Source: Escherichia coli
GTDB lineage: Bacteria > Pseudomonadota > Gammaproteobacteria > Enterobacterales > Enterobacteriaceae
Assembly: GCF_048403405.1 (NCBI RefSeq)
Contig: NZ_CP183129.1
DNA length: 64,000 nucleotides
Strand: one strand, 5' to 3'
In this document: piece after piece, positions 1 through 64,000 of the stretch
How the letters are laid out: every line of letters starts with the position of its first letter
Position numbering within the stretch: position 1 is the first letter of the stretch
The notes under the pieces: generated by a model
The model's input: only the letters and a program-made list of their open reading frames with translations
What the model was told of the DNA's origin: nothing
Database searches by the model: none
Program-made: the position numbers and the translations under genes

Positions 1-151
1 TTGAGAACGGACGTTTGTCACGCTCATCCATCACTACCATCAAATACTGACCAGCACGAAAAGAAAAGGCCGCGTCTGGCACGATGCGGACACGATATAC
101 GGTATCCGTGATAGCTTCTACCGAGGTCACTTTACAGCTTAAGGTTGTCAT
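1..151 (-). CDS. fre: NAD(P)H-flavin reductase Fre, N-terminal part only (gene runs off the left edge of the window)
   Basis: Reverse-complement translation from the ATG at 149-151 gives MTTLSCKVTSVEAITDTVYRVRIVPDAAFSFRAGQYLMVVMDERDKRPFS, which I recognise as the Fre N-terminus; it lies immediately downstream of ubiD on the same strand as in E. coli. Confidence 0.8.
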   Translation of the reverse strand, partial: MTTLSCKVTSVEAITDTVYRVRIVPDAAFSFRAGQYLMVVMDERDKRPFS

Positions 152-196
152 GCGCTTTCTCTGTCGGATCGATAAATAGGGCAAAACAAACGCGCA

Positions 197-1690
197 TCAG
201 GCGCTTTTACCGTTGTTAAAAATAGCCAGTTCATCCCAGATGGCGTCAATATGCGCGACAACATCCGGATCTTTTTTGATGGGACGTCCCCATTCACGCT
301 GGGTTTCCCCTGGCCATTTATTCGTGGCATCCAGCCCCATTTTTGAACCCAGCCCGGACACAGGCGAGGCAAAATCCAGATAATCAATAGGCGTATTTTC
401 GACCAACACCGTGTCCCGCGCCGGGTCCATACGGGTGGTAATCGCCCAAATCACATCGTTCCAGTCGCGTGCGTTGACGTCATCATCGCAAACGATCACA
501 AATTTAGTGTACATAAACTGGCGTAAGAACGACCAGACGCCCATCATGACGCGCTTCGCGTGTCCGGCGTACTGTTTTTTGATCGTCACTACCGCCAGGC
601 GATAAGAGCAGCCTTCCGGCGGCAGGTAAAAATCGACAATTTCCGGGAACTGTTTTTGCAGAATCGGCACAAACACTTCGTTCAGTGCGACACCCAGCAC
701 CGCAGGTTCATCCGGCGGACGCCCGGTATAGGTGGAATGATAAATCGCATCTTCACGCTGGGTAATATGCGTCACAGTAAATACCGGGAAACTATCGACT
801 TCGTTATAGTAACCGGTGTGGTCGCCATACGGCCCTTCCGGCGCAGTTTCGCCTTGTTCGATATACCCTTCCAGCACTATCTCCGCACTGGCGGGCACTT
901 CAAGGTCATTGGAGATACACTTCACCACTTCGGTCTTGGTGCCGCGCAGCAATCCGGCAAACGCATACTCTGAAAGCGTATCTGGAACGGGGGTGACTGC
1001 ACCGAGAATCGTGGCGGGATCGGCACCCAGCGCCACAGAAACCGGGAAACGTTCGCCCGGATGCGCCGCACACCACTCCTGGAAATCCAGCGCGCCGCCG
1101 CGATGCGACAACCAGCGCATAATCAGTTTATTTTTACCAATCAACTGTTGACGATAAATACCCAGATTCTGCCGCTCTTTATGCGGGCCACGCGTCACGG
1201 TCAACCCCCAGGTAATCAGCGGCGCGGCGTCTTCCGGCCAGCAGGTCATAATGGGGATACGGTGAAGATCGACGTCATCGCCGGAGATAATTTTTTGCTG
1301 ACACGGCGCACCACGCAGTCGCTTTGTCGGCATGTTCAATACTTGCTTGAACTGCGGCAGTTTATCAAACAGGTCGCGGAAACCTTTTGGCGGCTCCGGC
1401 TCTTTCAGAAACGCCAATAATTTACCAACTTCACGCAGCGCCGAAACATCTTCCTGCCCCATGCCCATCGCCACGCGCTTTGGCGTACCGAACAGGTTGC
1501 ACAGCACCGGCATTGAGTAGCCTTTAGGGTTTTCGAACAACAGCGCAGGCCCACCGGCACGCAAAGTACGGTCAGCAATTTCAGTGATTTCCAGATGCGG
1601 ATCCACCGGGAGCGTGATACGTTTTAGCTCACCCTGCTGTTCAAGCAGCGTCAAGAAGTCGCGTAAATCGTTATATTTCATGGCGTCCAT
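197..1690 (-). CDS. ubiD: 4-hydroxy-3-polyprenylbenzoate decarboxylase UbiD
   Basis: 497-aa ORF of the expected length and sequence for the UbiD family; conserved neighbourhood with fre and rfaH. Confidence 0.93.
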
Positions 1691-1811
1691 TGTAGCCTCT
1701 TAATCTGCGCCCATTATACGGCGTTCATCTTTGCGATGCTGTAAATTTGTTAAATTAGCGTGAACTCTGACGGTATAACGCAAACCGGGGAATATAATTA
1801 ACTTAGCGTAA

Positions 1812-3124
<1,313 letters not shown>

Positions 3125-3165
3125 CCTGAACTCCATATGACAACCGCCCTGACGGGCGGTTGAAT

Positions 3166-3942
3166 TTATTCTTCAGTTTTTTCGCTTTCTGCTTCAGCGT
3201 CGTTTTCCTCTTCCCGATTTCGCCCTTTACCAACGTAAAAGCGTGAGAAGAAGACACCGATTTCAAACAGGCAGTACATCGGGATCGCCAACAGCGTTTG
3301 CGAGAAGACATCCGGCGGCGTCAGCAGCATCCCGACAACAAATGCACCAACCAGCACATACGGGCGTTTTTTGCGTAAGTCTTCTGGCGAGGTAATCCCC
3401 ATCCAGCACAGCAGCACTATTGCCACCGGCACTTCAAAGGAGACACCAAACGCCATAAACAGCGCCATAACGAAGCTTAAATAGCTGGCGATGTCGGTGG
3501 ATACCTGTACCCCTTCCGGCGCGGTATTGGCAAGGAAGCCAAATGCCAGCGGAAAGACCACAAAGTAGGCGAACGCCATGCCGATATAAAACAACAGAGA
3601 GCTGGAAACCAGCAGCGGCACCACCAGGCGACGTTCATGCTTATACAGCGCTGGGGCGATAAACGCCCACACCTGATAGAGAATCACCGGCGCTGACAGA
3701 ATCAGCGACACCATAAAGGTCAGCTTGATCGGCGTAAAGAACGGTGAGGCCACGTCGGTGGCGATCATCGTTGAACCTTGCGGCAACTGCTTGATCAATG
3801 GCGCGGATACCAGGTGATAGATGTCATTGGCGAAATAGACCAGACACAGGAATATCACGATCACCGCGATAATGCAGTTCAGCAGACGCTTACGCAGCTC
3901 AATCAGATGCGTGATAAGCGGTTGAGTATCTTCTACAGACAT
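3166..3942 (-). CDS. tatC: Twin-arginine translocase subunit TatC
   Basis: 258-aa polytopic membrane protein starting [20 protein letters not shown]; position in the tatABCD operon. Confidence 0.95.
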
Positions 3943-3944
3943 GT

Positions 3945-4460
3945 TTACGGTTTATCACTCGACGAAGGGGAAGGTGCAGCGGTTTTCGGTTCAGCGTCCG
4001 CAGCAGGTTTTACCACCGGCTCTGGCGTGGTTTCTGGCTTCTGTTCCGGCGAACTGGCCTGCGTTTGTGCAGCAGCAGGCGTTACGCCTTCATGCGCAGC
4101 TTCATTGTCTTTCACCACCGGGTTGTGGATGGTGTGCGCTTCATCACTCGCCTTTTCAGGATCGTTTGCAACGTAGGAACGCTTCATCGACTCCGCGGCC
4201 TGGCGTAGTTCATCCATCGACGCTTTCAGTTCGGGCGTCAGGTTAGTGAGGCTCGCCTTTTCAACCTTTTTCAGACTGTCCTGAAACTCCTGGAGTTTTA
4301 ACTCCTGGGTCAGTTCGTTCTGCACCGTTGTCGCCAGTGAACGCAACGCGCGAATCCAGCCCGCGACCGTTTTTACCGCCACAGGCAGTCGTTGCGGCCC
4401 CAGAACGACGAGGCCGATGATGAATACCAATAGCAGTTCGCTAAAACCGATATCAAACAC
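3945..4460 (-). CDS. tatB: Twin-arginine translocase subunit TatB
   Basis: 171-aa ORF starting [26 protein letters not shown], with the TatA/B-type N-terminal TM helix and amphipathic helix. Confidence 0.95.
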
Positions 4461-4463
4461 GGA

Positions 4464-4733
4464 TTACACCTGCTCTTTATCGTGGCGCTTCGCGTCTTCT
4501 GTTTTAGCCTGTTCCTGATTCGTATCCGCCTGCTTATCGGCGATAGTTTTCGCAGTAAAATCAGCATCCTGACTGGTTTTATCCTGCTTTGGTTCATCAT
4601 CGCTCATTGCTTTTTTAAAGCCTTTGATCGACGCACCAAGATCGGAACCGATGGAGCCGAGCTTTTTGGTGCCAAAAAGCAGTACAACGATGACGGCAAT
4701 AATCAATAACTGCCAAATACTGATACCACCCAT
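4464..4733 (-). CDS. tatA: Twin-arginine translocase subunit TatA
   Basis: The ORF is open back to 4775, but the canonical 89-aa TatA starts at the internal Met ([33 protein letters not shown]). Confidence 0.9.
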
Positions 4734-4811
4734 ACATGTTCCTCTGTGGTAGATGATGATTAAACAAGGCCGCATTATACGTTACACGGCCCGCCTTGAG
4801 CGATGAAAAAA

Positions 4812-7054
<2,243 letters not shown>

Positions 7055-7067
7055 TTCCGGTCTCCTG

Positions 7068-7823
7068 TCAGAACTTATAACCACGATGCAGCGCCACAAC
7101 CCCTGCCGTCAGATTGTAGTAGTCGACACTTTCGAATCCGGCATCTTGCATCATGGCTTTCAGGGTATCCTGATCGGGATGCATACGGATGGATTCTGCC
7201 AGATAACGGTAGCTGTCGGCGTCGTTCGCGACCAATGAGCCAATACGCGGCAGCACATGGAAGGAGTATGCATCATAGGCTTTGCTCAGCGGCTCGATAA
7301 TTGGCTTCGAGAACTCAAGCACCAGCAGGCGGCCGCCGGGTTTCAGCACGCGATACATTGAACGCAGTGCTTTATCTTTGTCGGTGACGTTACGCAGACC
7401 AAACGAAATGGTGATGCAATCAAAGGTGTTATCCGGGAACGGCAGCGCCTCAGCGTTCGCCTGAACATACTCAACGTTGCCAATCACACCGATATTACGC
7501 AGCTTCTCGCGTCCCATTTTGAGCATGGATTCATTGATATCAGCAAGGACCACTTTGCCAGTTTCTCCGACCAGGCGGGAGAATTTCGCTGTCAGGTCGC
7601 CGGTGCCACCAGCCAGATCCAGCACGGTCTGCCCGCGGCGTACGCCGCTGCAATCAATCGTGAATCGCTTCCACAAACGATGAATACCAAATGACATCAA
7701 ATCATTCATGACATCGTATTTTGATGCCACGGAATGGAAAACGTGGGCGACCATATCCGCTTTTTGTTCCTTCGCGACGGTCTGAAAACCAAAGTGCGTC
7801 GTTTCTTGTGACTTATCCACCAT
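7068..7823 (-). CDS. ubiE: Ubiquinone/menaquinone C-methyltransferase UbiE
   Basis: 251-aa SAM-dependent methyltransferase ([10 protein letters not shown] motif), first gene of the ubiE-ubiJ-ubiB cluster. Confidence 0.95.
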
Positions 7824-7917
7824 CTCAATGCCTGCTCATCAAAAAATTGTTCCAGAAGTGTAACAGATTGGGCGTCGATGCCCTAGATTTCTACCCGGCT
7901 TAACTACCCCCAATGGG

Positions 7918-9345
7918 CTAGCGCGACTGCTGATTATATTCATCATCGCGTTGATAAGCTTCATCATTCGGCTGCTCCGGAACCGACCGCAGTCGATACT
8001 CTTCATCCTGGCTCACCGCCTGTTCAGCCAAATCCGGATTAATCTCGCGTTTAATTTCTACCCCTAAACCGCGAAACGCTTCTGCCTGCGCCAGCACATT
8101 TCCGCGACCTGAAGAGAGTTTTTTCATTGCCTGGCGGTAGTTATCCTGCGCTTTGTCGAGACTTTGACCAATCGCGGACATGTCATCGATGAACAAACGC
8201 ATCTTGTCGTACAGCTTGCTGGCACGATCGGCGATTTGCTGGGCGTTGCGGCTTTGATGCTCATAACGCCACAGGTTGGCGATAGTGCGCAGCGCCACCA
8301 GCAGCGTAGTCGGGCTAACCAGCATGATATTGTTTTTCAACGCTTCGGTGATCAGCTCCGGCTGGCGGTCAAGCGCCAGTAAAAAAGCGGGTTCAACGGG
8401 AATAAACATCAGCACGTAATCCAGGGTTCGCAGCCCCGGCAGCTGTTGATAATCTTTGCGTCCCAGCAAACGGATATGGTTACGCACCGACGCGATATGT
8501 TCCTGTAGCGCGCTTTCGCGGGTGTAGTCATCTTCGGCGTTGAAATAGCGTTCATAGGCGACCAGCGTCATTTTGGCGTCGATCACCACATCTTTTCCCT
8601 GCGGCAACCGCACGATGACATCCGGCTGCATCCGCGAGCGGGCGTCATTTTCGATGCTGACCTGGGTTTCATATTCATACCCTTCACGCAGACCGGAAGC
8701 CTCCAGCACCCGCGTCAATACTACCTCGCCCCAGTTGCCCTGGGTTTTATTGTCGCCTTTCAGCGCGCGCGTCAGGTTGATCGCTTCCTGGGCCATTTGC
8801 GCGTTGAGCTGCTGGAGATTGCGAATTTCGTGGGTCAGGGTATGGCGTTCTTGTGCTTCTTTACCAAAGCTGTCCTGAACCTGACGGCGGAAACCGTCCA
8901 GTTGTTCACGTAGCGGCGACAACAGGCTGTTCAGACTCTGACGGTTTTGCTCATCAACCCGGCGATTGCTGTGCTCAAAAATACGGTTGGCGAGGTTTTC
9001 AAACTGCTCACTGAGGCGCTGCTCGCTGTTAATCATCTGGCGAATTTTATCGTCAGCATGTTGCTGTGCGGCTTCCATCCGCGTGGTTACTTCACGCAGA
9101 TCGGCCTCCAGAGAGGTGTTAATACTTTGCAGGCTGCGCACTTCGTTATTGAGTAACTCGCACTCAGCGCGCCAGTGCTCGCTTTGGGTAATTTGTTGTT
9201 TTGCCGCGCTTAACTCCGCGACCATCTCTTCACGTTCAGCTAATTGCTCGGCTTTTTGCTGCGCATGTTGATAACTGGCAAACAGCCAGCCAATTGCCAC
9301 ACCCACCAACGCAATAACTGCGTAAACCATGATTGAGAAATCCAC
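7918..9345 (-). CDS. rmuC: DNA recombination protein RmuC
   Basis: 475-aa ORF with N-terminal TM helix and long coiled-coil region; located between udp and ubiE. Confidence 0.9.
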   Translation of the reverse strand: MDFSIMVYAVIALVGVAIGWLFASYQHAQQKAEQLAEREEMVAELSAAKQQITQSEHWRAECELLNNEVRSLQSINTSLEADLREVTTRMEAAQQHADDKIRQMINSEQRLSEQFENLANRIFEHSNRRVDEQNRQSLNSLLSPLREQLDGFRRQVQDSFGKEAQERHTLTHEIRNLQQLNAQMAQEAINLTRALKGDNKTQGNWGEVVLTRVLEASGLREGYEYETQVSIENDARSRMQPDVIVRLPQGKDVVIDAKMTLVAYERYFNAEDDYTRESALQEHIASVRNHIRLLGRKDYQQLPGLRTLDYVLMFIPVEPAFLLALDRQPELITEALKNNIMLVSPTTLLVALRTIANLWRYEHQSRNAQQIADRASKLYDKMRLFIDDMSAIGQSLDKAQDNYRQAMKKLSSGRGNVLAQAEAFRGLGVEIKREINPDLAEQAVSQDEEYRLRSVPEQPNDEAYQRDDEYNQQSR

Positions 9346-9436
9346 AACGCCTCCTGACGCAACAACTTACCCGCACAAAATAGAATTGTGCTGTACAAAC
9401 GTCCAGTTGGAAAGGCATTTCCTGCGAGGCGCTACG

Positions 9437-9469
9437 CAAAAATACAAAAGGCCGAACGCGTCGGCCTTC
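9437..9469 (-). terminator. Rho-independent terminator downstream of udp
   Basis: On the minus strand: GGCCGACGCGTTCGGCC hairpin followed by TTTTGTATTTTT, about 20 nt after the udp stop. Confidence 0.6.
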
Positions 9470-9485
9470 AGACAGGAGAAGAGGA

Positions 9486-10247
9486 TTACAGCAGACGACG
9501 CGCCGCTTCCACCACGATTTTCACCGCTTGGCTTTCAGTTTGTTTCATCGTCTCAGCATTCGGGATCTCTTGCTGGGTGCGGTTAACGATAACACCCGCT
9601 ACCATACCGGCACGTAGGCCCTGACTTGCACACATGGTCAGCAGGGTTGCAGATTCCATTTCATAGTTCATTACGCCCATCGCCTGCCACTCTTCCATAG
9701 AACCTTTAAAGTGACGAACTACGCGACCAGAGTAAGTATCGTAACGTTCCTGACCTGGGTAGAAGGTATCAGAAGAAGCCGTCACGCCAACGTGAGTCGT
9801 CGCGCCGATGGATTTCGCAGCCTCAACCAGCGCAGTCGTACATTCGAAATCAGCGACAGCCGGGAATTCCAGCGGTGCGAAGTGCAGGCTCGCGCCATCC
9901 AGACGAACAGACGCCGTGGTAACCAGGACATCACCCACATTAATATGCGGCTGAATAGCGCCCGTTGTACCGATACGCAGGAAGGTGCGAATGCCCAGCT
10001 GTGCCAGCTCTTCAACAGCAATAGAGGTAGACGGGCCGCCGATACCGGTAGAGCAGACGATAACAGGTTTACCATCCAGCTCTGCACGCCAGGTGGTGAA
10101 TTCGCGGTGAGATGCCAGCTTAACCGGCTTATCCATCAGCGCGGCGATCTTTTCCACACGATCCGGGTCGCCAGGGACGATGGCAAGCGTAGCCCCTTGT
10201 AAATCGTTTTTAGTGAGGCCGAGATGAAAAACATCAGACTTGGACAT
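9486..10247 (-). CDS. udp: Uridine phosphorylase
   Basis: ORF open to 10253; canonical 253-aa Udp begins [19 protein letters not shown]. Confidence 0.95.
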
Positions 10248-10508
10248 ATACAACTCCTCTGTGAATCGGTTTAGTCAGAAGAAGCAAAAAGACACTTTAC
10301 CGAAGGGTTTAACATTTTTTCGTGATACTCATCACCATGACGCAAATGCGTTGCATAAATTTACCCACCAAAAGTGATGCAAATCACATAAATCACTCTT
10401 CATTCTGCAGGACTGCATAAAAGATGAGCCGATTCAGGCAATGTGATTTGTTGCATGCTGACTATAGTTAACATTGCGCAACATTTTTATAAGGGTACGG
10501 AGAATACC

Positions 10509-11318
10509 ATGGCAACAACACAACAATCTGGATTTGCACCTGCTGCATCGCCTCTAGCTTCGACCATCGTTCAGACCCTGGACGACGCGATTGTGGCGGG
10601 CTTCACCTCTATCCCTTCACAAGGGGATAACATGCCTGCTTACCATGCCAGACCAAAGCAAAGCGATGGCCCACTGCCAGTGGTCATTGTAGTGCAGGAA
10701 ATTTTTGGCGTGCATGAACATATTCGCGACATTTGTCGCCGTCTGGCGCTGGAGGGGTATCTGGCTATCGCACCTGAACTTTACTTCCGCGAAGGCGATC
10801 CGAATGATTTTGCCGATATCCCCACGTTGCTTAGCGGTCTGGTAGCAAAAGTGCCTGACTCGCAGGTGCTGGCCGATCTCGATCATGTCGCCAGTTGGGC
10901 TTCCCGCAACGGCGGCGATGTTCATCGTTTAATGATCACCGGATTCTGCTGGGGTGGACGTATCACCTGGCTGTATGCCGCGCATAATCCACAGCTAAAA
11001 GCCGCAGTGGCGTGGTACGGCAAACTGACGGGCGATAAGTCGCTGAATTCACCGAAACAACCTGTTGATATCGCAACCGATCTTAACGCGCCGGTTCTCG
11101 GCTTATATGGCGGCCAGGATAACAGCATTTCGCAAGAGAGCGTGGAAACGATGCGCCAGGCGCTGCGGGCAGCAAACGCGAAAGCAGAAATTATCGTGTA
11201 CCCGGATGCAGGGCATGCGTTCAACGCCGATTATCGTCCGAGCTATCATGCCGAGTCTGCGAAAGACGGCTGGCAGCGAATGTTGGAATGGTTTACACAG
11301 TATGGTGTTAAAAAGTAA
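10509..11318 (+). CDS. ysgA: Dienelactone hydrolase family protein (YsgA-like)
   Basis: ORF open from 10443; start placed at MATTQQSGFAPAAS, which is preceded by a GGAGA SD. Alpha/beta-hydrolase features (GFCWGG nucleophile elbow). Confidence 0.85.
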   Translation: MATTQQSGFAPAASPLASTIVQTLDDAIVAGFTSIPSQGDNMPAYHARPKQSDGPLPVVIVVQEIFGVHEHIRDICRRLALEGYLAIAPELYFREGDPNDFADIPTLLSGLVAKVPDSQVLADLDHVASWASRNGGDVHRLMITGFCWGGRITWLYAAHNPQLKAAVAWYGKLTGDKSLNSPKQPVDIATDLNAPVLGLYGGQDNSISQESVETMRQALRAANAKAEIIVYPDAGHAFNADYRPSYHAESAKDGWQRMLEWFTQYGVKK

Positions 11319-11574
11319 CGCCATAGTCGCTAAATCTGATGATTAAGCTCACACAATTTCAACGATTTTTTTAATCTCAAAACCATACAGCATCAAAAAA
11401 TTTGTTGCTGTATGCCACTCTTTGACTCCCTTCACATTCGTCATCACACCACCTGCTGAATGCAAAAATTTCGTTGCTGTGCGGCAAACTTTTTTCCTGT
11501 TTTGTGCCGCTTTTCTCCTGAATACTCGTTCTCAGAACAACTGGATCGTTTAAACATCAGACAGGAGATTTACC

Positions 11575-12243
11575 ATGACGCAATCCATTTTTCAGGCTCA
11601 ACCCTTTGAATTACCTTTTGATCCGCGCACAACTGCACTGGTCATGATCGACATGCAGCGTGACTTTGTCGAAGCAGGGGGCTTCGGTGAGGCACTGGGC
11701 AATGATGTTTCACTGGTACGCACGGCTATCGCACCATGTACAGAGGTGCTGGCAGCCGCACGTCAAAAAGGAATTATGGTTATTCATACTCGTGAAGGCC
11801 ATCGTGCAGACTTAAGCGACTGCCCGCCAGCCAAACTGACGCGCGGCGGAAAAACCTTTATTGGTGAACCAGGACCGATGGGACGCATTCTGGTCAGAGG
11901 TGAAGCAGGTCATGACATCATTCCTGAACTGTACCCGGTGGCAGGCGAACCGGTGATTGATAAGCCTGGCAAAGGCGCGTTTTATCAAACCGACTTACAT
12001 CTGATTTTGCAAAACCACGGTATCAAGACGCTGATAGTTTGTGGTGTAACAACCGAAGTTTGCGTAACCACCACCGTGCGCGAAGCAAATGATCGTGGCT
12101 ATGAATGCATTATCCCGGAAGATTGTGTCGGCTCCTATTTCCCGGAATTCCAGAAATACGCCCTCGAGATGATCAAAGCACAAGGTGCCATTTTCGGTTG
12201 GGTTACTGATTCCAAAGCCATTATTGCAGGTCTGGAAGGCTAA
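11575..12243 (+). CDS. Isochorismatase-family cysteine hydrolase (RutB / N-carbamoylsarcosine amidase / biuret hydrolase-like amidase)
   Basis: 222-aa ORF with the isochorismatase-fold signature: Asp in VMIDMQRDF near the N-terminus and catalytic Cys in CGVTTEVCV. AGGAGA SD upstream. First gene of accessory operon A. Confidence 0.8.
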   Translation: MTQSIFQAQPFELPFDPRTTALVMIDMQRDFVEAGGFGEALGNDVSLVRTAIAPCTEVLAAARQKGIMVIHTREGHRADLSDCPPAKLTRGGKTFIGEPGPMGRILVRGEAGHDIIPELYPVAGEPVIDKPGKGAFYQTDLHLILQNHGIKTLIVCGVTTEVCVTTTVREANDRGYECIIPEDCVGSYFPEFQKYALEMIKAQGAIFGWVTDSKAIIAGLEG

Positions 12244-12248
12244 CGCCG

Positions 12249-13109
12249 ATGGCACAGATTACGCTTTGCGCATCGTCGTTGGGATATCTTTTCCCGCAGA
12301 ATGAAACGCAAGATTTACGTCTGCATAGCGCTTTTAAACATGCGGTAAATCTGTATTCAGAAGCGGGAACATTCATCACTCTGTTGTGTGCGCAAACGTA
12401 TCTGAATCTCCCTGATGCTGCCAGAGTCTGGCTACCTGAATGTTGGGACTGGCGAAGAGAGATTGCCCATTCCGATCCCGTTCAGTTAACCCCAGGCTTA
12501 CTGCAGACACCTCGCTTTTGTGTGGCTCTCGATAACGCAACGCTCTGGCAGCCGTCATTTGTGGGAGGAAGGCTGACACTTGAGGCGTTCCCTTTGGTTT
12601 TCCAGCACTACCCAACGATGGCATCGCAACGGCTTTTATTTTGTCTGGAGCATAACGTTCAAAGCACATTGCACCTGCCGGATAGTCTCACGCACCAGGG
12701 ATTAGCGATTATGGAACATCCAGATGCGCTGGAACGCCAGGTGCCACAACTGATCGGCTTTGGTAAAGGCTTAACGCCCGATGGAGATGACTATTTGTTG
12801 GGCTATCTGGCAGCACTCTGGTTATGGCAACTCCCTGCACCACTTGCCGATCATCAATACCGGTTGCAGCAGGCAATTGATCAACATGCGCACAACACCA
12901 CGGATATCAGTCGTCATTATCTGGAGCGTGCGCTTCAGGGACATTTTTCAGAACCGATTTGCCAGTTACTCGCACAACTGGTTGGGAGCGCATCGGCAAT
13001 GACAATCGCATCCTGTGCAGAACAGGTCATGCAATTTGGCGCAACGTCAGGAGTAGATTGCCTTGCAGGAATGCTGCATGGCTTTCGAACCCTGAACACC
13101 ATGAATTGA
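12249..13109 (+). CDS. DUF2877-family protein (YlbF/YahE/AllH-like subunit of an oxamate-carbamoyltransferase-type complex)
   Basis: 286-aa ORF starting 6 nt after the previous stop; Gly-rich motifs GKGLTPDGDDYLLGY and GATSGVD resemble the DUF2877 family as I recall it. Position matches the yahE-yahF-yahG-yahI order. Confidence 0.65.
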   Translation: MAQITLCASSLGYLFPQNETQDLRLHSAFKHAVNLYSEAGTFITLLCAQTYLNLPDAARVWLPECWDWRREIAHSDPVQLTPGLLQTPRFCVALDNATLWQPSFVGGRLTLEAFPLVFQHYPTMASQRLLFCLEHNVQSTLHLPDSLTHQGLAIMEHPDALERQVPQLIGFGKGLTPDGDDYLLGYLAALWLWQLPAPLADHQYRLQQAIDQHAHNTTDISRHYLERALQGHFSEPICQLLAQLVGSASAMTIASCAEQVMQFGATSGVDCLAGMLHGFRTLNTMN

Positions 13110-13203
13110 TTTCAACCTTTTCTCCTGTAGCTCATTTATGGCGCTACACGGGGATGCTTTGCCCGAATTTTACTATCGGGCGGAATGAAACAGGCGTAAC
13201 AGC

Positions 13204-14763
13204 ATGAAAGTTAAATATAAAGTTTTCAGTAATCTTTATCAGGACTCAGTTTCTCTGATGCAGATTTCCGCGCAAATCAGCAAGTTGCCCGGTATTCAAC
13301 AGGCCTCGGTCGTCATGGGAACACCCAATAATCTCGAACAATTGCGCGATGCGGGTCTGGGTAACGAAATCAACGCCAGTCCCAATGATTTAGTGATTGC
13401 AGTCATGGGTGAAGAAGATATTTGCAATGAAGCACTGGCACTGGCCCAGCAACGTCTGACCAGCAAACCCGATGATGAAACGGATAGTGGCATTAAAACA
13501 CCGGAAAATGTCAGCCTGGACATGGCACTGGAAGCCGAACCCGAAGCCAACCTGGCACTCATTTCTGTACCGGGAGACTACGCCGCCGCCGAAGCAATTA
13601 AAGCGTTAAACCTCGGAATGAACGTGATGATGTTCAGCGATAACGTCAGTATCGCGCAGGAAAAATCCATCAAAATACTTGCCCGAGAACGTCAGCGCAT
13701 CGTAATGGGACCTGACTGTGGAACCGCCATTGTTAACGGCATTCCGTTAGGCTTCGCTAATGTGGTGAAACGCGGAGCAATTGGTGTTATTGGCGCGTCA
13801 GGCACCGGGCTACAGGAAGTGACTTGCCGAATCGACCAGCTCGGAGCGGGTATTTCTCAGGCGCTGGGAACAGGCGGGCATGATCTCAGTGAAGAGATTG
13901 GTGGAATATCGATGCTCTTCGCTTTAGATGCGCTGGCGCAAGACGATGAAACTCGCGTAATTGTGCTGATTTCAAAACCGCCTTCACCGATCGTTGCCCG
14001 GACTATTCTGGAGCGTGCCGAGGCTTGTGGAAAACCCGTGGTGGTGAATTTCCTCGGTGCGAATCCGCATGATCTGGCACGTCCCAATATCACTGCCGCC
14101 ACCACACTTGCCAGCGCCGCCGACATCGCTGTGGCGTTACTGAATGCTCAGCCACTTCCGGCTGTCGAGACCGAGATTTCCTGCGCCGATCTCACAATGT
14201 TACAAAACGCCTGTCAGCGCCTGCCAGCCCATCGCCAGGCGATACGCGGTGTTTTCGCCGGAGGAACCTTCTGCTACGAAGCGCAACTTATCTGCCAGCA
14301 AAAGGGATTCCGCGCCGCCTCCAATACGCCAGTTGCGAGTAATCGTACTCTGGCAAATATCTGGCAAAGCGAAGATCACACGCTGATCGATATGGGCGAC
14401 GATGATTTCACCCGTGGCAAACCGCATCCAATGATCGACCCGACTCTGCGCAATCAACGTCTGCTCAACGAACTCAACGACTCACACACTGCCGTCGTGT
14501 TATTCGACCTGGTACTTGGTTATGGCGCTTCCGCTACACCTGCCAGCGAATTACTGGACCAACTTTCACACATCGACATGAATAACGCACCGTTGCTGAT
14601 TGCGCACGTTTGCGGAACGGAAGCTGATCCGCAAATACGCAGTCAGCAGATAAGCGCACTACAAAATGCGGGCATCATCATTGCCAGCAGCAATGCACAG
14701 GCGGCGCTATGGGCCAGCGTCGTTGCGCAGACTCAGTTGCAGAAAAAGGGGCTAAACGCATGA
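13204..14763 (+). CDS. FdrA-like protein (CoA-binding / succinyl-CoA-synthetase-like fold; AllF/YahF family)
   Basis: 519-aa ORF sharing long motifs with E. coli FdrA as I recall it (NLALISVPGDYAA, MMFSDNVS, MGPDCGTAIVNGIPLGFANVV, GVIGASGTGLQEV, GRPHPMIDPTLRNQ). Confidence 0.8.
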   Translation: MKVKYKVFSNLYQDSVSLMQISAQISKLPGIQQASVVMGTPNNLEQLRDAGLGNEINASPNDLVIAVMGEEDICNEALALAQQRLTSKPDDETDSGIKTPENVSLDMALEAEPEANLALISVPGDYAAAEAIKALNLGMNVMMFSDNVSIAQEKSIKILARERQRIVMGPDCGTAIVNGIPLGFANVVKRGAIGVIGASGTGLQEVTCRIDQLGAGISQALGTGGHDLSEEIGGISMLFALDALAQDDETRVIVLISKPPSPIVARTILERAEACGKPVVVNFLGANPHDLARPNITAATTLASAADIAVALLNAQPLPAVETEISCADLTMLQNACQRLPAHRQAIRGVFAGGTFCYEAQLICQQKGFRAASNTPVASNRTLANIWQSEDHTLIDMGDDDFTRGKPHPMIDPTLRNQRLLNELNDSHTAVVLFDLVLGYGASATPASELLDQLSHIDMNNAPLLIAHVCGTEADPQIRSQQISALQNAGIIIASSNAQAALWASVVAQTQLQKKGLNA

Positions 14764-16184
14764 ATACCTTATTTAATCAGCCTTTGAAGGTTGTGAACGC
14801 GGGACTACACAGTTTTGCTGACAATATTCAACATGCCGGGGGAAGCGCAATTGCACTCAACTGGCAGCCACCAGCACAAGGCGATATTGACGCTGGATTG
14901 GATCTGGCATCGTTGCTACGTCATCCACTGGTAGAAAATGCCAACCAAATCGCCATGACACGTTATCTCGAAGCACAGCCCGTGCTGGTAGATGTCATGC
15001 TCGCTAAAGAGGCCATTCCAGCAATGGCTGAACAAAAACGTATTTTGCACTCTGGCCCGCCGATTGCCTGGGAAGAGATGTGTGGTCCGGTAAAAGGGGC
15101 GATTATTGGTGCCATGCTGTACGAAGGTTGGGCCACCAGCCAGCAAGACGCTGAAAACCAGATAAACGCAGGCGAAATCGACCTTGCCCCTTGTCATCAT
15201 TATCACGCGGTTGGCCCAATGGCTGGCATCATCAGCCCGTCGATGCCGTTATGGGTGGTAGAAAACAAAACCAACGGCCACCGTACTTTTAGCAATTTCA
15301 ATGAAGGTCTGGGTAAGGTTCTCCGTTTTGGCGCCAATAACGATGAAGTTCTCAATCGTCTGGCCTGGATGCGCGATGAACTGGCGCCGGCAATGAAAGC
15401 AGCAATCGCACAACACGGCGAGCTGGAACTCAAGCCATTAATGGCGCAGGCGCTGCATATGGGGGATGAAGTTCATAACCGCAATGCTGCCGCTACCGGT
15501 TTGCTGATTAAGCGCCTGCTCCCGGCATTGCTGGCCTGCTCTCTTCCACAGGAACATATCCAGCGCGTCGTGGCATTTATCACCGGTAACGATCACTTCT
15601 TCCTCAATCTGTCGATGGCTGCCTGTAAAGCAATGATGGATGCCGCCGCCAATGTACCGTTCAGTTCAATGGTTACGGTGATGGCGCGTAACGGGGTGAA
15701 TTTTGGTATTCGGCTTTCCGGTACTGGCGATCGCTGGTTCCAGGCTCCTGCCAATGCCGTTGAAGGTCTGTTCTTCCCCGGATTTGGCGTTGACGACGCT
15801 GCTGCTGACCTGGGTGATAGCGCAATTACTGAAACCGCAGGTGTGGGTGGCTTCGCGATGGCGTCGTCTCCGGCGATCGTCAAATTTGTGGGAGGCACCC
15901 CTGCCGATGCCACCAATAACAGCCGTCGGATGCAAGCCATCACCCTCGGCGGTAACCCCGCATTTACACTTCCAGCCCTCAATTTTGCCCCCACCGCAGC
16001 AGGGATTGATGCGCGTAAAGTGACCGATCGCGGCATTTTACCGGTCATCAATACGGGTATCGCCCACAAACAAGCGGGGGTCGGGCAAATTGGTGCCGGG
16101 ATCACCACTGCGCCGATGGCCTGTTTTGTCGCCGCTGTACGTGCACTGGCGGAGATCGTCGCAAAGGAGAACCATCATGGTTAA
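14760..16184 (+). CDS. DUF1116-family protein (YlbE/YahG/AllG-like)
   Basis: ORF open from 14709; I place the start at the ATG at 14760, which overlaps the FdrA-like stop (ATGA), giving MNTLFNQPLKVVNAG. Same gene order as yahF-yahG and fdrA-ylbE. Confidence 0.75.
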   Translation: MNTLFNQPLKVVNAGLHSFADNIQHAGGSAIALNWQPPAQGDIDAGLDLASLLRHPLVENANQIAMTRYLEAQPVLVDVMLAKEAIPAMAEQKRILHSGPPIAWEEMCGPVKGAIIGAMLYEGWATSQQDAENQINAGEIDLAPCHHYHAVGPMAGIISPSMPLWVVENKTNGHRTFSNFNEGLGKVLRFGANNDEVLNRLAWMRDELAPAMKAAIAQHGELELKPLMAQALHMGDEVHNRNAAATGLLIKRLLPALLACSLPQEHIQRVVAFITGNDHFFLNLSMAACKAMMDAAANVPFSSMVTVMARNGVNFGIRLSGTGDRWFQAPANAVEGLFFPGFGVDDAAADLGDSAITETAGVGGFAMASSPAIVKFVGGTPADATNNSRRMQAITLGGNPAFTLPALNFAPTAAGIDARKVTDRGILPVINTGIAHKQAGVGQIGAGITTAPMACFVAAVRALAEIVAKENHHG

Positions 16185-17133
16185 GCCACTGGCTGTTGTC
16201 GCGGTTGGCGGCAATGCGCTCATTCAGGACGAGCAACGCAATAGTATTCCCGATCAATATGTTGCAGTGATGGAAAGCGTGCAGCATATCGTTGATATGG
16301 TTGAAGCCGGATGGGACCTGGTGCTAACCCACGGTAATGGCCCGCAGGTGGGCTTTATTCTGCGCCGCTCTGAACTCGCCAGTAACGAAGTTTCTCCGGT
16401 TCCACTTGATTACGCCGTGGGTGATACACAAGGTGCAATTGGCTACATGTTCCAGAAAGCGCTGCATTACGAATTGGCTCGCCGTGGCATAAACAAACCG
16501 GTAATTGCCCTGGTGACACAAACGCGAGTCAGCCCACATGACGATGCTTTCGCCAACCCCAGTAAACCGATTGGCGCGTTTCTCGATGAAGCAACGGCCC
16601 AACAACGCCAACAACAACTCGGCTGGACGCTGATGGAGGACGCCGGGCGTGGTTGGCGGCGTACAGTTCCCTCTCCTGCACCACTGGAAATTATTGAGCA
16701 CGACACCATCGCTCACCTGGTGCGCCAGGGATATCTGGTTATTGCCTGCGGCGGCGGCGGTATTCCGGTGGTGCGAGACGGGCAACAACTGAAAGGTGTA
16801 GAAGCCGTGATCGATAAAGATCTGGCCTCCGCGCTGCTCGCCAGTCAGTTAGGCGCAGATCTGCTGGTGATCCCCACCGGTGTAGAAAAAGTGGCGATTA
16901 ACTTTGGTACACCACAACAACAGTGGCTCGACGCTATCAGCGTTGCCGAAGCGCAAACGCTGTTGCGGGAAGGTCAGTTTGGTGTCGGCAGTATGCAACC
17001 CAAAGTGGAAGCCATTGTTGATTTCATCAATGCCAGCCAGCAACAAGGCAAACAGGCCAGCGGCCTGATTACTTCACCGCAAACCATAAAAGCAGCCCTG
17101 GCGCATCAGAGCGGTACATGGATAACCCTTTAA
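16177..17133 (+). CDS. Carbamate kinase (ArcC/YahI/AllK family)
   Basis: ORF open from 16090; start placed at MVKPLAVVAVGGNALI (the classic carbamate kinase N-terminus) with an AAGGAGA SD 7 nt upstream; 8-bp overlap with the preceding gene. Confidence 0.85.
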   Translation: MVKPLAVVAVGGNALIQDEQRNSIPDQYVAVMESVQHIVDMVEAGWDLVLTHGNGPQVGFILRRSELASNEVSPVPLDYAVGDTQGAIGYMFQKALHYELARRGINKPVIALVTQTRVSPHDDAFANPSKPIGAFLDEATAQQRQQQLGWTLMEDAGRGWRRTVPSPAPLEIIEHDTIAHLVRQGYLVIACGGGGIPVVRDGQQLKGVEAVIDKDLASALLASQLGADLLVIPTGVEKVAINFGTPQQQWLDAISVAEAQTLLREGQFGVGSMQPKVEAIVDFINASQQQGKQASGLITSPQTIKAALAHQSGTWITL

Positions 17134-17149
17134 ATCTCTGGAGAACACA

Positions 17150-17539
17150 ATGACTACAACGCTTTTAGCCGTTAACGGAACGCTGATGCGCGGCCTGGAA
17201 CTCAACCCAAATATGAAAAAAGCGGGCGGTATTTTTGTCCGTGAAGACCGAACTGACGCCCATTACCGGTTGTGGAGTATTAACGATCGCCATCCGGGAA
17301 TGATTCGCGTGAATGAAGGAGGAACACACGTCGACGTAGAAATTTGGCAATTACCGCTGGCCAGTTTTGCCGCTCTGTTAATGAGCGAACCCGCTGGGCT
17401 GGCAATTGGCAAAATCAAACTTGCCGATGGTAGCGAAGTGCTGGGCGTACTGGCAGAAAACTGGCTGACCGAAGGCCAACGGGAAATTACAGAACTGGGC
17501 GGCTGGCGCAAATACACCGGGCATTTTCATACTGTGTAA
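17150..17539 (+). CDS. Small protein resembling the C-terminal domain of allophanate hydrolase (GGCT-like fold), tentative
   Basis: 129-aa ORF. The segment YRLWSINDRHPGMIRVNEGGTHVDVEIWQLPLASFAALLMSEPAGLAIGKIKLADGSEVLGVLAENW...LGGWRKY resembles the allophanate hydrolase C-terminal domain pattern as I remember it. Assignment from memory only. Confidence 0.5.
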   Translation: MTTTLLAVNGTLMRGLELNPNMKKAGGIFVREDRTDAHYRLWSINDRHPGMIRVNEGGTHVDVEIWQLPLASFAALLMSEPAGLAIGKIKLADGSEVLGVLAENWLTEGQREITELGGWRKYTGHFHTV

Positions 17540-17564
17540 CGCGCATTTATAAAGGGAACATACT

Positions 17565-18788
17565 ATGCGTAAAAAAGAAGAGAATCTGAATACGGCATCA
17601 GGATTGCGTATTGCCATGATTTTGCTGGGTATTGCCGTCACACCTGTGCTGTTGTCATCCTCAAGCCTCGGCAATCAACTTTCCAGCGGCAGTTTAATTA
17701 GCGTCGTATTGTTAGGCGGCGTCATTCTGACCTTACTTTCAGCCATCACCATTAGCGTGGGAGAAAAAGCCCGCCTGCCAACGTATGGCATTGTGAAATA
17801 TTCGTTTGGCGAAAAAGGGGCCATCGCCATTAACATTTTGATGGCGATAAGTCTGTTCGGCTGGATTGCCGTTACCGCCAATATGTTTGGTCATTCGGTA
17901 CATGACTTACTGGCTCAACATGGACTGGAAGTTCCACTGGCACTGTTAGTGGCGGCTGGCTGTGTCATTTTTGTCGCCTCTACGGCATTTGGCTTTGCCG
18001 TTCTGGGAAAAATTGCCCAGGTTGCCGTGCCGGTTATCGCGCTGGTGCTGTGTTACATCCTCTATGTGGCAACCCATACCGAAGTGGCAGTACCAGCGGC
18101 GATTGTGGAGATGAATACAGGTGTCGCCGTTTCCACCGTTGTTGGCACCATTATTGTGCTGGTTGCCACACTGCCTGATTTCGGTAGTTTTGTGCATAAC
18201 CGCAAACATGCACTGATTGCCGCAGGCGTGACGTTTCTGGTTGCCTACCCTCTGCTCTACTGGGCGGGTGCAACGCCGAGCGCCATTAGTGGTCAGGGAT
18301 CTTTACTGGGTGCGATGGCGGTATTCGGTGCGGTTCTGCCTGCGGCGCTGTTGTTGATTTTCGCCTGCGTCACCGGTAACGCGGGCAATATGTTCCAGGG
18401 CACGCTGGTGGTTTCCACACTGCTTACCCGCTTTCCCAAATGGCAGATTACCGTGGCGCTGGGTATCCTTTCCGCCATCGTAGGCAGTATGGATATTATG
18501 GCGTGGTTTATTCCGTTTCTGCTGTTCCTGGGTATCGCCACGCCACCCGTTGCCGGAATTTATATCGCTGACTTTTTCCTTTATCGCCGTAATGGCTATC
18601 AAGAGTCAGTGTTAGCCCAGGAGTCACAGATTAAAGTGCTGACATTCGCAGCATGGATCATAGGCGCAGCGGTTGGCTTTATGACCGTAAAAGGCTTATT
18701 CACCCTGACGACGATCCCTTCGGTAGACTCGATTCTGGTGGCATGTATCGCGTATGCGATTCTCAGTCGGGCAAGTCAACACCGCTAA
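17565..18788 (+). CDS. NCS1-family nucleobase/hydantoin-type permease (CodB-like)
   Basis: 407-aa polytopic membrane protein (about 12 hydrophobic segments) with length and organisation like the cytosine permease CodB. Confidence 0.75.
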   Translation: MRKKEENLNTASGLRIAMILLGIAVTPVLLSSSSLGNQLSSGSLISVVLLGGVILTLLSAITISVGEKARLPTYGIVKYSFGEKGAIAINILMAISLFGWIAVTANMFGHSVHDLLAQHGLEVPLALLVAAGCVIFVASTAFGFAVLGKIAQVAVPVIALVLCYILYVATHTEVAVPAAIVEMNTGVAVSTVVGTIIVLVATLPDFGSFVHNRKHALIAAGVTFLVAYPLLYWAGATPSAISGQGSLLGAMAVFGAVLPAALLLIFACVTGNAGNMFQGTLVVSTLLTRFPKWQITVALGILSAIVGSMDIMAWFIPFLLFLGIATPPVAGIYIADFFLYRRNGYQESVLAQESQIKVLTFAAWIIGAAVGFMTVKGLFTLTTIPSVDSILVACIAYAILSRASQHR

Positions 18789-18865
18789 TTCCTGGGTATA
18801 CTCAGGCAATGATTACGGCTGAATCTGGAGAGATTCAGCCACTTTACCACTGACCAGGGAGCCTT

Positions 18866-19771
18866 ATGTTCATCTCAGACGAAACGCTTCGTGTTATTCA
18901 TCTGGTCGCCAGACACCAGAGCATTACCATCGCAGCCGAGCAGTTAAATAAAGTCCCTTCCGCCATCAGTTACACCATCAAGAAAGCGGAAGAGAGCCTG
19001 GGCGTTGAACTGTTCATTCGTAAGGGACGCTATATTGAATTATCGCCAGCGGGAAGTTACTTCATCGAACATAGCAAAACTATTCTTGGCGACCTGGAAG
19101 CATTAAAGCGCAACACAGTGCTGATTCACGATGGTATTGAGCGTGAACTGACAATTGCGGTAAACAATATTATTCCTGGTAATTTGCTGGTGGCATTTAT
19201 TCGAGATTTTGAACGGCAATTCACATCAACAACACTGACGGTAGATCTTGAGGTATACAACGGCTGCTGGGATGCGCTGTACAGTAAGCGTGCTGATCTG
19301 GTCTACGGTGCTCCTCATGCAGTACCAAGTAGTGAAGGCATCATTAGCGAACCGGTCGGACAAATGGAATGGGATTTTGTCGTCAGCCCACTCCACCCAC
19401 TGGCAGCGAAGCGGCATCCATTAGAAAACAGTGAATTGCGTCATTATCCAGCGGTTTGTATCCGCGATACCTCCGTTAACTTCCCCCCGATGCAAGCCTG
19501 GTTGTTGGAAGGACAAAAACCCATTTTTGTTCCTGACTTCGCTACGGCAATCGCCTTAATAGAACAAAACGTCGGTATTGGTTATATTCCACATCATCTG
19601 GCATTGCCGTTATTGAACAGCGGTAAATTGCTTAAAAAGCCAATGCGCGAACATAAACACGCCACCAAGTTATTTCTTGCCGCTCGTTCCGATGGTATGG
19701 GCAAAGCCTGTCAGTGGTGCATAGAATATTTAAGAAACCCGCAATTAATGACACGATTTGTATTTAATTGA
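18866..19771 (+). CDS. LysR-family transcriptional regulator
   Basis: 301-aa ORF with N-terminal HTH (ITIAAEQLNKVPSAISYTIKKAEESLGVELFIRKGR) and C-terminal LysR substrate-binding domain. Confidence 0.85.
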   Translation: MFISDETLRVIHLVARHQSITIAAEQLNKVPSAISYTIKKAEESLGVELFIRKGRYIELSPAGSYFIEHSKTILGDLEALKRNTVLIHDGIERELTIAVNNIIPGNLLVAFIRDFERQFTSTTLTVDLEVYNGCWDALYSKRADLVYGAPHAVPSSEGIISEPVGQMEWDFVVSPLHPLAAKRHPLENSELRHYPAVCIRDTSVNFPPMQAWLLEGQKPIFVPDFATAIALIEQNVGIGYIPHHLALPLLNSGKLLKKPMREHKHATKLFLAARSDGMGKACQWCIEYLRNPQLMTRFVFN

Positions 19772-19899
19772 CAATACAATGATAAAAATATAAGTCTTGC
19801 TTTAATTAGAGCGCCCGTTTAAATTATTTTTGTGCAGTTGACGTAACTCATGAAAATTAACCGGTCTGTTAATCATTACGTTCACTGCACACCTTCATT

Positions 19900-19940
19900 T
19901 TTTCACACCTATCCACGCCTGAAAACTATGTTATAATCAG
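19900..19940 (+). promoter_or_regulatory. Putative sigma70 promoter with extended -10 (TGTTATAAT) for the RpiR-family gene
   Basis: TGTTATAAT at about 19929-19937 in an AT-rich intergenic region, about 30 nt upstream of the ATG at 19971. No convincing -35. Confidence 0.3.
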
Positions 19941-19970
19941 CACTTTCTGTCAGAATGAAATTTACTAATT

Positions 19971-20816
19971 ATGAATAACATAACCGTAAAAAGTCTGATT
20001 CAAAGCAATTACCCTACACTGCATCAGGCGGAAAAAAAGGTCGCCGACTATATTCTTAGCCACGCACATGAAGTCGTGAACTATAGTGTCACTGAACTAT
20101 CAGAAAAAAGCCATGCCAGTGAAGCGACTATCGTGCGCACCTGTAAGAAATTAGGTTATCAGGGTTATTACCATTTAAAAATTGCATTAGCAAAAGAAGT
20201 CATTAATCCTGACAATAGCTATCCTGATAATACCGATTTTACCGATATAACGTCGCTGGCCACATTTTTATTAAAAAAACAGGCCGAAGATTTAATACAA
20301 TCAACGCAATTTTTTAATGCCGAAGTGCTTGAGTCCATTCTCAAACTACTTGCTAATTGCGATACTATTTTCTTTTTTGCTGCCGGAAATTCAAACCCTC
20401 TGGCCGTTTATGGTGCTTATAAATTCAGCCAACTCGGATTAAAAACCGTTGTTCACGTCAGCCCGGAAATGCAAATTAATGCGGCATATTCTATGGGGAA
20501 ACGCGACCTGGCGATTGGTATTTCTAACTCTGGCAGCACCAACTTAATGGTCGATATCTTTAAAGTGGTGAAAGAGCGCGGTGCCAAATCCGTTTGTATC
20601 ACTAACTATATTAAATCTCCGTTATCAAAACTCTCCACCCATCAACTCAATACCGCGGTCAGCGATAAAATCTTCTTTGAAGCCTTCGACTCCACTCGCG
20701 TTCCGGCAATGGGCGTTATTGATATGCTGGTGCTGTTGTTTATGTATAAAAACAAGGCGCATTACGAGAAATACCGCACCCGTGAAGAGTTTCTCGGCTC
20801 CCGTTTCAAGGGGTAA
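19971..20816 (+). CDS. RpiR/MurR-family transcriptional regulator (HTH + SIS domain)
   Basis: 281-aa ORF with N-terminal HTH_6-type region (SVTELSEKSHASEATIVRTCKKLGYQGYYHLK) and C-terminal SIS domain. Confidence 0.85.
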   Translation: MNNITVKSLIQSNYPTLHQAEKKVADYILSHAHEVVNYSVTELSEKSHASEATIVRTCKKLGYQGYYHLKIALAKEVINPDNSYPDNTDFTDITSLATFLLKKQAEDLIQSTQFFNAEVLESILKLLANCDTIFFFAAGNSNPLAVYGAYKFSQLGLKTVVHVSPEMQINAAYSMGKRDLAIGISNSGSTNLMVDIFKVVKERGAKSVCITNYIKSPLSKLSTHQLNTAVSDKIFFEAFDSTRVPAMGVIDMLVLLFMYKNKAHYEKYRTREEFLGSRFKG

Positions 20817-20840
20817 AAGGTCATCCTTTCACCCCTTGTG
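20810..20840. terminator. Hairpin between the convergent RpiR-family and transketolase genes (possible bidirectional terminator)
   Basis: GGGGTAAAAGG-TCAT-CCTTTCACCCC inverted repeat overlapping the rpiR-like stop codon, followed by TTGTG; 30-bp gap between convergent stops. Confidence 0.4.
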
Positions 20841-20845
20841 CAGGT

Positions 20846-22843
20846 TTAGCTATTCAGTAGCTCACGCGCCTGCGCCAGGACATTTTCCGGCGTAAAACCA
20901 AAGTGTTTGAACAACACATTCGCCGGAGCAGACTCACCAAAGCTCGTCATCCCAATGACTTTACCATCCAGACCGACGTAGCGTTCCCAGAATCCGGCGA
21001 TGCTGGCTTCTACCGCCAGACGTTTGCGTACAGCTTTTGGCAATACCGATTCTTTGTACGCCGCATCCTGATTATCGAAACGCTCGGTACACGGCATGGA
21101 AACTACGCGAACTTTACGCCCTTCTTCCGTTAACGCTTTTGCGGCGCTGACCACTAACTCAATCTCTGAACCCGCAGAAATGAGGATCATCTCAGGCTGA
21201 CCGTCACAATCACTCAGTACATAACCACCACGCGCAATCTCTGCCAACTGTGCAGCGGTGCGCGGCTGTTGCGCCAGCGGTTGGCGCGTTAATACCAACG
21301 ACGTTGGGCCATCTTTGCGCTCAATCGCCTGTTGCCAGGCCACCGCCACTTCCACCTGATCGCAACCGCGCCAGGTTTCCATATTCGGCGTCAGACGCAG
21401 CGACGCCAGTTGCTCAACGGGCTGATGTGTCGGGCCGTCTTCGCCCAGGCCGATGGTATCGTGGGTATAAACAAACACCGAGCGGATCTTCATCAGCGCC
21501 GCCATGCGCAGTGCATTACGCGCATATTCCATAAACATCAGGAAAGTACCGCCGTAAGGGATAAACCCACCATGCAGCGCAAGACCGTTCATGATGGCCG
21601 ACATACCAAATTCACGCACGCCATAGGAGATGTAATTCCCCGCCGGATTTTCCCCGGTGAAATCAACCGATTTCTGATGGCGAGTCAGGTTAGAGGGCGA
21701 CAAGTCCGCCGAGCCGCCCATCAGTTCCGGCAGCATATCAGCGAAGTGATTGAGGCATTTCTGGCTGACCTGACGGGTTGCCAGCGCCGCCGGATGGGAT
21801 TGCAGATCGTGCACATATTTCTGCATATTCTCGGCCCAGCCAGCAGGCAAATCACCCTTCATGCGACGAGTAAACTCCGCCGCCAGTTCCGGCCACTGCT
21901 TCGCGTAGTCAGCAAACAGTGCATCCCATTCCTGTTGAACCTGCGCGCCTTTCTCGGTCGCATCCCATTCGGCATAAATTTCACCAGGAATTTCGAAAGG
22001 GGCATACGGCCATTGCAGACGTTCACGCACCAGCGCCACTTCATCTGCACCCAGCGCCGAGCCGTGGCAATCGTGGCTGTTGGCTTTATTTGGTGAACCA
22101 AAACCGATAATCGTTTTGCAGCACAGCAGACTGGGCTTATCCGTGACGCTTTTCGCTTCACGCACCGCAGCATCTACCGCTTCTGGATCGTGACCATCAA
22201 CGCCTTCAATGACATGCCAGCCGTAGGCACGAAAACGGGCAGCCGTATCTTCAGCGAACCAGCCTTCTACGTGACCATCGATCGAAATACCGTTATCGTC
22301 CCAGATAGCAATCAGATTGCCGAGCTTCAGCGTTCCTGCAAGACCACAGGCCTCGTGGGAGATCCCTTCCATCAGGCAGCCATCACCCAAAAATAGCCAT
22401 GTGTGATGATCAACAATATTAAAGCCCGGTTTGTTAAATTCTGCCGCCAGCGCCTTCTCCGCAATCGCCATCCCCACCGCATTAGCTACGCCCTGCCCCA
22501 ACGGGCCGGTGGTGGTTTCAACACCCGGCGTATAACCATATTCTGGATGACCCGGCGTGCGGGAGTGGAGCTGACGAAAGTCGCGAATATCATCCATCGA
22601 CAGGTCGTAGCCTGTAAGATGCAGCAAAGCGTAAATCAACATGGAGCCGTGACCGTTCGACTGAACATAGCGGTCGCGGTTAAACCACTGCGGATTTTTT
22701 GGGTTATGACGCAGGTGACGACGCCAGACCACTTCGGCAATATCCGCCATCCCCATCGGCGCGCCCGGATGACCGGAGTTCGCTTTCTGGATCGCATCAA
22801 CACTTAACATTCGGATGGCATTAGCCAGTAATTGTGAATTCAT
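20846..22843 (-). CDS. tkt: Transketolase paralog (third tkt copy; possibly the ExPEC-associated 'tkt1')
   Basis: 665-aa ORF collinear with E. coli TktA/TktB over its whole length ([81 protein letters not shown]) but clearly divergent from both, and located in an accessory island. Confidence 0.9.
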
Positions 22844-22893
22844 ACTTCAGCTCTCTCTGTCTGGCGGGCTGAAACCAGCCCGCTAATCTCGAA

Positions 22894-24402
22894 TTAGTTA
22901 GCACAGGCCACTGTCATTTCTGTCGGGCGCGGTCTGCTCATTACGGTTTTAATTTCGTCGCGCAGGATTTGCGATTTGCCGCCAAATATCACCTGTACAC
23001 CGCCATCACCCAGTTTCACTAACCCCGCAGCCCCCAACTCCTTCAGCCGTTTTTCATTCACTTTCTTATCGTCTACCAGCGCCAGCCTCAGGCGTGTTGC
23101 GCAGGCATCCACATCTTCGATATTGTCGAAACCACCTACTGCTTCGATGATTTGGTATGGACGTTCTTCGCGCGTTAATGTGGTTGCAACGGCAATCTCT
23201 TCATCCTCACGTCCCGGTGTTTTCAGATTCAACTTGCGGATCAGTACCCGAAATACGGTGTAGTAAATCGCTGCATAGCCCGCGCCTGCCAGGAACACCA
23301 GATACCACGGCGTGCGGTTTGGCATAACGCCATTCAGTACGAAATCAATAAGACCGCCAGCAAAAGGATGACCAATGTGCACATTCAGGATGTTCATCAG
23401 CACAAATGAAGTGGCATATAAGAAGATGTGAATGATGTAGAGAACCGGAGCTGCAAACAAAAATGCATATTCCAGCGGCTCCGTAATCCCGGTAACAAAT
23501 GTGGTCAGCGCACCGGAGAGTAAAAGGCCTTTAATCAGCGCCTTACGTTCCGGTTTTGCTTCCTGATACATCGCCAACGCGGCGGCAGGTAACGCAAACA
23601 TCATGATCGGGAAACGACCTGTCATAAACAGCCCCGCCGTCAACGGAACACCGTCGCGCAATTGGGCAAAGAACACCGGAATATCGCCCGTCACCAGTTG
23701 CCCGGATTTGGTCATGTAGTCGCCAAAGTTGTAATAAAACGGCACGTTCCAGATATGATGCAGGCCAAAAGGAATCAGCGAACGTTCGCCAACGGCGTAA
23801 ATAAAGGCCGCGAAGTTCGCGTTATGCCCACTGGTCACCAGCGTTGAAAGCGACGCCAGACCTTTTTGTACCGGTATCCACAGCCACGGCAATAAATAGC
23901 CGACAATAATTGCCGCCACCGCCGTAATAATCGGTACAAAGCGTTTTCCACCGAAGAAACCAAGAAACTGAGGCAATTCAATATTGTGGAAGCGGGTATA
24001 GAGCAGATAAACAAAGATGGCGACAATCAAACCGCCAAACACTCCCGTTTGTAACGTCGGTACCCCGAGGATCATCGCATAGTCACCGTTACTGGCTGCA
24101 ACGGACTCCGCGGTAATGCCAAGTTGCGTTCCCATCGTGGCATTCATGATCATGTAACTGATAATCGCTGAAAGTGATGAAGAACCATCACCTGTCAGGC
24201 CAATCACAATACCGACACAAAACAGCAAAGGAAGGTTGGCGAAAATCAGGCCGCCGCAATTCGCCAGCAGCTCAATGTTAAATGAAATCCCGATGGCTAA
24301 AATCAAACCCGCCGCCGGAAGAATGGCGATTGGTAACATCAGAGCAGAAGAAAATTTCTGCAACTTCTTGAAGTTAAACAAGGATGTTATTTTTTTGCTC
24401 AT
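22894..24402 (-). CDS. PTS glucose-family EIICB component (EIIC domain followed by EIIB domain)
   Basis: 502-aa ORF: polytopic EIIC region, then a C-terminal EIIB domain with the phosphocysteine motif DACATRLRL. No EIIA domain. Confidence 0.85.
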   Translation of the reverse strand: MSKKITSLFNFKKLQKFSSALMLPIAILPAAGLILAIGISFNIELLANCGGLIFANLPLLFCVGIVIGLTGDGSSSLSAIISYMIMNATMGTQLGITAESVAASNGDYAMILGVPTLQTGVFGGLIVAIFVYLLYTRFHNIELPQFLGFFGGKRFVPIITAVAAIIVGYLLPWLWIPVQKGLASLSTLVTSGHNANFAAFIYAVGERSLIPFGLHHIWNVPFYYNFGDYMTKSGQLVTGDIPVFFAQLRDGVPLTAGLFMTGRFPIMMFALPAAALAMYQEAKPERKALIKGLLLSGALTTFVTGITEPLEYAFLFAAPVLYIIHIFLYATSFVLMNILNVHIGHPFAGGLIDFVLNGVMPNRTPWYLVFLAGAGYAAIYYTVFRVLIRKLNLKTPGREDEEIAVATTLTREERPYQIIEAVGGFDNIEDVDACATRLRLALVDDKKVNEKRLKELGAAGLVKLGDGGVQVIFGGKSQILRDEIKTVMSRPRPTEMTVACAN

Positions 24403-24443
24403 TTTTATTCTCCTGTAGGGTATCGAGCAAATAACGGCGACGA

Positions 24444-25001
24444 CTATTCCAGATTGGCGTGGCGCTTAAACAGTTCACTTTCCGGCGCACCACTTTCAGC
24501 AGCCATCTTCATCACTAATGCATCGGCAATCACCAGCAAAGCTTGCTCATACAACGACGCCATCGGCTGTGCCGAGCGGAAAACAGAATCTTTTTGATTT
24601 TTGGAAGGGGCATTGATTTGCACGATGACGTCGACAAACTCGGTGATAGTGGCGTGTCGATTCGTGGTTAACACCGCCACAGCGCCGCCAAGCTGACGTG
24701 CTTTTTTCGCCAGTGCCACCAGTTGTGCTGTCTCACCGGAAGCGGAAGAAACGATAAACAGATCGCCAGGCCCAAAGTTCGGCGTAATGGTTTCCGTCAG
24801 AAAGTAAACCTCTTTTCCCATATGCATCAGGCGCATGGTGAAGGCTTTCATGGAAAAGCCGGCGCGTCCCAGGCCATAGCAGAAAACGCGCTGGCTTTGC
24901 TGAATAGCGTCGATCAATTTGGTGCAGTCATCCTCACGGATAGAGTCCTTAACGAAGGTTAATTCATTGATGATCTCAGTGATGTACAGCTTTGCGTCCA
25001 T
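24444..25001 (-). CDS. SIS-domain sugar-phosphate isomerase resembling 6-phospho-3-hexuloisomerase (PHI/HxlB-like)
   Basis: ORF open to 25013; start placed at the second Met (MDAKLYITEII), which has a GAGGTG SD about 6 nt upstream. About 185 aa with FTMRLMHMG, SASGET and C-terminal HANLE, as in PHI/HxlB as I recall it. Confidence 0.7.
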   Translation of the reverse strand: MDAKLYITEIINELTFVKDSIREDDCTKLIDAIQQSQRVFCYGLGRAGFSMKAFTMRLMHMGKEVYFLTETITPNFGPGDLFIVSSASGETAQLVALAKKARQLGGAVAVLTTNRHATITEFVDVIVQINAPSKNQKDSVFRSAQPMASLYEQALLVIADALVMKMAAESGAPESELFKRHANLE

Positions 25002-25307
25002 TTCACACCTCATGAAATAATTTTCTCAAACACAAAATCTCATGAAATTTTATTTCATTCCAATGCATCAGTATGAAATGTGAAGCTAGTCACAAGAAAG
25101 ATCATAGGTTGATATGTTTTTCATTAAAAAACATATAGATATCAAGTAATTTTTAATATGTGATGGAGAGGCAGATAGAAAAAATGGCGGAAATGACGAA
25201 ATTTATTTCATGAGAAGGGAATAAAGAAGATTTTCTTAAACAGGGTATGAACTGATATCTGGAATGGTTTACGCAGTATGCTGGGAAGACGTCGCTGTAA
25301 TGAGAAA

Positions 25308-25338
25308 AGACCGGGTGGTATTACCACCCGGTTTGGAT
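25308..25338 (-). terminator. Rho-independent terminator downstream of metE
   Basis: ACCGGGTGG-TATT-ACCACCCGGT palindrome just 3' of the metE stop, flanked by T-rich tracts in both orientations. Confidence 0.5.
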
Positions 25339-25339
25339 T

Positions 25340-27601
25340 TTACCCCCGACGCAAATTCTGCGCCGCCTGCACCATGTTCGCCAGTGCCGCGCGAGTTTCT
25401 GGCCAGCCGCGCGTTTTCAGGCCACAGTCCGGGTTGACCCACAGACGCTCTGCCGGAATGCGTTTTGCCGCTTTCTTCAGCAAGGCTTCAATCCATTCCA
25501 CGCTCGGTACGTTTGGCGAGTGAATGTCATAGACGCCAGGACCGATTTCATTTGGATAATCAAACTCTTCAAACGACTCCAGCAACTCCATGTCGGAACG
25601 CGAGGTTTCGATGGTGATGACGTCTGCGTCCAGCGCCGCAATCGAATCCATGATGTCGTTGAACTCGCAGTAACACATGTGAGTGTGGATTTGTGTGTCA
25701 TCTTTCGCCACGGCGGCGTTGATACGGAAAGCCTCTACGCCCCACTGGAGATATGCATCCCAGTCGCTACGACGCAGCGGTAAACCTTCGCGCAGCGCCG
25801 GTTCATCAATCTGAATGATGCCAATTCCAGCGGCTTCCAGGTCCGCGACTTCATCACGCAGCGCCAGCGCAATTTGTTTGGCGATGGTTTCACGGCTGAC
25901 ATCTTCACGCGGGAACGACCAGCAGAGAATGGTCACTGGGCCAGTCAGCATCCCTTTCACCGGTTTATCAGTCAGCGATTGCGCATACTTCGCCCACTCC
26001 ACGGTAATCGGTGCCGGGCGGCTAACGTCACCAATAACAATCGGTGGCTTCACGCAGCGGGAACCGTAGCTCTGTACCCAACCGTTTTGCGTAAAGACAA
26101 AGCCATCCAGATGCTCGCCAAAGTATTCCACCATGTCATTACGCTCGGCCTCGCCATGTACCAGCACATCCAGTCCCAAACGTTCCTGCTCAACAATGGC
26201 CTGCTTGATATGTTCCGCAATGCCCGTGCGGTAGTTGTTAGCGTCGAGATTACCCTTTTTAAAATCCAGACGCAGGGTACGAATCTCCGTGGTTTGCGGG
26301 AAGGAACCAATCGTGGTGGTCGGCCACGCGGGCAGTTTAAAACGCGCACGCTGGGCTTCAGCACGCACTTCATAGACATTCGCACGCTGACTGTCCTGGG
26401 CGGTGATCGCCGCCAGACGCTTTTCTACTGCCGGATTATGAACACGAGTAGAGTGACGACGCGCCTGAATCGGAGCGCTCCACTCTGCCAGAGCAGCCGT
26501 GTCACCACTGTTCAGCGCATCGCGCAGCAGTGCCAGTTCATGACATTTTTGCAGGGCGAAGGCAAACCAGCTTTTCACTTCTGCATCAAGACGCGTTTCC
26601 ACGCTCAGGTCGATGGGGCTGTGCAGCAGTGAGCAGGAAGATGCCACCCACAAATCGCGTTTGCCGACAATGTCCTTAATTTGCGCATACTTCTCGGTAA
26701 GATCGGCGCGCCAGACGTTACGACCATTGATCAGACCCGCAGACAGTAGCCAGTCAGAAGGCAGACGCTTGTGCAGTTCAGCAACGTCATCTTTACCATG
26801 TACAAGGTCCACATGCAGCCCCTGAACAGGCAGCGCAGTAATCGTGTCGAGATTTGGCGTTACGCCTTCAAAATAGGTAGTCAGCAGCAGTTTCACCTGG
26901 CCCTGAAGCGCGTCGTAAGCGGGTTTGTATGCGTCCAGCCACGCCTGCGGTAGTTCCAGTACCAGTGCGGGTTCGTCGATCTGTACCCACTCAATGCCGC
27001 GTTTTGCCAGTTCTGCCAGTACTTGCTGATAAACCGGCAGAATGTCGTTTAGCAGGCTCAGGCGGTCAAACTGTTCACCTTTCACTTTCCCAAGCCATAG
27101 GTAGGTAACCGGCCCCAGCAGCACAGGTTTCACCTTGTGGCCCAGCGCCAGCGCCTCGTCCACTTCCTCCAGCAGCTGCGTCCAGGTCAGTTTGAACTGC
27201 TGGCCTTTAACGAACTCCGGCACCATGTAGTGATAGTTGGTGTTAAACCATTTGGTCATTTCCGCTGCCGCCGCAGGTTCGCCAGTCGGCGCACGTCCAC
27301 GACCAATACGGAACAGGGTGTCGATATCTACCGAACCATCTTTGTTCTGATGACGTGGCGGAACATTACCCAGCAGCAGACTGGTGGTCAGTACATGATC
27401 GTACCAGGCAAAATCGCCCACCGGCAGCAGGTCGATACCCGCCTGCTTTTGTTGATCCCAGTGACGGGCACGCAGTTCACGCCCTACTGCCAGCAGTTCT
27501 TCACGCGTGGAGTTCCCCGCCCAATAACTCTCTTGCGCTTTTTTCAGCTCGCGACGCAGGCCAACGCGAGGGAAACCGAGGGTGTGATTAAGAATTGTCA
27601 T
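25340..27601 (-). CDS. metE: Cobalamin-independent methionine synthase MetE
   Basis: 753-aa ORF starting [29 protein letters not shown]; canonical MetE length and sequence. Confidence 0.96.
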
Positions 27602-27718
27602 TATATGCCCCTTATGGAATTTTTAGTATTTAGCCGTCCAGATGTTTACACATCCATAATTGGCGGTTACTGTATATTCCTCAAGCGCAAATTATTCATG
27701 CCGAAGTGAAGGACTTTC

Positions 27719-28672
27719 ATGATCGAAGTAAAACACCTGAAAACGCTACAAGCGTTGCGGAACTGCGGCTCGCTCGCAGCCGCTGCGGCGACGTTGCATC
27801 AGACGCAATCCGCCCTATCTCACCAGTTTAGCGATCTGGAACAACGCCTTGGCTTCCGGCTATTTGTGCGTAAGAGCCAGCCGCTTCGCTTTACACCGCA
27901 GGGAGAAATCCTGTTGCAACTGGCAAACCAGGTGCTGCCACAAATTAGCCAGGCACTGCAAGCCTGCAATGAACCGCAGCAGACGCGTCTGCGCATCGCC
28001 ATTGAGTGCCATAGCTGTATACAGTGGCTGACGCCCGCGTTAGAAAATTTCCATAAGAACTGGCCGCAGGTCGAGATGGACTTTAAATCGGGCGTGACGT
28101 TTGACCCGCAGCCTGCGTTGCAACAGGGCGAGCTGGATCTGGTGATGACGTCAGATATTCTGCCGCGCAGTGGCCTGCATTATTCGCCGATGTTCGACTA
28201 TGAAGTACGCCTGGTGTTAGCACCTGACCATCCATTGGCGGCAAAAACGCGTATTACACCGGAAGATCTCGCCAGCGAGACGCTGTTGATTTATCCGGTG
28301 CAGCGTAGCCGACTGGATGTCTGGCGGCATTTTCTTCAGCCGGCAGGCGTCAGCCCGTCACTGAAAAGCGTCGATAACACCTTATTGTTGATTCAGATGG
28401 TTGCCGCGCGGATGGGTATTGCCGCCCTGCCGCATTGGGTAGTAGAGAGTTTTGAGCGCCAGGGTCTGGTGGTGACCAAAACCCTGGGCGAAGGCTTGTG
28501 GAGCCGACTGTACGCCGCCGTGCGCGATGGCGAGCAGCGTCAGCCGATTACTGAAGCGTTTATTCGCTCAGCGCGCAATCACGCCTGCGATCATCTGCCG
28601 TTTGTGAAGAGCGCGGAGCGACCCACTTACGATGCACCCACAGTGAGGCCAGGATCACCAGCGCGCCTGTAA
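27719..28672 (+). CDS. metR: LysR-family regulator MetR
   Basis: 317-aa ORF starting [45 protein letters not shown], divergent from metE. Confidence 0.95.
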
Positions 28673-29459
28673 TGAACGTTGGCCAGTGCGGCTGTTGGTG
28701 CCAGATAGCCAGGTTTACCAGCAGCCCTGCCGGAACGTGCATATTATTCATAATACCCAGCGTTCCGGCGTCTACTTGGGTTGCGCCGTAGTTCCACATA
28801 AAGTAGCCAATCCCGGAAGCCACCACGCCAAGAAACACCAGAATGCCCCATTGCAACGTGGTTTGCGGCATTTTCTGCGCATTTCCCAGCAAGAACCATG
28901 CAATCACCGCCACCAGGAACGCGCCAAGATAGAACCACGCAAAGGCGTTATGCTGCGGCATCGGGCGAGTTTCCATCAGGCGTTTGTAACCCACCATGCC
29001 GATGGCAAATGTGATATTGGAGAGTTGCACCAGCAGCAAGCCAGTCCAGAAATGGTCGGTGACCTGATCATAGCGAATAATCCCGGCACCAATCACCGCC
29101 AGCAAGGCGCTAAAAGCATAGCCCCAGCGCAGACGGCGCTTACTCATGATGTCATAAATCAGCGTGATGTAGAGCGGCGTCAGTACGGTGAACAGCAGCA
29201 GTTCGGAGACCGTCAGGTAGAGATAGGCGCGGAAACTCAGCATATACATCACGCCGAGCTGCATCGCGCCCACCAGCATATACAGGCCGACCGTTTTCAG
29301 GCTATTGCCACGGGTACGCAGAAACGGCAGAAAAACGAGTGCCGCCAGGCCAACGCGCACCAGCACCGCAAAATAGCTATCGACGTGCCCCGCAAGGTAC
29401 TCGCCATAAAAGCTAAAGGAGAAGGCCCACAGAATCGTGGTGATGATAAGTAGCGCCAC
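28560..29459 (-). CDS. yigM: EamA/DMT-family transporter YigM
   Basis: 299-aa polytopic membrane protein convergent with metR; the 3' ends overlap by 113 bp. Confidence 0.85.
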
Positions 29460-29534
29460 AATGGAAAACTCTTTGATTAACGAGTATCCATTGTAGCGAA
29501 GTATCAGGTTGACAACTGACCAAATAAAGAACGA

Positions 29535-30335
29535 TTACGATAAATAGAGCTTACGCAGATAATGCGGCACTGCGTCTTCGGCGTTAGTACCAATCACTTC
29601 CAGCTCTGGATGCAGATCTTTCAGCCGTTGGTGCGCACTGCCCATAATGCAGCCTTTCCCCGCCATCGACAGCATTTCGGCGTCGTTCATCCCGTCACCA
29701 AACGCAATACAATCCTTCAGGCTGTAGCCCAGTTTCTTCGCCACTGCTTCCAACGCATGGCCTTTCGACACGCCGCCCGCCATCACTTCCAGACAGGTTA
29801 AGGTAGAGAAACTAACGTTGACGCGATCGCCCCAGCGAGCGTTGATCGCCTGCTCCAGCGGCAGCAGTTGTTCATGGGAATCGCAGGTGAAGAACACTTT
29901 GCTGACGCCTTCCGGCTCCAGTAATCCCGGCTCATACAGCGCATATTTGAACACCACTTCTTTAAAAAAGCGCATCTCTTCCGGGCGATGGCGATTCATA
30001 AACCATTCGTCGTCGCGATAAACGTTAGTAATGATGTCCGGATTGTCGTTGACTACGCCAAACAGATCGCTGGCAATGTCGCGATCCAGGTTATGAGCAA
30101 AAATCAGATTGCCATCCAGATCGTGAACGCGCGCGCCATTGGAGGTAATCATGTAAGACTTAATCTCCAGATTATCGCGAATTTGCCCCACATCAACGTG
30201 GTGACGACCGGTCGCAAACACAAAGTTGATGCCGCGCGCGGTGAGCAGCTTCAGAGTTTCTTTGGCGTAAGGGGATAACGTATGGTCGGGAGAAAGTAAC
30301 GTGCCATCTAAATCAGACGCAACAACCTGGTACAT
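29535..30335 (-). CDS. yigL: HAD-family (Cof-type) sugar phosphatase YigL
   Basis: ORF open to 30461; canonical start MYQVVASDLDGTLL (HAD motif I) is 8 nt downstream of the pldB stop. Confidence 0.85.
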   Translation of the reverse strand: MYQVVASDLDGTLLSPDHTLSPYAKETLKLLTARGINFVFATGRHHVDVGQIRDNLEIKSYMITSNGARVHDLDGNLIFAHNLDRDIASDLFGVVNDNPDIITNVYRDDEWFMNRHRPEEMRFFKEVVFKYALYEPGLLEPEGVSKVFFTCDSHEQLLPLEQAINARWGDRVNVSFSTLTCLEVMAGGVSKGHALEAVAKKLGYSLKDCIAFGDGMNDAEMLSMAGKGCIMGSAHQRLKDLHPELEVIGTNAEDAVPHYLRKLYLS

Positions 30336-30342
30336 AAGAAAT

Positions 30343-31365
30343 TTAAACCTCTGTAGAGCGGTTTCCGCTGGGTGAGTTATGCCTGTTGAAAAAATCAACG
30401 ATGGCGTGGAGCGCGACTGAGCGCATTGCGTCCTTTTCAAAAAGGATCTCATGGTACGCACCTTTAATTACCAACGGCCGTCCACCTTCGACAGGATGGC
30501 CCGCGGCGGTGCGGAGTTCACAAAAACGGTCGTGCATGCGGTTATCCACCACGCGTTCCTCTTCAGCTTGTAAGAGAAGCGTTGGCGTGGCGTCATCACC
30601 CGCACCGGCTAACACCTGTTCGCCAGCCAGAATACTTTCGCGTACCCAATGGTAGGTCGGCCCACCGACGCGAATCGTTGGGTCATCAGCATAGAAGCGT
30701 AAGTTACGTCGATATCGCTGTCTGCTGTGGGTCAGTACGTTGATAGCAAACGGCAACGCGCGCCAGCGCCCGGTGCCTATTGCATAGCCATCGCGGAAAC
30801 GTGGATGCGCTTCGGCCCAGTTGAGGATCTGCCGTGCCATAAATGACGGCATACGAATCACGATCCCAAACATTGGCGCAGTTAGCGCAATGGCGTCACA
30901 TACACCTGGATGGCGTTGCAGAAATAATGTGGAGATCGCACCGCCCATCGAGTGCGCCAGTATATAGCGTTTACGCCACGGACCGGGCTGAACCTCCTGT
31001 TGCCAGAATGCCGCCAGATCATCAACATAATCATTAAAGCGATTAACATGCCCGAGATGCGGATCGGCTAACAGGCGACCGGAACGTCCCTGCCCGCGAT
31101 GGTCGATGATTAAGACATCAAACCCTAAATGGAACAGGTCGTAAGCCAGTTCCGCATATTTTACGTAGCTCTCAATACGCCCCGGGCAGATGACTACCAC
31201 CCGGTCATGGTGCTGCGCGCGAAAACGGACAAAGCGCACCGGAATGTCATCCACACCAGTAAATTCTGCTTCATCACGCTGACGCCAGAAATCAGTCAGC
31301 GGTCCCATGGTAAAAGCAGCAAACGCGTTTTCTCTTGTTTCCCAGTCTTTTTGCTGCTGAAACAT
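30343..31365 (-). CDS. pldB: Lysophospholipase L2 PldB
   Basis: 340-aa alpha/beta hydrolase (AHSMGG nucleophile elbow) in the conserved pldB-yigL arrangement. Confidence 0.9.
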   Translation of the reverse strand: MFQQQKDWETRENAFAAFTMGPLTDFWRQRDEAEFTGVDDIPVRFVRFRAQHHDRVVVICPGRIESYVKYAELAYDLFHLGFDVLIIDHRGQGRSGRLLADPHLGHVNRFNDYVDDLAAFWQQEVQPGPWRKRYILAHSMGGAISTLFLQRHPGVCDAIALTAPMFGIVIRMPSFMARQILNWAEAHPRFRDGYAIGTGRWRALPFAINVLTHSRQRYRRNLRFYADDPTIRVGGPTYHWVRESILAGEQVLAGAGDDATPTLLLQAEEERVVDNRMHDRFCELRTAAGHPVEGGRPLVIKGAYHEILFEKDAMRSVALHAIVDFFNRHNSPSGNRSTEV

Positions 31366-31475
31366 CGGGTAATCTGCCTCTTAAACCACGTAAAATCGTT
31401 TTTTTAAGCGTGCCTGACACAACGCTGCGACAGTAGCGTATTGTGGCACAAAAATAGACACACCGGGAGTTCATC

Positions 31476-32096
31476 ATGACCTTAGAATGGTGGTTTGCCT
31501 ACCTGCTGACATCGATCATTTTAAGCCTGTCGCCAGGCTCTGGCGCAATCAACACCATGACCACCTCGCTCAACCACGGTTATCGCGGCGCGGTGGCGTC
31601 TATTGCTGGGCTTCAGACCGGACTGGCGATTCATATTGTGCTGGTTGGCGTGGGTTTGGGGACGCTATTTTCCCGCTCAGTGATTGCGTTTGAAGTGTTG
31701 AAGTGGGCAGGCGCAGCTTACTTGATTTGGCTGGGAATACAGCAATGGCGCGCCGCTGGTGCAATTGACCTTAAATCGCTAGCCTCTACTCAATCGCGCC
31801 GACATTTGTTCCAGCGCGCAGTGTTTGTGAATCTTACCAATCCCAAAAGTATTGTGTTTCTGGCAGCGCTATTTCCGCAATTCATCATGCCGCAACAGCC
31901 GCAGCTGATGCAGTATATCGTGCTCGGCGTCACCACTATTGTGGTCGATATTATTGTGATGATCGGTTACGCCACCCTTGCTCAACGGATTGCTCTATGG
32001 ATTAAAGGACCAAAGCAGATGAAGGCGCTGAATAAGATTTTCGGCTCGTTGTTTATGCTGGTGGGAGCGCTGTTAGCATCGGCGAGGCATGCGTGA
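31476..32096 (+). CDS. rhtB: Homoserine/homoserine-lactone exporter RhtB (LysE family)
   Basis: 206-aa LysE/RhtB-family membrane protein, divergent from pldB. Confidence 0.9.
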
Positions 32097-32104
32097 AAAA
32101 TAAT

Positions 32105-32134
32105 GTCGGATGCGGCGTAAACGCCTTATCCGAC
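32105..32134. repeat. REP (repetitive extragenic palindrome) element between rhtB and rhtC
   Basis: GTCGGATGCGGCGTAAACGCCTTATCCGAC, the typical enterobacterial REP consensus, between convergent genes. Confidence 0.5.
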
Positions 32135-32157
32135 TTACTCTGATGACGCGTCTGGCA

Positions 32158-32778
32158 TCAACGCGAAATAATCAAATGAATGCCAAATCCGGCAAATAAC
32201 GCCCCGGCAAAACCATCAATCCACTTCGCCAGACGTTGATAACCACGGCGCATTTGCGGCAGGGCAAACAGGCTGGCAACGACGGTAAACCATGCCAGCG
32301 TTTCGACAATAATCAGCGCGAAAATGCCCCAGCGCTCGGTGGTGCCGACGTTATCGCCGACAAACAATGAGAATACCGAACCAAAATAGATAATCGCTTT
32401 CGGATTGGCGAGATTGGTCAGTAAGCCCTTAAGAAAACTACGCCCGCTTTTCGCCAGTTCGACTTGTGGCGCAGGGGCAGAAACAACCTCTTTTTTCAGT
32501 GCACCACGTAGCATCTGGTAACCCATCCAGCAGAGATACAGGCCACCGCCCACCATAATCAGTGTATGCAGCCAGGCCATTTTTTCGATAATCAAATGCA
32601 GGCCAAGCAACGCAATCCCAGCCCAAACCATTACGCCGCAGGTAATGCCCAGCACGCCCATCATCGCTTCTTTACGGGAACGACTGACAGCGGTCTGAGA
32701 GACAAAAAAGAAATCGGGACCGGGGCTCATAAGCGCCACAATGTGCACCATGGCGACGGTGAGGAATAACATCAACAT
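32158..32778 (-). CDS. rhtC: Threonine exporter RhtC (LysE family)
   Basis: 206-aa LysE/RhtB-family paralog convergent with rhtB. Confidence 0.9.
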   Translation of the reverse strand: MLMLFLTVAMVHIVALMSPGPDFFFVSQTAVSRSRKEAMMGVLGITCGVMVWAGIALLGLHLIIEKMAWLHTLIMVGGGLYLCWMGYQMLRGALKKEVVSAPAPQVELAKSGRSFLKGLLTNLANPKAIIYFGSVFSLFVGDNVGTTERWGIFALIIVETLAWFTVVASLFALPQMRRGYQRLAKWIDGFAGALFAGFGIHLIISR

Positions 32779-32841
32779 ACATTAGACTCGCGGGGGAAAC
32801 GTTTACGGAGTCTTCATCCTGGCACTTTTTTATCCTGCTGA

Positions 32842-34677
32842 CTACTCTTCGTCATCGCCATCAACATGTGCACGAATCAGCGCCATAAACGGTTTGCCAA
32901 AGCGTTCCAGCTTGCGCATCCCAACGCCGTTAACGCTGAGCATTTCGCTGGCAGTGATCGGCATCTGTTCCGCCATCTCAATCAAGGTTGCGTCGTTAAA
33001 CACCACGTACGGCGGGACATTGCTTTCATCGGCAATCGATTTACGCAGTTTGCGTAATTTGACGAACAGTTTGCGATCGTAGTTGCCGCCGAAGGATTTC
33101 TGCATCGCTTTCGGTTTGAGCGCCACGATACGTGGCACGGCAAGTTGCAAAGAGGATTCGCCGCGCAGCACCGGACGCGCAGCCTCTGTCAGTTGTAGGG
33201 CAGAATGCTGGGCAATATTTTGCGTCACCAGGCCGAGGTGAATCAGCTGGCGGATCACGCTCACCCAATGTTCATGGCTTTTATCACGGCCCATGCCATA
33301 GACTTTCAGTTTGTCATGACCATAGTCGCGGATACGCTGGTTATTAGCGCCACGAATCACTTCCACCACATAACCCATCCCAAACCGCTGATTCACACGA
33401 CCAATGGAGGAAAGGGCAATCTGAGCATCGGTTGAACCATCGTATTGTTTCGGCGGATCGAGGCAGATATCGCAGTTCCCGCACGGCTCCTGCCGCCCTT
33501 CGCCAAAGTAGTTCAGCAGCACCAGACGACGGCAAGTTTGCGCTTCGGCAAACGCGCCCATCGCATTGAGTTTATGACGTTCGATATCCTGTAACTGCCC
33601 CTGCGGTTTCTCTTCCAGACAACGACGCAGCCACGCCATATCCGCCGGATCGTAAAACAGCATCGCTTCCGCGGGCAGGCCATCACGCCCGGCGCGTCCG
33701 GTTTCCTGATAATAGGATTCAATGTTGCGCGGAATATCAAAATGCACCACGAAGCGAACGTTTGGTTTATTGATGCCCATGCCGAACGCCACCGTCGCCA
33801 CCACAATTTGCAGGTCATCGCGCTGGAATTTCTCCTGCACATCAGCGCGAACATTATTTTCCAGCCCGGCATGATAGGCCGCCGCGCTAATTCCCTTGCT
33901 TTGCAGGCGCGCAGCGGTGTCTTCTACTTTCGCACGACTATTACAGTAAATAATCCCCGACTTACCGCGTTGTTCCTGTACATAACGCATCAACTGATCG
34001 AGCGGTTTGAATTTCTCCATCAGCATGTAGCGAATATTCGGACGGTCAAAACTGCTGATTTGAATCAGCGGATCGTTCAGCCCCAGCAGGCGCACGATAT
34101 CCTGGCGCGTGGTGTCATCGGCTGTGGCAGTCAGCGCCATAAACGGCAGCGTCGGAAAACGCTGACGCAGCTGACCGAGGGCAGCGTATTCCGGGCGGAA
34201 ATCGTGACCCCATTGGGAGATACAGTGCGCTTCATCAACGGCTAATAACACCGGATTCCAGTGCGCCAGATGCTCAAGAAAGTTATCCAGCATCAGACGT
34301 TCCGGCGCGATATAAAGCAGGCGGATTTGCCCGGTGCGACAGCCTGTCATAACTTCAAGTTGCTGCTCGCGGGTTTGCGTCGAGTTAAGGCACGCCGCCG
34401 CCACGCCGTTGGCTTGCAGTTGATCCACCTGATCTTTCATCAACGAAATCAGCGGTGAAACAACCACGGTAAGGCCGTTTAGCAATAAGGCAGGAATTTG
34501 ATAGCAAAGGGATTTTCCGCCACCAGTGGGCATGACGACGAGGCAATCGCGGCCGGAAAGCACAGTGTCGATAATTTCTTCCTGGCCGGGGCGAAACTGT
34601 TGGTAGCCAAAGGTTTCTTGTAAAACCTGTTTAGCTCCGGACTCCAGATTCAACACTTCCGCCTGCGCCACATTCAC
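32842..34677 (-). CDS. recQ: ATP-dependent DNA helicase RecQ
   Basis: 611-aa ORF with DEAH helicase motifs ([15 protein letters not shown]), zinc-binding cysteines ([10 protein letters not shown]) and an HRDC region. The canonical start may be 2 codons downstream. Confidence 0.95.
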
Positions 34678-34689
34678 CCCGATTGCCTG

Positions 34690-34720
34690 AAATAAAAACA
34701 GGCGCTATTTTCAGCGCCTG
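34690..34720 (-). terminator. Rho-independent terminator downstream of pldA, immediately upstream of recQ
   Basis: On the minus strand: CAGGCGCT-GAAAAT-AGCGCCTG hairpin followed by TTTTTATTT, between the pldA stop (34804) and the recQ start (34677). Confidence 0.5.
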
Positions 34721-34803
34721 CGCGAGAAACTGCAATGCTTTTAGTCTCTGAGAGGGTAATCCTGGATACTGGATTCCAGATTTGCCAACCACTCAACCGT
34801 TCA

Positions 34804-35673
34804 TCAAAACAAGTCGTTTAGCATAACCCCTACACCAACGCGGGTCTGGTTGAAGTTATAGTCGATGAGCGATTCGCCGTAACCGCTGTAAACCTGAGTA
34901 TAAAGGCGCACATGTTTGGTGATCGGGTAACTTAAGCCTAACTCCGCGCCGCCGTAGCCCGTGTTCCAGTTGTACTGTCCTTTCGCACTCAACACCGCAT
35001 CACCGAGGTGATAGCCAATTTTAAGCTGGTAGTAACCCATATATTTGGTGATATCCGGGTTATCGTCAGTATTACCCACCACATACCACGGCTTCACCTC
35101 TACCAGCCAGTTACCGTTTTCTGCCATCAGGCGGGTATAAAGGCGGTTCCAGCTACGGGAGGTCGGGTCTGAACGCCCGTTAGAGTCGTGGTTATACCCC
35201 ATCTCCACATCGCGCAGCGTCCAACCTGCAAAACGGTAATCGGTAGCAAAACCGAGGAACAATTGCGGTTCGTAGTTGGTTTCACGAAACGGTGAAGACT
35301 CTTCGCTATTGGACAGTTGCCACCAGGATTTTTGCGTATAAGACGCACCCAATACCGAGTTCGGGCCTAAAATCCCACGCCACAGCGGAAATGCCAGGCT
35401 CAACTGAAACTTTACTTCATCCTTACGCGCATTTTCCGCCCAGTCGTAACTGGCAATCGCTTCTTTATTCAGATCGCTGGTTTGGGTATAGATGATGTAG
35501 TTGGTGTCATAAGGATAAAGGGTGAACGGATTGTCATGCTCCTGCAGCATATTGGCGATAATACTGCCACGCACCGCTGGCGCGTCATGCACCTCTTTCA
35601 CCGTTGCCTCTTGTGCATATACTGCCATAGGCAACATAAACACCGGCAACAACCAGCCCTGCAGAGTCCGCAT
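34804..35673 (-). CDS. pldA: Outer-membrane phospholipase A (PldA)
   Basis: 289-aa ORF with N-terminal signal peptide (MRTLQGWLLPVFMLPMAVYA) and beta-barrel-type sequence. Confidence 0.95.
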   Translation of the reverse strand: MRTLQGWLLPVFMLPMAVYAQEATVKEVHDAPAVRGSIIANMLQEHDNPFTLYPYDTNYIIYTQTSDLNKEAIASYDWAENARKDEVKFQLSLAFPLWRGILGPNSVLGASYTQKSWWQLSNSEESSPFRETNYEPQLFLGFATDYRFAGWTLRDVEMGYNHDSNGRSDPTSRSWNRLYTRLMAENGNWLVEVKPWYVVGNTDDNPDITKYMGYYQLKIGYHLGDAVLSAKGQYNWNTGYGGAELGLSYPITKHVRLYTQVYSGYGESLIDYNFNQTRVGVGVMLNDLF

Positions 35674-35837
35674 CGCTCGTGTTCTCCGTAACGAATTATT
35701 GATAAGGTGAATATTTTTCTGCGGGCTATTTTACATACTTAACTCCATAGCCGTTAGTTATCCCTTCCTAAAGTAGAAACCAACAACAAAGAAGCATAAA
35801 ATCAACATTTCATTAACTAATGAAGTGTAAGGATGAT

Positions 35838-36305
35838 ATGTCTGCCGTACTGACCGCTGAACAAGCCCTGAAATTAGTGGGTGAGATGTTTGTTTATCAC
35901 ATGCCATTTAACCGCGCATTGGGGATGGAACTGGAGCGTTACGAAAAAGAGTTCGCACAGCTGGCCTTTAAAAATCAGCCAATGATGGTGGGTAACTGGG
36001 CGCAAAGCATTTTGCACGGCGGGGTCATTGCGTCGGCGCTGGATGTCGCCGCAGGTCTGGTGTGCGTGGGAAGTACCTTAACCCGCCACGAAACCATCAG
36101 TGAAGATGAACTACGTCAGCGGCTATCGCGAATGGGGACCATTGATCTTCGCGTCGATTATCTGCGCCCAGGCAGAGGCGAGCGTTTTACTGCTACCAGT
36201 AGCCTGTTACGTGCAGGCAATAAAGTCGCCGTCGCCCGCGTTGAATTACACAATGAAGAACAGCTTTATATTGCCAGTGCTACAGCCACCTATATGGTAG
36301 GTTGA
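35838..36305 (+). CDS. yigI: Hotdog-fold (PaaI-type) thioesterase YigI
   Basis: ORF open from 35820; canonical start [18 protein letters not shown]. Confidence 0.85.
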
Positions 36306-36356
36306 TAACGTAAAAGCAGGTAAACTGCTGTTACCAATTAAAAATGAGTATTCCCG

Positions 36357-37247
36357 ATGGATGCAAAACAAACGCGGCAGGGCGTATTACTCGCTCTTGC
36401 CGCTTATTTTATTTGGGGTATTGCGCCAGCGTACTTCAAGCTAATTTACTACGTGCCCGCCGATGAGATCCTGACGCATCGCGTGATCTGGTCGTTTTTC
36501 TTTATGGTGGTGCTGATGAGCATCTGCCGCCAGTGGTCCTATTTAAAAACGCTGATTCAGACGCCACAGAAAATTTTTATGCTGGCAGTCTCTGCCGTGC
36601 TGATTGGTGGCAACTGGCTACTGTTTATCTGGGCGGTGAACAATCACCATATGCTGGAAGCGAGCCTTGGTTACTTTATTAACCCGCTGGTGAACATTGT
36701 GCTAGGGATGATTTTCCTCGGCGAGCGATTCCGCCGGATGCAATGGCTGGCGGTGATTCTGGCGATATGTGGCGTGTTGGTTCAGTTGTGGACTTTTGGT
36801 TCACTACCGATTATCGCGCTGGGGCTGGCGTTTAGTTTTGCCTTCTACGGCCTGGTACGCAAGAAGATTGCTGTTGAAGCGCAAACCGGCATGTTAATCG
36901 AAACTATGTGGTTGCTGCCCGTGGCGGCGATTTACCTGTTTGCTATTGCCGACAGCGCAACCAGCCATATGGGGCAAAACCCGATGTCACTGAATTTACT
37001 GCTGATCGCCGCCGGGATTGTCACTACCGTACCGCTGTTGTGTTTTACTGCGGCTGCGACACGCCTGCGTCTCTCAACGTTAGGCTTTTTTCAGTACATT
37101 GGCCCGACGCTGATGTTCCTGCTGGCTGTGACGTTTTATGGTGAAAAACCGGGTGCCGATAAGATGGTGACCTTCGCCTTTATTTGGGTGGCGCTGGCAA
37201 TTTTTGTGATGGATGCGATTTATACGCAGCGTAGAACGTCCAAATAA
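36357..37247 (+). CDS. rarD: EamA/DMT-family transporter RarD
   Basis: 296-aa 10-TM membrane protein following yigI. Confidence 0.9.
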   Translation: MDAKQTRQGVLLALAAYFIWGIAPAYFKLIYYVPADEILTHRVIWSFFFMVVLMSICRQWSYLKTLIQTPQKIFMLAVSAVLIGGNWLLFIWAVNNHHMLEASLGYFINPLVNIVLGMIFLGERFRRMQWLAVILAICGVLVQLWTFGSLPIIALGLAFSFAFYGLVRKKIAVEAQTGMLIETMWLLPVAAIYLFAIADSATSHMGQNPMSLNLLLIAAGIVTTVPLLCFTAAATRLRLSTLGFFQYIGPTLMFLLAVTFYGEKPGADKMVTFAFIWVALAIFVMDAIYTQRRTSK

Positions 37248-37557
37248 AAAATAAATATATTCTGAAAAAATATGCCGACTCTTGCATGAGAGTGGGCATA
37301 TTGCCATGCTGACAGGAGACTCACATAAGGAAAGGCAGAATTTCCAGACGTCGTTGTATATTTTCATTTGCTTTAATAAATTTCATTTTTAGTAAATTCA
37401 GCATTATGTTATTAGCGATGAGCAAGACCAATCATTAACCAAGTTCTCTTCAGAATGTAATGAAAAATGTGAAGTGCATTTCTTTTTTAAAATTTTTTTA
37501 GCCTATTATTTCTTATCAAATTAACATTGCCCTTAATTATAAGAAAGGAGAATATAA

Positions 37558-38406
37558 ATGAACAACATATTAGGCTCATCAATTAATATGCCCTGTACAC
37601 TTTTCGAAACTATTACTTTATTCGATGATTTTTCTGCTGATGATATGCAATATGGGGATATGGAAGAACAAGATTTTCTCTCACTCGGCTTAAGCGACAT
37701 CTCTGCAAAAGTTGATCCTTACCGCCTCATTAAATACCATTTTCCTGGGCCGAATTCTACTTATGGTGCTTTTAGTGTTCCAACTTCTGGAACAAAAATA
37801 TCACAAAGTGAATGTATTGATATTTTATTTGCAGAAATGAAAGATCTGGCAAAAATGTTTTCCTTTTTTGGACAATACAAAACACTCATCCAGGATCTGA
37901 TTGATCATTTTAGATATGGAAATGGCAACAGTTTCCATAGCCAGGAATTGAACTTATCTTTTCATGAACGAATAAAAAAATATGATTATAATAGCCCAAT
38001 ACGTGTAATCAAAGAATGTATCGAAAATGATATTTCTTCAACACCTACGATAGGATACCGGCCTCTTCTCCTACAAAAGATTAAGATCGAATTACTTTCA
38101 TCAAGACTAAATAAATTCAATGATTTTAAAGATAATTTTAATGGCCTGGGAATCAGCATTCATGATATCTCAGCTCAAAAAATATCTCTTTTAAGTTTTC
38201 AAAAATACGCTATAGGATGGAGTGCAACAATTCATTTTGTAGCACAGGACCACTTCGGTCTTGATGTAACTGATATCAAAAACAAGACTTACAGCAAATA
38301 TAGATTTTTTCGCATATGGTTCTTTTTACAACGGCATAAAGACTTTGCTTTCAAACCTTTTTTCACCAATTTTAACACTATCGAAAGAATCGAAAATTAT
38401 CTATGA
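37558..38406 (+). CDS. Hypothetical cytoplasmic protein, 282 aa, in a low-GC two-gene module (possibly DUF3289-like; unverified)
   Basis: Clean ORF with AAGGAGA SD (37545-37551), acidic N-terminus, no signal peptide. Strongly AT-rich codon usage unlike the flanking rarD/corA. Confidence 0.6.
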   Translation: MNNILGSSINMPCTLFETITLFDDFSADDMQYGDMEEQDFLSLGLSDISAKVDPYRLIKYHFPGPNSTYGAFSVPTSGTKISQSECIDILFAEMKDLAKMFSFFGQYKTLIQDLIDHFRYGNGNSFHSQELNLSFHERIKKYDYNSPIRVIKECIENDISSTPTIGYRPLLLQKIKIELLSSRLNKFNDFKDNFNGLGISIHDISAQKISLLSFQKYAIGWSATIHFVAQDHFGLDVTDIKNKTYSKYRFFRIWFFLQRHKDFAFKPFFTNFNTIERIENYL

Positions 38407-38894
38407 AAAACAAACTCCAGAAAATTATATTATGTTTATTTCTTCTATGCTGCATCTATAATTTATGGACATTGCGTCCTGTACAGATTTTGTATACATA
38501 CTCTGATGCTGGCAATTCAGTCTTTCTGGTCGTTGATCATCTGCCATGGACTGACAGCGATAAAATAAATTGGTATCTGAAGCATCAGAATGAAATTAAA
38601 AATCAACATCCCCTACCAGAAGGTAGTTGGCATACCTGGTATGTCATTGATATCGGTAATGGCTTCACTGACTATAAAAAATATATCGAAGGGCCGTATG
38701 AAGATCTCTACTGTTTCCCGACAATTAAGAGCAATGATAATTGCATCGTGAAAAATTACTTAATGGTTATTAATGAATACCCTTATCGTAACACTCATAT
38801 TGGTATTAACGATTTTACTGAGTATCAATTAACACAAGAAAATAAAATAGAGCGAGTTTTCAATCCGCATGACTTTAAAAAAGACAATTTTTAG
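38403..38894 (+). CDS. Hypothetical membrane-anchored protein, 163 aa, translationally coupled to the upstream gene (possibly DUF943-like; unverified)
   Basis: Start overlaps the upstream stop (ATGA at 38403-38406). N-terminal hydrophobic segment IILCLFLLCCIYNLW, then a soluble domain. Same AT-rich composition. Confidence 0.6.
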   Translation: MKNKLQKIILCLFLLCCIYNLWTLRPVQILYTYSDAGNSVFLVVDHLPWTDSDKINWYLKHQNEIKNQHPLPEGSWHTWYVIDIGNGFTDYKKYIEGPYEDLYCFPTIKSNDNCIVKNYLMVINEYPYRNTHIGINDFTEYQLTQENKIERVFNPHDFKKDNF

Positions 38895-38935
38895 AAATAA
38901 GCCGGATAAAAAAATAGCTTTATCCGGCACTCATA

Positions 38936-39886
38936 TTACAACCAGTTCTTCCGCTTAAAATACAGATACGGTGCCAGGCCCGCGAGGATCATAAAGATAA
39001 TCGCGCCAGGGTAGCCGAAACTCCACTTCAGTTCCGGCATAAACTCAAAGTTCATCCCGTAGCTGGAAGCAACCAGCGTTGGCGGCAGGAACACGACGGA
39101 TACCACCGAGAAGATTTTGATGATGCGGTTCTGCTCGATGTTGATAAAGCCCATCGCCGCCTGCATCAGGAAGTTCACCTTCTGGAACAGGGATTCGTTA
39201 TGCGGCAGCAGGGATTCGATATCTCGCAGGATTTCACGCGCCTGCTCCAGTTGACCACCCGGTAAACGCGCCTTGCGTACCAGGAAGTTGAGCGCACGCT
39301 GGGTATCCATCAGACACAGGCGAACTTTCCAGCCGATATCTTCCAGTTCCGCCAGCGTGGAGAGCGCCTCGTCGTACTCATCGCCCTGATGCCCTTCCAT
39401 AATTACCCGGCTCAACTGCTCCAGGTCGCTGTAGATATTTTCAATTTCATCTGCCAACTGTTCGATTTTGGTTTCGAACAGATCCAGCAGCAGCTCGTAG
39501 GCATTACCGTCTACCATCGACTGGCTACGGGCACGCATACGATATAGACGAAAAGCGGGCAGTTCACGCTCACGCAGAGTAAACAGACGACCATCACGGA
39601 TGGTAAATGCCACAGTGGAGTTACCGGCGTGATCTTCCGCATCTTCAAAGAAGAAGAAGGAGTGAATATGCAGGCCGTCATCGTCTTCAAAGAAACGTGC
39701 CGATGCTTCGATGTCTTCCAGTTCCGGGCGGGTTGCCAGGCTCTGGCCAAGTTCAGATTGTACGCGCAGTCGCTCGTCGTCGTCCGGTTCGACAAGATCA
39801 ATCCATACTGCATTTACAAGGGGTTGTGACTCTTCGACTTCCAGCCGGGTCAGTCGGTTATTTTCCAGTTGAAATGCGCTCAGCAT
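38936..39886 (-). CDS. corA: Magnesium/cobalt transporter CorA
   Basis: ORF open to 39901; canonical 316-aa start [15 protein letters not shown]; C-terminal TM helices with the YGMNF motif. Confidence 0.95.
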
Positions 39887-40255
39887 GACCGGGACTCCCA
39901 ATGCTTAAAATATCGGACAGTTCGGTGGGCACACAGAAACAAATTGGGTTTCAGACCATTAAACAGCCTGACTCAGCGCGACGGGAAAAATTGAGGTCGC
40001 TGACAACCGCTAAGGCTATCAGCAAAAAGGGATAGCCTTAGGAGTTGATCCTGGATGACAGGATAGTGAGCCAGTATCTACTGGGTGTGTCCAAGGCGAA
40101 TGTCCTCTTAGAGTGATCGTGCGCGCATGTTACGCCAGCAAAATTTTGCCGTCAACACGCAACAGAACACCACAGAACAATAGTTGAACTTCGCGCTTTT
40201 TGGTACTCGTCAAGGTCGCTAACAGGATAAAAAAATCCCACATCCAGGACCTATA

Positions 40256-41020
40256 ATGGCGCATCGGCTACTCATTGGTAAAGGAATGATCACCTTGAAT
40301 CTCAAACGGATTTTTCTCACCCTCACCTTACTTCCCTTGTTTGCTGTTGCCGCTGATGATTGCGCACTCTCAGATCCGGCGCTGACCGTACAGGCGTATA
40401 TCGTTAATCCTCAAACAGAGCGGGTGAAAATGTACTGGCAAAAAGCCAATGGCGAAGCGTGGGGAACGTTACATGCTCTGCTGGCGGATATTAATAGTCA
40501 GGGTCAGGTGCAGATGGCGATGAACGGCGGCATCTATGATGAAAGCTATGCGCCGCTCGGTTTGTACATCGAAAACGGTCAGCAGAAGGTGGCGTTAAAT
40601 CTCGCTTCAGGTGAAGGGAATTTCTTTATTCGTCCTGGCGGCGTGTTTTATGTCGCGGGAGATAAAGTCGGCATCGTTCGTCTGGATGCCTTTAAAACCA
40701 GTAAAGAGATTCAGTTTGCGGTGCAGTCAGGGCCAATGTTGATGGAAAACGGCGTAATTAATCCGCGTATTCATCCCAACGTCGCCTCACGTAAAATTCG
40801 TAACGGTGTTGGGATTAATAAACAAGGGAACGCCGTGTTTTTGTTGAGCCAGCAGGCGACAAATTTTTATGATTTTGCCTGTTATGCCAAAGCGAAACTG
40901 AACGTTGAGCAGCTGCTTTATCTTGATGGCACAATTTCACATATGTATATGAAAGGCTGGGCAATCCCGTGGCAACGCTATCCTTTTGTTACCATGATTT
41001 CCGTCGAGCGGAAAGGTTAA
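40256..41020 (+). CDS. yigE: DUF2233-family protein YigE (signal-peptide protein)
   Basis: 254-aa ORF with a hydrophobic N-terminal region (IFLTLTLLPLFAVAADD); position next to corA matches yigE. Confidence 0.75.
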   Translation: MAHRLLIGKGMITLNLKRIFLTLTLLPLFAVAADDCALSDPALTVQAYIVNPQTERVKMYWQKANGEAWGTLHALLADINSQGQVQMAMNGGIYDESYAPLGLYIENGQQKVALNLASGEGNFFIRPGGVFYVAGDKVGIVRLDAFKTSKEIQFAVQSGPMLMENGVINPRIHPNVASRKIRNGVGINKQGNAVFLLSQQATNFYDFACYAKAKLNVEQLLYLDGTISHMYMKGWAIPWQRYPFVTMISVERKG

Positions 41021-41102
41021 GCATTGTACACTCGAGGAGGCCAGACAAACTGGGACTGGCTACACAGTTGGAAAATCATCAGATAAATGAAGGGAAACAA
41101 AA

Positions 41103-42005
41103 ATGAAAAAAACGCTCGCAACGTTATTTTTATTAACGTGTCTGGGATCATCATCCGCCTATGCAGATAACGCTTTGATTTTACAAACTGATTTTAGCCT
41201 GAAAGATGGTGCCGTCTCGGCGATGAAAGGGGTCGCATTCGGCGTTGACCATAATCTTAAAATCTTTGATTTAACACACGAAATTCCACCGTATAACATC
41301 TGGGAAGGCGCTTATCGCCTGTATCAGACTGCCAGTTACTGGCCGCAAGGTTCGGTGTTTGTTAGCGTGGTCGATCCGGGCGTAGGCACTGACCGTAAAT
41401 CGGTGGTGCTAAAAACCAAAAACGGTCAGTACTTCGTTTCACCAGATAACGGTACGCTCACTTTGGTGGCACAAACTCTGGGTATTGATAGCGTCCGGGA
41501 AATCGACGAAAAAGCTAACCGCCTGAAAGGTTCTGAAAAGTCATATACCTTCCACGGTCGTGACGTGTATGCCTACACCGGTGCGCGTCTGGCTTCCGGG
41601 GCGATTACGTTCGAACAGGTGGGGCCAGAGCTTCCTGCAAAAGTTGTCGAACTTTCTTATCAGAAAGCAAAAGCAACAAAAGGTGAAGTGAAGGGCAATA
41701 TCCCGATTCTCGATATTCAGTACGGCAACGTCTGGAGCAATATCAGCGACGAGTTGCTGAATCAGGCAGGAATCAAACTCAACGACACGTTGTGTGTGAC
41801 CATTTCCGAAGGTTCCCAGCAAAAATACGCAGGGAAAATGCCGTATGTCGCAAGCTTCGGCGATGTGCCGGAAGGCCAGCCGATGGTGTATCTGAACAGC
41901 TTATTGAATGTTTCCGTGGCGCTGAATATGGATAATTTTGCGCAGAAACATCAGGTTGCGTCTGGTGCTGACTGGAATATTGATGTGAAGAAGTGCGCTA
42001 AGTAA
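41103..42005 (+). CDS. DUF62-family protein (SAM hydroxide adenosyltransferase / fluorinase-chlorinase-like fold) with predicted signal peptide
   Basis: 300-aa ORF. N-terminus MKKTLATLFLLTCLGSSSAYA looks like a cleavable Sec signal; the mature part begins DNALILQTDFSLKDGAVSAMKGV, resembling the conserved N-terminal motif of SAM-hydrolase DUF62 proteins as I recall it. Confidence 0.65.
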   Translation: MKKTLATLFLLTCLGSSSAYADNALILQTDFSLKDGAVSAMKGVAFGVDHNLKIFDLTHEIPPYNIWEGAYRLYQTASYWPQGSVFVSVVDPGVGTDRKSVVLKTKNGQYFVSPDNGTLTLVAQTLGIDSVREIDEKANRLKGSEKSYTFHGRDVYAYTGARLASGAITFEQVGPELPAKVVELSYQKAKATKGEVKGNIPILDIQYGNVWSNISDELLNQAGIKLNDTLCVTISEGSQQKYAGKMPYVASFGDVPEGQPMVYLNSLLNVSVALNMDNFAQKHQVASGADWNIDVKKCAK

Positions 42006-42013
42006 GGTGCTGA

Positions 42014-42044
42014 TGCGGAATGCGGTGTGGCGCACCGCATTCCG
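42014..42044. terminator. Perfect 13-bp inverted repeat between the convergent DUF62 gene and uvrD (possible bidirectional terminator or REP-like element)
   Basis: GCGGAATGCGGTG-TGGCG-CACCGCATTCCGC; no clear T-tract. Confidence 0.4.
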
Positions 42045-42049
42045 CAACG

Positions 42050-44212
42050 TCACACCGTCTCCAACCGGGCGTAAGCCGCCACCAGCCATTTAATACCCTG
42101 GCCCTGGAACGCCACCTGCAAACGGCTATGCTCACCGCTGCCTTCCATATTGACGATGGTGCCTTCACCAAACTTAGCGTGGCGTACGCGCTGGCCGAGC
42201 TTGTAGCCGCTGTCGTTCTCGACCATCGGCGTACCCATCCGTTGATGGCTGACCGGGCGGCTTACCGTGGCGCGCAGGCGCACCTCTTCCACACACTCTT
42301 CCGGCAGCTCGCCGATAAAGCGCGATGGGCGATGGTAAACCTCTTTGCCATACAGACGGCGGGTTTCCGCGTAGGTCAGCGTCAGTTTCTGCATCGCGCG
42401 GGTTACGCCAACGTAGGCCAGACGGCGTTCTTCTTCCAGACGTCCGCCTTCATCCAGCGACATCTGGCTTGGGAACATGCCCTCTTCCATACCGACGATA
42501 AACACCTGCGGGAACTCCAGCCCTTTCGCCGAGTGTAGCGTCATCAACTGCACCGCATCCTGCCAGGTATCCGCCTGCCCCTCGCCCGCTTCCAGTGCCG
42601 CATGGGAGAGGAACGCCTGCAGCGGCATTAAATCTTCGTCTTCTTCGTTGTAGCTGAACTGGCGCGTCGCCGTTACCAGTTCCTCTAAGTTTTCGATACG
42701 CGTCTGGCCTTTTTCGCCTTTCTCCTGCTCGTACATGGTGCGCAGGCCGGAGTCTTTAATTACCCGGTCAGTCTGTACATGCAGCGGCATATCGGCAGTT
42801 TCCTGCGCTAAGGCGTCGATCAGTTCCATAAACCGCTGTAAGGCACTGGCAGCACGTCCGGCGAGGGCTTTTTCCTGCAACAGTTCACGACATGCCTGCC
42901 AGAGTGTTAACTGGCGATCGCGCGATGTCTGACGTACCACGTCCAGCGTCCGGTCACCAATACCCCGCGTTGGTGTATTCACCACGCGCTCAAAGGCCGC
43001 GTCGTCATTACGGTTGGCAATCAGGCGCAGATACGAGAGCGCATCTTTGATTTCCTGGCGTTCGAAGAATCGCATCCCGCCGTAAATACGGTACGGCATA
43101 CTTGCCTGTAACAGTGCTTCTTCCAGCACACGCGACTGGGCGTTGCTGCGGTAGAGAATGGCGCACTCGGCAAGCGCCCCGCCGTTGTCCTGCCAGGTTT
43201 TGATACGGTTAACCACAAAACGCGCTTCATCGAGTTCGTTAAAAGCGCAATAGAGGGAAATAGGCTCACCATCCGCGCCATCGGTCCACAGTTTTTTACC
43301 CAAACGCCCGTTGTTGTTTTCAATCAGGGCGTTCGCGGCGCTCAGAATATTGCTGGTAGAGCGGTAGTTCTGCTCCAGACGGATAGTTTCAGCACCGGGG
43401 AAATCATTGAGGAAACGCTGAATATTCTCCACCTGCGCTCCACGCCAGCCGTAGATTGACTGATCGTCATCGCCAACGATCATCACTTTGCCGGTATCGC
43501 CCGCCAGCAGGCGGATCCACGCATACTGAATGTTGTTGGTATCCTGGAATTCGTCCACCAGGATATTGGTAAACCGTTCGCGATAGTGCTGAAGGATATG
43601 CGGCTTGTTAAGCCACAACTCGTGAGCACGTAGCAGCAGCTCGGCGAAGTCCACCAGGCCCGCGCGGTCACACGCTTCCTGATACGCCTGATACACCTTC
43701 TGCCAGGTCTGCTCCACCGGATTACCGTAGCTTTGAATATGATGTGGACGCAGGCCTTCATCTTTCTGGCTGTTGATGTACCACATTGCCTGGCGCGGCG
43801 GCCACTGCTTCTCGTCGAGGTTCATCGCCTTGATTAGGCGTTTGAGCAGGCGTAGCTGGTCCTCGCTGTCGAGGATCTGAAAATCCTGCGGCAGATTGGC
43901 GTCCATATGGTGCGCACGCAGCAGACGGTGCGCCAGCCCGTGGAAGGTGCCGACCCACATGCCGCCCTGGCTGGTGCCCATCAGCTGCCCGATACGATGA
44001 CGCATCTCCGCCGCCGCTTTGTTGGTAAACGTTACCGCCATAATCGAATATGGCGAGCAGTTTTCCACGCTCATCAGCCAGGCGATACGGTGCACCAGTA
44101 CGCGCGTCTTACCACTGCCCGCGCCCGCCAGCACCAGAAGGTTGCTGCGTGGCGCGGCCACCGCTTCGCGCTGTTTGTCATTAAGGCTGTCGAGCAGGTA
44201 AGAAACGTCCAT
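42050..44212 (-). CDS. uvrD: DNA helicase II UvrD
   Basis: ORF open to 44401 (783 aa); canonical 720-aa UvrD starts at MDVSYLLDSLNDKQREAVAAP (ATG at 44210-44212). Walker A motif GAGSGKT. Confidence 0.95.
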   Translation of the reverse strand: MDVSYLLDSLNDKQREAVAAPRSNLLVLAGAGSGKTRVLVHRIAWLMSVENCSPYSIMAVTFTNKAAAEMRHRIGQLMGTSQGGMWVGTFHGLAHRLLRAHHMDANLPQDFQILDSEDQLRLLKRLIKAMNLDEKQWPPRQAMWYINSQKDEGLRPHHIQSYGNPVEQTWQKVYQAYQEACDRAGLVDFAELLLRAHELWLNKPHILQHYRERFTNILVDEFQDTNNIQYAWIRLLAGDTGKVMIVGDDDQSIYGWRGAQVENIQRFLNDFPGAETIRLEQNYRSTSNILSAANALIENNNGRLGKKLWTDGADGEPISLYCAFNELDEARFVVNRIKTWQDNGGALAECAILYRSNAQSRVLEEALLQASMPYRIYGGMRFFERQEIKDALSYLRLIANRNDDAAFERVVNTPTRGIGDRTLDVVRQTSRDRQLTLWQACRELLQEKALAGRAASALQRFMELIDALAQETADMPLHVQTDRVIKDSGLRTMYEQEKGEKGQTRIENLEELVTATRQFSYNEEDEDLMPLQAFLSHAALEAGEGQADTWQDAVQLMTLHSAKGLEFPQVFIVGMEEGMFPSQMSLDEGGRLEEERRLAYVGVTRAMQKLTLTYAETRRLYGKEVYHRPSRFIGELPEECVEEVRLRATVSRPVSHQRMGTPMVENDSGYKLGQRVRHAKFGEGTIVNMEGSGEHSRLQVAFQGQGIKWLVAAYARLETV

Positions 44213-44270
44213 TGGCACCGCCGCGTAAAAATAGGTTGGGCGGAGAAGCGCAACGCCCTCCGCCAAAAAG

Positions 44271-44286
44271 CTGGGTATATATACAG
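44271..44286 (-). promoter_or_regulatory. LexA (SOS) box upstream of uvrD
   Basis: CTGGGTATATATACAG (CTG-N10-CAG with AT-rich spacer) about 60 nt upstream of the uvrD start; matches the uvrD SOS operator as I recall it. Confidence 0.7.
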
Positions 44287-44295
44287 ATTTGCTGA

Positions 44296-45012
44296 TTATA
44301 TCAGCGAGGTCAGAGATGCCAACCGGGAAATTTCCAGATGCGGGAGTAAACGGCTGTCCCAGGTTTGCATCAGATCGCCATTTTCCGGTCTGATCCAACA
44401 AGCCTGCATTCCGCTGCGAATTGCCCCACCCACGTCAGTGGTGAGATCGTCCCCAACATGTAAGATCTCGCCGATCGGCACGTTGAGTTTTTCCGCAGCC
44501 AGAAAGTACATATCGCTGAACGGTTTTGAGCGCCCGTGCGGGCCAGCGCGCAGCACAAACTCAAAATAATCCCCCAAACCAAACAGTTCCGGCTGGGCGT
44601 TACCGTTGGTGATCGCCACCAGCGGCCATTTCTTCGCCAGCTGTTTTAAGGTGTCGTGGGTTTGCTGCGGGACATCGATTCGGCTGCGCCATTTGGCAAA
44701 GTTGATCATTGCCGCGTGTGCGCCTGCACTGGCTTCTTCGGCACTCAGCCCGGCGTCGAGCATGGCTTGTTCAATCGAACGAAAACGCCAGCGCGTCACG
44801 TCGTGATAAATCTCGGGTTCCGCTTCCCGTACCGCCTGGCGCAGGCGTTGCAGATCTTCATTCTGGAAGCTGCGCAGCGCCGGATGATAATTTTGCACAA
44901 AGGTAAGCGCCTCTCGCTCGGTGCGCAAAATCACCGGACGGTTATCGTAAAGGGTATCATCCAGGTCAAAGGTGAGCGCCGAGATGCGCCCCAAAGGCCG
45001 GTAAAAACGCAT
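44296..45012 (-). CDS. yigB: HAD-family phosphatase YigB
   Basis: 238-aa ORF with HAD motif I ([12 protein letters not shown]); last gene of the dapF-yigA-xerC-yigB operon. Confidence 0.85.
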
Positions 45013-45908
45013 TATTTCCCCCGTTTGGCGCGTGGATGCGCCGCATCGTACACCGAGGCAAGGTGTTGAAAATCAAGATGAGTATAGATTTGCGTGGTGG
45101 AGAGGTTGGCATGACCCAGCAGCTCCTGCACACCACGAAGATCGCCGCTCGACTCCAGCATATGCGTAGCGAACGAGTGACGTAATTTATGCGGGTGAAC
45201 GTGATTATTCAGCCCTTGTTTTATGCCCCATTCGGCAAAGCGTTTCTGCACATTACGCGCGGAGATACGCTTGCCCAGTTTCGACAGAAAAAGCGCGTCG
45301 TCTTCGCTACCAAACAGGTCGCGCAAATCAAGCCAGTGCTCAATCCACGCCACAGCGTTGCGACCAATCGGCAGGCGGCGCTCTTTGCTGCCTTTTCCCA
45401 TCACCCACACTTCGCCGGACTCCAGGTCGAGGTGTTTGATATCGAGCCCCACCAGTTCGGAAAGACGCAGACCCGCGCCGTACATCACTTCCAGCATTGC
45501 CCGATCGCGCACGGCGAGGGGATCGTTGATATCAATATCCAGCAGCCGATTCATATCATCGACGTCGATGTTTTTCGGCAGATGACGCGGCGCTTTCGGT
45601 GCCGAAACACCTTTCGCCGGGTTGGCTTTGAGCTCGTTCTGGCTGACCAGCCAGTCAAAAAAGCTACGTAGCGCAGAAAGCCGTAACGCCAGACTTGCAG
45701 CTCCCAGCCCTTTACGGCGACTGCGTACAGCGAAATTGCGCACCATCGTCACATCACATTGCTGCCAGCTTTGCAGGCCGTTTTCGCTGGCAAAATTGAT
45801 GATCGCCTCAAGCTGACGCTGGTAGTTAAGCAGGGTTATCGGGCTTAGCTGGCGCTCCACGCTCAGATAACGTAGGTAGCGTTCTACATCGGTGTGTAAA
45901 TCGGTCAT
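45012..45908 (-). CDS. xerC: Site-specific tyrosine recombinase XerC
   Basis: 298-aa ORF with tyrosine-recombinase catalytic residues near the C-terminus ([12 protein letters not shown] ... [14 protein letters not shown]); conserved housekeeping context. Confidence 0.95.
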
Positions 45909-46612
45909 ACGCGTTCAATCCAACGCTCCAGAAGCTCCGGCAACATCAGCGCAATTTCATGAAGTAACTGCGTTCCCTGCCCTTGTTGATAGTGACTGGC
46001 ATCGCGACTGGTAAACAGCACAACACCCAAATCAGCATCGCTTCCCAGCATCGACATCGCCACCGATCCCACCGCTTTCGCTTCAGGTAGCACCACCAGC
46101 AACTCCGGCCCGTTAAGCGGCCCAAGATAGTGCTGTTCCTGCCCCAGACGCTGAATACGCAGCGGTTCGAAAGACTGACGGCTTAATGCCAGATGAGTGT
46201 AGTTCGACGGTGCACCTAAACGCCAGCGATCCGGGAACAGGCGCAGACTCGCACCCGCCAGGCCGAGATCGCGCGCCCAGCGGTGAAAGCGCATCAGCAT
46301 ATCGTCGAGACTGCTGGCGGCGGTGAGACTACGCTGCAGGTAGAGTAAGCGATAAAACAGGCCTTCGTTGGCGATAGCCTGTTCCATCAACAGCGCCATG
46401 TTCTCTTCCAGAACATGAATATGATTACGTGCGCGGGCCATGTGCCATTCGACCAACGAAACGGTGCCGCGTACCGGATGCGGCACACGTATCGCTTCAA
46501 CTGCGCGCGCATTGCGGATAAAAAACTCAGGATTTTTAATCAGATAATCGACAACCGCCCGGTCATCAAGCTCCGTGAGTGTTTCCTGCAGTTCTTCCCC
46601 TGGTTGCTTCAT
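45905..46612 (-). CDS. yigA: DUF484-family protein YigA
   Basis: 235-aa ORF between dapF and xerC with overlapping stop/start codons on both sides. Confidence 0.85.
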
Positions 46613-47433
46613 AGATGAATAAATCCGTCGTAGACATGTACCGCCGGGCCAGTCATATATAACGGGTGACCCGGACCTTTCCAGGCGATATCAAGACGAC
46701 CGCCGGGGAGTTCCACGCGTACTTCTTCGGCCAGCAAACCTTGCTGGATCCCTACCGCCACCGCCGCACATGCGCCGCTGCCGCAGGCCTGGGTTTCTCC
46801 TGCCCCACGCTCATAAACGCGTAAACGAATATGCTCGCGCTTAACCACTTGCATAAAACCGATATTGGCGCGCTCCGGAAAACGCTCATGGCTTTCCAGA
46901 ACAGGACCAAGCGTTTCTACCGCCGCAGTATCGACATCATCGACCTGAATCACGCAGTGCGGATTTCCCATCGACACCACGCCACATAAGATTGTCTGCT
47001 CGGCGGCGCGCATAATATAGGTCTTTTCCGCTTTGTTAGCGCGAAACGGCACAGCGGAAGGTTCGAAGTTGGGCTCGCCCATGTTTACGCGAACCAGATC
47101 ATCATCGGTGACGGTCAGAACCATCCGCCCGTTGGCGGTGCTGACGCGGATATCGCGCTTATTGGTCAGCCCTTTCAGACGCACAAAACGGGCAAAGCAG
47201 CGCGCGCCGTTGCCGCACTGCGCCACTTCACTGCCATCAGCATTGAAAATGCGATAGTGAAAATCCAGTTCAGGATCATACGGTGGCTCAACCACCAGCA
47301 GTTGGTCAAACCCTACCCCCAGGTGCCGATCCGCCAGGCGACGAATCAGCTCCGGTGAAAAAAAGACATTCTGCGTTACCGCGTCGACGACCATAAAATC
47401 GTTGCCAAGGCCATGCATTTTCGAGAACTGCAT
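46609..47433 (-). CDS. dapF: Diaminopimelate epimerase DapF
   Basis: ORF open to 47436; canonical 274-aa start [19 protein letters not shown]; catalytic-Cys motifs GNGARCF and CGSGACA. Confidence 0.95.
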
Positions 47434-47469
47434 CATTTACTCCAATCACGCGGGTACAGAAACTGACTT

Positions 47470-47673
47470 TTAGTAATTCACCTGGGATGGACCATCGCCA
47501 GTGGCGCGGTCGTTTTTATCCGGCACTGTGGATTGCGTTTGCGTCTCTACCGGTTTGGTCGGCGGCGGTGCGTTTTTATCTGCAGGCGGGAAATAGAGCG
47601 GACCTTTCAGACCGCAGCCCGTCAGGCTGAAGAGAGTAAGTAATACAGTGAGTGCCTTAAACACGTTTTTCAT
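47470..47673 (-). CDS. yifL: Small lipoprotein YifL
   Basis: 67-aa ORF with lipoprotein signal and lipobox (LTLFSLTGCGLKGP). Confidence 0.8.
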   Translation of the reverse strand: MKNVFKALTVLLTLFSLTGCGLKGPLYFPPADKNAPPPTKPVETQTQSTVPDKNDRATGDGPSQVNY

Positions 47674-48138
47674 TATGGATTGCCTGTAAAGTTCATCGCT
47701 TTCTGCTTTCTATCATCGCAGGAGAAGGCGTAAAAGCAAGCGTTTAGCGACTCTTTATGAAGTCTGAAAAGTGAGGAAATGCTGCGAGTATAACGCTTAC
47801 TCGTGGCGATTTATGTTTTGCTGGTAGTTTCGTGATCGGCACCTCGCGCCAGGATGGCTTTATGCACTATCGCAATGTGGTTTGTTTGTTGGCTTGTTCG
47901 TTGTTTTTATCGTCGGCATGGGGATGTCGGCTTGATGAGCGGAACATAATATTTACCAGAAACAGGGAAAAGGCGTGGTGTATTTGCGCCCTTATGAAAA
48001 GACCAATCTTTCGCTATATAGAGACATTATTATTCCGTTGACGGATGAATCATGCCAGAACGCAGCAGACGAGCAAACTTTGAAGCCCTGACCCCATGCC
48101 GCTATACTGCCGCCATCACTTAAAAACAGGATACAACA

Positions 48139-48459
48139 ATGAACGACAGTGAATTTCATCGCCTGGCTGATCAACTGTGGCTGACCATTGAAGAGCGTCT
48201 GGACGACTGGGATGGCGACAGCGATATCGACTGTGAAATCAACGGCGGTGTACTAACCATTACCTTTGAGAACGGCAGCAAAATCATTATCAACCGCCAG
48301 GAACCGCTGCACCAGGTATGGCTGGCAACCAAACAGGGCGGCTACCATTTTGATCTGAAAGGCGATGAGTGGATTTGCGATCGTAGCGGCGAAACCTTCT
48401 GGGATTTGCTGGAACAGGCGGCAACGCAGCAAGCGGGTGAAACAGTCAGTTTCCGCTAA
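48139..48459 (+). CDS. cyaY: Frataxin homolog CyaY (iron-sulfur cluster assembly)
   Basis: 106-aa acidic protein [33 protein letters not shown], convergent with cyaA. Confidence 0.95.
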
Positions 48460-48498
48460 GATTGCATGCCGGATAAGCCTCGCTTTCCGGCACGCTCA

Positions 48499-51045
48499 TC
48501 ACGAAAAATACTGCTGTAATAGCGGCGTGTCGTGATCCTGATTGGCAGGCGGCATGTTGCCAATCGATTTGGTGCGGAACGGAATCACCTGTTCACGACC
48601 ATCAACCTTCACAATCTGATAGAACTGCGGCAGGTTGAAGTTGATGAAGCTTGAGCCGTAGGTAAAACGGTCGTGCGATGACGAGTAGAAGCGACTGACG
48701 TCACGCACCAGCTCCTCTTTGCTGCCTTCGCAGTGGTGATACACCTCAACCCGGTTGCTTTCGTCGAGAATGTAGATATTAAAGCCATTTTCGTCTTGCG
48801 TTTCTTCGAAGAAGAACTGGATGATCCCTTCGCTGGCAAAGCCGTCCACCACCGCCGGTAATTTGACGTGATTGGTTTCAACCTGCACTGACAGGCCGTG
48901 CAGTTTGTTATGCGAAATAGCGCCATAAAACTCGATGGCATTTTCTAGTTTCTGTACCGATACATTCAGGCGCTCGAAGAATAAGCCCCAGGTTTGACCA
49001 GAAACGCGCAGCGCCTTGAAGCGCCCGGTTTCCTGGCGGGTGCTGGAAAGACGCAGTTCAATGCACTCAGAAACCAGTTGCTGCACGCGAGTACGGATTA
49101 ATCCGCGCAGATGCTGGCTGTAGCAGAAGACTTCCACGCTATCTGGCGGTGCTGCGTCCTGATGCATTTTACCGAGAATGGTTTTCAGGGCTTCGATCAT
49201 CGACTGCTCGCCGTTGAAGTGCAACGTACGCACTTCGTTCCACGAGTTGCGGTACAGCAGGTCCACGCTACCTACCAGGCAATTTTGATTCTCGCCAAAG
49301 CTGAAGACATCCAGCTTACGGAAATCGAAATGCACCACCTGATTGCGGAACGCAGCTGTCGGGTCATATTCCAGGTTAACGATAATCGCCAGATGGCGAA
49401 TTTCACACGGGCTGTAGAGCGCTTTTGGCGTCGGTGCAGGCAGGCGCAGCGGGAAATGGTGTGACACATCGGCGACCATCTCCTGCAACTTAGGCAAATC
49501 GACAATGCCGTTGCCTTTAATATACAAGCGGGTACGCGAGGTCAGCAGGCCGTTAAACCATGCCCACGCCACCAGTTTATTCAGGTAACGGTTATATTCC
49601 AGCGGCTGATGGCTGATGATCGACTCAATATTTGGCGCGCGGTTATACAGATACCAACCTGAACGGTTAGCCCGGCCCGGCGGCACATAAATAAAGGTCA
49701 GATTCGGTTCCGAGAGATCGGGCGAAATCTGCGGGTTTACCAGCGTCACTTTACCTGGCAATGCTTCAAACGCGGCGTACAGTTTACGCGTCAGCACGCC
49801 GATATCCTGCGGACTGGCGGAGACGCTAAGGTTATTGCGACGCGCAAAGCGGATCAGATTACGGTAGCTCTGCATCATCGCGTCGAGCAGCTCGTTGTGC
49901 GCCTCACGCACCTGATCAATCTTCCAGTTAGCGCGGTTATCGAGCATTGCCAGACGAGCTTCGTCCCAACCCCACTCGCTCACTAACTGGCTCAACACTG
50001 CGCGACGCCAGCCTACACAGGCGCGTTCACGGCTGAGTTTTTCGCACACTTTTAAATAGAAGCAGCGACGCACTAAATCCAGACGGGTGAAATCTTCAAT
50101 CGCCGTCAGGTATTCAGTAACACGCTCCAGCATCATGCAGTATGGATCGAGGCCAAACGATACAATCTCGCCGTCGTGCAAACGCTGTTTGATATCTTTC
50201 GCCAGCAGACGTGGGTTCGGGTATTCCCAGGAATAGGCTTCCAGCAGCAGTGTTTTCAGCACCGCTTTGTATGGGGAATCAATACTCTTGTAGAGCTGCC
50301 AAAGGCTGGCACCAAAGTACTCTTCAGCAGAAAGTGAGCTTAAACCACCGAGATCCAGCCATTCATTTGGCGTCAGCACGCCCTGCGCGTAAAGCGTCAT
50401 CACATAGTCGTCGTAATGCTCTTCTTCGTCGCACGGCACCATATTCCACAGAATACGCTTACCAGCGAGACGCACGGCGGTACGGTAAAATTCGTCAAGC
50501 AGCAGTATATGCTGGGTGGAGCCACAATCTTCGCCCCCCAGGCTGCCGCTTTCATTATGACGGAAGCGATTTTCATCAATCAGGAAGAAGCTAACTTCCA
50601 CGCCCAGCGAGGCGGCCCAGCTTTCCAGCAGACTGCATTTACGTTGTAGTAACTGGCGCTCTTCGCTATCAAGCCAGGATTGATGACAGACCCAGATATC
50701 CAGGTCAGAGGAACAACTTTGCCCTACGGACGAGGTGCTGCCCATGGTGTATACACCAGTAATTGGAAGCTCACCTTTCGGCGGATCCTGTACTGACATT
50801 CCACGATACAGTTCAAGCTCGTTCAGGTAGTGGCGTTGAGTTTCATCAGGCGTGTAAAGGCAAATGCCTTTGGGAACGTTACCATCAAGGTAACCCGGCA
50901 TTAGCGGATGGTGATAGTGCAACAATGTCGGCAGTAGACTGTAGACCTGTTGGAATGCAGGCCCCATAGCAGCAAGCGCGCGATCCACACGCAATTGATT
51001 TATGGCATCCAGTCTCTGTTTCAGAGTCTCAATATAGAGGTACAA
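48499..51045 (-). CDS. cyaA: Class I adenylate cyclase CyaA (TTG start codon)
   Basis: 848-aa product beginning [28 protein letters not shown]; the initiation codon at 51043-51045 reads TTG on the coding strand. Confidence 0.95.
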
Positions 51046-51431
51046 GACGTATCGCCTGATTTGCTACCCGTCATGACTGTGATTCCGCCAACATCAACGG
51101 TAACACGCGGCATTCGGGATATTTCGTATGTCAAAGGTAACCGTTACCACTTTTCGCGCCTGGTTTTTTTAGTTTCACGACGAAAAAATGGTCTAAAACG
51201 TGATCAATTTAACACCTTGCTGATTGACCGTAAAGAAAGATGCGCTACATACAAGTGTAGCACCGTTTATTCTCTGTAAATTCCTTATTACGACGGCGTG
51301 AAACGCCTGTCAGGATCCACTGCCAGACCTCATTTTACGGTTTGCGCAGGCGTCTACGTTTCACCACAACACTGACATCGCTCTGGCAAGGATGTTAGGA
51401 TGGACCACGGATGATAATGACGGTAACAAGC

Positions 51432-52373
51432 ATGTTAGACAATGTTTTAAGAATTGCCACACGCCAAAGCCCACTTGCACTCTGGCAGGCACACTATGTC
51501 AAAGACAAGTTGATGGCGAGCCATCCGGGCCTGGTCGTTGAACTGGTACCGATGGTGACGCGCGGCGATGTGATTCTTGATACGCCGCTGGCGAAAGTAG
51601 GCGGAAAAGGCTTATTTGTAAAAGAGCTGGAAGTCGCGCTCCTCGAAAATCGCGCCGATATCGCCGTACATTCAATGAAAGATGTGCCGGTTGAATTCCC
51701 GCAAGGTCTGGGGCTGGTCACTATTTGTGAGCGTGAAGATCCTCGCGATGCCTTTGTGTCCAATAACTATGACAGTCTGGATGCGTTACCGGCAGGCAGT
51801 ATCGTCGGGACGTCCAGTTTACGTCGCCAGTGCCAACTGGCTGAACGCCGCCCGGATCTGATTATCCGCTCCCTGCGCGGCAACGTCGGCACTCGCCTGA
51901 GCAAACTGGATAACGGCGAATACGATGCCATCATTCTTGCCGTAGCCGGACTAAAACGTTTAGGTCTGGAGTCACGCATTCGCGCCGCGTTGCCACCCGA
52001 GATTTCTCTTCCGGCGGTAGGACAAGGTGCGGTGGGCATTGAATGCCGCCTTGATGATACACGCACTCGCGAGCTGCTTGCCGCGCTGAATCACCACGAA
52101 ACTGCACTGCGCGTTACCGCAGAACGCGCCATGAATACCCGTCTCGAAGGCGGATGTCAGGTACCAATTGGTAGCTACGCCGAGCTTATTGATGGCGAAA
52201 TCTGGCTGCGTGCGCTGGTCGGCGCGCCGGACGGTTCGCAGATTATTCGCGGTGAACGCCGCGGTGCGCCGCAAGATGCCGAACAAATGGGGATTTCGCT
52301 GGCAGAAGAGCTACTGAATAACGGCGCGCGCGAGATCCTTGCTGAAGTCTATAACGGAGACGCCCCGGCATGA
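51432..52373 (+). CDS. hemC: Porphobilinogen deaminase (hydroxymethylbilane synthase) HemC
   Basis: ORF open from 51411; canonical start [19 protein letters not shown]. Confidence 0.93.
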
Positions 52374-53110
52374 GTATCTTGGTCACCCGCCCGTCTCCCG
52401 CTGGAGAAGAGTTAGTGAGCCGTCTGCGCACACTGGGGCAGGTGGCCTGGCATTTTCCGCTGATTGAGTTTTCTCCGGGTCGACAATTACCGCAACTTGC
52501 TGATCAACTTGCAGCGCTGGGGGAGAGGGATCTGTTGTTTGCCCTCTCGCAACACGCGGTTGCTTTTGCCCAATCACAGCTGCATCAGCAAGATCGTAAA
52601 TGGCCCCGACTACCTGATTATTTCGCCATTGGACGCACCACCGCACTGGCGCTACATACCGTAAGCGGACAGAAGATTCTCTACCCGCAGGATCGGGAAA
52701 TCAGCGAAGTCTTGCTACAATTACCTGAATTACAAAATATTGCGGGCAAACGTGCGCTGATATTACGTGGCAATGGCGGTCGTGAGCTAATTGGGGATAC
52801 CCTGACGGCGCGCGGTGCTGAGGTCACTTTTTGTGAATGTTATCAACGATGCGCAATCCATTACGATGGTGCAGAAGAAGCGATGCGCTGGCAATCCCGC
52901 GAGGTGACGACGGTCGTTGTTACCAGCGGTGAAATGTTGCAGCAACTCTGGTCGCTGATCCCACAATGGTATCGTGAGCACTGGTTACTACACTGTCGAC
53001 TATTGGTCGTCAGTGAGCGTTTGGCGAAACTCGCCCGGGAACTGGGCTGGCAAGACATTAAGGTCGCCGATAACGCTGACAACGATGCGCTTTTACGGGC
53101 ATTACAATAA
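52370..53110 (+). CDS. hemD: Uroporphyrinogen-III synthase HemD
   Basis: 246-aa ORF with ATGA overlap with hemC. Confidence 0.93.
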
Positions 53111-53131
53111 CTCTCATAACAGGAAGCCATA

Positions 53132-54325
53132 ATGACGGAACAAGAAAAAACCTCCGCCGTGGTTGAAGAGACCAGGGAGGCCGTGGACACCACGTCACAA
53201 CCTGTCGCAACAGAAAAAAAGAGTAAGAACAATACCGCATTGATTCTCAGCGCGGTGGCTATTGCTATTGCTCTGGCGGCGGGCGTCGGTTTGTATGGCT
53301 GGGGTAAACAACAGGCCGTCAATCAGACTGCCACCAGCGATGCCCTGGCTAATCAACTGACGGCACTGCAAAAAGCCCAGGAGAGCCAAAAAGCTGAGCT
53401 GGAAGGCATTATCAAGCAACAAGCTGTACAGCTTGAGCAGGCGAATCGTCAGCAAGAAACGCTGGCAAAACAGTTGGATGAAGTCCAACAAAAGGTCGCC
53501 ACCATTTCCGGCAGCGATGCTAAAACCTGGCTGCTGGCTCAGGCCGATTTTCTGGTGAAACTCGCAGGACGGAAGCTGTGGAGCGATCAAGACGTCACGA
53601 CCGCTGCAGCGTTGCTGAAAAGTGCAGATGCCAGCCTGGCGGATATGAATGACCCGAGTCTGATTACCGTTCGTCGGGCAATTACCGATGATATCGCCAG
53701 CCTTTCTGCGGTATCGCAGGTGGATTATGACGGCATCATCCTTAAGCTTAATCAGCTTTCAAATCAGGTAGATAACCTGCGTCTGGCCGATAATGACAGC
53801 GATGGTTCGCCGATGGATTCCGACGGTGAAGAGCTTTCCAGTTCCATCAGCGAATGGCGTATCAATCTACAAAAAAGCTGGCAGAATTTTATGGACAACT
53901 TCATTACGATTCGCCGTCGTGATGACACCGCCGTACCGCTGTTAGCGCCAAATCAGGATATCTATCTGCGCGAAAATATTCGCTCTCGCCTGCTGGTCGC
54001 AGCACAAGCTGTACCGCGTCACCAGCAAGAGACTTATCGCCAGGCGCTGGAGAACGTCTCCACCTGGGTACGTGCTTACTACGATACTGATGATGCCACC
54101 ACCAAAGCGTTCCTCGACGAGGTGGACCAGTTAAGCCAGCAAAATATCTCGATGGATCTTCCGGAAACCCTGCAAAGCCAGGCGATGCTGGAAAAACTGA
54201 TGCAGACTCGCGTGCGTAACCTGCTGGCACAACCGGCAGCGGGGACAACGGAAGCTAAACCTGCACCTGCACCTGCACCTGCACCGCAAGCTGATACTCC
54301 GGCAGCCGCGCCGCAAGGAGAATAA
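53132..54325 (+). CDS. hemX: HemX (uroporphyrinogen-III methyltransferase-like membrane protein)
   Basis: 397-aa ORF with N-terminal TM helix, coiled-coil-rich body and Pro/Ala-rich C-terminal tail. Confidence 0.9.
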
Positions 54326-54327
54326 CC

Positions 54328-55524
54328 ATGCTAAAAGTGTTATTGCTCTTTGTTTTGCTGATTGCGGGGATAGTGGTTGGCCCGATGATTGCCGGTCATC
54401 AGGGTTACGTGCTGATCCAGACCGACAACTACAATATCGAAACCAGCGTCACTGGCCTGGCGATTATTTTGATTCTGGCGATGGTAGTGCTGTTTGCCAT
54501 TGAGTGGCTACTGCGGCGGATCTTCCGCACAGGCGCACACACCCGTGGGTGGTTTGTCGGACGTAAGCGTCGCCGTGCCCGTAAGCAGACCGAGCAGGCG
54601 CTGCTGAAACTAGCGGAAGGCGATTATCAGCAAGTTGAAAAGCTGATGGCGAAAAATGCCGATCACGCTGAACAACCGGTGGTGAACTATCTACTGGCTG
54701 CCGAAGCCGCGCAACAACGTGGTGATGAAGCACGCGCCAACCAACATCTGGAACGTGCAGCGGAGCTGGCCGGCAACGACACCATTCCGGTAGAAATCAC
54801 CCGTGTACGTCTTCAACTGGCCCGTAATGAAAACCATGCTGCACGCCACGGCGTGGATAAGCTGCTGGAAGTTACGCCACGCCATCCGGAAGTATTACGT
54901 CTGGCGGAACAGGCGTATATCCGCACAGGTGCATGGAGTTCGCTGCTGGATATCATCCCATCAATGGCGAAAGCCCACGTTGGCGATGAAGAACATCGTG
55001 CAATGCTGGAACAACAGGCATGGATTGGCCTGATGGATCAGGCGCGCGCCGATGACGGTAGCGAAGGTTTGCGAAACTGGTGGAAAAACCAAAGCCGGAA
55101 AACGCGTCATCAGGTGGCGTTACAGGTGGCAATGGCGGAACATCTTATTGAATGTGACGATCATGATACTGCTCAGCAAATTATCATCGACGGCCTGAAA
55201 CGCCAGTATGATGATCGTCTGCTGCTGCCGATCCCGCGTCTGAAAACCAATAACCCGGAACAGCTGGAAAAAGTGCTACGCCAGCAAATCAAAAACGTCG
55301 GTGATCGCCCGCTGTTGTGGAGCACATTGGGTCAGTCACTGATGAAGCACGGTGAATGGCAGGAAGCATCGCTCGCCTTCCGCGCGGCGCTGAAACAACG
55401 TCCGGACGCCTACGATTACGCATGGCTCGCCGACGCGCTGGACAGACTGCACAAACCAGAAGAAGCTGCAGCGATGCGCCGCGACGGTTTGATGTTAACG
55501 TTGCAGAACAACCCGCCACAGTAG
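54328..55524 (+). CDS. hemY: HemY (TPR-containing membrane protein)
   Basis: 398-aa ORF with two N-terminal TM segments followed by TPR-like repeats; last gene of hemCDXY. Confidence 0.9.
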   Translation: MLKVLLLFVLLIAGIVVGPMIAGHQGYVLIQTDNYNIETSVTGLAIILILAMVVLFAIEWLLRRIFRTGAHTRGWFVGRKRRRARKQTEQALLKLAEGDYQQVEKLMAKNADHAEQPVVNYLLAAEAAQQRGDEARANQHLERAAELAGNDTIPVEITRVRLQLARNENHAARHGVDKLLEVTPRHPEVLRLAEQAYIRTGAWSSLLDIIPSMAKAHVGDEEHRAMLEQQAWIGLMDQARADDGSEGLRNWWKNQSRKTRHQVALQVAMAEHLIECDDHDTAQQIIIDGLKRQYDDRLLLPIPRLKTNNPEQLEKVLRQQIKNVGDRPLLWSTLGQSLMKHGEWQEASLAFRAALKQRPDAYDYAWLADALDRLHKPEEAAAMRRDGLMLTLQNNPPQ

Positions 55525-55534
55525 TTCTTTCTCA

Positions 55535-55568
55535 CCCGGAGGCAAGCACCTCCGGGACCTTTCTGATA
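55535..55568 (+). terminator. Rho-independent terminator of the hemCDXY operon
   Basis: CCCGGAGG-CAAGCA-CCTCCGGG hairpin followed by ACCTTTCTGAT, 10 nt after the hemY stop. Confidence 0.5.
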
Positions 55569-55571
55569 CAT

Positions 55572-55777
55572 AAAAAAACGCCTGCTCTTATTACGGAGCA
55601 GGCGTTAAAACAGGTCTGTATGACAACAAGTGGGTGCTTCACTCAACGTTGTGTCCATGGTGTCTGATGAGGCATAAGCGACATCTGTCAGTGGACGATA
55701 AGCACCGTAAACGGCTCTGCGTCATTCCGGAGTTTATGAGGCACTAAGGCGAACATAAGAGATGGAATGAGCATCTA
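55572..55777 (-). ncRNA. glmZ: GlmZ small regulatory RNA (activator of glmS translation), including its own terminator
   Basis: The reverse complement of 55572-55777 reads GTAGATGCTCATTCCATCTCTTATGTTCGCC ... ACAGACCTGTTTTAACGCCTGCTCCGTAATAAGAGCAGGCGTTTTTTT, which matches GlmZ as I remember it, in the expected hemY-aslA intergenic position and ending in a hairpin plus U-tract. Confidence 0.8.
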
Positions 55778-56202
55778 CTCGTTTATTATGCCACAGAGAA
55801 CCGGGAAATAACATCCCTTAACACTTTTTATGAGATAATTCTGTAATCCTCTTTGCTTCCTGAGTAATAACTTCCTGAGTGAATATTTCTCCTGCGCACG
55901 ATTCTACACATATATATAATGAATAATAAAAGTCATTCAATTAATAACATATATATTAATTGCCGTTAAAACTAAAAACAGCATCAATAATCAACGCGAT
56001 ATAACATCACCGCCTTACATATCACCTGCGCCAGAGGTAGGATTGAAAACGCTCTCCTGATTTTCCAATTCATTATCTGGATAAATAAATAATTTATTTT
56101 CATCACTATTATTTATGCAATCATCCTGTCAGGGAGAGGGATCTCAATTATCAATGCTTAATTACGTCAACATTTTGACGACATGAAACCGGAGCATTTT
56201 GC

Positions 56203-57858
56203 ATGGAATTTTCGTTTTCACCCAAACTTCTTGTTGTGGCTGTCGCCGCCGCTCTTCCACTCATGGCCAACGCAGCAGATACCCCGTCAACCGCCACCGC
56301 ACGCAAAGGCTTTGCCGGATACGATCACCCAAACCAGTATCTGGTTAAACCGGCGACCACTATTGCCGACAACATGATGCCGGTGATGCAGCATCCTGCA
56401 CAAGACAAAGAAACCCAGCAGAAGCTGGCAGAACTTGAGAAAAAAACCGGTAAGAAACCGAACGTGGTTGTTTTCTTGCTGGATGATGTGGGCTGGATGG
56501 ATGTTGGCTTTAACGGCGGCGGCGTGGCGGTGGGTAATCCTACACCAGATATCGACGCCGTTGCCAGCCAGGGGCTGATTTTAACTTCGGCGTATTCTCA
56601 ACCGAGTTCTTCCCCAACCCGCGCCACGATTCTTACCGGACAATACTCCATCCACCACGGCATTCTGATGCCGCCAATGTACGGGCAACCGGGCGGTCTG
56701 CAAGGGTTAACCACTCTGCCGCAGTTGCTGCACGATCAGGGCTACGTCACTCAGGCCATCGGGAAATGGCATATGGGGGAAAACAAAGAGTCGCAGCCGC
56801 AGAACGTTGGCTTTGATGATTTCCGCGGCTTTAACTCGGTATCCGATATGTATACCGAATGGCGTGATGTTCACGTCAACCCGGAAGTCGCCCTGAGCCC
56901 GGATCGTTCTGAATACATCCAAAAACTGCCGTTCAGCAAAGATGACGTTCATGCCGTGCGCGGCGGTGAACAGGAAGCCATTGCCGACATTACGCCGAAA
57001 TATATGGAAGACCTGGATCAACGCTGGATGGAATATGGCGTTAAGTTCCTCGACAAGATGGCGAAGAGCGATAAGCCTTTCTTCCTCTACTACGGCACTC
57101 GCGGCTGTCACTTCGATAACTACCCAAATGCGAAATATGCGGGTAGCTCTCCGGCGCGCACCTCTTACGGCGACTGCATGGTGGAGATGAACGATATCTT
57201 CGCCAATCTGTATAAAGCACTGGAGAAAAACGGTCAGCTTGATAACACGCTGATTGTGTTCACCTCTGATAACGGTCCGGAAGCCGAAGTTCCGCCACAC
57301 GGTCGCACGCCGTTCCGCGGTGCGAAAGGTTCTACATGGGAAGGCGGCGTTCGTGTGCCAACCTTCGTTTACTGGAAAGGCATGATCCAACCGCGTAAAT
57401 CTGACGGCATTGTCGATCTGGCGGATCTCTTCCCTACGGCGCTGGATCTGGCGGGGCATCCTGGGGCGAAAGTAGCGAATTTAGTACCGAAAACCACCTT
57501 TATCGATGGTGTGGACCAGACATCTTTCTTCCTGGGAACAAATGGTCAGTCTAACCGTAAGGCCGAGCACTACTTCCTCAACGGTAAACTTTCTGCTGTG
57601 CGTATGGATGAGTTCAAGTATCACGTCCTGATCCAGCAACCGTACGCGTATACCCAGAGCGGGTATCAGGGTGGATTCACCGGCACAGTAATGCAAACGG
57701 CGGGATCGTCGGTGTTTAACCTGTACACCGATCCGCAGGAAAGCGACTCCATCGGCGTGCGCCATATCCCAATGGGTGTACCGCTACAGACCGAAATGCA
57801 CGCGTATATGGAGATCCTGAAAAAATATCCACCACGCGCGCAGATTAAATCTGATTAA
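56203..57858 (+). CDS. aslA: Arylsulfatase-family protein AslA (periplasmic)
   Basis: 551-aa ORF with signal peptide ([26 protein letters not shown]) and sulfatase fold; the active-site motif reads [12 protein letters not shown] (Ser-type). Confidence 0.9.
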
Positions 57859-57894
57859 GCCGGCGCTATCGCTACATCGGGCCACACTGACCTT

Positions 57895-57924
57895 GCCGGA
57901 TGCGACGTGAACGCCTTATCCGGC
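57895..57924. repeat. REP element between aslA and aslB
   Basis: GCCGGATGCGACGTGAACGCCTTATCCGGC, the typical REP consensus. Confidence 0.5.
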
Positions 57925-57936
57925 AATTAACCGCAG

Positions 57937-57962
57937 GCGGCCACAAAATGGCCGCTTTTTTA
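57937..57962. terminator. Bidirectional rho-independent terminator between convergent aslA and aslB
   Basis: GCGGCC-ACAAAAT-GGCCGC hairpin flanked by an A-tract upstream and TTTTTT downstream. Confidence 0.55.
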
Positions 57963-59195
57963 CTTATTCACCACCATCAAATGCGCCTGCATAATGTCGC
58001 TGGCCGGACGACCGTGCGCCAGCAAATCAGCCATTGCTTTAAGATATGGCGGTAGATGGCGGAAATAACGCTGATACCCGGCACACAAATAATTCAGCCC
58101 GGGTTTGCCGCTGGCATCGAGCATAAAGCGGTGTTTCGGACAGCCTCCCCAGCACGCTTTTAACACGTTGCAACTGCGACACTGCGCCGGTAACTGCTTA
58201 AATTTATCTTCACCAAACACCTGCTGTTGCGGGGAATCTACCATTTCTGCAATTGTTTGCTGGTGCATATTCCCCAGTCGATATTGCGGATAAACATAGT
58301 GATCGCAGGCGTAAACGTCGCCGTTGTGTTCAACAATCACCGAGCGCCCACAGGTTGGCTGATGATGGCAAACCGCACCTGGCGCACCAACAAAATTGGC
58401 AAACGCCCATTCGATATTCATCACGAAAATCTTGCCGACGTCGCGTTTGATCCAGTGGTCGAATATCGCCACCAAAAATTCACCGAACTCATCGGGGCGT
58501 ACCGACCATTCCGTCAGTTCGCCCTGAATATCGCCGGGAGCATGTAGCTTAAGTCCAGCATGAGCAGCCGTTTCATCAGCCAGGCGCTCGACCACCGGAA
58601 TAAACTGGATGAACTCAGCGCCTGCATCACACAGAAAATCATAGACTTGCAAAGGTTGTAACGCACTGGTGCGATTAACGCAGACCAGCACGTTATAGTC
58701 GACATGATGTTTTTGCAGGAGCGTCAGGGCACGCATCACCAGCTTATGCGTTGGTCTGCCGCCTTTGGTCACGCGATATTGATTGTGGATCTCAGCCGGA
58801 CCATCCAGCGATAACCCTACAAGAAAATGATTTTCTGCCAGAAATGCACACCATTCGTCATCAAGCAGAACGCCGTTAGTCTGGAAGCTGTTACTTATCT
58901 TCCTGCCAGCACCATATTTCGCCTGTAGCGCCACGGCACGGCGGTAAAAATCCAGCCCGAGTAACGTTGGTTCGCCGCCCTGCCAGGTAAAAGCCACTTC
59001 GTTTTGGGTTTCGCTGGCAGCGATATAGTGACGGACATACGCTTCCAGCGTGTCATCGTCCATATGCGTGACTGGCTTTTCGCGGTAAAGGGATTGTTTT
59101 TCGAGATAAAAACAGTAGTCACAGTTCAGATTACAATCGGAACCGCTCGGTTTCGCCATCACATGAAAAGCACGCGTTGGAACCTGTTGCAGCAT
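57960..59195 (-). CDS. aslB: Anaerobic sulfatase-maturating enzyme homolog AslB (radical SAM)
   Basis: ORF open to 59225; canonical start MLQQVPTRAFHVMAKPSGSDCNLNCDYCFY with the radical-SAM CxxxCxxC motif and additional C-terminal Cys clusters. Confidence 0.9.
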   Translation of the reverse strand: MLQQVPTRAFHVMAKPSGSDCNLNCDYCFYLEKQSLYREKPVTHMDDDTLEAYVRHYIAASETQNEVAFTWQGGEPTLLGLDFYRRAVALQAKYGAGRKISNSFQTNGVLLDDEWCAFLAENHFLVGLSLDGPAEIHNQYRVTKGGRPTHKLVMRALTLLQKHHVDYNVLVCVNRTSALQPLQVYDFLCDAGAEFIQFIPVVERLADETAAHAGLKLHAPGDIQGELTEWSVRPDEFGEFLVAIFDHWIKRDVGKIFVMNIEWAFANFVGAPGAVCHHQPTCGRSVIVEHNGDVYACDHYVYPQYRLGNMHQQTIAEMVDSPQQQVFGEDKFKQLPAQCRSCNVLKACWGGCPKHRFMLDASGKPGLNYLCAGYQRYFRHLPPYLKAMADLLAHGRPASDIMQAHLMVVNK

Positions 59196-59341
59196 GGTCG
59201 CTCCTTGCCTGAAGTCATCCTTCAATAAGTTAAGGGCGAAATCATACCGTGGCGCAATGAGTTATTACGGGCGTTTATTGCGAAGGGAAAGAGACGAAAT
59301 GCACAGAAAACAAAAAACCCCGCCGAAGCGGGGTTCAAAAT

Positions 59342-59418
59342 TGGTCGGCGAGAGAGGATTCGAACCTCCGACCCACTGGTCCCAAACCAGTTGCGCTACC
59401 AAGCTGCGCTACTCGCCG
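59342..59418 (-). tRNA. proM: tRNA-Pro (anticodon TGG)
   Basis: Reverse complement reads CGGCGAGTAGCGCAGCTTGGTAGCGCAACTGGTTTGGGACCAGTGGGTCGGAGGTTCGAATCCTCTCTCGCCGACCA; cloverleaf with a TGG anticodon loop. Confidence 0.9.
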
Positions 59419-59460
59419 AAATACTGCTTTTTGAATTTTTAGTTCAATTCTTTAAAGTCG

Positions 59461-59546
59461 TGGTGCGAGGGGGGGACTTGAACCCCCACGTCCGTAAGGA
59501 CACTAACACCTGAAGCTAGCGCGTCTACCAATTCCGCCACCTTCGC
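59461..59546 (-). tRNA. leuT: tRNA-Leu (anticodon CAG), long variable arm
   Basis: Reverse complement reads GCGAAGGTGGCGGAATTGGTAGACGCGCTAGCTTCAGGTGTTAGTGTCCTTACGGACGTGGGGGTTCAAGTCCCCCCCTCGCACCA. Confidence 0.9.
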
Positions 59547-59566
59547 ATTGTCACAACTTCTAATAA

Positions 59567-59642
59567 TGGGGTGGCTAATGGGATTCGAACCCACGACAAC
59601 TGGAATCACAATCCAGGGCTCTACCAACTGAGCTATAGCCAC
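59567..59642 (-). tRNA. hisR: tRNA-His (anticodon GTG)
   Basis: Reverse complement reads GTGGCTATAGCTCAGTTGGTAGAGCCCTGGATTGTGATTCCAGTTGTCGTGGGTTCGAATCCCATTAGCCACCCCA. Confidence 0.9.
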
Positions 59643-59700
59643 CACTACAAATCTTGTTACGCGGTATTACTACCACCGCAGCTCAAGCGCCGGGACTAAA

Positions 59701-59777
<77 letters not shown>

Positions 59778-59879
59778 TTAGCGCCGTTGCGGGGGTGGAT
59801 AATACGGACTTCCCACCCCTCTGTCTAGTCCCTTTTTAAATAAATTGCGCGTTTGGTTACGGTTTGTGCGTTTTGCTGC

Positions 59880-61265
59880 TTATTCCTCCAGTTTATGCGC
59901 TTTCCCGTGGCGATTAAGCCCAAAAACTTTATAAATCGCCGTCACCGCCAGCATAAAGATGATGCCGACAAACAGCGACATACGCGTATCTTCATTAAAG
60001 TACATGCCGATCAAAACGCAAATCAGGAATGCCATTGTTACGTAGTTGGCCCACGGGAACAGGATTGAGCGGAACGGATGGCTGGCAATCGCCGCTTTAT
60101 GCGCACGACGAAAACGCAGCTGGCTTATCAATATCACAAACCATGGCACCATCCCCGGAAGCACGCTGGCACTGTAGACGTAGACAAACACACGCTGCGG
60201 ATTGGGAATGATGTAGTTCAGGCATGAGCCAATTAACAGGATAGCAATAGATACTGCCACACCCGCAACCGGTACGCCGTGACGGGAAACTTTCGCCATC
60301 GCCGTCGGTAACTGACGGTTTTTCGCCAGTGCGTAGAGCATACGTCCGCAACTGTACATGCCGCTGTTACAGCCAGAGAGCGCAGCCGTCAGCACCACAA
60401 AGTTGATAATGCCCGCCGCTGCGGTAATGCCGATTTTGGCGAAAGTCAGTACGAACGGGCTGCCGTTACTGCCTATTTCATTCCACGGGAAGATAGTAAC
60501 GATAACGAAAATCGCGCCTACGTAGAAAATCAGGATCCTCCACAGCACTTTGCCTACTGCACTGCGCAGCGTCACCTGCGGATTCTTCGCTTCACCAGCG
60601 GTAATGCCAATCAGCTCCACGCCCTGGTAGGACGCCACCACAATACACAATGCGGTCAGGAACCCTTTCCAGCCCCCCGCAAAGAAACCGCCATGCTCTG
60701 TGAGATTGCTAAAACCAATCGACTGCCCGCCATTGCCAAAACCAAAGAAAATCACGCCCAGGCCAATGACAATCATCACGATAATCGTGGTGACTTTGAT
60801 CATCGCGAACCAGAACTCGATTTCGCCGTACAACCTCACCGCAGTCAGATTCGCCAACGCCACCAGCGCCACCGCGATTAATGCGGGTATCCACTGCGCC
60901 ATCTCCGGGAACCAGAACTGGACATAAACGCCAATGGCGGTGATTTCTGAGATCCCCACCGCCATCCACATAAACCAGTAAGACCAGGCGGTGAGATAGC
61001 CAAAGAACGGGCTCATATAACGATGCGCATAAACGGCGAACGAACCGGTAACCGGTTCGAGGAATAACATTTCGCCCATTGAACGCATGATGAAAAAGAC
61101 GAACAGCCCGGCGATGATATAGGCCAACAATACGGATGGCCCGGCCCATTTCAGGGTACTGGCGGCCCCCATAAACAGGCCGACGCCAATGGTGCCCCCC
61201 AGGGCGATGAGTTCGATATGTCGAGCTTCCAGCCCACGCTGTAGCTCTGGTTTGTTATCTGCCAT
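59880..61265 (-). CDS. yifK: APC-family amino acid permease YifK
   Basis: 461-aa 12-TM amino-acid permease in the conserved position beside the argX-hisR-leuT-proM tRNA cluster. Confidence 0.9.
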
Positions 61266-61455
61266 AAATCCTCGTGTTGTGTTTGCATGCTTTCCGGTGT
61301 TACCGGTTATCGTTATGGGTACATCGAGTGTTGCGAATGTTTTCGTAATTCAGGAGAAATGGCAAATAAAGCATTAAAAATTTGAATGCTTTGTGTAATA
61401 AAAAAGCAGGAAGGCGACGAAGTGACCACTCCGTCGCTTTACAGAGAGAGGAAAA

Positions 61456-62196
61456 TCAGAGGTTGCCGGTGTAATGCCAGCGTAAATAACGCAGCAAACG
61501 AAGCTGACGCTTAATGCGGCTCGGCTGCGAAAGCAGGCGGTAGAGCCACTCCAGCCCCAGCGTTTGCCAGATTTTCGGTGCGCGTTTCACGTGACCGGTG
61601 AAAACATCGTAGGTCCCGCCAACGCCCATATACAGCGCATCTGGATGCACCAGACGGCAGTCGCGCATGAAGATCTCCTGCTTTGGCGATCCCATCGCAA
61701 CGGTGACGATTTGCGCTCCGCTGGCATGAATGCGTTCAAACAGCGCCTGACGCTGCTCGGGTTTAAAATAACCATCCTGGCTGCCAACGATATTCACATT
61801 CCACTGGTTGTGCAGTTTAGCTTCAGTTTGCGCCAGCACTTCAGGTTTACCGCCCACAAGAAATACCGGTGTCCCTTCTTTGCCTGCGCGCGCCATCAGC
61901 TCTTCCCAGAGATCGGCCCCTGCAACGCGGGAAACCTGCGCCTGCGGGTACTTTTTACGTACTGAACGTACAACGCTGATGCCATCCGCATATTTAAATT
62001 CGGCAGCGTTAATTAACTCCCGGACCTCGGCGTTATCTTCAATGGTCAGCATTTTTTCGGCATTAATGGCAACCAGCGTTCCCTGCTTAAGCTTCCCGTC
62101 AGCGAACAGATAATCGAGGGCGTGCTGCATATCACGCCAACCTATCAACTGTAAGCCACGCAGCGTATAGGTCGGTGCCGTGGTGTTGTTATTCAT
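61456..62196 (-). CDS. wecG: UDP-N-acetyl-D-mannosaminuronic acid transferase WecG (ECA biosynthesis)
   Basis: 246-aa WecB/TagA/CpsF-family glycosyltransferase, last gene of the ECA cluster. Confidence 0.9.
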
Positions 62197-62198
62197 TG

Positions 62199-63551
62199 TT
62201 ATCCTTCAACCTGCGTCCGGAGCGATGATTTTGTTCGTTTATGAATGAGTCCGGCGCTTTCAAAAAGCCAGTACAACAGTTTTGCGATCATCAGACATGC
62301 GCCGAAGACCACGATAAAAAAGACCACGCGTGAGACAAACGAATCCAGCCCTTCACGCGCCAGCACGATCATATTGAAGATCGCCCCGAAGCAGAAACTG
62401 TGCAATATCGCAGCTTTATAGCGATTAGGCTCGCGGTTGCCCAGCTCATACAGCCAGTCGAACCATTTGATGATCAGTCCAACAACAATCGCCCCGAGCG
62501 GGATGAACAACGCGCCGCCCATCACCACCAGTGAGCCTATAAGCGTAGGCGAGATCGCCAGTCCGGAGTGGTTATTCAGCACTTCCCAGGTAAAGTAGTT
62601 GGCGGAGTTCAGCACCATACTCGGGCGACCCGGCCACAGCCAGGAAGGGATAAAGACATAGAAATCGCGGACAATGGGAGCCAGGCCCTGGAAGTCGATG
62701 TTGTCGTAGTTCTGCAACAGCAATGCCAGATTCTCCCACGGCGAAAAGGTATCGCGGGTGAGATAGAGAAACGTATAGAACGCTTCATCACCGCTCACAT
62801 TCATTCCATAGCGTTTTAGCGCCAGCCAGAACATGCCAACAATCCCCAGCACGCCCGCTGCCGCCAGCATCCACAACGAAATCCAGCCGCGAATAATGCC
62901 AATAAACAGGAAGATAGCGAATGCGATAATGATATTGGCGCGAGTGCCGCCGACAATCATATAAGTCAGCAAGCCAAAAGCGACCGTGCTGACGAGGAAA
63001 AACAGCCACGCTTTGCTGTCCTGGCGCAGAAAGTAGACCACCAGCATCGCCGGGATGAAAAAGTAAAAGAAGCGTTTTAACGCCACGCCGGAGACTTCAC
63101 TGGAGAAGATCTGACTGTAGGAGTTAAGCCGGAACAGCAAAAAGCCGTTGTGCATGAAGAAGATGCCGACGCTTACCAGCGCGATGCCCATCAGGATCAC
63201 CCACGTGAGATTGGTCTCCACGCGGTTCATGGTAAACAGCGGACGGCGCGGTACATCGGCAACGCGTTTGCGTAGGCGGGTTTTGTAGGTGACGTAGTAA
63301 ACCGCGTAGAAGCAGCCCGCAGAAAGCAACGCCTGCAACAAGATTTCTGGCGGCGCGACACCAACATCAAAGCGAAATACCAGCACGCTGGTCAGCGGGA
63401 AGCCGAAGAAAAAGGTGAGCAAAAACAGCAATGAAAAGAAGACATTGAAGTTAAAACGCACACGGCGAAACTCAAACCAGGTCAGCGTGGCAATAAACAG
63501 CGTGCAGAGCAGCCAGACAATAAACAGGCCACTGAATTGCAGCAGACTCAT
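62199..63551 (-). CDS. wzyE: Enterobacterial common antigen polymerase WzyE
   Basis: 450-aa polytopic membrane protein between wecF and wecG; start overlaps the wecF stop. Confidence 0.9.
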
Positions 63552-64000
63552 GCAACCTCCCCGGCGGCAATCGCCAACGCCCGCTGCCAGCCTTGCAGAT
63601 AGTTCGGGCTAAAGAAGGCAATGGTGTTTTTATCCACCGACGCCAACTGGCGCTGCGCTTCACGCACAATATCCTCGTTGAGATCGTCGGTAGTAAACAG
63701 TACTGGCAAATGCTGTTCCGTCATATCCTGCCAGAACGGATTTTCCCGGTTAAGCACACAAGGAATGCCCGCCTGAATCAGTAAGCAAAGCGTACCAATG
63801 CCCTGCTGGCGGGCAAAAATAAAGTAACCAAGATCGCACTGACGAAGTAGCGCCAGATAGGCGTCAAATTCCAGTTTTTCGTTCAGAATTTGCAGATTTT
63901 CTTCGCTGAATAACTCCAGCCCCGCCTGACGAACTTCCTCAATGTACGCTTCGTTATTAGGCGGATATCCCATCGGCACCACCACTTTTACCGTATCGCC
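63548..64000 (-). CDS. wecF: TDP-Fuc4NAc:lipid II Fuc4NAc transferase WecF (RffT), C-terminal part only (gene continues past the window end)
   Basis: C-terminal ~150 aa are in the window and the reading frame stays open to position 64000; conserved order wecF-wzyE-wecG. Confidence 0.85.

Follow-up and report, generated by a model that had tools for sequence, protein, structure and literature searches.

The ysgA-metE interval of an Escherichia coli chromosome carries a 14-kb variant of the tkt1 genomic island composed of two metabolic modules

Results

Gene content and borders of the ysgA-metE interval

The window analyzed in this study is a 64,000-nucleotide stretch of E. coli DNA (GCF_048403405.1, NZ_CP183129.1) in which ysgA stops at position 11318 and metE, on the minus strand, ends at 25340. 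Based on the RefSeq annotation of strain TUM14771, whose chromosome is 100% identical to the window, 12 intact genes lie between the two: eight on the plus strand (11575-19771), followed by a gene encoding an RpiR-family regulator (19971-20816), and three on the minus strand (20846-25001). In the K-12-like strain EC600, the stop codons of ysgA and metE are separated by 39 bp. The original prediction of 12 genes at these positions, between two genes that are neighbors in the K-12 backbone, was thus borne out.

The edges of the island, in contrast, do not fall at 11319 and 25339 as had been proposed. On the left side, non-K-12 DNA starts inside ysgA rather than at its stop codon, the identity to EC600, which is 99-100% up to ~11024, dropping to 96% and then to 89% across the final ~250 bp of ysgA. 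The 3' part of ysgA (11050-11318, plus strand) accordingly represents a divergent, island-linked allele differing from that of K-12 by ~11% across the last 240 bp, and the identity of CFT073 ysgA to K-12 drops likewise at the 3' end. The C-terminus of YsgA reads QYGVKK* in the window, QYGGKKSL* in K-12 and QYGSKK* in Citrobacter amalonaticus. On the right side, K-12-like sequence starts again at 25259 with a decayed ysgA 3' remnant (25259-25300, plus strand), which can be aligned with the terminal 46 bp of K-12-like ysgA, displays the K-12-type C-terminus and carries three non-synonymous differences relative to K-12. Between this remnant and metE lies a hairpin terminator (25310-25332; 10-bp stem with seven GC pairs) identical to the K-12-like sequence. 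The 143 bp preceding the remnant (25116-25258) are restricted to the 14-kb variant of the island and have no match in the CFT073 locus; an inverted repeat (25002-25025 versus 25198-25221) indicates that they contain part of the hxlB leader in inverted orientation.

A repeat search of the window combined with alignment revealed an imperfect 33-nt direct repeat flanking the island, the copies of which are spaced 13,976 nt apart. The left copy (11284-11316, plus strand) is the 3' end of the functional ysgA gene and the right copy (25260-25292), 82% identical to the left one, lies inside the ysgA remnant, such that the repeat is the ysgA 3' end in duplicate. The pair exists in the 14-kb variant only, the right copy being absent from the 16-kb (CFT073) variant and from the variants carrying only the first of the two modules described below. 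The expectation that the borders would be devoid of integrase, transposase and tRNA genes and of direct repeats therefore failed with regard to the repeat and held otherwise: the annotation of the island genes includes no integrase or transposase, and no tRNA gene is found at the island borders, the nearest ones being located 34 kb away at 59.3-59.8 kb. The GC content of the island is 50.3%, compared to 51.5% for the window, and the only AT-rich genes in the island are the two regulator genes.

Distribution and allelic states

The island consists of a first set of eight genes (module A) and a second set of four (module B). None of the 12 genes was found between ysgA and metE in ~72% of 5,426 complete E. 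coli genomes, K-12-like strains among them, and the full island was present in 1,133, confirming that this DNA is accessory. Module A was detected in 1,554-1,559 genomes (1,502 chromosomal and 129 plasmid locations) and module B in 1,134; ~370 genomes, including E. coli C, harbor module A without module B, and the right junction typical of the window, which marks the 14-kb variant, was found in 672. Module A also resides on IncF conjugative plasmids, including those of poultry and pig isolates, where 136-nt repeats flank it. Thus, the predicted presence of two metabolic operons was confirmed, whereas their treatment as a single unit was not: the island is a composite of two modules with separate distributions, and the locus has no fewer than four alleles (none, A only, 16 kb and 14 kb).

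The CFT073 allele corresponds to the A-only allele of E. coli C plus a clean 7,509-bp insertion. Module B is this later insertion, which took place in the 3' end of lysR; the A-only allele diverges from the window after position 19749, and the last seven lysR codons come from the inserted DNA. The window, which matches CFT073 up to ~25115, has a portion of the 7.5 kb by which CFT073 exceeds A-only strains, the stretch of module B common to both spanning 19750-25115. The 14-kb variant appears to have arisen later than the A-only and 16-kb forms. Compared with the divergent Escherichia genome E69, identity is 94-96% for module A and 93-96% for its flanks, and module A adjoins metE in C. amalonaticus (as well as ysgA) and in Lelliottia. 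As module A and its flanks have diverged to a similar degree and the module is found beside metE in these other genera, its site looks like an old presence/absence polymorphism rather than that of a recently integrated mobile element, and module A appears to be ancestral at the locus. Together with the near-host GC content, these observations agree with the earlier description of an old replacement island, where the term replacement is apt in that the island supplies a divergent ysgA 3' end of its own.

As the original prediction had also proposed in pointing to an ExPEC/APEC-associated island with a transketolase paralog, the segment is a variant, 14 kb in size, of the tkt1 genomic island of APEC O1 and CFT073 (Li et al. 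2012, BMC Microbiol 12:51, PMC3349570) and not a new island. The same island is known as GR29 in strain BEN2908 (PLoS One 2026, PMC12928451). That its remaining genes were uncharacterized proved only partly accurate, for the genes have already been annotated and commented on (PMC12928451), although experimental tests cover tkt1 only.

Module A genes

The first gene of module A (11575-12243, plus strand) encodes a 222-residue cysteine (isochorismatase-like) hydrolase with a TrtA signature. Its best PDB matches are 6XIX, 6XJ4 and 6XJE (270 bits), which, although labeled simply 'cysteine hydrolase' in the PDB, we regard as Herbaspirillum TrtA, followed by BiuH (6AZO, 237 bits) and RutB (105 bits). 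6XJE is given as TrtA in the study describing this enzyme (Tassoulas et al. 2021). The protein shares 58.7% identity with TrtA and 53.5% with BiuH, and scores 280 bits with the BiuH model and 112 bits, versus a cut-off of 378, with the RutB model. Within the isochorismatase-like fold, its catalytic triad D26/K130/C163 aligns to D24/K129/C162 of TrtA. At all six positions by which TrtA and BiuH are told apart in a published alignment of over 500 sequences, the protein is of the TrtA type (F37, N43, A135, E161, Y188 and I206, equivalent to F35, N41, A134, E160, Y187 and I205 in TrtA and to Y, Y, S, D, T and V in Rhizobium BiuH). Upon single replacement of these TrtA residues with their BiuH counterparts, most variants lose from 50% to more than 90% of their triuret activity, A134S alone being tolerated, and biuret activity is never raised.

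The next three genes encode the predicted subunits of an FdrA-type carbamoyltransferase. The first is a DUF2877/AllH-like subunit of 286 residues (12249-13109, plus strand; Pfam AllH PF11392, E 5e-27) displaying 26% identity to K-12 YahE and to AllH/YlbF. It is followed by an FdrA/AllF-like subunit of 519 residues (13204-14763, plus strand; NCBIfam NF004760, 497 bits, above cut-off) that is 42% identical to YahF and 41% to AllF, and by a DUF1116 (AllG/YlbE-like) subunit of 474 residues (14760-16184, plus strand; PDB 3CLQ, 405 bits) that is 46% identical to YahG and 49% to AllG and has orthologs with 63-88% identity in many phyla. The end of the DUF1116 gene overlaps the start of arcC, which encodes a carbamate kinase of 318 residues (16177-17133, plus strand; TIGR00746, 366 bits, and NF009007, 375 bits, both above cut-off) with 48% identity to YahI and 39% to AllK.

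Downstream of arcC, a 129-residue protein (17150-17539, plus strand; PF21986, E 8e-42) consists of a stand-alone AH_C (allophanate-hydrolase C-terminal) domain; it matches only the last ~125 residues (positions ~440-600) of allophanate hydrolase models, can be aligned with PDB 4GYR and 4ISS in their C-terminal regions, and is essentially the same protein as PDB 5C5Z (127 of 129 residues identical). The last two genes encode an NCS1-family, CodB-like permease of 407 residues (17565-18788, plus strand), presumably involved in substrate uptake, whose NCBIfam match to cytosine permease reaches 146 bits for a cut-off of 326, and a LysR-type regulator of 301 residues (18866-19771, plus strand) resembling PunR (286 bits) and AllS (214 bits), both scores being below cut-off.

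A synteny scan identified 79 related loci in other species. The trtA, fdrA, DUF1116, arcC and AH_C genes are kept together in 56 of them, which span gamma-, beta- and alpha-proteobacteria, actinomycetes and Nitrospira, and the permease gene is syntenic in 47 of the 79. Sixty-five of 72 hydrolase sequences from related loci bear the TrtA signature, and the Nitrospira loci harbor copies with BiuH and TrtA signatures side by side that are nonetheless distinct. The cluster-linked hydrolases form a group of their own which, along with the 59% and 53% identity of the E. coli protein to TrtA and BiuH, leaves room for a related but different ureide as the substrate.

Module B genes

Module B comprises genes encoding a MurR/RpiR-family regulator of 281 residues with HTH and SIS domains (19971-20816, plus strand); the transketolase paralog Tkt1, of 665 residues (20846-22843, minus strand; TIGR00232, 1009 bits versus a cut-off of 682); a glucose-family PTS EIIBC protein of 502 residues lacking an EIIA domain (22894-24402, minus strand; TIGR02002, 609 bits versus 592); and a SIS-domain, 6-phospho-3-hexuloisomerase-like protein of 185 residues (24444-25001, minus strand; TIGR03127, 205 bits versus 160). 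Tkt1 is full length and 68.7% identical to K-12 TktA. All 16 checked residues, which we take from the E. coli TktA structure to be those contacting ThDP, metal and substrate in the active site, are conserved. The same gene set is found in Klebsiella pneumoniae, and its Enterococcus counterpart has a split transketolase and an EIIBCA protein. Module B is a conserved four-gene unit.

Discussion

The explanation that best accounts for these findings overall, to which we assign a probability of roughly 0.55, is that this DNA represents the tkt1 island in its 14-kb variant, an old polymorphism made of two metabolic modules, with module A serving the use of a polyureide such as triuret and module B that of a sugar. 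Breakpoints, distribution, synteny, signature residues and gene identities were established above, whereas what the enzymes act on, how their reactions follow one another and how the host might be involved are inferred.

Module A would most likely be dedicated to the import and breakdown of a uric-acid-derived polyureide, for which triuret is the best candidate. Triuret arises from the reaction of uric acid with peroxynitrite and has been detected in human urine. In the proposed pathway, the compound would be imported by the NCS1 permease and its terminal amide cut by the TrtA-type hydrolase, yielding carboxybiuret and NH3 from triuret; carboxybiuret has a half-life of ~20 min. The FdrA/DUF1116/DUF2877 enzyme would then remove carbamoyl groups using phosphate, and the carbamoyl phosphate so formed would be turned by carbamate kinase into ATP, NH3 and CO2. 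The stand-alone AH_C protein may decarboxylate an N-carboxy intermediate, and the LysR protein is the putative regulator of the module. That these steps amount to a hitherto unrecognized, ATP-yielding route for triuret or a close polyureide, replacing the hydrolytic BiuH/AtzF pathway and providing ExPEC and APEC with host-derived nitrogen and energy, is a tentative proposal that could well turn out otherwise.

In the case of module B, EIIBC is expected to import and phosphorylate a sugar by borrowing the general EIIA-Glc, the PHI-like SIS isomerase to convert the sugar phosphate to a ketose phosphate, and Tkt1 to channel the latter into the pentose-phosphate pathway, the whole unit probably being controlled by the RpiR protein. 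This model leaves unexplained that a tkt1 mutant displayed only dipeptide-nitrogen defects in Phenotype MicroArrays and that, on arabinose, a tktA mutant was not rescued by Tkt1 (Li et al. 2012, PMC3349570).

With regard to module A, a rather unlikely alternative is that of a third AllFGHK/YahEFGI-type system acting on another ureide (biuret, an oxalurate derivative such as oxalurate amide, or some N-carbamoyl compound), the TrtA-like signature then reflecting ancestry. The equal distance of the three subunits to AllFGH and YahEFG, the yah-like gene order, the near-equal closeness of the hydrolase to BiuH and TrtA, and the assignment to oxalurate degradation of allFGHK genes located beside trtA/biuH in comammox Nitrospira and ammonia-oxidizing archaea (PMC12625717) are all consistent with such a system. 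It fits poorly with the hydrolase being of the TrtA type at six of six discriminating residues, most replacements of which cut triuret activity with no gain in biuret activity, and with the Nitrospira loci maintaining BiuH- and TrtA-signature copies as separate entities.

Turning to the locus as a whole, recombination between the repeats at 11284-11316 and 25260-25292 would generate the exact K-12 junction and, given the apparent ancestry of module A at the site, the K-12 arrangement might be thought to have arisen when an ancestor carrying the island lost the DNA between the two ysgA ends. We consider this improbable: the right repeat is only found in the apparently secondary 14-kb variant, the three non-synonymous changes in the remnant fit the decaying leftover of a K-12-type allele, and the ~11% difference at the end of ysgA is beyond the reach of a simple deletion.

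More doubtful still is the notion that module A serves pyrimidine (Rut-like) or general carbamate nitrogen scavenging through CodB-like import, a RutB-like hydrolase and carbamate kinase, as was proposed for GR29 on the basis of RutB, CodB, YqeA and FdrA matches in CD-search and BLASTp (PMC12928451). Cytosine permease is indeed the top NCBIfam match of the permease, yet its score is far under the CodB cut-off; the hydrolase yields 280 and 270 bits with the BiuH model and TrtA structure as opposed to 112 and 105 bits with the RutB model and structure; and RutA, RutC-G and other pyrimidine ring-opening enzymes are absent from the island.

Least probable of all is a classical, horizontally acquired pathogenicity island that has since lost its site-specific recombinase gene and whose 33-nt repeats are attL and attR, since, despite the repeats flanking the 14-kb variant, the greater prevalence of the island in B2 ExPEC and the suggested loss of its mobility genes (Li et al. 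2012, PMC3349570), and the mobility of module A onto IncF plasmids between 136-nt repeats, the right-hand repeat is missing from the 16-kb and A-only variants, integrase and tRNA genes are lacking and GC content is close to that of the host, the left border is a divergence gradient in ysgA of the kind left by homologous recombination, and the same locus is filled in Citrobacter and Lelliottia.

The island has served as an epidemiological marker of B2 ExPEC since 2012, and finding it again is not news; what is added here is its two-module structure, a map of its borders, its age and a candidate function for module A. The four allelic states offer a cleaner typing scheme than 'tkt1-positive', as a tkt1 PCR overlooks the ~370 A-only genomes and the plasmid copies of module A. 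If module A does degrade triuret by phosphorolysis, a substrate would be assigned to the third FdrA-type carbamoyltransferase of E. coli, and an alternative to the BiuH/AtzF route would exist in the dozens of species retrieved by the synteny scan. A widespread accessory trait of ExPEC and APEC would then be connected to the chemistry by which uric acid is oxidized in birds, urine and inflamed tissue, and these and other bird- or insect-associated bacteria would be able to exploit a by-product of inflammation in the host, or of uricotelic excretion, as a source of nitrogen and energy. This could explain why module A is present both in an island associated with ExPEC and on IncF plasmids of poultry and pig isolates.

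Comparison with known systems

The window island occupies the same ysgA-metE locus as the published tkt1 island, which is likewise missing in K-12 and devoid of integrase and transposase, and shares with that of CFT073 98.8% nucleotide identity over 13,783 nt and the same list of 12 genes. It differs in being 14.0 kb long with 12 genes instead of 16 kb with 15 ORFs; the ~2.1-kb segment of CFT073 carrying an Hcp/TssD pseudogene is replaced in the window by the 143 bp of unique sequence, the ysgA 3' remnant and the K-12-type terminator. Flanking direct repeats such as the 33-nt pair of the window variant were not reported by Li et al.

The SIS protein of module B passes the equivalog cut-off for HxlB of the RuMP pathway. 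HxlB is paired with the hexulose-6-phosphate synthase HxlA in that pathway, whereas the module B isomerase accompanies a PTS EIIBC, a transketolase and an RpiR regulator, and HxlA is found neither in the island nor in its Klebsiella and Enterococcus counterparts.

The hydrolase of module A shares with TrtA of Herbaspirillum sp. BH-1, which converts triuret to carboxybiuret with a ~10^4-fold preference over biuret (Tassoulas et al. 2021), the D/K/C triad, the F, K and Q side chains that coordinate the substrate and the six TrtA-specific second-shell residues. The triuret/biuret pathway of BH-1 further relies on BiuH, TrtB and the AtzF amidase, and neither biuH, trtB nor a gene for the AtzF amidase domain is present among the 12 island genes; the hydrolase is associated instead with an FdrA-type carbamoyltransferase, carbamate kinase and the AH_C protein. 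Relative to allophanate hydrolases of the AtzF/DUR1,2 type, the latter possesses the AH_C domain and lacks the N-terminal amidase-signature domain.

AllFGH is a proven phosphorolytic carbamoyltransferase paired with the carbamate kinase AllK (PMC11326118; Kim & Kim 2022, 2024), and AllFGH catalyzes the reversible conversion of oxalurate and Pi to oxamate and carbamoyl phosphate (Kim & Kim 2022, 2024). Module A resembles this K-12 system in the adjacency of its FdrA, DUF1116 and DUF2877/AllH genes followed by a carbamate kinase gene, and its LysR regulator is related to AllS and YahB. With identities to AllF, AllG and AllH (41%, 49% and 26%) about as high as those to YahF, YahG and YahE, the module A carbamoyltransferase is, judging from these values, a paralog of AllFGH and not its ortholog, and is encoded at a different locus outside the allantoin regulon. 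The gene order of module A matches that of yahEFG-yahI; the upstream enzyme differs among the three clusters, being a TrtA-type hydrolase in module A, the dehydrogenase AllD in the all cluster and the amidohydrolase YahJ in the yah cluster.

A related composition is seen in the clusters of comammox Nitrospira and ammonia-oxidizing archaea (mSystems 2025, PMC12625717), in which TrtA/BiuH-type hydrolases accompany FdrA-type genes, a carbamate kinase gene and sometimes a CodB-like permease gene; Nitrospira loci were also among the matches of the present synteny scan. These clusters were interpreted as encoding two pathways, one for triuret/biuret and one for oxalurate (PMC12625717), and additionally include BiuH and AtzF. 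The sole hydrolase of the E. coli module, in contrast, is of the TrtA type, which argues that its carbamoyltransferase acts on the product of TrtA.

Gene content of the ysgA-metE interval

The stop codon of ysgA (plus strand, 11318) and the end of metE (minus strand, 25340), both placed accurately in the original prediction, enclose 12 intact genes in the RefSeq annotation of E. coli TUM14771, which is 100% identical to the window across the whole segment. Eight plus-strand genes (11575-19771; module A) are annotated as encoding a cysteine hydrolase, a DUF2877 protein, FdrA, a DUF1116 protein, a carbamate kinase, an "allophanate hydrolase-related" protein, a "cytosine permease" and a LysR regulator. 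An RpiR regulator gene lies between this set and the minus-strand tkt, ptsG-like and hxlB-like genes, with which it forms module B (19971-25001). The absence of mobility genes that had been claimed for the island was borne out, the annotation of the 12-gene segment containing neither integrase nor transposase, and no tRNA gene lies closer than 34 kb. Four tRNA genes (Pro-Leu-His-Arg) are found on the minus strand at 59342-59777 and have no relation to the island borders. An Rfam scan of window positions 10-28 kb returned no match, and a promoter scan of the region was uninformative, with 7 promoter-like sites found and 16 expected by chance. The sole convincing terminator revealed by a terminator scan was the K-12-type one at 25310-25332.

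The proposed match to a tkt1 island of ExPEC and APEC at this position proved right, this being the same entity as the 16-kb, 15-ORF island described between metE and ysgA in APEC O1, CFT073 and 536 (Li et al. 2012, PMC3349570). These authors noted the absence of mobility genes and direct repeats from the island, and found it concentrated in phylogroup B2 ExPEC, with tkt1 present in 85-99% of B2 isolates; phylogroup statements made here are drawn from named strains and from that study. The island is further listed as GR29 in a 2026 genome paper, where a function in pyrimidine or carbamate nitrogen acquisition was speculated upon (PMC12928451). Its existence, location and ExPEC association were therefore already known. 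The island itself is thus a known entity, the observation made from the sequence is confirmed and its interpretation is supported; what is added here is a map of four allelic states, corrected borders, evidence that module A is old at the locus and also plasmid-borne, and a testable biochemical hypothesis for this module.

Distribution and allelic states

Accessory status, as originally proposed, is evident from K-12-like strain EC600, which is devoid of the island genes and has only 39 bp between the ysgA and metE stops, and from the presence of the whole segment (at least 80% coverage) in 1,133 of 5,426 complete E. coli genomes. Within this same set, module A (11400-19800) was found in 1,554-1,559 genomes, at 1,502 chromosomal and 129 plasmid places, and module B in 1,134, essentially always on the chromosome. 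The count for module A exceeding that for module B, about 370 genomes, E. coli C among them, therefore carry module A without module B. Four states may thus be told apart at the locus: no island (K-12-like), module A only, a 16-kb form (CFT073-type; about 460 genomes) and the 14-kb form of the window (672 genomes, ST131 included).

Comparison of the alleles showed that CFT073 carries, relative to the A-only allele, a single clean insertion of 7,509 bp within the last lysR codons, which comprises module B and a 2.1-kb segment with an Hcp/TssD pseudogene. The window and CFT073 agree at the junction of modules A and B. Neither the Hcp segment nor the A-type metE junction is present in the window; its right end is made instead of 143 bp of unique sequence, a 42-bp K-12-type ysgA 3′ remnant and the K-12-type terminator. 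Junction sequences rule out two simple derivations by deletion, that of the K-12 arrangement from the A-only form and that of the 14-kb form from the 16-kb form.

The 143-bp stretch (25116-25258), which separates the hxlB leader from the ysgA remnant, occurs only in the 14-kb variant, and positions 25198-25221 within it are an inverted copy of hxlB leader sequence at 25002-25025. The end of the 16-kb variant in CFT073 (locus L085, 16820-18960) harbors the Hcp/TssD pseudogene and two small ORFs. An Hcp-like ORF and a serine-recombinase-looking ORF lie at the same locus in Citrobacter amalonaticus (locus L063, 3229-3708), on the other side of module A. Some 390 other E. coli genomes, all lacking module B, have the Hcp segment of CFT073 at 87-96% identity.

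Borders of the island

The left boundary lies inside ysgA rather than at its stop, identity to K-12 being 99-100% up to about 11024 and then falling to 96% and to 89% over the last ~250 bp; ysgA of CFT073 displays the same drop. The island-linked protein ends in ...QYGVKK*, that of K-12 in ...QYGGKKSL*. Module A thus brings its own ysgA 3′ end, and the left border has the pattern that homologous recombination, not site-specific insertion, would leave. The original prediction of borders free of obvious direct repeats did not hold, in that the ysgA remnant makes a 33-nt direct repeat (82% identical; 11284-11316 and 25260-25292), which was also missed by Li et al. and which neither the 16-kb nor the A-only allele has.

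Age of module A at the locus

The GC content of the island (50.3%) is close to that of the window (51.5%), only the two regulator genes being AT-rich. In E69, a GTDB species representative and divergent Escherichia genome, identity to the window is 94-96% for the A-only allele and 93-96% for the flanks, indicating that module A and its flanks diverged together. Module A is likewise found between ysgA and metE in C. amalonaticus and abuts metE in Lelliottia. Finally, ysgA and metE of the window are unusually divergent from their K-12 counterparts (96.5-96.6% identity, vs 98.8% for udp). Taken together, GC content, joint divergence, siting in Citrobacter and Lelliottia and the divergence of ysgA and metE indicate an old polymorphism at the locus rather than a recent acquisition. 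The proposal of an old, stable island was upheld in this respect, its composition being near that of the host and its divergence in step with the flanks.

With an identity to the window of only 93-96% across udp, ysgA, metE and module A, the E69 sequence (CP089930.1, 'E. coli strain E69') is labelled E. coli yet probably represents a divergent lineage of Escherichia. Within the metE-metR region (25340-28140), many 100-nt bins are 93-96% identical to K-12 and the metE-metR intergenic bin 86%, vs 99-100% for udp and most of ysgA, which suggests that the metE side of the locus is an old haplotype block. Further upstream, rmuC adjoins udp in the window as it does in K-12 (intergenic region at about 9345-9486); The same position in CFT073 and E. 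coli C is occupied by an islet for a tripartite tricarboxylate transporter (Tct), described by Li et al. as the "5-kb islet". The tkt1 island thus coexists in the window strain with a udp-rmuC junction like that of K-12.

Plasmid copies of module A

Module A can also move. In PLSDB, 82 conjugative plasmids (78 E. coli and 4 Klebsiella plasmids) carry it with an identity of about 94.4%, poultry and pigs being the source of many of those listed. The single plasmid typed was IncFIB/IncFIC, with iron ABC-transporter and bacteriocin-immunity genes as neighbours of module A. In the one plasmid copy examined for bracketing repeats (NZ_CP071329.1; loci L004 and L093), module A is flanked by 136-nt direct repeats (8609-8744 and 17295-17430) that are 98% identical and 8,686 nt apart; an Rfam scan of this copy, repeat included, gave no match. 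About 7 kb downstream (L004, 24168-26187) lies a LysR/ankyrin-repeat/DUF2877 gene series resembling yahB-yahD-yahE of K-12, and two FdrA-type carbamoyltransferase systems therefore reside on one plasmid.

Module B, a predicted sugar catabolic unit

The transketolase, the glucose-family EIIBC and the PHI-like SIS protein of module B each exceed the curated cut-off of their family model. As EIIBC lacks an EIIA domain, it would depend on a general EIIA. Since Klebsiella pneumoniae has this combination of SIS protein, EIIBC, transketolase and RpiR as well, and Enterococcus has it with a split transketolase and an EIIBCA, module B is predicted to be a conserved catabolic unit for a PTS sugar. The SIS protein has few close relatives outside E. 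coli, and a literature search found no paper on a PTS-PHI-transketolase-RpiR unit. Li et al. 2012 (PMC3349570) reported that Tkt1 failed to complement a tktA mutant and that a tkt1 mutant was impaired when Pro-Ala and Phe-Ala served as nitrogen source. The Tkt1 protein shares 68.7% identity with TktA of K-12, and 16 of 16 checked active-site residues are conserved; its sequence does not explain the lack of complementation. Upstream of hxlB (25010-25080), several TCATGAAAT-like motif copies, an inverted pair among them, may be RpiR operators.

Proteins of module A and their occurrence in other species

The 222-aa hydrolase found its best PDB matches in 6XIX, 6XJ4 and 6XJE (270 bits), which we take to be the triuret hydrolase TrtA, their PDB label reading "cysteine hydrolase" only. 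6XJE is named as TrtA in the TrtA paper (Tassoulas et al.). Scores were 237 bits against a biuret hydrolase (BiuH) structure and 105 bits against RutB, and Rut-like pyrimidine degradation was rejected on the latter falling far below TrtA and BiuH. Six positions separate the TrtA consensus from that of BiuH, and most swaps to the BiuH residue lower triuret activity by 50% to >90%, only A134S being tolerated (Tassoulas et al.). The island hydrolase has the TrtA residue at all six (F37, N43, A135, E161, Y188, I206) and keeps the catalytic triad and the substrate-binding F, K and Q. Its gene is followed by those for DUF2877 (Pfam AllH), FdrA and DUF1116 proteins, a bona fide carbamate kinase, a 129-aa protein corresponding to the allophanate hydrolase C-terminal domain alone (AH_C; essentially the protein of PDB 5C5Z), an NCS1 permease and a LysR regulator closest to PunR and AllS.

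Scanning one genome per species with the DUF1116 protein yielded 79 loci from species other than E. coli, including Serratia, Rahnella, Edwardsiella, Citrobacter, Caballeronia/Paraburkholderia, Silvimonas, Photobacterium, Vibrio, Shewanella, Aeromonas, Avibacterium, Thorsellia, actinomycetes and comammox Nitrospira. A TrtA-like gene was present in 67, a carbamate kinase gene in 70 and an AH_C gene in 66 of these loci, and the five-gene core occurred together in 56, usually with its order kept. The full TrtA signature was found in 65 of 72 hydrolase sequences from these loci and the BiuH signature in six, all six in Nitrospira-group metagenome genomes (Nitrospira or Nitrospiraceae); a TrtA-type copy is present as well in three of those Nitrospira-group loci. 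In nitrifiers, trtA/biuH adjoining allFGHK and codB have been read as separate triuret and oxalurate pathways (2025 paper, PMC12625717).

Several species with the module A core are linked to uric-acid-excreting hosts, namely birds or insects: Avibacterium (L048, L049), Thorsellia anophelis (L044), Entomohabitans (L047) and Limnobaculum allomyrinae (L016). Both Avibacterium loci have a second, more distant DUF1116 paralogue beside the module, accompanied in L049 by an FdrA-like gene.

A proposed triuret pathway

Module A of E. coli contains a TrtA-type hydrolase and is devoid of BiuH, TrtB and the AtzF amidase, and the simplest reading is that the FdrA-type enzyme would take over from the hydrolase product, carboxybiuret, which persists for about 20 min. 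Phosphorolysis of carboxybiuret would yield carbamoyl phosphate and allophanate, and a second round might yield carbamoyl phosphate and carbamate; carbamate kinase would then generate ATP, NH3 and CO2. AH_C is proposed to act as a decarboxylase on one N-carboxy intermediate. The basis for this last role is the decarboxylase function that Fan et al. reportedly described in 2013 for the allophanate hydrolase C-domain. We infer this pathway tentatively, and put the probability of its being correct in full at roughly one in three (0.35).

Triuret is reported, as cited by Tassoulas et al., as the peroxynitrite oxidation product of uric acid and as detected in human urine. A host-derived substrate is plausible in view of this source and because bird pathogens (APEC, Avibacterium) and bacteria associated with insects carry the module. 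Searches of the accessible literature turned up nothing that connects triuret with E. coli or with uropathogens.

One of the closest known systems is the oxamate carbamoyltransferase AllFGH of K-12, shown to interconvert oxalurate plus phosphate with oxamate plus carbamoyl phosphate (PMC11326118). The DUF2877, FdrA and DUF1116 proteins of the island are 26-49% identical to AllH, AllF and AllG, and likewise to the uncharacterised YahE, YahF and YahG, and carboxybiuret (H2N-CO-NH-CO-NH-COO-) resembles oxalurate (H2N-CO-NH-CO-COO-).

Follow-up and report, generated by a model that had tools for sequence, protein, structure and literature searches.

An eight-gene operon of Escherichia coli with a TrtA-type hydrolase, predicted to use triuret or a closely related oligo-ureide

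The window analyzed here is a stretch of 64,000 nucleotides from an Escherichia coli contig (NZ_CP183129.1). It contains a compact run of genes on one strand, preceded by a palindrome:

11384-11414, no strand assigned: candidate LysR-activator binding palindrome, CATACAGCATCAAA-aaa-TTTGTTGCTGTATG, ~170 bp upstream of the first gene
11575-12243, + strand: TrtA-type cysteine hydrolase of the isochorismatase fold, 222 aa (PF00857, TrtA signature)
12249-13109, + strand: AllH/DUF2877-type subunit of a three-subunit carbamoyltransferase, 286 aa (PF11392)
13204-14763, + strand: FdrA/AllF-type subunit, a relative of the succinyl-CoA-synthetase alpha subunit, 519 aa (NCBIfam FdrA)
14760-16184, + strand: AllG/DUF1116-type subunit, 474 aa (PF06545; RefSeq start, 4 nt overlap with the FdrA stop)
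16177-17133, + strand: carbamate kinase, 318 aa (TIGR00746; 8 nt overlap with the AllG-like gene)
17150-17539, + strand: stand-alone AH_C-fold protein, 129 aa, putative decarboxylase of an N-carboxy-ureide intermediate (PF21986)
17565-18788, + strand: NCS1 (CodB-like) permease, 407 aa, putative substrate importer (NCBIfam models)
18866-19771, + strand: LysR-type regulator, PunR/AllS-like, 301 aa (NCBIfam PunR, AllS)

A first-pass annotation of this DNA had described seven co-directional, packed genes at 11575-18788. Seven + strand open reading frames are indeed present at these coordinates, and with the RefSeq starts they are separated by 5, 94, -4, -8, 16, and 25 bp, so that the genes are tightly packed and those for the FdrA-like protein, the AllG-like protein, and carbamate kinase overlap. 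Alternative starts exist for the AllG-like frame (14709 or 14760, ending at 16184) and for the carbamate kinase frame (16090 or 16177, ending at 17133). An eighth co-directional gene, absent from that annotation, encodes the LysR-type regulator. It adjoins the cassette in most other species that carry it and lies inside the segment common to chromosome and plasmids; it belongs to the unit, which makes the cassette one of eight genes. Profile searches recovered homology to all of the assigned families (DUF2877, DUF1116, FdrA, carbamate kinase, isochorismatase, AH_C, and NCS1).

The first gene encodes an amidase of the isochorismatase fold, as had been recognized at first pass (PF00857, 7e-48). 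Its best match in the PDB is TrtA (6XIX; 270 bits, 58% identity), compared with 237 bits for BiuH and 105 bits for RutB, and it stays under the equivalog cutoffs of both the BiuH model (NF050097; 279.8 bits, cutoff 370) and the RutB model (112 bits, cutoff 378); no rut genes are present in the cassette. The identity of 58% to TrtA does not by itself fix the substrate; TrtA and BiuH are 47-48% identical and yet 10^4-fold apart in substrate preference. All 14 of the 14 TrtA catalytic, binding, and second-shell residues are kept in the amidase (DFFNEKKATECYQI, vs the BiuH pattern DFYYEKKSTDCTQV). The Asp-Lys-Cys triad (D26, K130, and C163) and the V158-T159 cis-peptide correspond to D24, K129, C162, and V157-T158 of TrtA, and the triuret-contacting residues E72, K132, and Q202 are identical in the two proteins. 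At the positions that separate TrtA from BiuH (F35, N41, A134, E160, Y187, and I205), the amidase has the TrtA residues, whereas the BiuH consensus is Y, Y, S, D, T, and V. When TrtA was mutated to the BiuH consensus at these six positions, five of the changes, all but A134S, reduced triuret hydrolysis (PMC7948467); the same study reports TrtA to be ultraspecific, its activity on biuret being 10^4-fold lower. Two residue patterns cover 63 of the 65 amidases that were scored from 85 loci. The TrtA pattern is found in all 34 scored cassette amidases, and the other is borne by genuine BiuH copies (Verrucomicrobia loci; 416.8 bits vs the cutoff of 370). Judged by its sequence, the cassette amidase is of the TrtA (triuret hydrolase) type. 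With this type at all 14 diagnostic residues, the likely substrate is the linear ureide triuret, and not a ureido or carbamoylated N-heterocycle, as the first-pass annotation had it.

Downstream of the amidase, three subunits of the AllF (FdrA), AllG (DUF1116), and AllH (DUF2877) families are encoded together beside a carbamate kinase. The AllH-like protein matches PF11392 (5e-27) and the AllG-like protein PF06545 (9e-99). The FdrA-like protein, which also carries Ligase_CoA and CoA_binding Pfam domains, scores above the cutoff of NF004760 (497 bits, cutoff 433), and the carbamate kinase above those of TIGR00746 (arcC; 365.3 bits, cutoff 358.25) and PRK12352 (375 bits, cutoff 266). The subunits carry the RefSeq names “AllH family” and “YlbE family”, and FdrA-AllG fusion proteins of ~1000 aa occur in the AllFGH family. 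Compared with the K-12 proteins, the AllH-like subunit is 26% identical to both AllH and YahE, the FdrA-like subunit 42% to YahF and 41% to AllF, the AllG-like subunit 46% to YahG and 49% to AllG, and the carbamate kinase 48% to YahI and 39% to AllK. At 26-49% identity, the cluster is not simply allFGH-allK but, as had been proposed, a third paralogue set, separate from both allFGHK and yahEFGI. The AllG tree agrees, with the cassette clade apart from the AllFGH type and a separate yah-type clade (100% bootstrap).

An AllH-like member was found in 36 of the ~42 cassette loci with an HMM built from cassette orthologues, and no all genes, including allB, allC, and allD, lie near the cassette in any of the ~42 species examined. 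The closest non-cassette AllF/AllG pair (locus L090; 46% and 60% identity, with a bootstrap of 65% for the sister relationship) directly follows an AtzD/TrzD-family ring-opening amidohydrolase. This neighbor scores 332 bits, under the AtzD equivalog cutoff of 360, and thus could be a barbiturase-like enzyme. Elsewhere, a carbamate kinase and a further TrtA-like amidase are encoded in one cluster with a 49%-identical AllG. To our knowledge, oxalurate is the sole substrate for which activity has been measured in the AllFGH family; it is converted with phosphate to carbamoyl phosphate and oxamate (PMC11326118). The substrate of the cassette enzyme is probably not oxalurate.

The 129-aa protein belongs to the AH_C family (PF21986, 8e-42) and is 98% identical to PDB 5C5Z, a solved structure of unknown function. 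Of the 563 positions in the allophanate-hydrolase model, it matches just 440-563, and neither an amidase-signature gene nor an N-domain is present anywhere in the cassette. Its orthologues are 56-97% identical across 80 genomes from several phyla. The motif AVNGTLMRGLxLN is near-invariant in 60 stand-alone AH_C sequences, whereas the C-domains of two crystallized allophanate hydrolases have AVVGAHL, the His of which is possibly catalytic; the GAH motif of these C-domains is missing from the stand-alone family. The resemblance to the carbamate-releasing C-domain of allophanate hydrolase that had been noted earlier stands as far as the AH_C family is concerned, but the protein represents a distinct, very conserved stand-alone subfamily without the GAH motif. 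AtzF remains active without its C-terminal domain, which influences oligomerization (PMC3944691). Stand-alone AH_C genes are neighbors of TrtA-type amidases not only in Proteobacteria but also in Verrucomicrobia and Cyanobacteria, and in the TrtA/AH_C loci of the latter two BiuH stands in for AllFGH and carbamate kinase. Cyanobacterial AH_C genes also adjoin an amidase of the AtzE family, which acts on carboxybiuret, and in Chthoniobacter the neighbor is urea carboxylase; these two enzymes likewise take the place of AllFGH and carbamate kinase. It is this gene neighborhood that suggests a role as a decarboxylase.

The permease scores 146 bits with the cytosine-permease model (PRK11017; cutoff 326, 1.7e-42) and 60 bits with the NCS1 model TIGR00800 (cutoff 353, 1.9e-16), and its orthologues carry the Pfam domain Transp_cyt_pur. 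Although below the equivalog cutoffs, it is clearly homologous to the NCS1 family, so that the earlier family assignment appears right, and by the same cutoffs its substrate would not be cytosine. In Entomohabitans (locus L043), an unrelated 530-aa membrane protein takes its place, and the same protein accompanies TrtA/BiuH elsewhere. The regulator scores 286 bits with NCBIfam PunR (cutoff 345) and 214 bits with AllS, and shares 34% identity with YahB. Ahead of the amidase gene, a repeat search identified the palindrome at 11384-11414, which has 14-nt arms with 93% complementarity, and a related direct copy at 11463-11492 (30-nt direct repeat, 69 bp spacing). Blocks of this region are kept in Citrobacter, Buttiauxella, Edwardsiella, and the plasmid copy, and the 256-bp leader contains no strong sigma-70 consensus. 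The palindrome is a candidate binding site of the LysR activator.

This gene set, in an unchanged order and with unrelated flanks, recurs in ~42 other species from the Enterobacterales, Burkholderiales, Neisseriales, Xanthomonadales, Moraxellales, Vibrionales, Aeromonadales, and Rhodobacterales. The cassette is present in 29% of complete E. coli genomes, is common in disease-causing E. coli, and is carried by 82 conjugative IncF plasmids, which are poultry-associated. The unit is best read as a self-contained, horizontally mobile eight-gene operon. Because conservation across the ~42 species extends to no other enzyme, the eight genes must suffice. The operon had been put forward as new, which overstates the case for the cluster as such. 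The cassette was already seen in 2012 as half of the tkt1 island of B2 ExPEC (PMC3349570) and was given a vague pyrimidine/nitrogen role in a 2026 in silico discussion (PMC12928451), and its small protein is represented in the PDB by 5C5Z. What is new here are the TrtA-type amidase, the AH_C-TrtA neighborhoods, and the AtzD-family neighbor of an AllF/AllG relative.

Triuret (carbonyldiurea, H2N-CO-NH-CO-NH-CO-NH2) is an oxidation product of uric acid. On balance, the predicted gene functions lead us to favor an operon that draws nitrogen, and to a minor extent ATP, from triuret or an oligo-ureide very close to it. The general scheme of the first-pass annotation, in which a compound is imported, an amide hydrolyzed, and a carbamoyl group passed to phosphate before carbamate kinase forms ATP, is still the best reading. 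The NCS1 permease may import triuret, from which the TrtA-type hydrolase, as its residues strongly suggest, would take one terminal amide off as NH3 to leave 1-carboxybiuret. The AH_C protein may then decarboxylate an N-carboxy intermediate; its neighborhoods point most readily to the conversion of carboxybiuret to biuret and CO2, with allophanate as the alternative. In Herbaspirillum, carboxybiuret decarboxylation is the job of TrtB (PMC7948467). The AllH/AllF/AllG-type enzyme would use phosphate to split off the carbamoyl group at the end of biuret, carboxybiuret, or allophanate, a chemistry suggested by its family and a substrate suggested by context; carbamoyl phosphate would be formed, and a shorter ureide, for instance urea or carbamate, would be left. 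These three compounds are close analogues of oxalurate, and biuret hydrolase and allophanate hydrolase are missing from the cassette; we know of no AllFGH-family enzyme that has been shown to phosphorolyse any of them. Carbamate kinase, which scores above its equivalog cutoff, would by its family function convert carbamoyl phosphate and ADP to ATP and carbamate, and hence NH3 and CO2, and the PunR/AllS-like LysR protein may activate the operon. Were the route to stop at urea, urease-negative E. coli would regain just half of the nitrogen. Independent support comes from comammox bacteria and ammonia-oxidizing archaea, where biuH/trtA is collocated with allFGHK (PMC12625717).

The same chemistry might serve another physiological substrate, such as biuret, cyanuric-acid-derived carboxybiuret, longer polyurets, or another N-acylurea from the host or the environment, with triuret a mere in vitro analogue. 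AllFG relatives adjoin an AtzD-family enzyme, a TrtA-like variant in locus L091 has 12 of the 14 signature residues, and little is known of how abundant triuret is in nature (PMC7948467). We nevertheless consider this unlikely, given that all 34 scored cassette amidases have the exact TrtA and not the BiuH signature, that TrtA is so much less active on biuret, and that the cassette has no ring-opening hydrolase. More doubtful still is a second oxalurate pathway, in which the AllFGH-like enzyme would be an oxamate carbamoyltransferase isozyme, the permease would import oxalurate or parabanate, and the amidase would cleave oxamate or a related amide, a step that would recover the last nitrogen. 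In its favor, no activity other than oxalurate phosphorolysis has been demonstrated for the family (PMC11326118), the oxidation of urate also produces oxaluric acid (PMC5703782), and both the RefSeq subunit names and the AllS/PunR-like regulator fit such a pathway. However, the subunits are only 26-49% identical to AllFGH, E. coli has allFGHK already, and allB, allC, and allD do not accompany the cassette in any of the ~42 species; moreover, the amidase has the TrtA residue at each of the 14 positions that contact triuret or set TrtA apart, and AH_C follows TrtA into loci without any AllFGH. Pyrimidine (cytosine or uracil) salvage or degradation, as suggested in PMC12928451, would combine CodB-like import with a RutB-like amidase that frees carbamate from a ring-opened ureide for carbamate kinase. 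In its favor, cytosine permease is the nearest NCBIfam model of the permease (146 bits), and the amidase matches the RutB model (112 bits). This reading is nevertheless highly improbable, since the permease score is far below the cutoff of 326, this permease is swapped in one species for the unrelated TrtA/BiuH-accompanying membrane protein, the RutB match of the amidase (105-112 bits) falls well behind those to TrtA (270 bits) and the BiuH model (280 bits), and the cassette contains no ring-opening enzyme (RutA, dihydropyrimidinase, or barbiturase).

The triuret route proposed here can be compared with the triuret pathway of Herbaspirillum sp. BH-1 (TrtA, TrtB, BiuH, and AtzF; PMC7948467). 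The first enzyme is alike (TrtA-type, 58% identical, 14/14 signature residues), and a small accessory protein accompanies the amidase in both, although TrtB is AtzH/HpxZ-like and not AH_C. Herbaspirillum has BiuH, the AtzF amidase domain, and TrtB, which the cassette replaces with an AllFGH-type enzyme, carbamate kinase, and AH_C; its route would thus be phosphorolytic and ATP-yielding instead of purely hydrolytic. The Herbaspirillum host is plant-associated, whereas the cassette hosts are enteric and pathogenic bacteria. E. coli AllFGH and AllK act in anaerobic allantoin catabolism (PMC11326118, PMC9843812) and comprise the same subunit families with an adjacent, co-transcribed carbamate kinase. 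The expected chemistry is also alike (acyl-urea and phosphate to carbamoyl phosphate, and then to ATP), but the gene order is H-F-G-K in the cassette and F-G-H-K in the all cluster, and the cassette stands outside the allantoin regulon context, coupled to a TrtA-type amidase, AH_C, and an NCS1 permease.

The uncharacterized K-12 cluster yahD-yahE-yahF-yahG-yahI-yahJ has the same core order of DUF2877, FdrA-like, DUF1116, and carbamate kinase genes, which confirms what had been stated for yahE-F-G-I. As in the cassette, a LysR gene is nearby (YahB) and the AllFGH-like subunits and carbamate kinase are joined by a hydrolase. It differs in having an ankyrin protein and the Amidohydro_1-type YahJ, not an isochorismatase amidase, in lacking AH_C, and in its identity of 26-48%. 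Allophanate hydrolase (AtzF, or the AH domain of DUR1,2) has the AH_C fold (PDB 4GYR and 4ISS) and one conserved Glu in common with the 129-aa protein, but the identity of its C-domains to this protein is low (45-51 bits). Finally, comammox Nitrospira and ammonia-oxidizing archaea have an isochorismatase-type ureide amidase beside AllFGH-like genes and carbamate kinase, sometimes with codB, which were read as two side-by-side pathways for biuret and oxalurate (PMC12625717). Compared with this set, as published, the proteobacterial cassette is distinguished by its fixed eight-gene order, a TrtA-type and not a BiuH-type amidase, and the AH_C gene.

The seven open reading frames reported in the first-pass annotation were borne out: their coordinates match, and all are intact genes in RefSeq. 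Along the seven genes the intergenic gaps are 5, 94, -4, -8, 16, and 25 bp, with the FdrA, AllG, and carbamate kinase genes overlapping. Searches with Pfam and NCBIfam HMMs recovered every domain previously assigned. An eighth co-directional gene, which starts 77 bp past the seventh, encodes a LysR regulator; it belongs to the same unit, because the plasmid copy and the cassettes of most other species retain it too. The components are as follows:

11575-12243, plus strand: isochorismatase-fold amidase (Pfam)
12249-13109, plus strand: AllH/DUF2877 subunit (Pfam)
13204-14763, plus strand: FdrA protein, above the NCBIfam cutoff, with Ligase_CoA and CoA_binding domains
14760-16184, plus strand: AllG/DUF1116 subunit (Pfam)
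16177-17133, plus strand: carbamate kinase, above the equivalog cutoff
17150-17539, plus strand: AH_C protein (Pfam)
17565-18788, plus strand: CodB-like NCS1 permease, homologous, with a score far under the cytosine-permease cutoff
18866-19771, plus strand: LysR regulator, PunR/AllS-like by HMM match

Positions 11400-18900 are 100% identical to several E. coli chromosomes from human isolates. In the FdrA protein, the phosphohistidine GHAG loop of succinyl-CoA synthetase alpha was not found by comparison with a SucD sequence that is itself approximate.

The strongest single result concerns the 222-aa amidase, which by published discriminators classifies, at the sequence level, as a triuret hydrolase (TrtA) and not as a biuret hydrolase (BiuH), RutB, or a generic amidase. 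Its best matches among solved structures are the Herbaspirillum sp. BH-1 entries 6XIX (270 bits) and 6XJ4 (266 bits), compared with 234-237 bits for biuret hydrolase structures and 105 bits for RutB. Entry 6XIX is TrtA, which has a catalytic triad of D24, K129, and C162 with a V157-T158 cis-peptide, binds triuret through E72, K132, and Q202, and differs from the BiuH consensus at F35, N41, A134, E160, Y187, and I205 (where BiuH has Y, Y, S, D, T, and V); of the six substitutions by the BiuH residue, five impaired triuret hydrolysis, the exception being A134S (PMC7948467). The window amidase is 58% identical to TrtA and 52% identical to Rhizobium BiuH, and in the alignment it carries the TrtA residue at all fifteen named positions. 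We extended this comparison at fourteen positions to 64 homologues from 85 related loci, aligned with the window amidase and with TrtA and BiuH as references. Two signature patterns cover all homologues but two. All 34 scored orthologues from cassettes carry the TrtA pattern DFFNEKKATECYQI, as do 17 proteins of other phyla, and the BiuH pattern DFYYEKKSTDCTQV occurs in 11 proteins that share 72-78% identity with Rhizobium BiuH. A representative of the latter scores 417 bits on the BiuH equivalog (cutoff 370), and the window amidase 280. Assignment to BiuH was rejected on the sub-cutoff equivalog score and the wrong signature type, and assignment to the pyrimidine enzyme RutB on the scores.

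AllFGH is the oxamate carbamoyltransferase (OXTCase) that works with the carbamate kinase AllK, and yah is the paralogous K-12 cluster. Both K-12 loci were retrieved, and their proteins compared with those of the window:

DUF2877 subunit: 26% identity to YahE and to AllH
FdrA: 42% identity to YahF, 41% to AllF
DUF1116 subunit: 46% identity to YahG, 49% to AllG
Carbamate kinase: 48% identity to YahI, 39% to AllK
LysR regulator: 34% identity to YahB

Since identities are only 26-49%, the cassette is not merely allFGH-allK, the possibility that the first-pass annotation had named as removing its novelty. The yah cluster shares the H-F-G-K gene order of the cassette; identity with it was rejected on the values of 26-48%, other accessory genes, and a separate clade.

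A search with the AllG-like subunit against the full representative library returned 765 clusters at E <= 1e-30, FdrA-AllG fusions among them. Many representatives of ~1000 aa (P0123, P0127, P0129, P0130, P0136, and others), in which the AllG part forms the C-terminal half, look like such fusions, which is consistent with both subunits acting in one complex. Genomic context was examined for five AllG relatives and was usable in four; the fifth, P0141, lies on a 1.6-kb contig (L092) that holds no neighbours. The nearest relatives outside the cassette (60% identity for AllG, 46% for AllF) are encoded on a metagenome contig (L090:5428-9428), directly downstream of a gene for an AtzD/TrzD-family ring-opening amidohydrolase that reaches 353 bits with TIGR02714 and, at 332 bits, stays under the AtzD equivalog cutoff of 360. 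This stretch has no recognisable AllH or carbamate kinase, and in a neighbour-joining tree its AllG is the sister of the cassette clade with 65% bootstrap. A 49% AllG relative (L091) is accompanied by carbamate kinase, a TrtA-like amidase (60% identity, 12 of 14 signature residues), and two copies of a ~500-aa membrane protein. A 47% relative belongs to a yah-type cluster and groups with YahG at 100% bootstrap, and the context of the fourth (46%) differs from the other three. The yah-type cluster at L094:4930-13768 encodes an ankyrin protein, AllH, AllF, AllG, an NCS1 permease, carbamate kinase, a deaminase of the cytidine/deoxycytidylate type, an M20 peptidase, and a PucR regulator, and may help to assign K-12 yahD-J.

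The 129-aa AH_C protein is 98% identical to PDB entry 5C5Z, deposited as "Glutamyl-tRNA amidotransferase". A species survey with this protein as query, at one genome per species, yielded 80 loci, onto which the eight window proteins were mapped. Together with three look-ups, this mapping revealed an identical gene set and order in about 42 species, from the genera Edwardsiella, Citrobacter, Lelliottia, Buttiauxella, Limnobaculum, Budvicia, Rahnella, Serratia, Caballeronia, Paraburkholderia, Silvimonas, Dyella, Psychrobacter, Motilimonas, Photobacterium, Aeromonas, and Palleronia. The flanks are unrelated between species and consist of insertion sequences in Psychrobacter; the cassette is a self-contained mobile unit. 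No further enzyme gene is conserved alongside it in these about 42 species, and its own proteins must therefore perform the whole pathway. Even an orthologue-based HMM returned no AllH/DUF2877 match for five cassettes (L022, L031, L035, L040, L043), and in two Aeromonas loci (L046, L052) the AllH gene lies upstream on the opposite strand. Where the match is missing, the subunit is either dispensable or degraded in some lineages, or too diverged for detection.

The other ~38 loci, from Verrucomicrobia, Cyanobacteria, and one Caldilineaceae genome, lack AllFGH and carbamate kinase. Many of them contain a TrtA-type amidase 1-3 kb from the AH_C gene, often plus a true BiuH, and further neighbours include a BMP-type ABC transporter, a cupin, urea-transport and urease-accessory genes, and a 530-aa membrane protein. 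In two cyanobacteria (L068:10540-11922, and L059 at the same position), an AtzE-family amidohydrolase follows directly after AH_C (750 bits, cutoff 461); the substrate of the characterised AtzE-family member is 1-carboxybiuret. In two Chthoniobacter genomes (L085:10363-14004; L050), AH_C lies beside the UrtBCD urea transporter and urea carboxylase, an enzyme that produces allophanate. Across these neighbourhoods, AH_C is conserved in the company of enzymes that produce or consume N-carboxylated ureides. The motif AVNGTLMRGLxLN is near-invariant in 60 stand-alone AH_C sequences, whereas two crystallised allophanate hydrolases have AVVGAHL there; a downstream Glu is common to both. Judged by sequence, the stand-alone proteins are a distinct subfamily. 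They are not TrtB, the accessory protein of TrtA, which is AtzH/HpxZ-like. In allophanate hydrolase, the two domains, N and C, have been described as catalysing successive reactions (PMC5770610), and the C-terminal fragment of AtzF is dispensable for activity (PMC3944691).

Two further families occur around these genes. A polytopic membrane protein of ~500-530 aa, found at L041:7225-8817 and in 16 further loci, lies beside TrtA/BiuH genes in Verrucomicrobia, occurs twice in L091 (1711-3216, 3876-5399), supplements the usual genes in the Serratia cassette L031, and replaces the NCS1 permease in Entomohabitans (L043). Searches of Pfam, NCBIfam, and PDB gave no match for it, and it probably represents a transporter family, as yet undescribed, that carries triuret or biuret. 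A cupin of 130-150 aa, similar to the C-terminal domain of the ChrR anti-sigma factor, is encoded at L041:9556-10008 and in 22 other loci without AllFGH and carbamate kinase; in these 23 loci (Verrucomicrobia and related MAGs), it sits immediately upstream of the AH_C gene.

TrtA converts triuret into carboxybiuret and NH3, cyanuric acid hydrolase likewise yields carboxybiuret, and carboxybiuret loses CO2 either on its own (half-life about 20 min) or through the action of TrtB (PMC7948467). The AllFGH reaction takes oxalurate and phosphate to carbamoyl phosphate and oxamate, after which AllK forms ATP (PMC11326118, PMC9843812). In comammox Nitrospira and ammonia-oxidising archaea, biuH/trtA are collocated with allFGHK, which was read there as two separate pathways (PMC12625717). 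The cassette, by homology, combines an amidase of the TrtA type with a three-subunit enzyme of the OXTCase type and a carbamate kinase, alongside an AH_C-fold protein, a permease, and a regulator, all of them inherited together. Proteobacterial and verrucomicrobial loci have TrtA and AH_C in common but differ in having AllFGH with carbamate kinase or BiuH, which is most simply read as TrtA and AH_C supplying a shared intermediate that either module consumes. Filling the role of TrtB, AH_C would convert carboxybiuret to biuret by decarboxylation, and biuret would then be hydrolysed by BiuH, or phosphorolysed by the AllFGH-like enzyme to carbamoyl phosphate and urea. Biuret (H2N-CO-NH-CO-NH2), allophanate (H2N-CO-NH-COO-), and carboxybiuret are N-acyl-ureas that differ from oxalurate (H2N-CO-NH-CO-COO-) only in the distal group, and any of the three could be the substrate of the AllFGH-like enzyme. 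In one variant, this enzyme would act on carboxybiuret first and AH_C would then decarboxylate allophanate, leaving the net reaction unchanged; in another, it would act twice, on carboxybiuret and then allophanate, recovering all four nitrogens and two ATP.

We consider it possible, with slightly less than even confidence, that all parts of this proposal hold jointly: an undescribed phosphorolytic, ATP-conserving oligo-ureide route (from triuret to carboxybiuret, biuret, or allophanate), a new activity of an AllFGH paralogue, a new AH_C decarboxylase, and an enrichment that reflects triuret feeding. The main alternative retains the established AllFGH reaction and combines an oxalurate isozyme with an oxamate amidase; the TrtA signature of the amidase, the absence of allantoin genes, and the presence of AH_C beside TrtA where AllFGH is missing all weaken it. 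Another, chemically similar substrate is quite possible. A pyrimidine module, as published in a 2026 genome paper that named the island GR29 and suggested nitrogen acquisition via pyrimidine degradation from BLAST only (PMC12928451), fits poorly with the scores.

The protein families are each known, and the cluster itself has already been seen. The apparently new elements are the classification of the amidase as TrtA-type, the predicted coupling of triuret/carboxybiuret chemistry to an AllFGH-type carbamoyltransferase and carbamate kinase, and the recognition of the stand-alone AH_C family as a putative cross-phylum partner of TrtA. If the triuret route is correct, the AllFGH paralogue would be a biuret/allophanate:phosphate carbamoyltransferase, a second activity for this newly defined family, and AH_C would be a new N-carboxy-ureide decarboxylase, analogous but not homologous to TrtB/AtzH, giving a function to 5C5Z. 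It would also explain the neighbourhood of ureide amidase and allFGHK genes in nitrifiers, suggest an approach to the K-12 yah cluster, and extend triuret metabolism, reported in 1-2% of genomes and there mostly in plant-associated ones, to enteric pathogens. A specific candidate substrate makes the orphan cluster directly and cheaply testable.

The cassette is present in 1559 of 5426 complete E. coli genomes and forms the left half of a 16-kb island between ysgA and metE. Li et al. (2012) reported this island from APEC O1 under the name "tkt1 genomic island", with frequencies of 80.6% among B2 uropathogenic and 94.1% among B2 neonatal-meningitis isolates; for the cassette genes they gave no more than the labels yahE/F/G-like, carbamate kinase-like, permease, and isochorismatase hydrolase (PMC3349570). 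A literature search for experiments using the APEC O1 locus tags returned the 2012 paper as its sole result, and in the literature collection searched we found no paper tying triuret to E. coli or to AllFGH-type enzymes. A copy of ~94% identity, spanning exactly the amidase-to-LysR segment, is present in 82 conjugative plasmid records, four of them from Klebsiella; these copies, including NC_007675.1, come mainly from chickens and chicken meat. The inspected plasmid pDETEC66 (NZ_CP116108.1, copy at 6015-14193) is IncFIA/FIB/FIC and carries iron-uptake and bacteriocin-immunity genes. The cassette is very common in extraintestinal pathogenic and avian E. coli, and the candidate substrate triuret is a urate oxidation product reported in human urine. 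On the triuret reading, the cassette would be enriched in B2 ExPEC and on IncF plasmids associated with poultry because its hosts feed on triuret formed where peroxynitrite oxidises urate at inflamed or urate-rich host sites (urine, avian gut).

The ysgA-metE island looks composite at 19000-25001: the ureide cassette stops at the LysR gene, G+C content falls to 0.38-0.44 around 19000-21000, and an unrelated second module lies beyond:

19971-20816: RpiR regulator
20846-22843, minus strand: transketolase tkt1
22894-24402, minus strand: PTS glucose-type IIBC
about 24444-25001, minus strand: 6-phospho-3-hexuloisomerase

Of the two modules, only the first recurs in other genera and on plasmids.

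Upstream of the operon, the leader has no good sigma-70 match, promoter and terminator scans gave no more sites than in shuffled sequence and so carry no information, and a search for riboswitches and known RNA elements found none, its sole match being at E = 0.9. The leader contains a near-perfect palindrome with 14-nt arms (11384-11414) and a 30-nt direct repeat, CAAAAA(A)TTT(C)GTTGCTGT..., spaced by 69 bp, whose upstream copy forms the palindrome and whose downstream copy lies at 11463-11492. A strict pattern search found the exact E. coli palindrome in no other genus, with partial block conservation confined to Enterobacterales, where the blocks TCACA, TTTTTTTAAT, and TGAATACTC near the repeats are kept. 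The plasmid promoter region is homologous but more diverged (79% identity) and also contains the leader blocks. The poor sigma-70 match, the palindrome and repeat, and the conserved blocks together fit an activator-dependent promoter.

What the first reader, a model, noticed from the sequence alone, without database searches (positions are those of the whole stretch)
14709..16184. Overlapping start/stop codons link FdrA-like, DUF1116 and carbamate kinase genes
The FdrA-like stop and the DUF1116 start share ATGA (14760-14763), and the DUF1116 3' end overlaps the carbamate kinase start by 8 bp (16177-16184), with AAGGAGA embedded in the upstream coding sequence. The six-frame track gives longer N-terminal extensions for both downstream genes (from 14709 and 16090) that would overlap the upstream gene by 55 and 95 bp; I consider the short, coupled starts correct. 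Translational coupling supports a stoichiometric complex, consistent with the three-subunit OXTCase model.
Basis: seen in the sequence. Interest (0 to 1): 0.3.

Follow-up and report, generated by a model that had tools for sequence, protein, structure and literature searches.

The report
Overlapping gene junctions, correctly called starts
Three neighbouring genes of an accessory E. coli nitrogen-catabolism operon overlap by 4 and 8 bases.

Summary
ATGA at 14760-14763 joins the FdrA-like stop to the DUF1116 (AllG-like) start. ATGGTTAA at 16177-16184 joins the carbamate kinase (CK) start to the DUF1116 stop, with AAGGAGA at 16164-16170. Longer ORFs from ATG14709 and TTG16090 exist.

The short starts are right:
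- RefSeq uses them.
- In 78 orthologous loci the aligned start codon is conserved, and many loci carry in-frame stops just upstream.
- The long "starts" are by-products of conserved codons in the upstream gene: a Trp codon of FdrA, and an Ile-Gly pair of DUF1116.
- Solved CK structures begin where the short form begins.

Both junctions stay tight across phyla, while the other junctions of the same operon are loose. That suggests selection for coupled synthesis. The E. coli 8-base overlap derives from an ancestral ATGA by a 1-base deletion.

The overlaps themselves are commonplace: 7 of 36 other same-strand gene pairs in this window also overlap.

The "three-subunit OXTCase" reading is only partly apt. 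The published subunits are AllF, AllG and AllH. CK is a separate enzyme. The AllH-like gene lies 94 bases upstream, is not overlapped, and is missing from some orthologous clusters.

Coupling itself is untested. Interest is low. The surrounding cluster, which starts with a triuret/biuret-hydrolase-like gene, is the more interesting object.

The parts
11575..12243 (+). First gene of the operon: isochorismatase-family cysteine hydrolase, closest to triuret hydrolase TrtA and biuret hydrolase BiuH
   Evidence: Pfam PF00857. Best PDB matches are 6XIX/6XJ4 (TrtA, E 9e-80), then BiuH 6AZO. NCBIfam BiuH scores 279.8 bits, below its cut-off of 370.
12249..13109 (+). AllH-like (DUF2877) gene. It lies 5 nt after the hydrolase gene and 94 nt before the FdrA-like gene, and is not overlapped.
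   Evidence: Pfam PF11392 AllH, 95.6 bits. Junction distances. 26% identity to YahE and AllH.
13204..14763 (+). FdrA-like (AllF-like) gene, 519 aa, stop TGA at 14761-14763
   Evidence: Pfam CoA_binding + Ligase_CoA. NCBIfam FdrA subfamily 497 bits, above its cut-off of 433. PDB 3DMY FdrA. RefSeq CDS.
14709..14759 (+). Spurious 17-codon N-terminal extension of the DUF1116 ORF. ATG14709 is the last base of a Leu codon plus TG of a conserved FdrA Trp codon.
   Evidence: Orthologs show ATG/GTG/TTG/CTG at this site (wobble variation) and in-frame stops in Serratia L005/L008. Variability peaks at FdrA codon position 3 (0.44 against 0.24 and 0.27).
14746..14751 (+). Shine-Dalgarno-like AAGGGG, 8 nt before ATG14760, inside the FdrA-like coding sequence
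   Evidence: Duplex with the 16S 3' end is -7.0 kcal/mol; about 3% of positions in the region reach this value. A purine-rich GGA/GGAG is conserved at this place in Enterobacterales orthologs.
14760..14763 (+). ATGA stop/start overlap between FdrA-like and DUF1116 (-4 junction)
   Evidence: RefSeq annotation. The -4 spacing occurs in 30 of 78 loci, in 19 of 48 genera.
14760..16184 (+). DUF1116 / AllG-like gene, 474 aa, stop TAA at 16182-16184
   Evidence: Pfam PF06545 AllG, 329.7 bits. Orthologs of 465-482 aa all start at the aligned Met, with invariant residues from position 4 onwards. PDB 3CLQ.
16090..16176 (+). Spurious 29-codon N-terminal extension of the CK ORF. TTG16090 lies inside the invariant Ile-Gly of the DUF1116 motif GQIGAG.
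   Evidence: In the closest other genera the CK frame is closed 6-51 nt upstream of the aligned ATG. The exact long form is absent from the 15-billion-protein collection.
16164..16170 (+). Shine-Dalgarno AAGGAGA, 7 nt (from GGAG) before ATG16177, inside the DUF1116 coding sequence
   Evidence: Duplex -8.7 kcal/mol. GGAG is kept in Enterobacterales although the encoded DUF1116 tail residues and even the reading frame differ.
16177..16184 (+). ATGGTTAA overlap of the CK start and the DUF1116 stop (-8 junction), derived from an ancestral ATGA
   Evidence: Sister genera have ATGA (-4). E. coli has one base fewer in the DUF1116 tail.
16177..17133 (+). Carbamate kinase, 318 aa
   Evidence: NCBIfam TIGR00746 arcC scores 365.8 bits, above its cut-off of 358.25. 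Residue 5 of solved CKs 1B7B and 1E19 aligns with residue 6 of the short form.
17150..17539 (+). Stand-alone allophanate-hydrolase C-terminal-domain protein (AH_C); fused to CK in 12 distant loci
   Evidence: Pfam PF21986, 142.7 bits. CK::AH_C ORFs of 447-459 aa in mycobacteria and in Acidobacteria, Verrucomicrobia and Rhodobacterales assemblies.
17565..18788 (+). NCS1-family (cytosine-permease-like) transporter
   Evidence: Pfam PF02133; NCBIfam hits are below cut-off.
18866..19771 (+). LysR-family regulator (closest models are PunR and AllS, both below cut-off)

Best explanation
The window carries an accessory E. coli operon inserted between ysgA and metE. Its genes, in order, are:
- a TrtA/BiuH-like hydrolase
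- an AllH-like gene
- an FdrA-like gene
- a DUF1116/AllG-like gene
- carbamate kinase (CK)
- an AH_C protein
- an NCS1 permease
- a LysR regulator

DUF1116 starts at ATG14760 and CK at ATG16177 (shown by comparison with orthologs). The longer ORFs are accidents of conserved codons in the upstream genes.

Inferred mechanism: a ribosome finishing the FdrA-like gene at UGA 14761-63 sits on AUG14760 and on the AAGGGG motif 8 nt upstream, and can restart there. A ribosome finishing DUF1116 at UAA 16182-84 is 5 nt past AUG16177, next to a strong AAGGAGA, and can restart or be replaced by a newly recruited 30S subunit. The expected result is roughly proportional synthesis of the FdrA-like protein, the AllG-like protein and the kinase that consumes their labile product, carbamoyl phosphate.

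Shown here: the coordinates, the start sites, and the conservation of tight spacing. Inferred: the coupling itself, proportional synthesis, and any physical complex.
For: Annotation:
- RefSeq/PGAP annotates exactly these starts in chromosomal, E. coli B and plasmid copies. So does the BEN2908 'GR 29' table.

DUF1116 start:
- Orthologs at 63-88% identity from Gamma-, Beta- and Alphaproteobacteria and Actinobacteria start at the aligned Met, with invariant residues from position 4.
- In 78 loci the aligned codon is ATG or GTG in all but a few. In-frame stops lie 3-36 nt upstream in many, for example Serratia at 21 nt and Rahnella at 6 nt.
- The codon at -51 is ATG, GTG, TTG or CTG according to the wobble base before a conserved Trp codon of FdrA.
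- Site variability follows the FdrA frame.

CK start:
- The aligned ATG is conserved. The CK frame is closed 6-51 nt upstream in Edwardsiella, Serratia, Enterobacter, Lelliottia, Citrobacter and Klebsiella.
- Solved CKs align from their residue 5 to residue 6 of the short form.
- TTG16090 sits in the invariant I-G of GQIGAG.

Spacing:
- FdrA->DUF1116 is within -8..+10 nt in 35 of 47 genera.
- DUF1116->CK is within -8..+10 nt in 42 of 45 genera, and is ATGA in 47 loci.
- In the same operons allH->fdrA is mostly 30-140 nt, CK->AH_C 10-70 nt, and AH_C->permease 15-115 nt.

Shine-Dalgarno motifs:
- Duplex energies are -7.0 and -8.7 kcal/mol.
- GGAG before CK is retained despite changes in the tail residues and in the frame.

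Background:
- 13 of 14 tested overlapping pairs were strictly coupled (PMC6728339).
- AllF and AllG appear in similar amounts after purification (PMC11326118).
Against: - No expression, ribosome-profiling or proteomic data were examined, so coupling is inferred from sequence alone.
- RNA around both junctions folds no better than shuffled sequence (z +1.15 and +0.70). The internal ribosome-binding sites are probably accessible, and independent initiation cannot be excluded.
- A -8 overlap restarts less efficiently than -4 (PMC10666635).
- Shine-Dalgarno energy does not discriminate against TTG16090 (-9.3 kcal/mol from G-rich Gly codons).
- Low-level use of ATG14709 in E. coli itself cannot be excluded, because the frame is open there.
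- A crude linked-chain AlphaFold2 model of DUF1116+CK gave pTM 0.49, so it gives no support for a direct interface. The model was poor.
Confidence: 0.75

Rival explanations
1. The overlaps are passive by-products of genome compaction and of how stop and start codons can share bases. Each downstream gene is translated independently from its own Shine-Dalgarno site, with no functional coupling or stoichiometric meaning.
For: - Overlaps are common: 7 of 36 other same-strand pairs in this window overlap, including pairs with no known complex such as hemC/hemD and xerC/yigA/dapF.
- About 70% of E. coli pairs at -8..+10 nt are not known complexes.
- Both internal Shine-Dalgarno sites are strong and lie in weakly structured RNA.
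- The exact spacing drifts among genera: -8, -4, -1, and +2 to +19.
Against: - Tight spacing is specific to these two junctions. The allH->fdrA, CK->AH_C and AH_C->permease junctions of the same operons are loose across the same taxa.
- ATGA at DUF1116->CK recurs from Enterobacterales to Actinobacteria.
- 13 of 14 tested overlapping pairs were strictly coupled.
Confidence: 0.2
2. The long ORFs are the real genes: DUF1116 starts at ATG14709 (491 aa) and CK at TTG16090 (347 aa), overlapping the upstream genes by 55 and 95 nt.
For: - Both frames are open in E. coli.
- The 491-aa form is widespread in automated annotations, appearing in NCBI, IMG, ENA and Logan entries on at least 1000 contigs, and in P0077/P0078.
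- ATG14709 has a modest Shine-Dalgarno match (-5.8 kcal/mol), and TTG16090 has a G-rich one (-9.3 kcal/mol).
Against: - There is no conservation upstream of the short starts.
- Orthologs carry in-frame stops there.
- The start-like codons are explained by conserved Trp and Ile-Gly codons of the upstream genes.
- Variability follows the upstream gene's frame.
- Solved CKs have no such extension.
- The CK long form is absent from the protein collection.
- PGAP chooses the short starts.
Confidence: 0.03
3. A programmed -1 frameshift at G_AAA_AAG (14742-14748, FdrA frame) moves some ribosomes into the open DUF1116 frame and makes an FdrA-DUF1116 fusion protein of about 992 aa.
For: - The sequence contains the A_AAG slippery core.
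- The -1 frame is the DUF1116 frame, and it is open from 14626 to 14760.
- The same G AAA AAG occurs in Citrobacter and Edwardsiella.
Against: - The heptamer is not a canonical X_XXY_YYZ site.
- No stable downstream structure is predicted.
- The motif changes to AAC in Serratia and is absent in Enterobacter.
- Rahnella and many others have a stop 6-15 nt before the ATG or a real intergenic gap.
- The A/G-rich run is sufficiently explained as the Shine-Dalgarno site for DUF1116.
Confidence: 0.02

Closest known systems
allFGHK operon of E. coli K-12 (fdrA-ylbE-ylbF-ybcF): oxamic transcarbamylase AllF/AllG/AllH plus catabolic carbamate kinase AllK (PMC11326118, PMC9843812)
   Same: - Homologous FdrA-type, DUF1116 and DUF2877 proteins and a carbamate kinase sit in one operon.
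- Junctions are tight: gaps of 9 and 10 nt and one ATGA overlap.
- The expected chemistry is phosphorolysis of an N-carbamoyl compound to carbamoyl phosphate, followed by ATP formation.
   Different: - The proteins are only 41, 49, 26 and 39% identical.
- Gene order differs: the DUF2877 gene comes first here, third in K-12.
- The overlapped pair in K-12 is allH/allK, not fdrA/allG or allG/CK.
- AllG lacks the first ~56 residues present here.
- The genomic context differs: a TrtA/BiuH-like hydrolase, AH_C and an NCS1 permease here, against allantoin genes in K-12.
yahD-yahJ cluster of E. coli K-12 (yahE DUF2877, yahF FdrA-like, yahG DUF1116, yahI carbamate kinase-like); function unknown
   Same: - Same gene order: DUF2877, FdrA-like, DUF1116, then CK.
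- yahF/yahG overlap by 1 nt and yahE/yahF by 11 nt.
- YahG has the same N-terminal region as the protein here.
   Different: - The proteins are 26, 42, 46 and 48% identical.
- yahI lies 421 nt after yahG and is not coupled.
- The neighbours differ: an ankyrin protein and the amidohydrolase YahJ.
Stop/start-overlapping gene pairs coupled by termination-reinitiation, as tested in E. coli and Haloferax (PMC6728339, PMC10666635; review PMC12548453)
   Same: -4 (NTGA) and -8 spacing, with a Shine-Dalgarno motif inside the 3' end of the upstream gene.
   Different: Coupling has not been measured for this pair. The -8 spacing is the less efficient and rarer class.
Triuret/biuret pathway: TrtA, BiuH and allophanate hydrolase AtzF (PMC7948467)
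   Same: - The first gene of the operon is most like TrtA (E 9e-80) and BiuH, with the catalytic Cys and the Gln of the specificity loop aligned.
- The operon also encodes the C-terminal domain of allophanate hydrolase.
   Different: - There is no amidase domain of AtzF.
- An FdrA/AllG-type carbamoyltransferase and a carbamate kinase stand in its place.
- The BiuH equivalog cut-off is not reached: 279.8 against 370 bits.
- Co-location of trtA/biuH with allFGHK has been noted in comammox Nitrospira assemblies, where it was read as two adjacent pathways (PMC12625717).

Membership tests
Translationally coupled overlapping gene pair (termination-reinitiation type) | Same-strand neighbours whose stop and start codons overlap at -4, -1 or -8 nt | tested here: met
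   ATGA at 14760-14763 (-4); ATGGTTAA at 16177-16184 (-8).
Translationally coupled overlapping gene pair (termination-reinitiation type) | Shine-Dalgarno motif at functional spacing inside the upstream gene | tested here: met
   AAGGGG 8 nt upstream (-7.0 kcal/mol); AAGGAGA 7 nt upstream (-8.7 kcal/mol). Both are conserved in Enterobacterales.
Translationally coupled overlapping gene pair (termination-reinitiation type) | Translation of the downstream gene depends on translation of the upstream gene | not testable with these tools
   This needs reporter fusions with premature stops, or ribosome profiling. The only indirect support is the taxon-wide retention of tight spacing at these two junctions.
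Oxamic transcarbamylase AllFGH (three-subunit OXTCase) | FdrA-type, DUF1116 (PF06545) and DUF2877 (PF11392) proteins encoded together | tested here: met
   All three Pfam families are found at 12249-16184.
Oxamic transcarbamylase AllFGH (three-subunit OXTCase) | The three overlapped genes of the finding are the three subunits | tested here: not met
   The third overlapped gene is carbamate kinase, which is a separate enzyme (AllK) in the published system. The AllH-like gene is 94 nt upstream and not overlapped.
Oxamic transcarbamylase AllFGH (three-subunit OXTCase) | Orthology to AllF/AllG/AllH and linkage to allantoin-degradation genes | tested here: not met
   41, 49 and 26% identity, about equally distant from the Yah paralogs. 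The neighbours are a TrtA/BiuH-like hydrolase, AH_C and an NCS1 permease in 72-75 of 82 loci. Some orthologous clusters have no DUF2877 gene nearby.
Oxamic transcarbamylase AllFGH (three-subunit OXTCase) | Catalyses oxalurate + phosphate <-> carbamoyl phosphate + oxamate | not testable with these tools
   Requires an enzyme assay.
Carbamate kinase (arcC) | Scores above the curated equivalog cut-off and has the canonical N-terminus (strand followed by the GGNA loop within the first ~15 residues) | tested here: met
   TIGR00746 scores 365.8 against a cut-off of 358.25. The sequence MVKPLAVVAVGGNAL aligns from residue 6 to residue 5 of 1B7B and 1E19.
Programmed -1 ribosomal frameshift site (dnaX type), considered | Canonical X_XXY_YYZ heptamer, downstream stimulatory structure, and conservation | tested here: not met
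   G_AAA_AAG is non-canonical. The fold z-score is +1.15. The motif and the open frame are not conserved.

The most novel reading that the evidence does not exclude
The conserved, tightly joined block of FdrA-like, AllG-like and carbamate kinase genes may be a distinct enzyme module rather than a copy of oxamic transcarbamylase. The block almost always travels with a TrtA/BiuH-like hydrolase. It often has the kinase fused to an allophanate-hydrolase C-terminal domain, and sometimes has no AllH-like gene nearby.

On this reading the module cleaves the product of a triuret/biuret-type hydrolase (allophanate or carboxybiuret) by phosphorolysis to carbamoyl phosphate, and recovers ATP. This would replace the hydrolytic, energy-wasting allophanate hydrolase. 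The conserved stop/start overlaps would then reflect co-assembly or hand-over of labile carbamoyl phosphate between the AllG-like protein and the kinase.
Probability: 0.2. Interest if true: 0.6.

Novelty: new member of a known kind. Interest (0 to 1): 0.15.

Why it matters
- It settles a real annotation disagreement. The 491-aa DUF1116 form is common in automated gene calls, but the 474-aa form is correct. The right N-termini matter for cloning and for structure prediction.
- It shows which genes of this uncharacterised operon are likely made in fixed proportion: FdrA-like, AllG-like and CK, but not AllH-like. That is useful for co-expression and pull-down design.
- The cluster is in 29% of complete E. 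coli genomes, including E. coli B, and on plasmids.
- Beyond that, the finding is routine operon architecture.

Tried and rejected
1. AlphaFold2 on a DUF1116-(GGGGS)5-CK chain, with a 20-row alignment paired by genome. Result: pTM 0.49, mean pLDDT 72.7, residues 347-433 below 50. This neither supports nor excludes an interface, because the alignment is too shallow. The FdrA+DUF1116 control was not run for the same reason.
2. RNA folding of 111 nt around each junction. Folding is no more stable than shuffled sequence, so no structure-based coupling signal was found.
3. Promoter and terminator scan of 11200-20000. Counts are at or below shuffle expectation, and nothing was found in the 94-nt allH/fdrA gap.
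4. Shine-Dalgarno energies as a discriminator. They favour ATG14760 over ATG14709, but not ATG16177 over TTG16090, so I did not rely on them.
5. -1 frameshift fusion at G_AAA_AAG. Rejected as unconserved and without a stimulator.
6. Cluster look-up. The 90% clusters returned mix FdrA with DUF1116 and DUF1116 fragments with CK. I treated this as a database artefact and used only the presence or absence of the exact sequences.
7. Several automatic junction values were wrong and were corrected by eye or by rescanning:
   - L007: apparent 16-nt overlap.
   - L035: apparent 1367-nt gap.
   - L049, L050, L053 and L064: apparent 1400-nt overlaps. These came from BLAST segment ends overshooting a stop.


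Full report
**1. Observation**

- The FdrA-like ORF (13204-14763) ends with TGA at 14761-14763.
- ATG at 14760-14762 lies in the DUF1116 frame, so ATGA is shared.
- DUF1116 ends with TAA at 16182-16184, and the carbamate kinase (CK) ATG is at 16177-16179, so ATGGTTAA is shared over 8 nt.
- AAGGAGA is at 16164-16170.
- The mechanical ORF list gives the long versions 14709-16184 (491 aa, ATG) and 16090-17133 (347 aa, TTG). These would overlap the upstream genes by 55 and 95 nt.

**2. Where the window comes from**

Window 5500-25800 is identical to E. coli strain 4621, and the rest is collinear with it. The genes lie in an accessory insertion between ysgA and metE. The insertion is present in 1559 of 5426 complete E. 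coli genomes and in about 125 plasmid places. E. coli B carries it as an 8-gene insert. A 194-kb plasmid carries a copy at 95% identity.

The operon genes, in order, are listed below:
- an isochorismatase-family cysteine hydrolase
- an AllH-like (DUF2877) gene
- an FdrA-like gene
- a DUF1116/AllG-like gene
- carbamate kinase
- a stand-alone allophanate-hydrolase C-terminal domain (AH_C)
- an NCS1 permease
- a LysR regulator

RefSeq annotates DUF1116 and CK from the short starts in all three copies inspected. The same coordinates appear for 'GR 29' of strain BEN2908 (PMC12928451).

**3. Start of DUF1116**

- Homologs at 72-88% identity from many genera are 465-480 aa long and cover about 95-96% of the 491-aa query.
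- In an alignment of 18 sequences, all but one begin at the Met that corresponds to ATG14760. Invariant residues follow from position 4 (L4 F5 Q7 L9 V11 N13 G15 L16 ...). The exception, P0077, is an E. coli-like sequence called from the long start.
- At DNA level, in 78 orthologous loci fetched from one genome per species, the aligned codon is ATG or GTG almost everywhere. Many loci have an in-frame stop 3-36 nt upstream: Serratia at 21 nt, Rahnella at 6 nt, Klebsiella at 12 nt, Silvimonas and Paraburkholderia at 15 nt.
- ATG14709 is the last base of a Leu codon plus the TG of a conserved FdrA Trp codon. In orthologs the same site reads ATG, GTG, TTG or CTG, as expected for a wobble base.
- Over the 51 nt before ATG14760, mean pairwise difference among ten Enterobacterales sequences is 0.24, 0.27 and 0.44 at FdrA codon positions 1, 2 and 3. 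The FdrA frame is therefore the one under selection. The extension frame contains stops in two Serratia loci.

**4. Start of CK**

- The aligned ATG is conserved.
- In the nearest other genera (Edwardsiella, Serratia, Enterobacter, Lelliottia, Citrobacter, Klebsiella, Limnobaculum) the CK frame is closed 6-51 nt upstream, with no alternative start.
- TTG16090 consists of the TT of an Ile codon and the G of a Gly codon in the invariant DUF1116 motif GQIGAG.
- Solved carbamate kinases (1B7B, 1E19; 310-317 aa) align from their residue 5 to residue 35 of the long ORF, which is residue 6 of the short form.
- The exact long CK form is absent from the 15-billion-protein collection. The long DUF1116 form is present on at least 1000 contigs, so that annotation error is real and widespread.
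- Caveat: Shine-Dalgarno energy alone does not reject TTG16090 (-9.3 kcal/mol from G-rich glycine codons). It does favour ATG14760 (-7.0) over ATG14709 (-5.8), and it is strong for ATG16177 (-8.7).

**5. Evolution of the junctions**

Rescanning all loci gave these spacings.

| Junction | -4 | -1 | -8 | Other | Genera within -8..+10 nt |
|---|---|---|---|---|---|
| FdrA->DUF1116 | 30 loci | 5 | 2 | mostly +3 to +15 | 35 of 47 |
| DUF1116->CK | 47 loci | 1 | 4 (three E. coli entries and Kosakonia) | 15 loci at +1 to +10, 8 at +18/+19, one at +53 | 42 of 45 |

In the same loci the other junctions are loose: allH->fdrA mostly 30-140 nt, CK->AH_C 10-70 nt unless fused, and AH_C->permease 15-115 nt. 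Tight spacing is therefore specific to the FdrA-like/DUF1116/CK block, which argues for selection rather than general compaction.

The E. coli 8-nt overlap is derived. Sister genera read ...ATGAGTAAR or ATGAACAAA with the DUF1116 stop in ATGA. E. coli has one base fewer in the variable DUF1116 tail and now stops at the TAA formed by GTT-AAG.

The GGAG before the CK start is retained although the tail residues (AKENHHG, ASGETS, AQGEAQ, PAGEKA) and even the reading frame differ. This points to selection on the ribosome-binding site.

**6. How unusual this is**

It is not unusual. In the annotated stretch that corresponds to window 5500-64000 I count 38 adjacent same-strand CDS pairs, and 9 overlap by 1-8 nt. 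Seven are outside the finding: ubiB/ubiJ, a YPO3983-family gene/DUF943, yigB/xerC, xerC/yigA, yigA/dapF, hemC/hemD and wzyE/rffT.

Published surveys say the same:
- -4 is the commonest spacing, with -1 and -8 as lesser peaks (PMC12548453).
- About 15% of gene pairs overlap co-directionally (PMC6728339).
- E. coli has 820 pairs at -8..+10 nt. Of these, 30.4% encode subunits of heteromeric complexes, against 6.8% at more than 20 nt (PMC10666635).
- -8 overlaps restart less efficiently.
- 13 of 14 tested overlapping pairs were strictly coupled.

**7. The complex claim**

Kim and Kim (PMC11326118) showed that OXTCase needs AllF (FdrA), AllG (YlbE, DUF1116) and AllH (YlbF, DUF2877). [quoted passage not shown] Carbamate kinase AllK is a separate enzyme of the same operon.

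Applied to this window:
- The FdrA-like/DUF1116 overlap fits that picture.
- CK is not one of the three subunits.
- The AllH-like gene here is upstream and separated by 94 nt.
- The proteins are a third paralogous set in E. coli, with these identities to the Yah and All proteins:

| Protein here | Yah paralog | All paralog |
|---|---|---|
| FdrA-like | 42% | 41% |
| DUF1116 | 46% | 49% |
| DUF2877 (AllH-like) | 26% | 26% |
| CK | 48% | 39% |

- In K-12 the tight junctions fall elsewhere. allFGHK has gaps of 9 and 10 nt and an ATGA between allH and allK. The yah cluster has -11 and -1, then 421 nt before yahI.
- A crude test for a DUF1116-CK interface (a linked chain with a 20-row alignment paired by genome) gave pTM 0.49 with a poorly modelled DUF1116 C-terminal part. 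It is uninformative.
- RNA around the junctions is not more structured than shuffled sequence, so independent initiation at the internal Shine-Dalgarno sites cannot be excluded.

**8. Context worth more than the finding**

- The first gene product is most similar to the triuret hydrolase TrtA (6XIX, E 9e-80) and next to biuret hydrolases. The catalytic Cys and the specificity-loop Gln align, but the protein scores below the BiuH equivalog cut-off.
- Among the 82 loci, the hydrolase is present in 72, AH_C in 75, CK in 79 and FdrA-like in 79. The AllH-like gene was detected in only 56.
- In Mycolicibacterium rhodesiae the cluster is hydrolase, FdrA-like, DUF1116 and a CK::AH_C fusion, with junctions +3, -4 and -4. 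No DUF2877 gene was found among the ORFs I scanned from the 13-kb locus.
- CK::AH_C fusions of 447-459 aa occur in 12 loci from four phyla.
- This suggests a module that handles allophanate-like products of a triuret/biuret-type hydrolase by phosphorolysis with ATP recovery. That is a hypothesis, not a result. Co-location of trtA/biuH with allFGHK has been noted in comammox assemblies (PMC12625717).

**9. Verdict**

- The short starts are correct with high confidence.
- Coupling is plausible, and the tight spacing is evolutionarily conserved, but coupling is untested.
- The mapping onto the three-subunit OXTCase is only partly right.
- This is ordinary operon architecture in an uncharacterised paralog of a known system, so interest is low.

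Noticed in passing
window 11575-12243: The first gene of the operon encodes a cysteine hydrolase whose best solved relatives are triuret hydrolase TrtA (6XIX/6XJ4, E 9e-80) and biuret hydrolases. The catalytic Cys and the specificity Gln align. It scores below the NCBIfam BiuH cut-off (279.8 against 370 bits). RefSeq calls it only 'cysteine hydrolase family protein'.
   Followed up: partly
L068:7434-8798 (Mycolicibacterium rhodesiae); also L057, L072-L077, L079-L081: Carbamate kinase and the allophanate-hydrolase C-terminal domain are fused into one ORF of 447-459 aa in 12 loci from Actinobacteria, Acidobacteria, Verrucomicrobia and Rhodobacterales. This links the two separate E. coli genes (16177-17133 and 17150-17539) functionally.
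   Followed up: partly
L068:1-13422 and other loci (L045-L050, L054, L058, L061, L064, L072-L081): The AllH-like (DUF2877) gene is the least conserved member of the cluster (25-60% identity). It is absent from its usual place in many orthologous clusters. In M. rhodesiae no DUF2877 gene was found among the ORFs scanned from the 13-kb locus, so the three-subunit model may not hold for this orthologous group.
   Followed up: partly
window 14742-14748: G_AAA_AAG in the FdrA frame resembles a -1 slippery site. A -1 shift would enter the DUF1116 frame, which is open, and would make a fusion protein. The motif is not conserved outside the closest genera, and no downstream structure is predicted.
   Followed up: partly
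window 14760-14930 (first ~56 codons of DUF1116): The conserved N-terminal ~56 residues of this protein and of YahG are missing from AllG/YlbE (419 aa) and from the only solved DUF1116 structure, 3CLQ (421 aa).
   Followed up: no
L084 (plasmid p98206-contig_4, NZ_CP173542.1) and L085 (E. coli B-RalR): The 8-gene cluster also occurs on large plasmids (about 125 places among complete E. coli genomes), flanked by transposase and relaxase remnants. In E. coli B it occurs as a shorter insert that lacks the MurR/tkt/ptsG-like/hxlB genes found downstream in the window.
   Followed up: partly
P0077, P0078 (metagenome proteins, 486 aa): These proteins carry the long E. coli N-terminus (MGQHRC...) and match the island DUF1116 for about 255 residues. 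They then switch to a divergent, apparently YahG-like sequence (not compared directly), so they are probably assembly chimeras. They also show that gene callers pick ATG14709.
   Followed up: no
protein clusters returned: The 90%-identity clusters mix unrelated neighbours: FdrA 519-aa sequences with DUF1116, and DUF1116 fragments with carbamate kinase. This looks like a database artefact.
   Followed up: no
window 19971-25300 (annotation in L001 14472-19502): Downstream of the LysR gene, the insertion in this strain also carries a MurR/RpiR regulator, a second transketolase, a PTS glucose-type IIBC gene and a 6-phospho-3-hexuloisomerase. This separate sugar-phosphate module is absent from the E. 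coli B version.
   Followed up: no

What the first reader, a model, noticed from the sequence alone, without database searches (positions are those of the whole stretch)
17150..17539. Stand-alone 129-aa protein resembling the C-terminal domain of allophanate hydrolase
Allophanate hydrolase normally carries this GGCT-like domain fused to its amidase domain. Here a look-alike is encoded as a separate small ORF between carbamate kinase and the permease. A free-standing domain of this kind within a carbamate kinase operon would be unusual and suggests handling of an N-carboxy or carbamate intermediate. The assignment rests on remembered motif similarity (YRLW...PGMIRV..G..V.VE.W.LP...F.......P..LGIG...L.DG..V.G..CE.....G..DIT..GGWR.Y), so it is tentative.
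Basis: inference. Interest (0 to 1): 0.6.

Follow-up and report, generated by a model that had tools for sequence, protein, structure and literature searches.

The report
Free-standing allophanate-hydrolase C-domain protein (c4763)
The ORF is real and encodes the E. coli protein c4763, a stand-alone copy of the allophanate hydrolase C-terminal domain whose crystal structure is already published. Its function is untested, and its gene neighbours point to breakdown of triuret-like uric-acid oxidation products rather than urea.

Summary
Window 17150-17539 (+) encodes a 129-aa protein covered end to end by Pfam AH_C (E 8e-42). It is 127/129 identical to PDB 5C5Z, E. coli c4763 (2015), so the object and its resemblance to the allophanate hydrolase (AH) C-domain are already known. 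The function is not.

New here:
- It belongs to a distinct "type B" AH_C subfamily (motif AVNGTLMRG). The His conserved in AH C-domains is replaced by Leu.
- It is gene 6 of an 8-gene operon kept in at least 55 species. That operon is also carried on IncF plasmids.
- The first operon gene has all 14 signature residues of triuret hydrolase TrtA. It is followed by distant paralogues of oxamic transcarbamylase AllH/F/G, carbamate kinase, AH_C, an NCS1 permease and a LysR regulator.
- The constant partner of AH_C is the TrtA-type hydrolase, not the kinase. Fusions of isochorismatase-like hydrolases with AH_C recur in bacteria and algae.

Best inference, untested: AH_C decarboxylates the N-carboxylated product of the hydrolase (carboxybiuret) within an ATP-yielding ureide pathway. 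A scaffold role and a carbamate-handling role remain open.

The parts
11575..12243 (+). Gene 1: isochorismatase-like cysteine hydrolase of the TrtA (triuret hydrolase) type
   Evidence: Its best PDB matches are the TrtA structures 6XIX/6XJ4 at 270 bits, against 234-237 bits for BiuH. It is 59% identical to TrtA and has all 14 catalytic and discriminating residues, D F F N E K K A T E C Y Q I (residue list from PMC7948467). It scores 280 bits on the BiuH model, below the cut-off of 370.
12249..13109 (+). Gene 2: DUF2877 / AllH-like subunit
   Evidence: RefSeq names it 'oxamate carbamoyltransferase subunit AllH family protein'. It is 26% identical to K-12 YlbF/AllH.
13204..14763 (+). Gene 3: FdrA / AllF-like subunit
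   Evidence: It scores 497 bits on the NCBIfam FdrA model, above the cut-off of 433. It is 41% identical to K-12 FdrA.
14760..16184 (+). Gene 4: DUF1116 / YlbE / AllG-like subunit; its start overlaps the FdrA stop by 4 nt
   Evidence: RefSeq names it 'YlbE family protein'. It is 49% identical to K-12 YlbE.
16177..17133 (+). Gene 5: carbamate kinase; overlaps gene 4 by 8 nt
   Evidence: It scores 375 bits on NF009007 (cut-off 266) and 366 bits on TIGR00746 (cut-off 358). It is 39% identical to K-12 YbcF/AllK.
17150..17539 (+). Gene 6, the finding: free-standing AH_C domain protein, type B (c4763)
   Evidence: Pfam AH_C at E 8e-42. PDB 5C5Z is 127/129 identical. Foldseek finds 5C5Z, then the K. 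lactis AH C-domain, then GGCT and GGACT.
17565..18788 (+). Gene 7: NCS1-family permease, cytosine-permease-like but not CodB
   Evidence: It scores 146 bits on the CodB model, below the cut-off of 326. It is syntenic in 57 of 80 loci.
18866..19771 (+). Gene 8: LysR-type regulator of the PunR/AllS clade
   Evidence: It scores 286 bits on PunR and 214 bits on AllS, both below their cut-offs. It is syntenic in 52 of 80 loci.

Best explanation
The ORF encodes c4763, a homodimeric GGCT-fold protein of the 'type B' branch of the allophanate hydrolase C-domain family. It is the sixth gene of a horizontally mobile eight-gene operon: TrtA-type triuret hydrolase, AllH/AllF/AllG-like carbamoyltransferase, carbamate kinase, AH_C, NCS1 permease, LysR.

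Proposed mechanism:
1. The permease imports a triuret-like ureide, an oxidation product of uric acid.
2. The TrtA-type hydrolase removes one ammonia and leaves an N-carboxylated product (carboxybiuret).
3. AH_C decarboxylates that N-carboxy compound. This is the same kind of chemistry proposed for the AH C-domain on N-carboxycarbamate, and the same job that the unrelated TrtB does in Herbaspirillum.
4. The AllFGH paralogue phosphorolyses the resulting ureide (biuret, carboxybiuret or allophanate) to carbamoyl phosphate.
5. Carbamate kinase converts carbamoyl phosphate to ATP, NH3 and CO2.

Shown here: the identity and fold of the protein, the operon, the TrtA signature of gene 1, and the co-occurrence and fusions. 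Inferred: the substrate, the decarboxylase activity, and the substrate of the carbamoyltransferase.
For: - Identity and fold.
- Operon structure: overlapping or closely spaced same-strand genes.
- Synteny: of 66 loci with enough flank, 62 have the hydrolase, 55 have carbamate kinase and 55 have hydrolase + FdrA + YlbE + kinase together.
- TrtA signature: all 57 AH_C-linked hydrolases share the full 14-residue TrtA signature. The second copies in Verrucomicrobia loci have the exact BiuH consensus. The discriminating residues come from PMC7948467.
- The hydrolase is the constant partner. Six loci have TrtA-type + BiuH + permease + AH_C with no carbamoyltransferase or kinase. In Pseudovibrio (L054) the cluster is split, and AH_C stays with the hydrolase and permease.
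- Fusions: PF00857 + PF21986 proteins occur in at least 11 clusters, in both domain orders, in bacteria and in eukaryotic algae. One such fusion gene sits alone among housekeeping genes.
- Literature: the N and C domains of AH are stated to catalyse sequential reactions (PMC5770610). Carboxybiuret is the TrtA product, has a spontaneous half-life of about 20 min, and has a dedicated decarboxylase, TrtB, in other bacteria (PMC7948467). AllFGH and AllK convert a ureide to carbamoyl phosphate and then ATP (PMC11326118).
- Constraint: 63-87% identity across bacterial classes, with many invariant polar residues, argues for an active site.
Against: - No activity has been measured for this protein, and the only study of it is structural.
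- The His conserved in 91% of AH-type C-domains (K. lactis His492) is Leu here, so the chemistry need not match that of AH.
- Whether the AH C-domain is catalytic at all is disputed (from memory: Lin & St Maurice 2013 and Balotra 2015 favour a dimerisation or assembly role).
- If the carbamoyltransferase acts directly on carboxybiuret and then on allophanate, no decarboxylase is needed. If biuret is the substrate, E. coli is left with urea, which it cannot use.
- AH_C lies directly after carbamate kinase in 62 of 80 loci, and a kinase-AH_C fusion exists, which could point to the kinase as partner.
- The 80 loci are the closest of 440 relatives, so synteny is over-represented.
Confidence: 0.4

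Rival explanations
1. AH_C is a non-catalytic adaptor. As a dimerisation or scaffold subunit, it would tether the TrtA-type hydrolase to the carbamoyltransferase and kinase, so that unstable N-carboxy intermediates are passed on rather than lost.
For: - The domain is always paired with, or fused to, a hydrolase of some fold: amidase signature, isochorismatase-like or GGT.
- c4763 is a homodimer, and the AH C-domain contributes to dimerisation (PMC5770610 figure legend; Lin & St Maurice 2013 from memory).
- The AH-type His is missing.
Against: - About 55 of 129 positions are invariant across classes, including many polar residues away from any one obvious interface.
- A polar core (T35, Y39, R40, E64, E103, R120, Y122) is shared with AH-type domains.
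- The protein persists with quite different partner sets.
Confidence: 0.22
2. AH_C is a partner of carbamate kinase. It would speed up or channel the breakdown of the carbamate released by the kinase, pulling the reaction toward ATP formation.
For: - AH_C lies less than 150 nt downstream of carbamate kinase in 62 of 80 loci.
- A continuous kinase-AH_C fusion exists: P0123, 458 aa, matching the ORF L072:2276-3652.
Against: - Adjacent operon genes fuse easily.
- AH_C occurs in six loci with the hydrolase but no kinase.
- In the split Pseudovibrio cluster it stays with the hydrolase.
- L065 has FdrA-YlbE-AH_C with no kinase between them.
- K-12 AllFGHK works without any AH_C.
- Carbamate decomposes quickly on its own (general chemistry).
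Confidence: 0.15
3. AH_C serves urea utilisation, as the 2015 structure paper proposed. In that view c4763 supplies the second half of allophanate hydrolase in a urease-independent urea pathway.
For: - It is homologous to the AH C-domain.
- This reading is repeated in later literature (PMC7558591).
Against: - No urea carboxylase and no amidase-signature domain appears in the operon or in any of the 80 loci.
- The conserved AH-type residues (His, PxPL, GFxCE) are replaced.
- Every non-AH fusion partner points to triuret/biuret-type hydrolases.
Confidence: 0.06
4. AH_C is a genuine GGCT-type cyclotransferase or lyase acting on a gamma-glutamyl or similar amide, unrelated to N-carboxy chemistry.
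For: - The type B motif AVNGTLMRG resembles FVYGTLKRG of human GGACT.
- An invariant Glu80 lies within 2 residues of the GGACT catalytic Glu82 in the profile alignment.
- Foldseek finds GGCT and GGACT.
- A sub-branch sits next to, or is fused with, GGT-like proteins.
Against: - The hhalign match is weak (pairwise E 0.028, probability 1.7%), and the Glu register is ambiguous.
- The Pfam GGACT hit is marginal at E 0.0025.
- The dominant gene context contains no gamma-glutamyl enzymes.
Confidence: 0.07

Closest known systems
E. coli CFT073 c4763 (PDB 5C5Z; Kim et al. 2015, Acta Cryst F 71:1042)
   Same: It is essentially the same protein: 127 of 129 residues identical, the same length, and the top Foldseek hit.
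   Different: Only two substitutions (K23Q, G118S). The published work is structural and proposes a role in urea utilisation, which the gene context found here does not support.
C-terminal domain of allophanate hydrolase (Pfam PF21986; K. lactis 4ISS/5I8I, G. bethesdensis 4GYR)
   Same: Same fold and clear homology: phmmer E 1e-12 to 7e-11, Foldseek TM 0.66-0.69, 26% identity. A polar core is shared: T35, Y39, R40, E64, E103, R120, Y122.
   Different: It is free-standing with no amidase domain. It forms a distinct subfamily: AVNGTLMRG replaces VVGAHLxG, so the conserved His becomes Leu; EPxGL replaces (I/V)PxPL; GVLxE replaces GFxCE. Its partners are isochorismatase-like hydrolases, not amidase-signature enzymes.
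Gamma-glutamyl(amine) cyclotransferases / AIG2-like proteins (GGCT 2RBH, GGACT 3JUB, PH0828 1V30)
   Same: Same overall fold: Foldseek probability 1.0, TM 0.51-0.59. The N-terminal xGTLxRG loop is similar.
   Different: Sequence identity is only 14-22%. The profile match is weak and the catalytic Glu equivalence is unresolved. The gene context is different.
TrtB / AtzH / HpxZ small decarboxylating enzymes of ureide pathways
   Same: Similar size (~126-130 aa). They have the same proposed position in the pathway, acting on the N-carboxylated product of a ureide amidohydrolase.
   Different: They belong to an unrelated family, and Pfam finds only AH_C/GGACT in this protein. Any equivalence would be functional analogy and is untested.
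E. coli K-12 AllFGH oxamic transcarbamylase plus AllK carbamate kinase (PMC11326118, PMC9843812)
   Same: The operon has the same four-protein module and the same logic: ureide to carbamoyl phosphate to ATP.
   Different: The window proteins are only 41% (AllF), 49% (AllG), 26% (AllH) and 39% (AllK) identical to the K-12 ones. The gene order is H-F-G rather than F-G-H. The module is joined to a TrtA-type hydrolase, AH_C and an NCS1 permease, none of which is in the K-12 all cluster.
Herbaspirillum triuret pathway TrtA-TrtB-BiuH-AtzF (PMC7948467)
   Same: The first enzyme has the same TrtA signature. An AH_C domain is also present there, as part of AtzF.
   Different: The E. coli operon has no BiuH, TrtB or AtzF. 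A phosphorolytic module (AllFGH-like plus kinase) and a free AH_C take their place.

Membership tests
Pfam AH_C (PF21986), allophanate hydrolase C-terminal domain | Full-length match to the domain profile | tested here: met
   E 8.2e-42, query residues 5-123, model positions 2-122 of 123.
Pfam AH_C (PF21986), allophanate hydrolase C-terminal domain | GGCT-like fold as in the K. lactis AH C-domain | tested here: met
   The solved structure 5C5Z is 98% identical. The AF2 model matches 4ISS and 5I8I with TM 0.66-0.69.
Allophanate hydrolase (EC 3.5.1.54; TIGR02713 / NF006043) | N-terminal amidase-signature domain with a Ser-cisSer-Lys triad | tested here: not met
   The protein has only 129 aa. 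The models match only at positions 440-563 and 472-595, scoring 103-106 bits against cut-offs of 511 and 487.
Allophanate hydrolase (EC 3.5.1.54; TIGR02713 / NF006043) | Conserved His of the C-domain (K. lactis His492, motif VVGAHL) | tested here: not met
   The His is present in 91% of AH-type domains. It aligns with the invariant Leu12 of the c4763 type. The catalytic importance of His492 is recalled from Fan et al. 2013, which is not held in the library.
Glutamyl-tRNA amidotransferase (the name on the PDB entry and on many database records) | GatA-type amidase domain, or homology to GatB or GatC | tested here: not met
   Pfam and NCBIfam give no such match. The name was inherited from the amidase half of AH.
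GGCT / GGACT (AIG2-like) cyclotransferases | Shared fold | tested here: met
   Foldseek probability 1.0 to 1V30, 2RBH, 3CRY, 3JUB and 2G0Q, with TM 0.51-0.59.
GGCT / GGACT (AIG2-like) cyclotransferases | YGSL/YGTL substrate loop and catalytic Glu (GGACT Glu82) | tested here: inconclusive
   NGTL aligns with YGTL. The invariant Glu80 falls 2 columns from Glu82 in a weak hhalign match (E 0.028). No residue-level structural superposition was available.
TrtB / AtzH / HpxZ decarboxylase family | Homology to that family | tested here: not met
   Pfam reports only AH_C, GGACT and a chance MtrD hit. TrtB is described as a relative of AtzH and HpxZ.
Triuret hydrolase TrtA (for gene 1 of the operon) | Catalytic triad D24/K129/C162 plus TrtA-specific residues F35, N41, A134, E160, Y187, I205 | tested here: met
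   All 14 positions are identical to Herbaspirillum TrtA in the window protein and in 57 of 62 AH_C-linked homologues.
Triuret hydrolase TrtA (for gene 1 of the operon) | Hydrolysis of triuret to carboxybiuret | not testable with these tools
   This needs an enzyme assay.
Oxamic transcarbamylase AllFGH (for genes 2-4) | Three subunits: FdrA, DUF1116 and DUF2877 | tested here: met
   All three are present and adjacent. They are only 41%, 49% and 26% identical to the characterised K-12 proteins, so they are paralogues whose substrate is unknown.

The most novel reading that the evidence does not exclude
The type B AH_C protein would be the missing small enzyme of an undescribed, energy-conserving route for triuret/biuret-type ureides. 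In this route a TrtA-type hydrolase and AH_C prepare the substrate. An AllFGH paralogue then cleaves it with phosphate, and carbamate kinase makes ATP. Carried on the chromosome of about 29% of complete E. coli genomes and on IncF plasmids of poultry and human isolates, it would let extraintestinal E. coli draw nitrogen and ATP from uric-acid oxidation products in urine or bird excreta. It would also settle the disputed question of whether the AH C-domain family is catalytic.
Probability: 0.25. Interest if true: 0.7.

Novelty: already known. Interest (0 to 1): 0.38.

Why it matters
The protein and its likeness to the AH C-domain were published in 2015, so the finding as stated adds nothing new.

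What remains open is its function, and the usual reading (urea utilisation) does not fit the gene context. The context found here gives a concrete and cheap-to-test alternative. A mobile operon found in many extraintestinal E. coli may degrade triuret-like products of uric-acid oxidation, which are reported in human urine, with ATP gain.

It also offers a natural free-standing form of the AH C-domain. That form could be used to test whether this domain family really catalyses decarboxylation of N-carboxy compounds.

Tried and rejected
- Three key papers are not held in the library: Kim 2015 on c4763, Fan 2013 on K. lactis AH, and Lin & St Maurice 2013. The role of His492 and the dimerisation argument therefore rest on memory.
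- Literature searches for N-carboxycarbamate, AtzF C-domain, PF21986 and 5C5Z found nothing on function.
- Locus tags c4757-c4762 appear only in a 2010 synteny table, which labels the neighbourhood by sugar pathways.
- The UPEC transcriptome paper mentions fdrA and ylbE only as the K-12 all genes (b0518, b4572), not this operon.
- The look-up of encoding contigs had no record for the fusion proteins P0132 and P0137. Context was obtained instead from P0292 and P0279.
- hhalign against human GGACT was too weak to fix the position of the catalytic Glu.
- The promoter and terminator scan gave no more sites than shuffled sequence.
- The GGT-like neighbour in Gemmatimonadota matched generic GGTs and cephalosporin acylase, with nothing specific to oxamate amidohydrolase.
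- I considered that AH_C might be TrtB itself. I rejected this because TrtB belongs to the AtzH/HpxZ family.
- The AF2 model is of only moderate quality (pLDDT 70.7). I used it only for fold-level matches.

Full report
**Observation.** Window 17150-17539 (+) holds an ATG-to-TAA ORF of 129 aa. A GGAG lies about 9 nt upstream. The ORF starts 16 nt after the stop of the carbamate kinase gene and ends 25 nt before a permease gene. Several results show it is a real gene:
- Pfam AH_C (PF21986) covers residues 5-123 at E 8.2e-42.
- The NCBIfam allophanate hydrolase models match only with their last ~125 positions, far below their cut-offs.
- PDB 5C5Z is identical at 127 of 129 residues. Its title is 'Crystal structure analysis of c4763, a uropathogenic E. 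coli-specific protein', released 2015.
- An AlphaFold model (pLDDT 70.7) finds 5C5Z first. It then finds the C-domain of K. lactis allophanate hydrolase and urea amidolyase (TM 0.66-0.69), and then PH0828, GGCT and GGACT.

The protein and this resemblance are, however, already published (Kim et al. 2015, cited in PMC7558591). RefSeq names it 'allophanate hydrolase-related protein'.

**Where it sits.** The window is E. coli. The 8.5-kb stretch 11400-19900 is present at 80% coverage or more in 1553 of 5426 complete E. coli genomes. It lies between ysgA and an RpiR-tkt-ptsG-like island. Eight same-strand genes with overlapping or short spacers form the unit:
- a cysteine hydrolase (11575-12243)
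- DUF2877/AllH-like (12249-13109)
- FdrA/AllF-like (13204-14763)
- DUF1116/AllG-like (14760-16184)
- carbamate kinase (16177-17133)
- AH_C (17150-17539)
- an NCS1 permease (17565-18788)
- a LysR regulator of the PunR/AllS clade (18866-19771)

The same eight genes also occur at about 93% identity on 82 conjugative plasmids. Of these, 78 are from E. coli, many from poultry, and 4 from Klebsiella. The one examined is IncF.

**The family.** 4774 homologues were found, and the best 120 are ~130-aa stand-alone proteins from Enterobacterales, Burkholderiales, Vibrionales, Dyella, Silvimonas and others. They are 63-87% identical to the query, with about 55 invariant positions.

I searched representatives at 50% identity and aligned 96 domains. 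They split cleanly into two types:
- **Type A** is the domain found in full-length allophanate hydrolases. Its motifs are VVGAHLxG, (I/V)PxPLxIG, GFxCE and DIT..GGWRxY.
- **Type B**, the c4763 type, has AVNGTLMRG, EPxGLxIGK, GV(L/I)xE and EIT..GGWRxY.

The His that is 91% conserved in type A is residue 492 in K. lactis numbering. It is Leu12 in type B. Both types share a polar core: T35, Y39, R40, E64, E103, R120 and Y122. The type B N-terminal loop looks like the YGTLKRG loop of human GGACT. The profile match is weak, though, and the position of the catalytic Glu cannot be fixed.

**Gene context across species.** A scan of one genome per species found 440 species with a relative, and the 80 closest loci were fetched. 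These 80 are biased toward close relatives of the query. Counts among the 66 loci with enough flanking DNA:

| Feature in the locus | Loci |
|---|---|
| Cysteine hydrolase | 62 |
| FdrA-like | 56 |
| YlbE-like | 56 |
| Carbamate kinase | 55 |
| All four together | 55 |

Further points on context:
- Six loci, mostly Verrucomicrobia, have the hydrolase but no carbamoyltransferase or kinase. They carry the hydrolase, a true BiuH (417 bits, above the cut-off of 370), an AzgA-like permease, a cupin and AH_C.
- In Pseudovibrio the cluster is split into two units. AH_C stays with the hydrolase and permease.
- A few cyanobacterial loci pair AH_C with a NitT/TauT ABC transporter. Gemmatimonadota and Trueperaceae loci pair it with a GGT-like protein.

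**The hydrolase is TrtA-type.** The best solved relatives of gene 1 are the triuret hydrolase structures 6XIX/6XJ4, at 270 bits. Biuret hydrolases score 234-237 bits. The TrtA paper lists the catalytic and binding residues (D24, F29, E72, K129, K132, T158, C162, Q202). It also lists six positions that differ between TrtA and BiuH (F35, N41, A134, E160, Y187, I205) (PMC7948467). The window protein, and 57 of 62 AH_C-linked homologues, have exactly the TrtA residue at all 14 positions. The five second copies in the Verrucomicrobia-type loci have exactly the BiuH consensus at the discriminating positions, apart from one that keeps Ala134. TrtA converts triuret to carboxybiuret. Carboxybiuret decarboxylates spontaneously with a half-life of about 20 min, or enzymatically through TrtB. 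TrtB belongs to the AtzH/HpxZ family, not to AH_C. Triuret is a product of uric-acid oxidation and has been reported in human urine.

**The phosphorolytic module.** K-12 AllFGH is oxamic transcarbamylase (oxalurate + phosphate to carbamoyl phosphate + oxamate), and AllK is the catabolic carbamate kinase (PMC11326118 and PMC9843812). The window proteins are distant paralogues: 41% (AllF), 49% (AllG), 26% (AllH) and 39% (AllK) identical. A different ureide substrate is therefore likely. A 2025 study noted biuH/trtA next to allFGHK, sometimes with codB, in comammox and archaeal ammonia oxidisers. It treated them as two neighbouring pathways and did not mention AH_C (PMC12625717).

**Fusions.** Type B AH_C is fused to several partners:
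- a TrtA-like hydrolase (P0132, from the alga Chromera velia)
- BiuH (P0137, P0197)
- carbamate kinase (P0123, matching the 458-aa ORF L072:2276-3652)
- a cupin (P0128)
- a GGT-like protein (P0252)
- a flavodoxin-like domain (P0140)

Proteins with PF00857 + PF21986 occur in at least 11 clusters from bacteria and eukaryotic algae. One such gene sits alone among housekeeping genes. Another sits beside a Cupin_7 protein and an extra isochorismatase gene.

**Interpretation.** AH joins an amidase that makes an N-carboxy product to a type A C-domain, and the two domains are stated to catalyse sequential reactions (PMC5770610). Type B AH_C is joined in the same way to isochorismatase-like ureide hydrolases, either by operon or by fusion. 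The most economical reading is that it processes the N-carboxylated product of that hydrolase. In practice this means decarboxylation of carboxybiuret, and possibly allophanate, ahead of phosphorolysis by the AllFGH paralogue and ATP formation by carbamate kinase.

Only the identities, the synteny, the signatures and the fusions are shown here. The substrate and all activities are inferred. Several alternatives remain, and are listed with the results that would refute each:
- a scaffold role
- a role with carbamate kinase
- the published urea idea
- a true cyclotransferase activity

The urea idea fits worst. No urea carboxylase or amidase-signature gene occurs in any of the 80 loci, and the type A signature residues are replaced.

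**Verdict.** The object is already known, and it is common rather than unusual. The added value of this second look has three parts:
- the type A / type B split, with loss of the AH His
- the identification of the operon's first enzyme as TrtA-type
- a specific, testable pathway proposal

Noticed in passing
window 11400-19900; L087 (NZ_CP019055.1 plasmid p1540-4) 4399-12577: The whole eight-gene operon is also carried, at about 93% identity, on 82 conjugative plasmids; the one examined is IncF. Of these, 78 are from E. coli, many from chickens, and 4 from Klebsiella. In the complete-genome set, 129 of 1631 matching places are on plasmids. Another 'carbamate kinase family protein' gene lies at the edge of the plasmid locus.
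   Followed up: partly
window 14760-14930 (N-terminus of the YlbE-like protein): Residues 6-42 of the YlbE-like protein match the C-terminal end of FdrA (K-12 FdrA 513-544; NCBIfam FdrA model positions 508-544). A short segment that belongs to FdrA in K-12 is therefore encoded at the start of the next gene here.
   Followed up: no
L059 9556-10008; L063 9616-10008; L085 7548-7931; protein P0128: A small ChrR-like cupin (Cupin_7) sits directly upstream of type B AH_C in loci that have the hydrolase and BiuH but lack the carbamoyltransferase and kinase. In P0128 it is fused to AH_C. Its role is unknown; it could act on allophanate or biuret.
   Followed up: partly
L077 7004-9368; L078 7554-9779; protein P0252: A divergent sub-branch of type B AH_C (FVNGTLMRG ... 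EPPxLYRG) lies next to, or is fused with, a gamma-glutamyltransferase-like protein in Gemmatimonadota and Trueperaceae. This pairing recalls GGT plus GGCT of the gamma-glutamyl cycle, so this sub-branch may have a different function.
   Followed up: partly
L011 and L012; L067: L012 is labelled Chryseobacterium sp. 18061 but gives exactly the same hit positions and identities as Citrobacter sp. 18056 (L011). L067 is labelled a Klebsiella pneumoniae MAG but has the Verrucomicrobia-type gene arrangement. Both look like contamination or mis-binning in the public records.
   Followed up: no
window 17150-17539 (database names): The PDB entry and many GenBank records call this protein 'glutamyl-tRNA amidotransferase', and JGI calls it 'GGCT/AIG2-like YtfP'. 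The first name is an error carried over from the amidase half of allophanate hydrolase.
   Followed up: yes
proteins P0271-P0281: Green-algal proteins of 460-480 aa (Scenedesmus, Nannochloris, Micractinium, Botryococcus and others) are the closest relatives of the Chromera hydrolase-AH_C fusion. Only the isochorismatase domain is annotated in them, leaving about 230 residues unexplained.
   Followed up: no
window 19971-25013: Directly downstream lies a separate accessory island: an RpiR/MurR regulator, a second transketolase, a PTS glucose-type IIBC gene and a SIS-domain protein. A 2010 synteny survey listed it among UPEC-associated gene sets (c4756-c4759).
   Followed up: no
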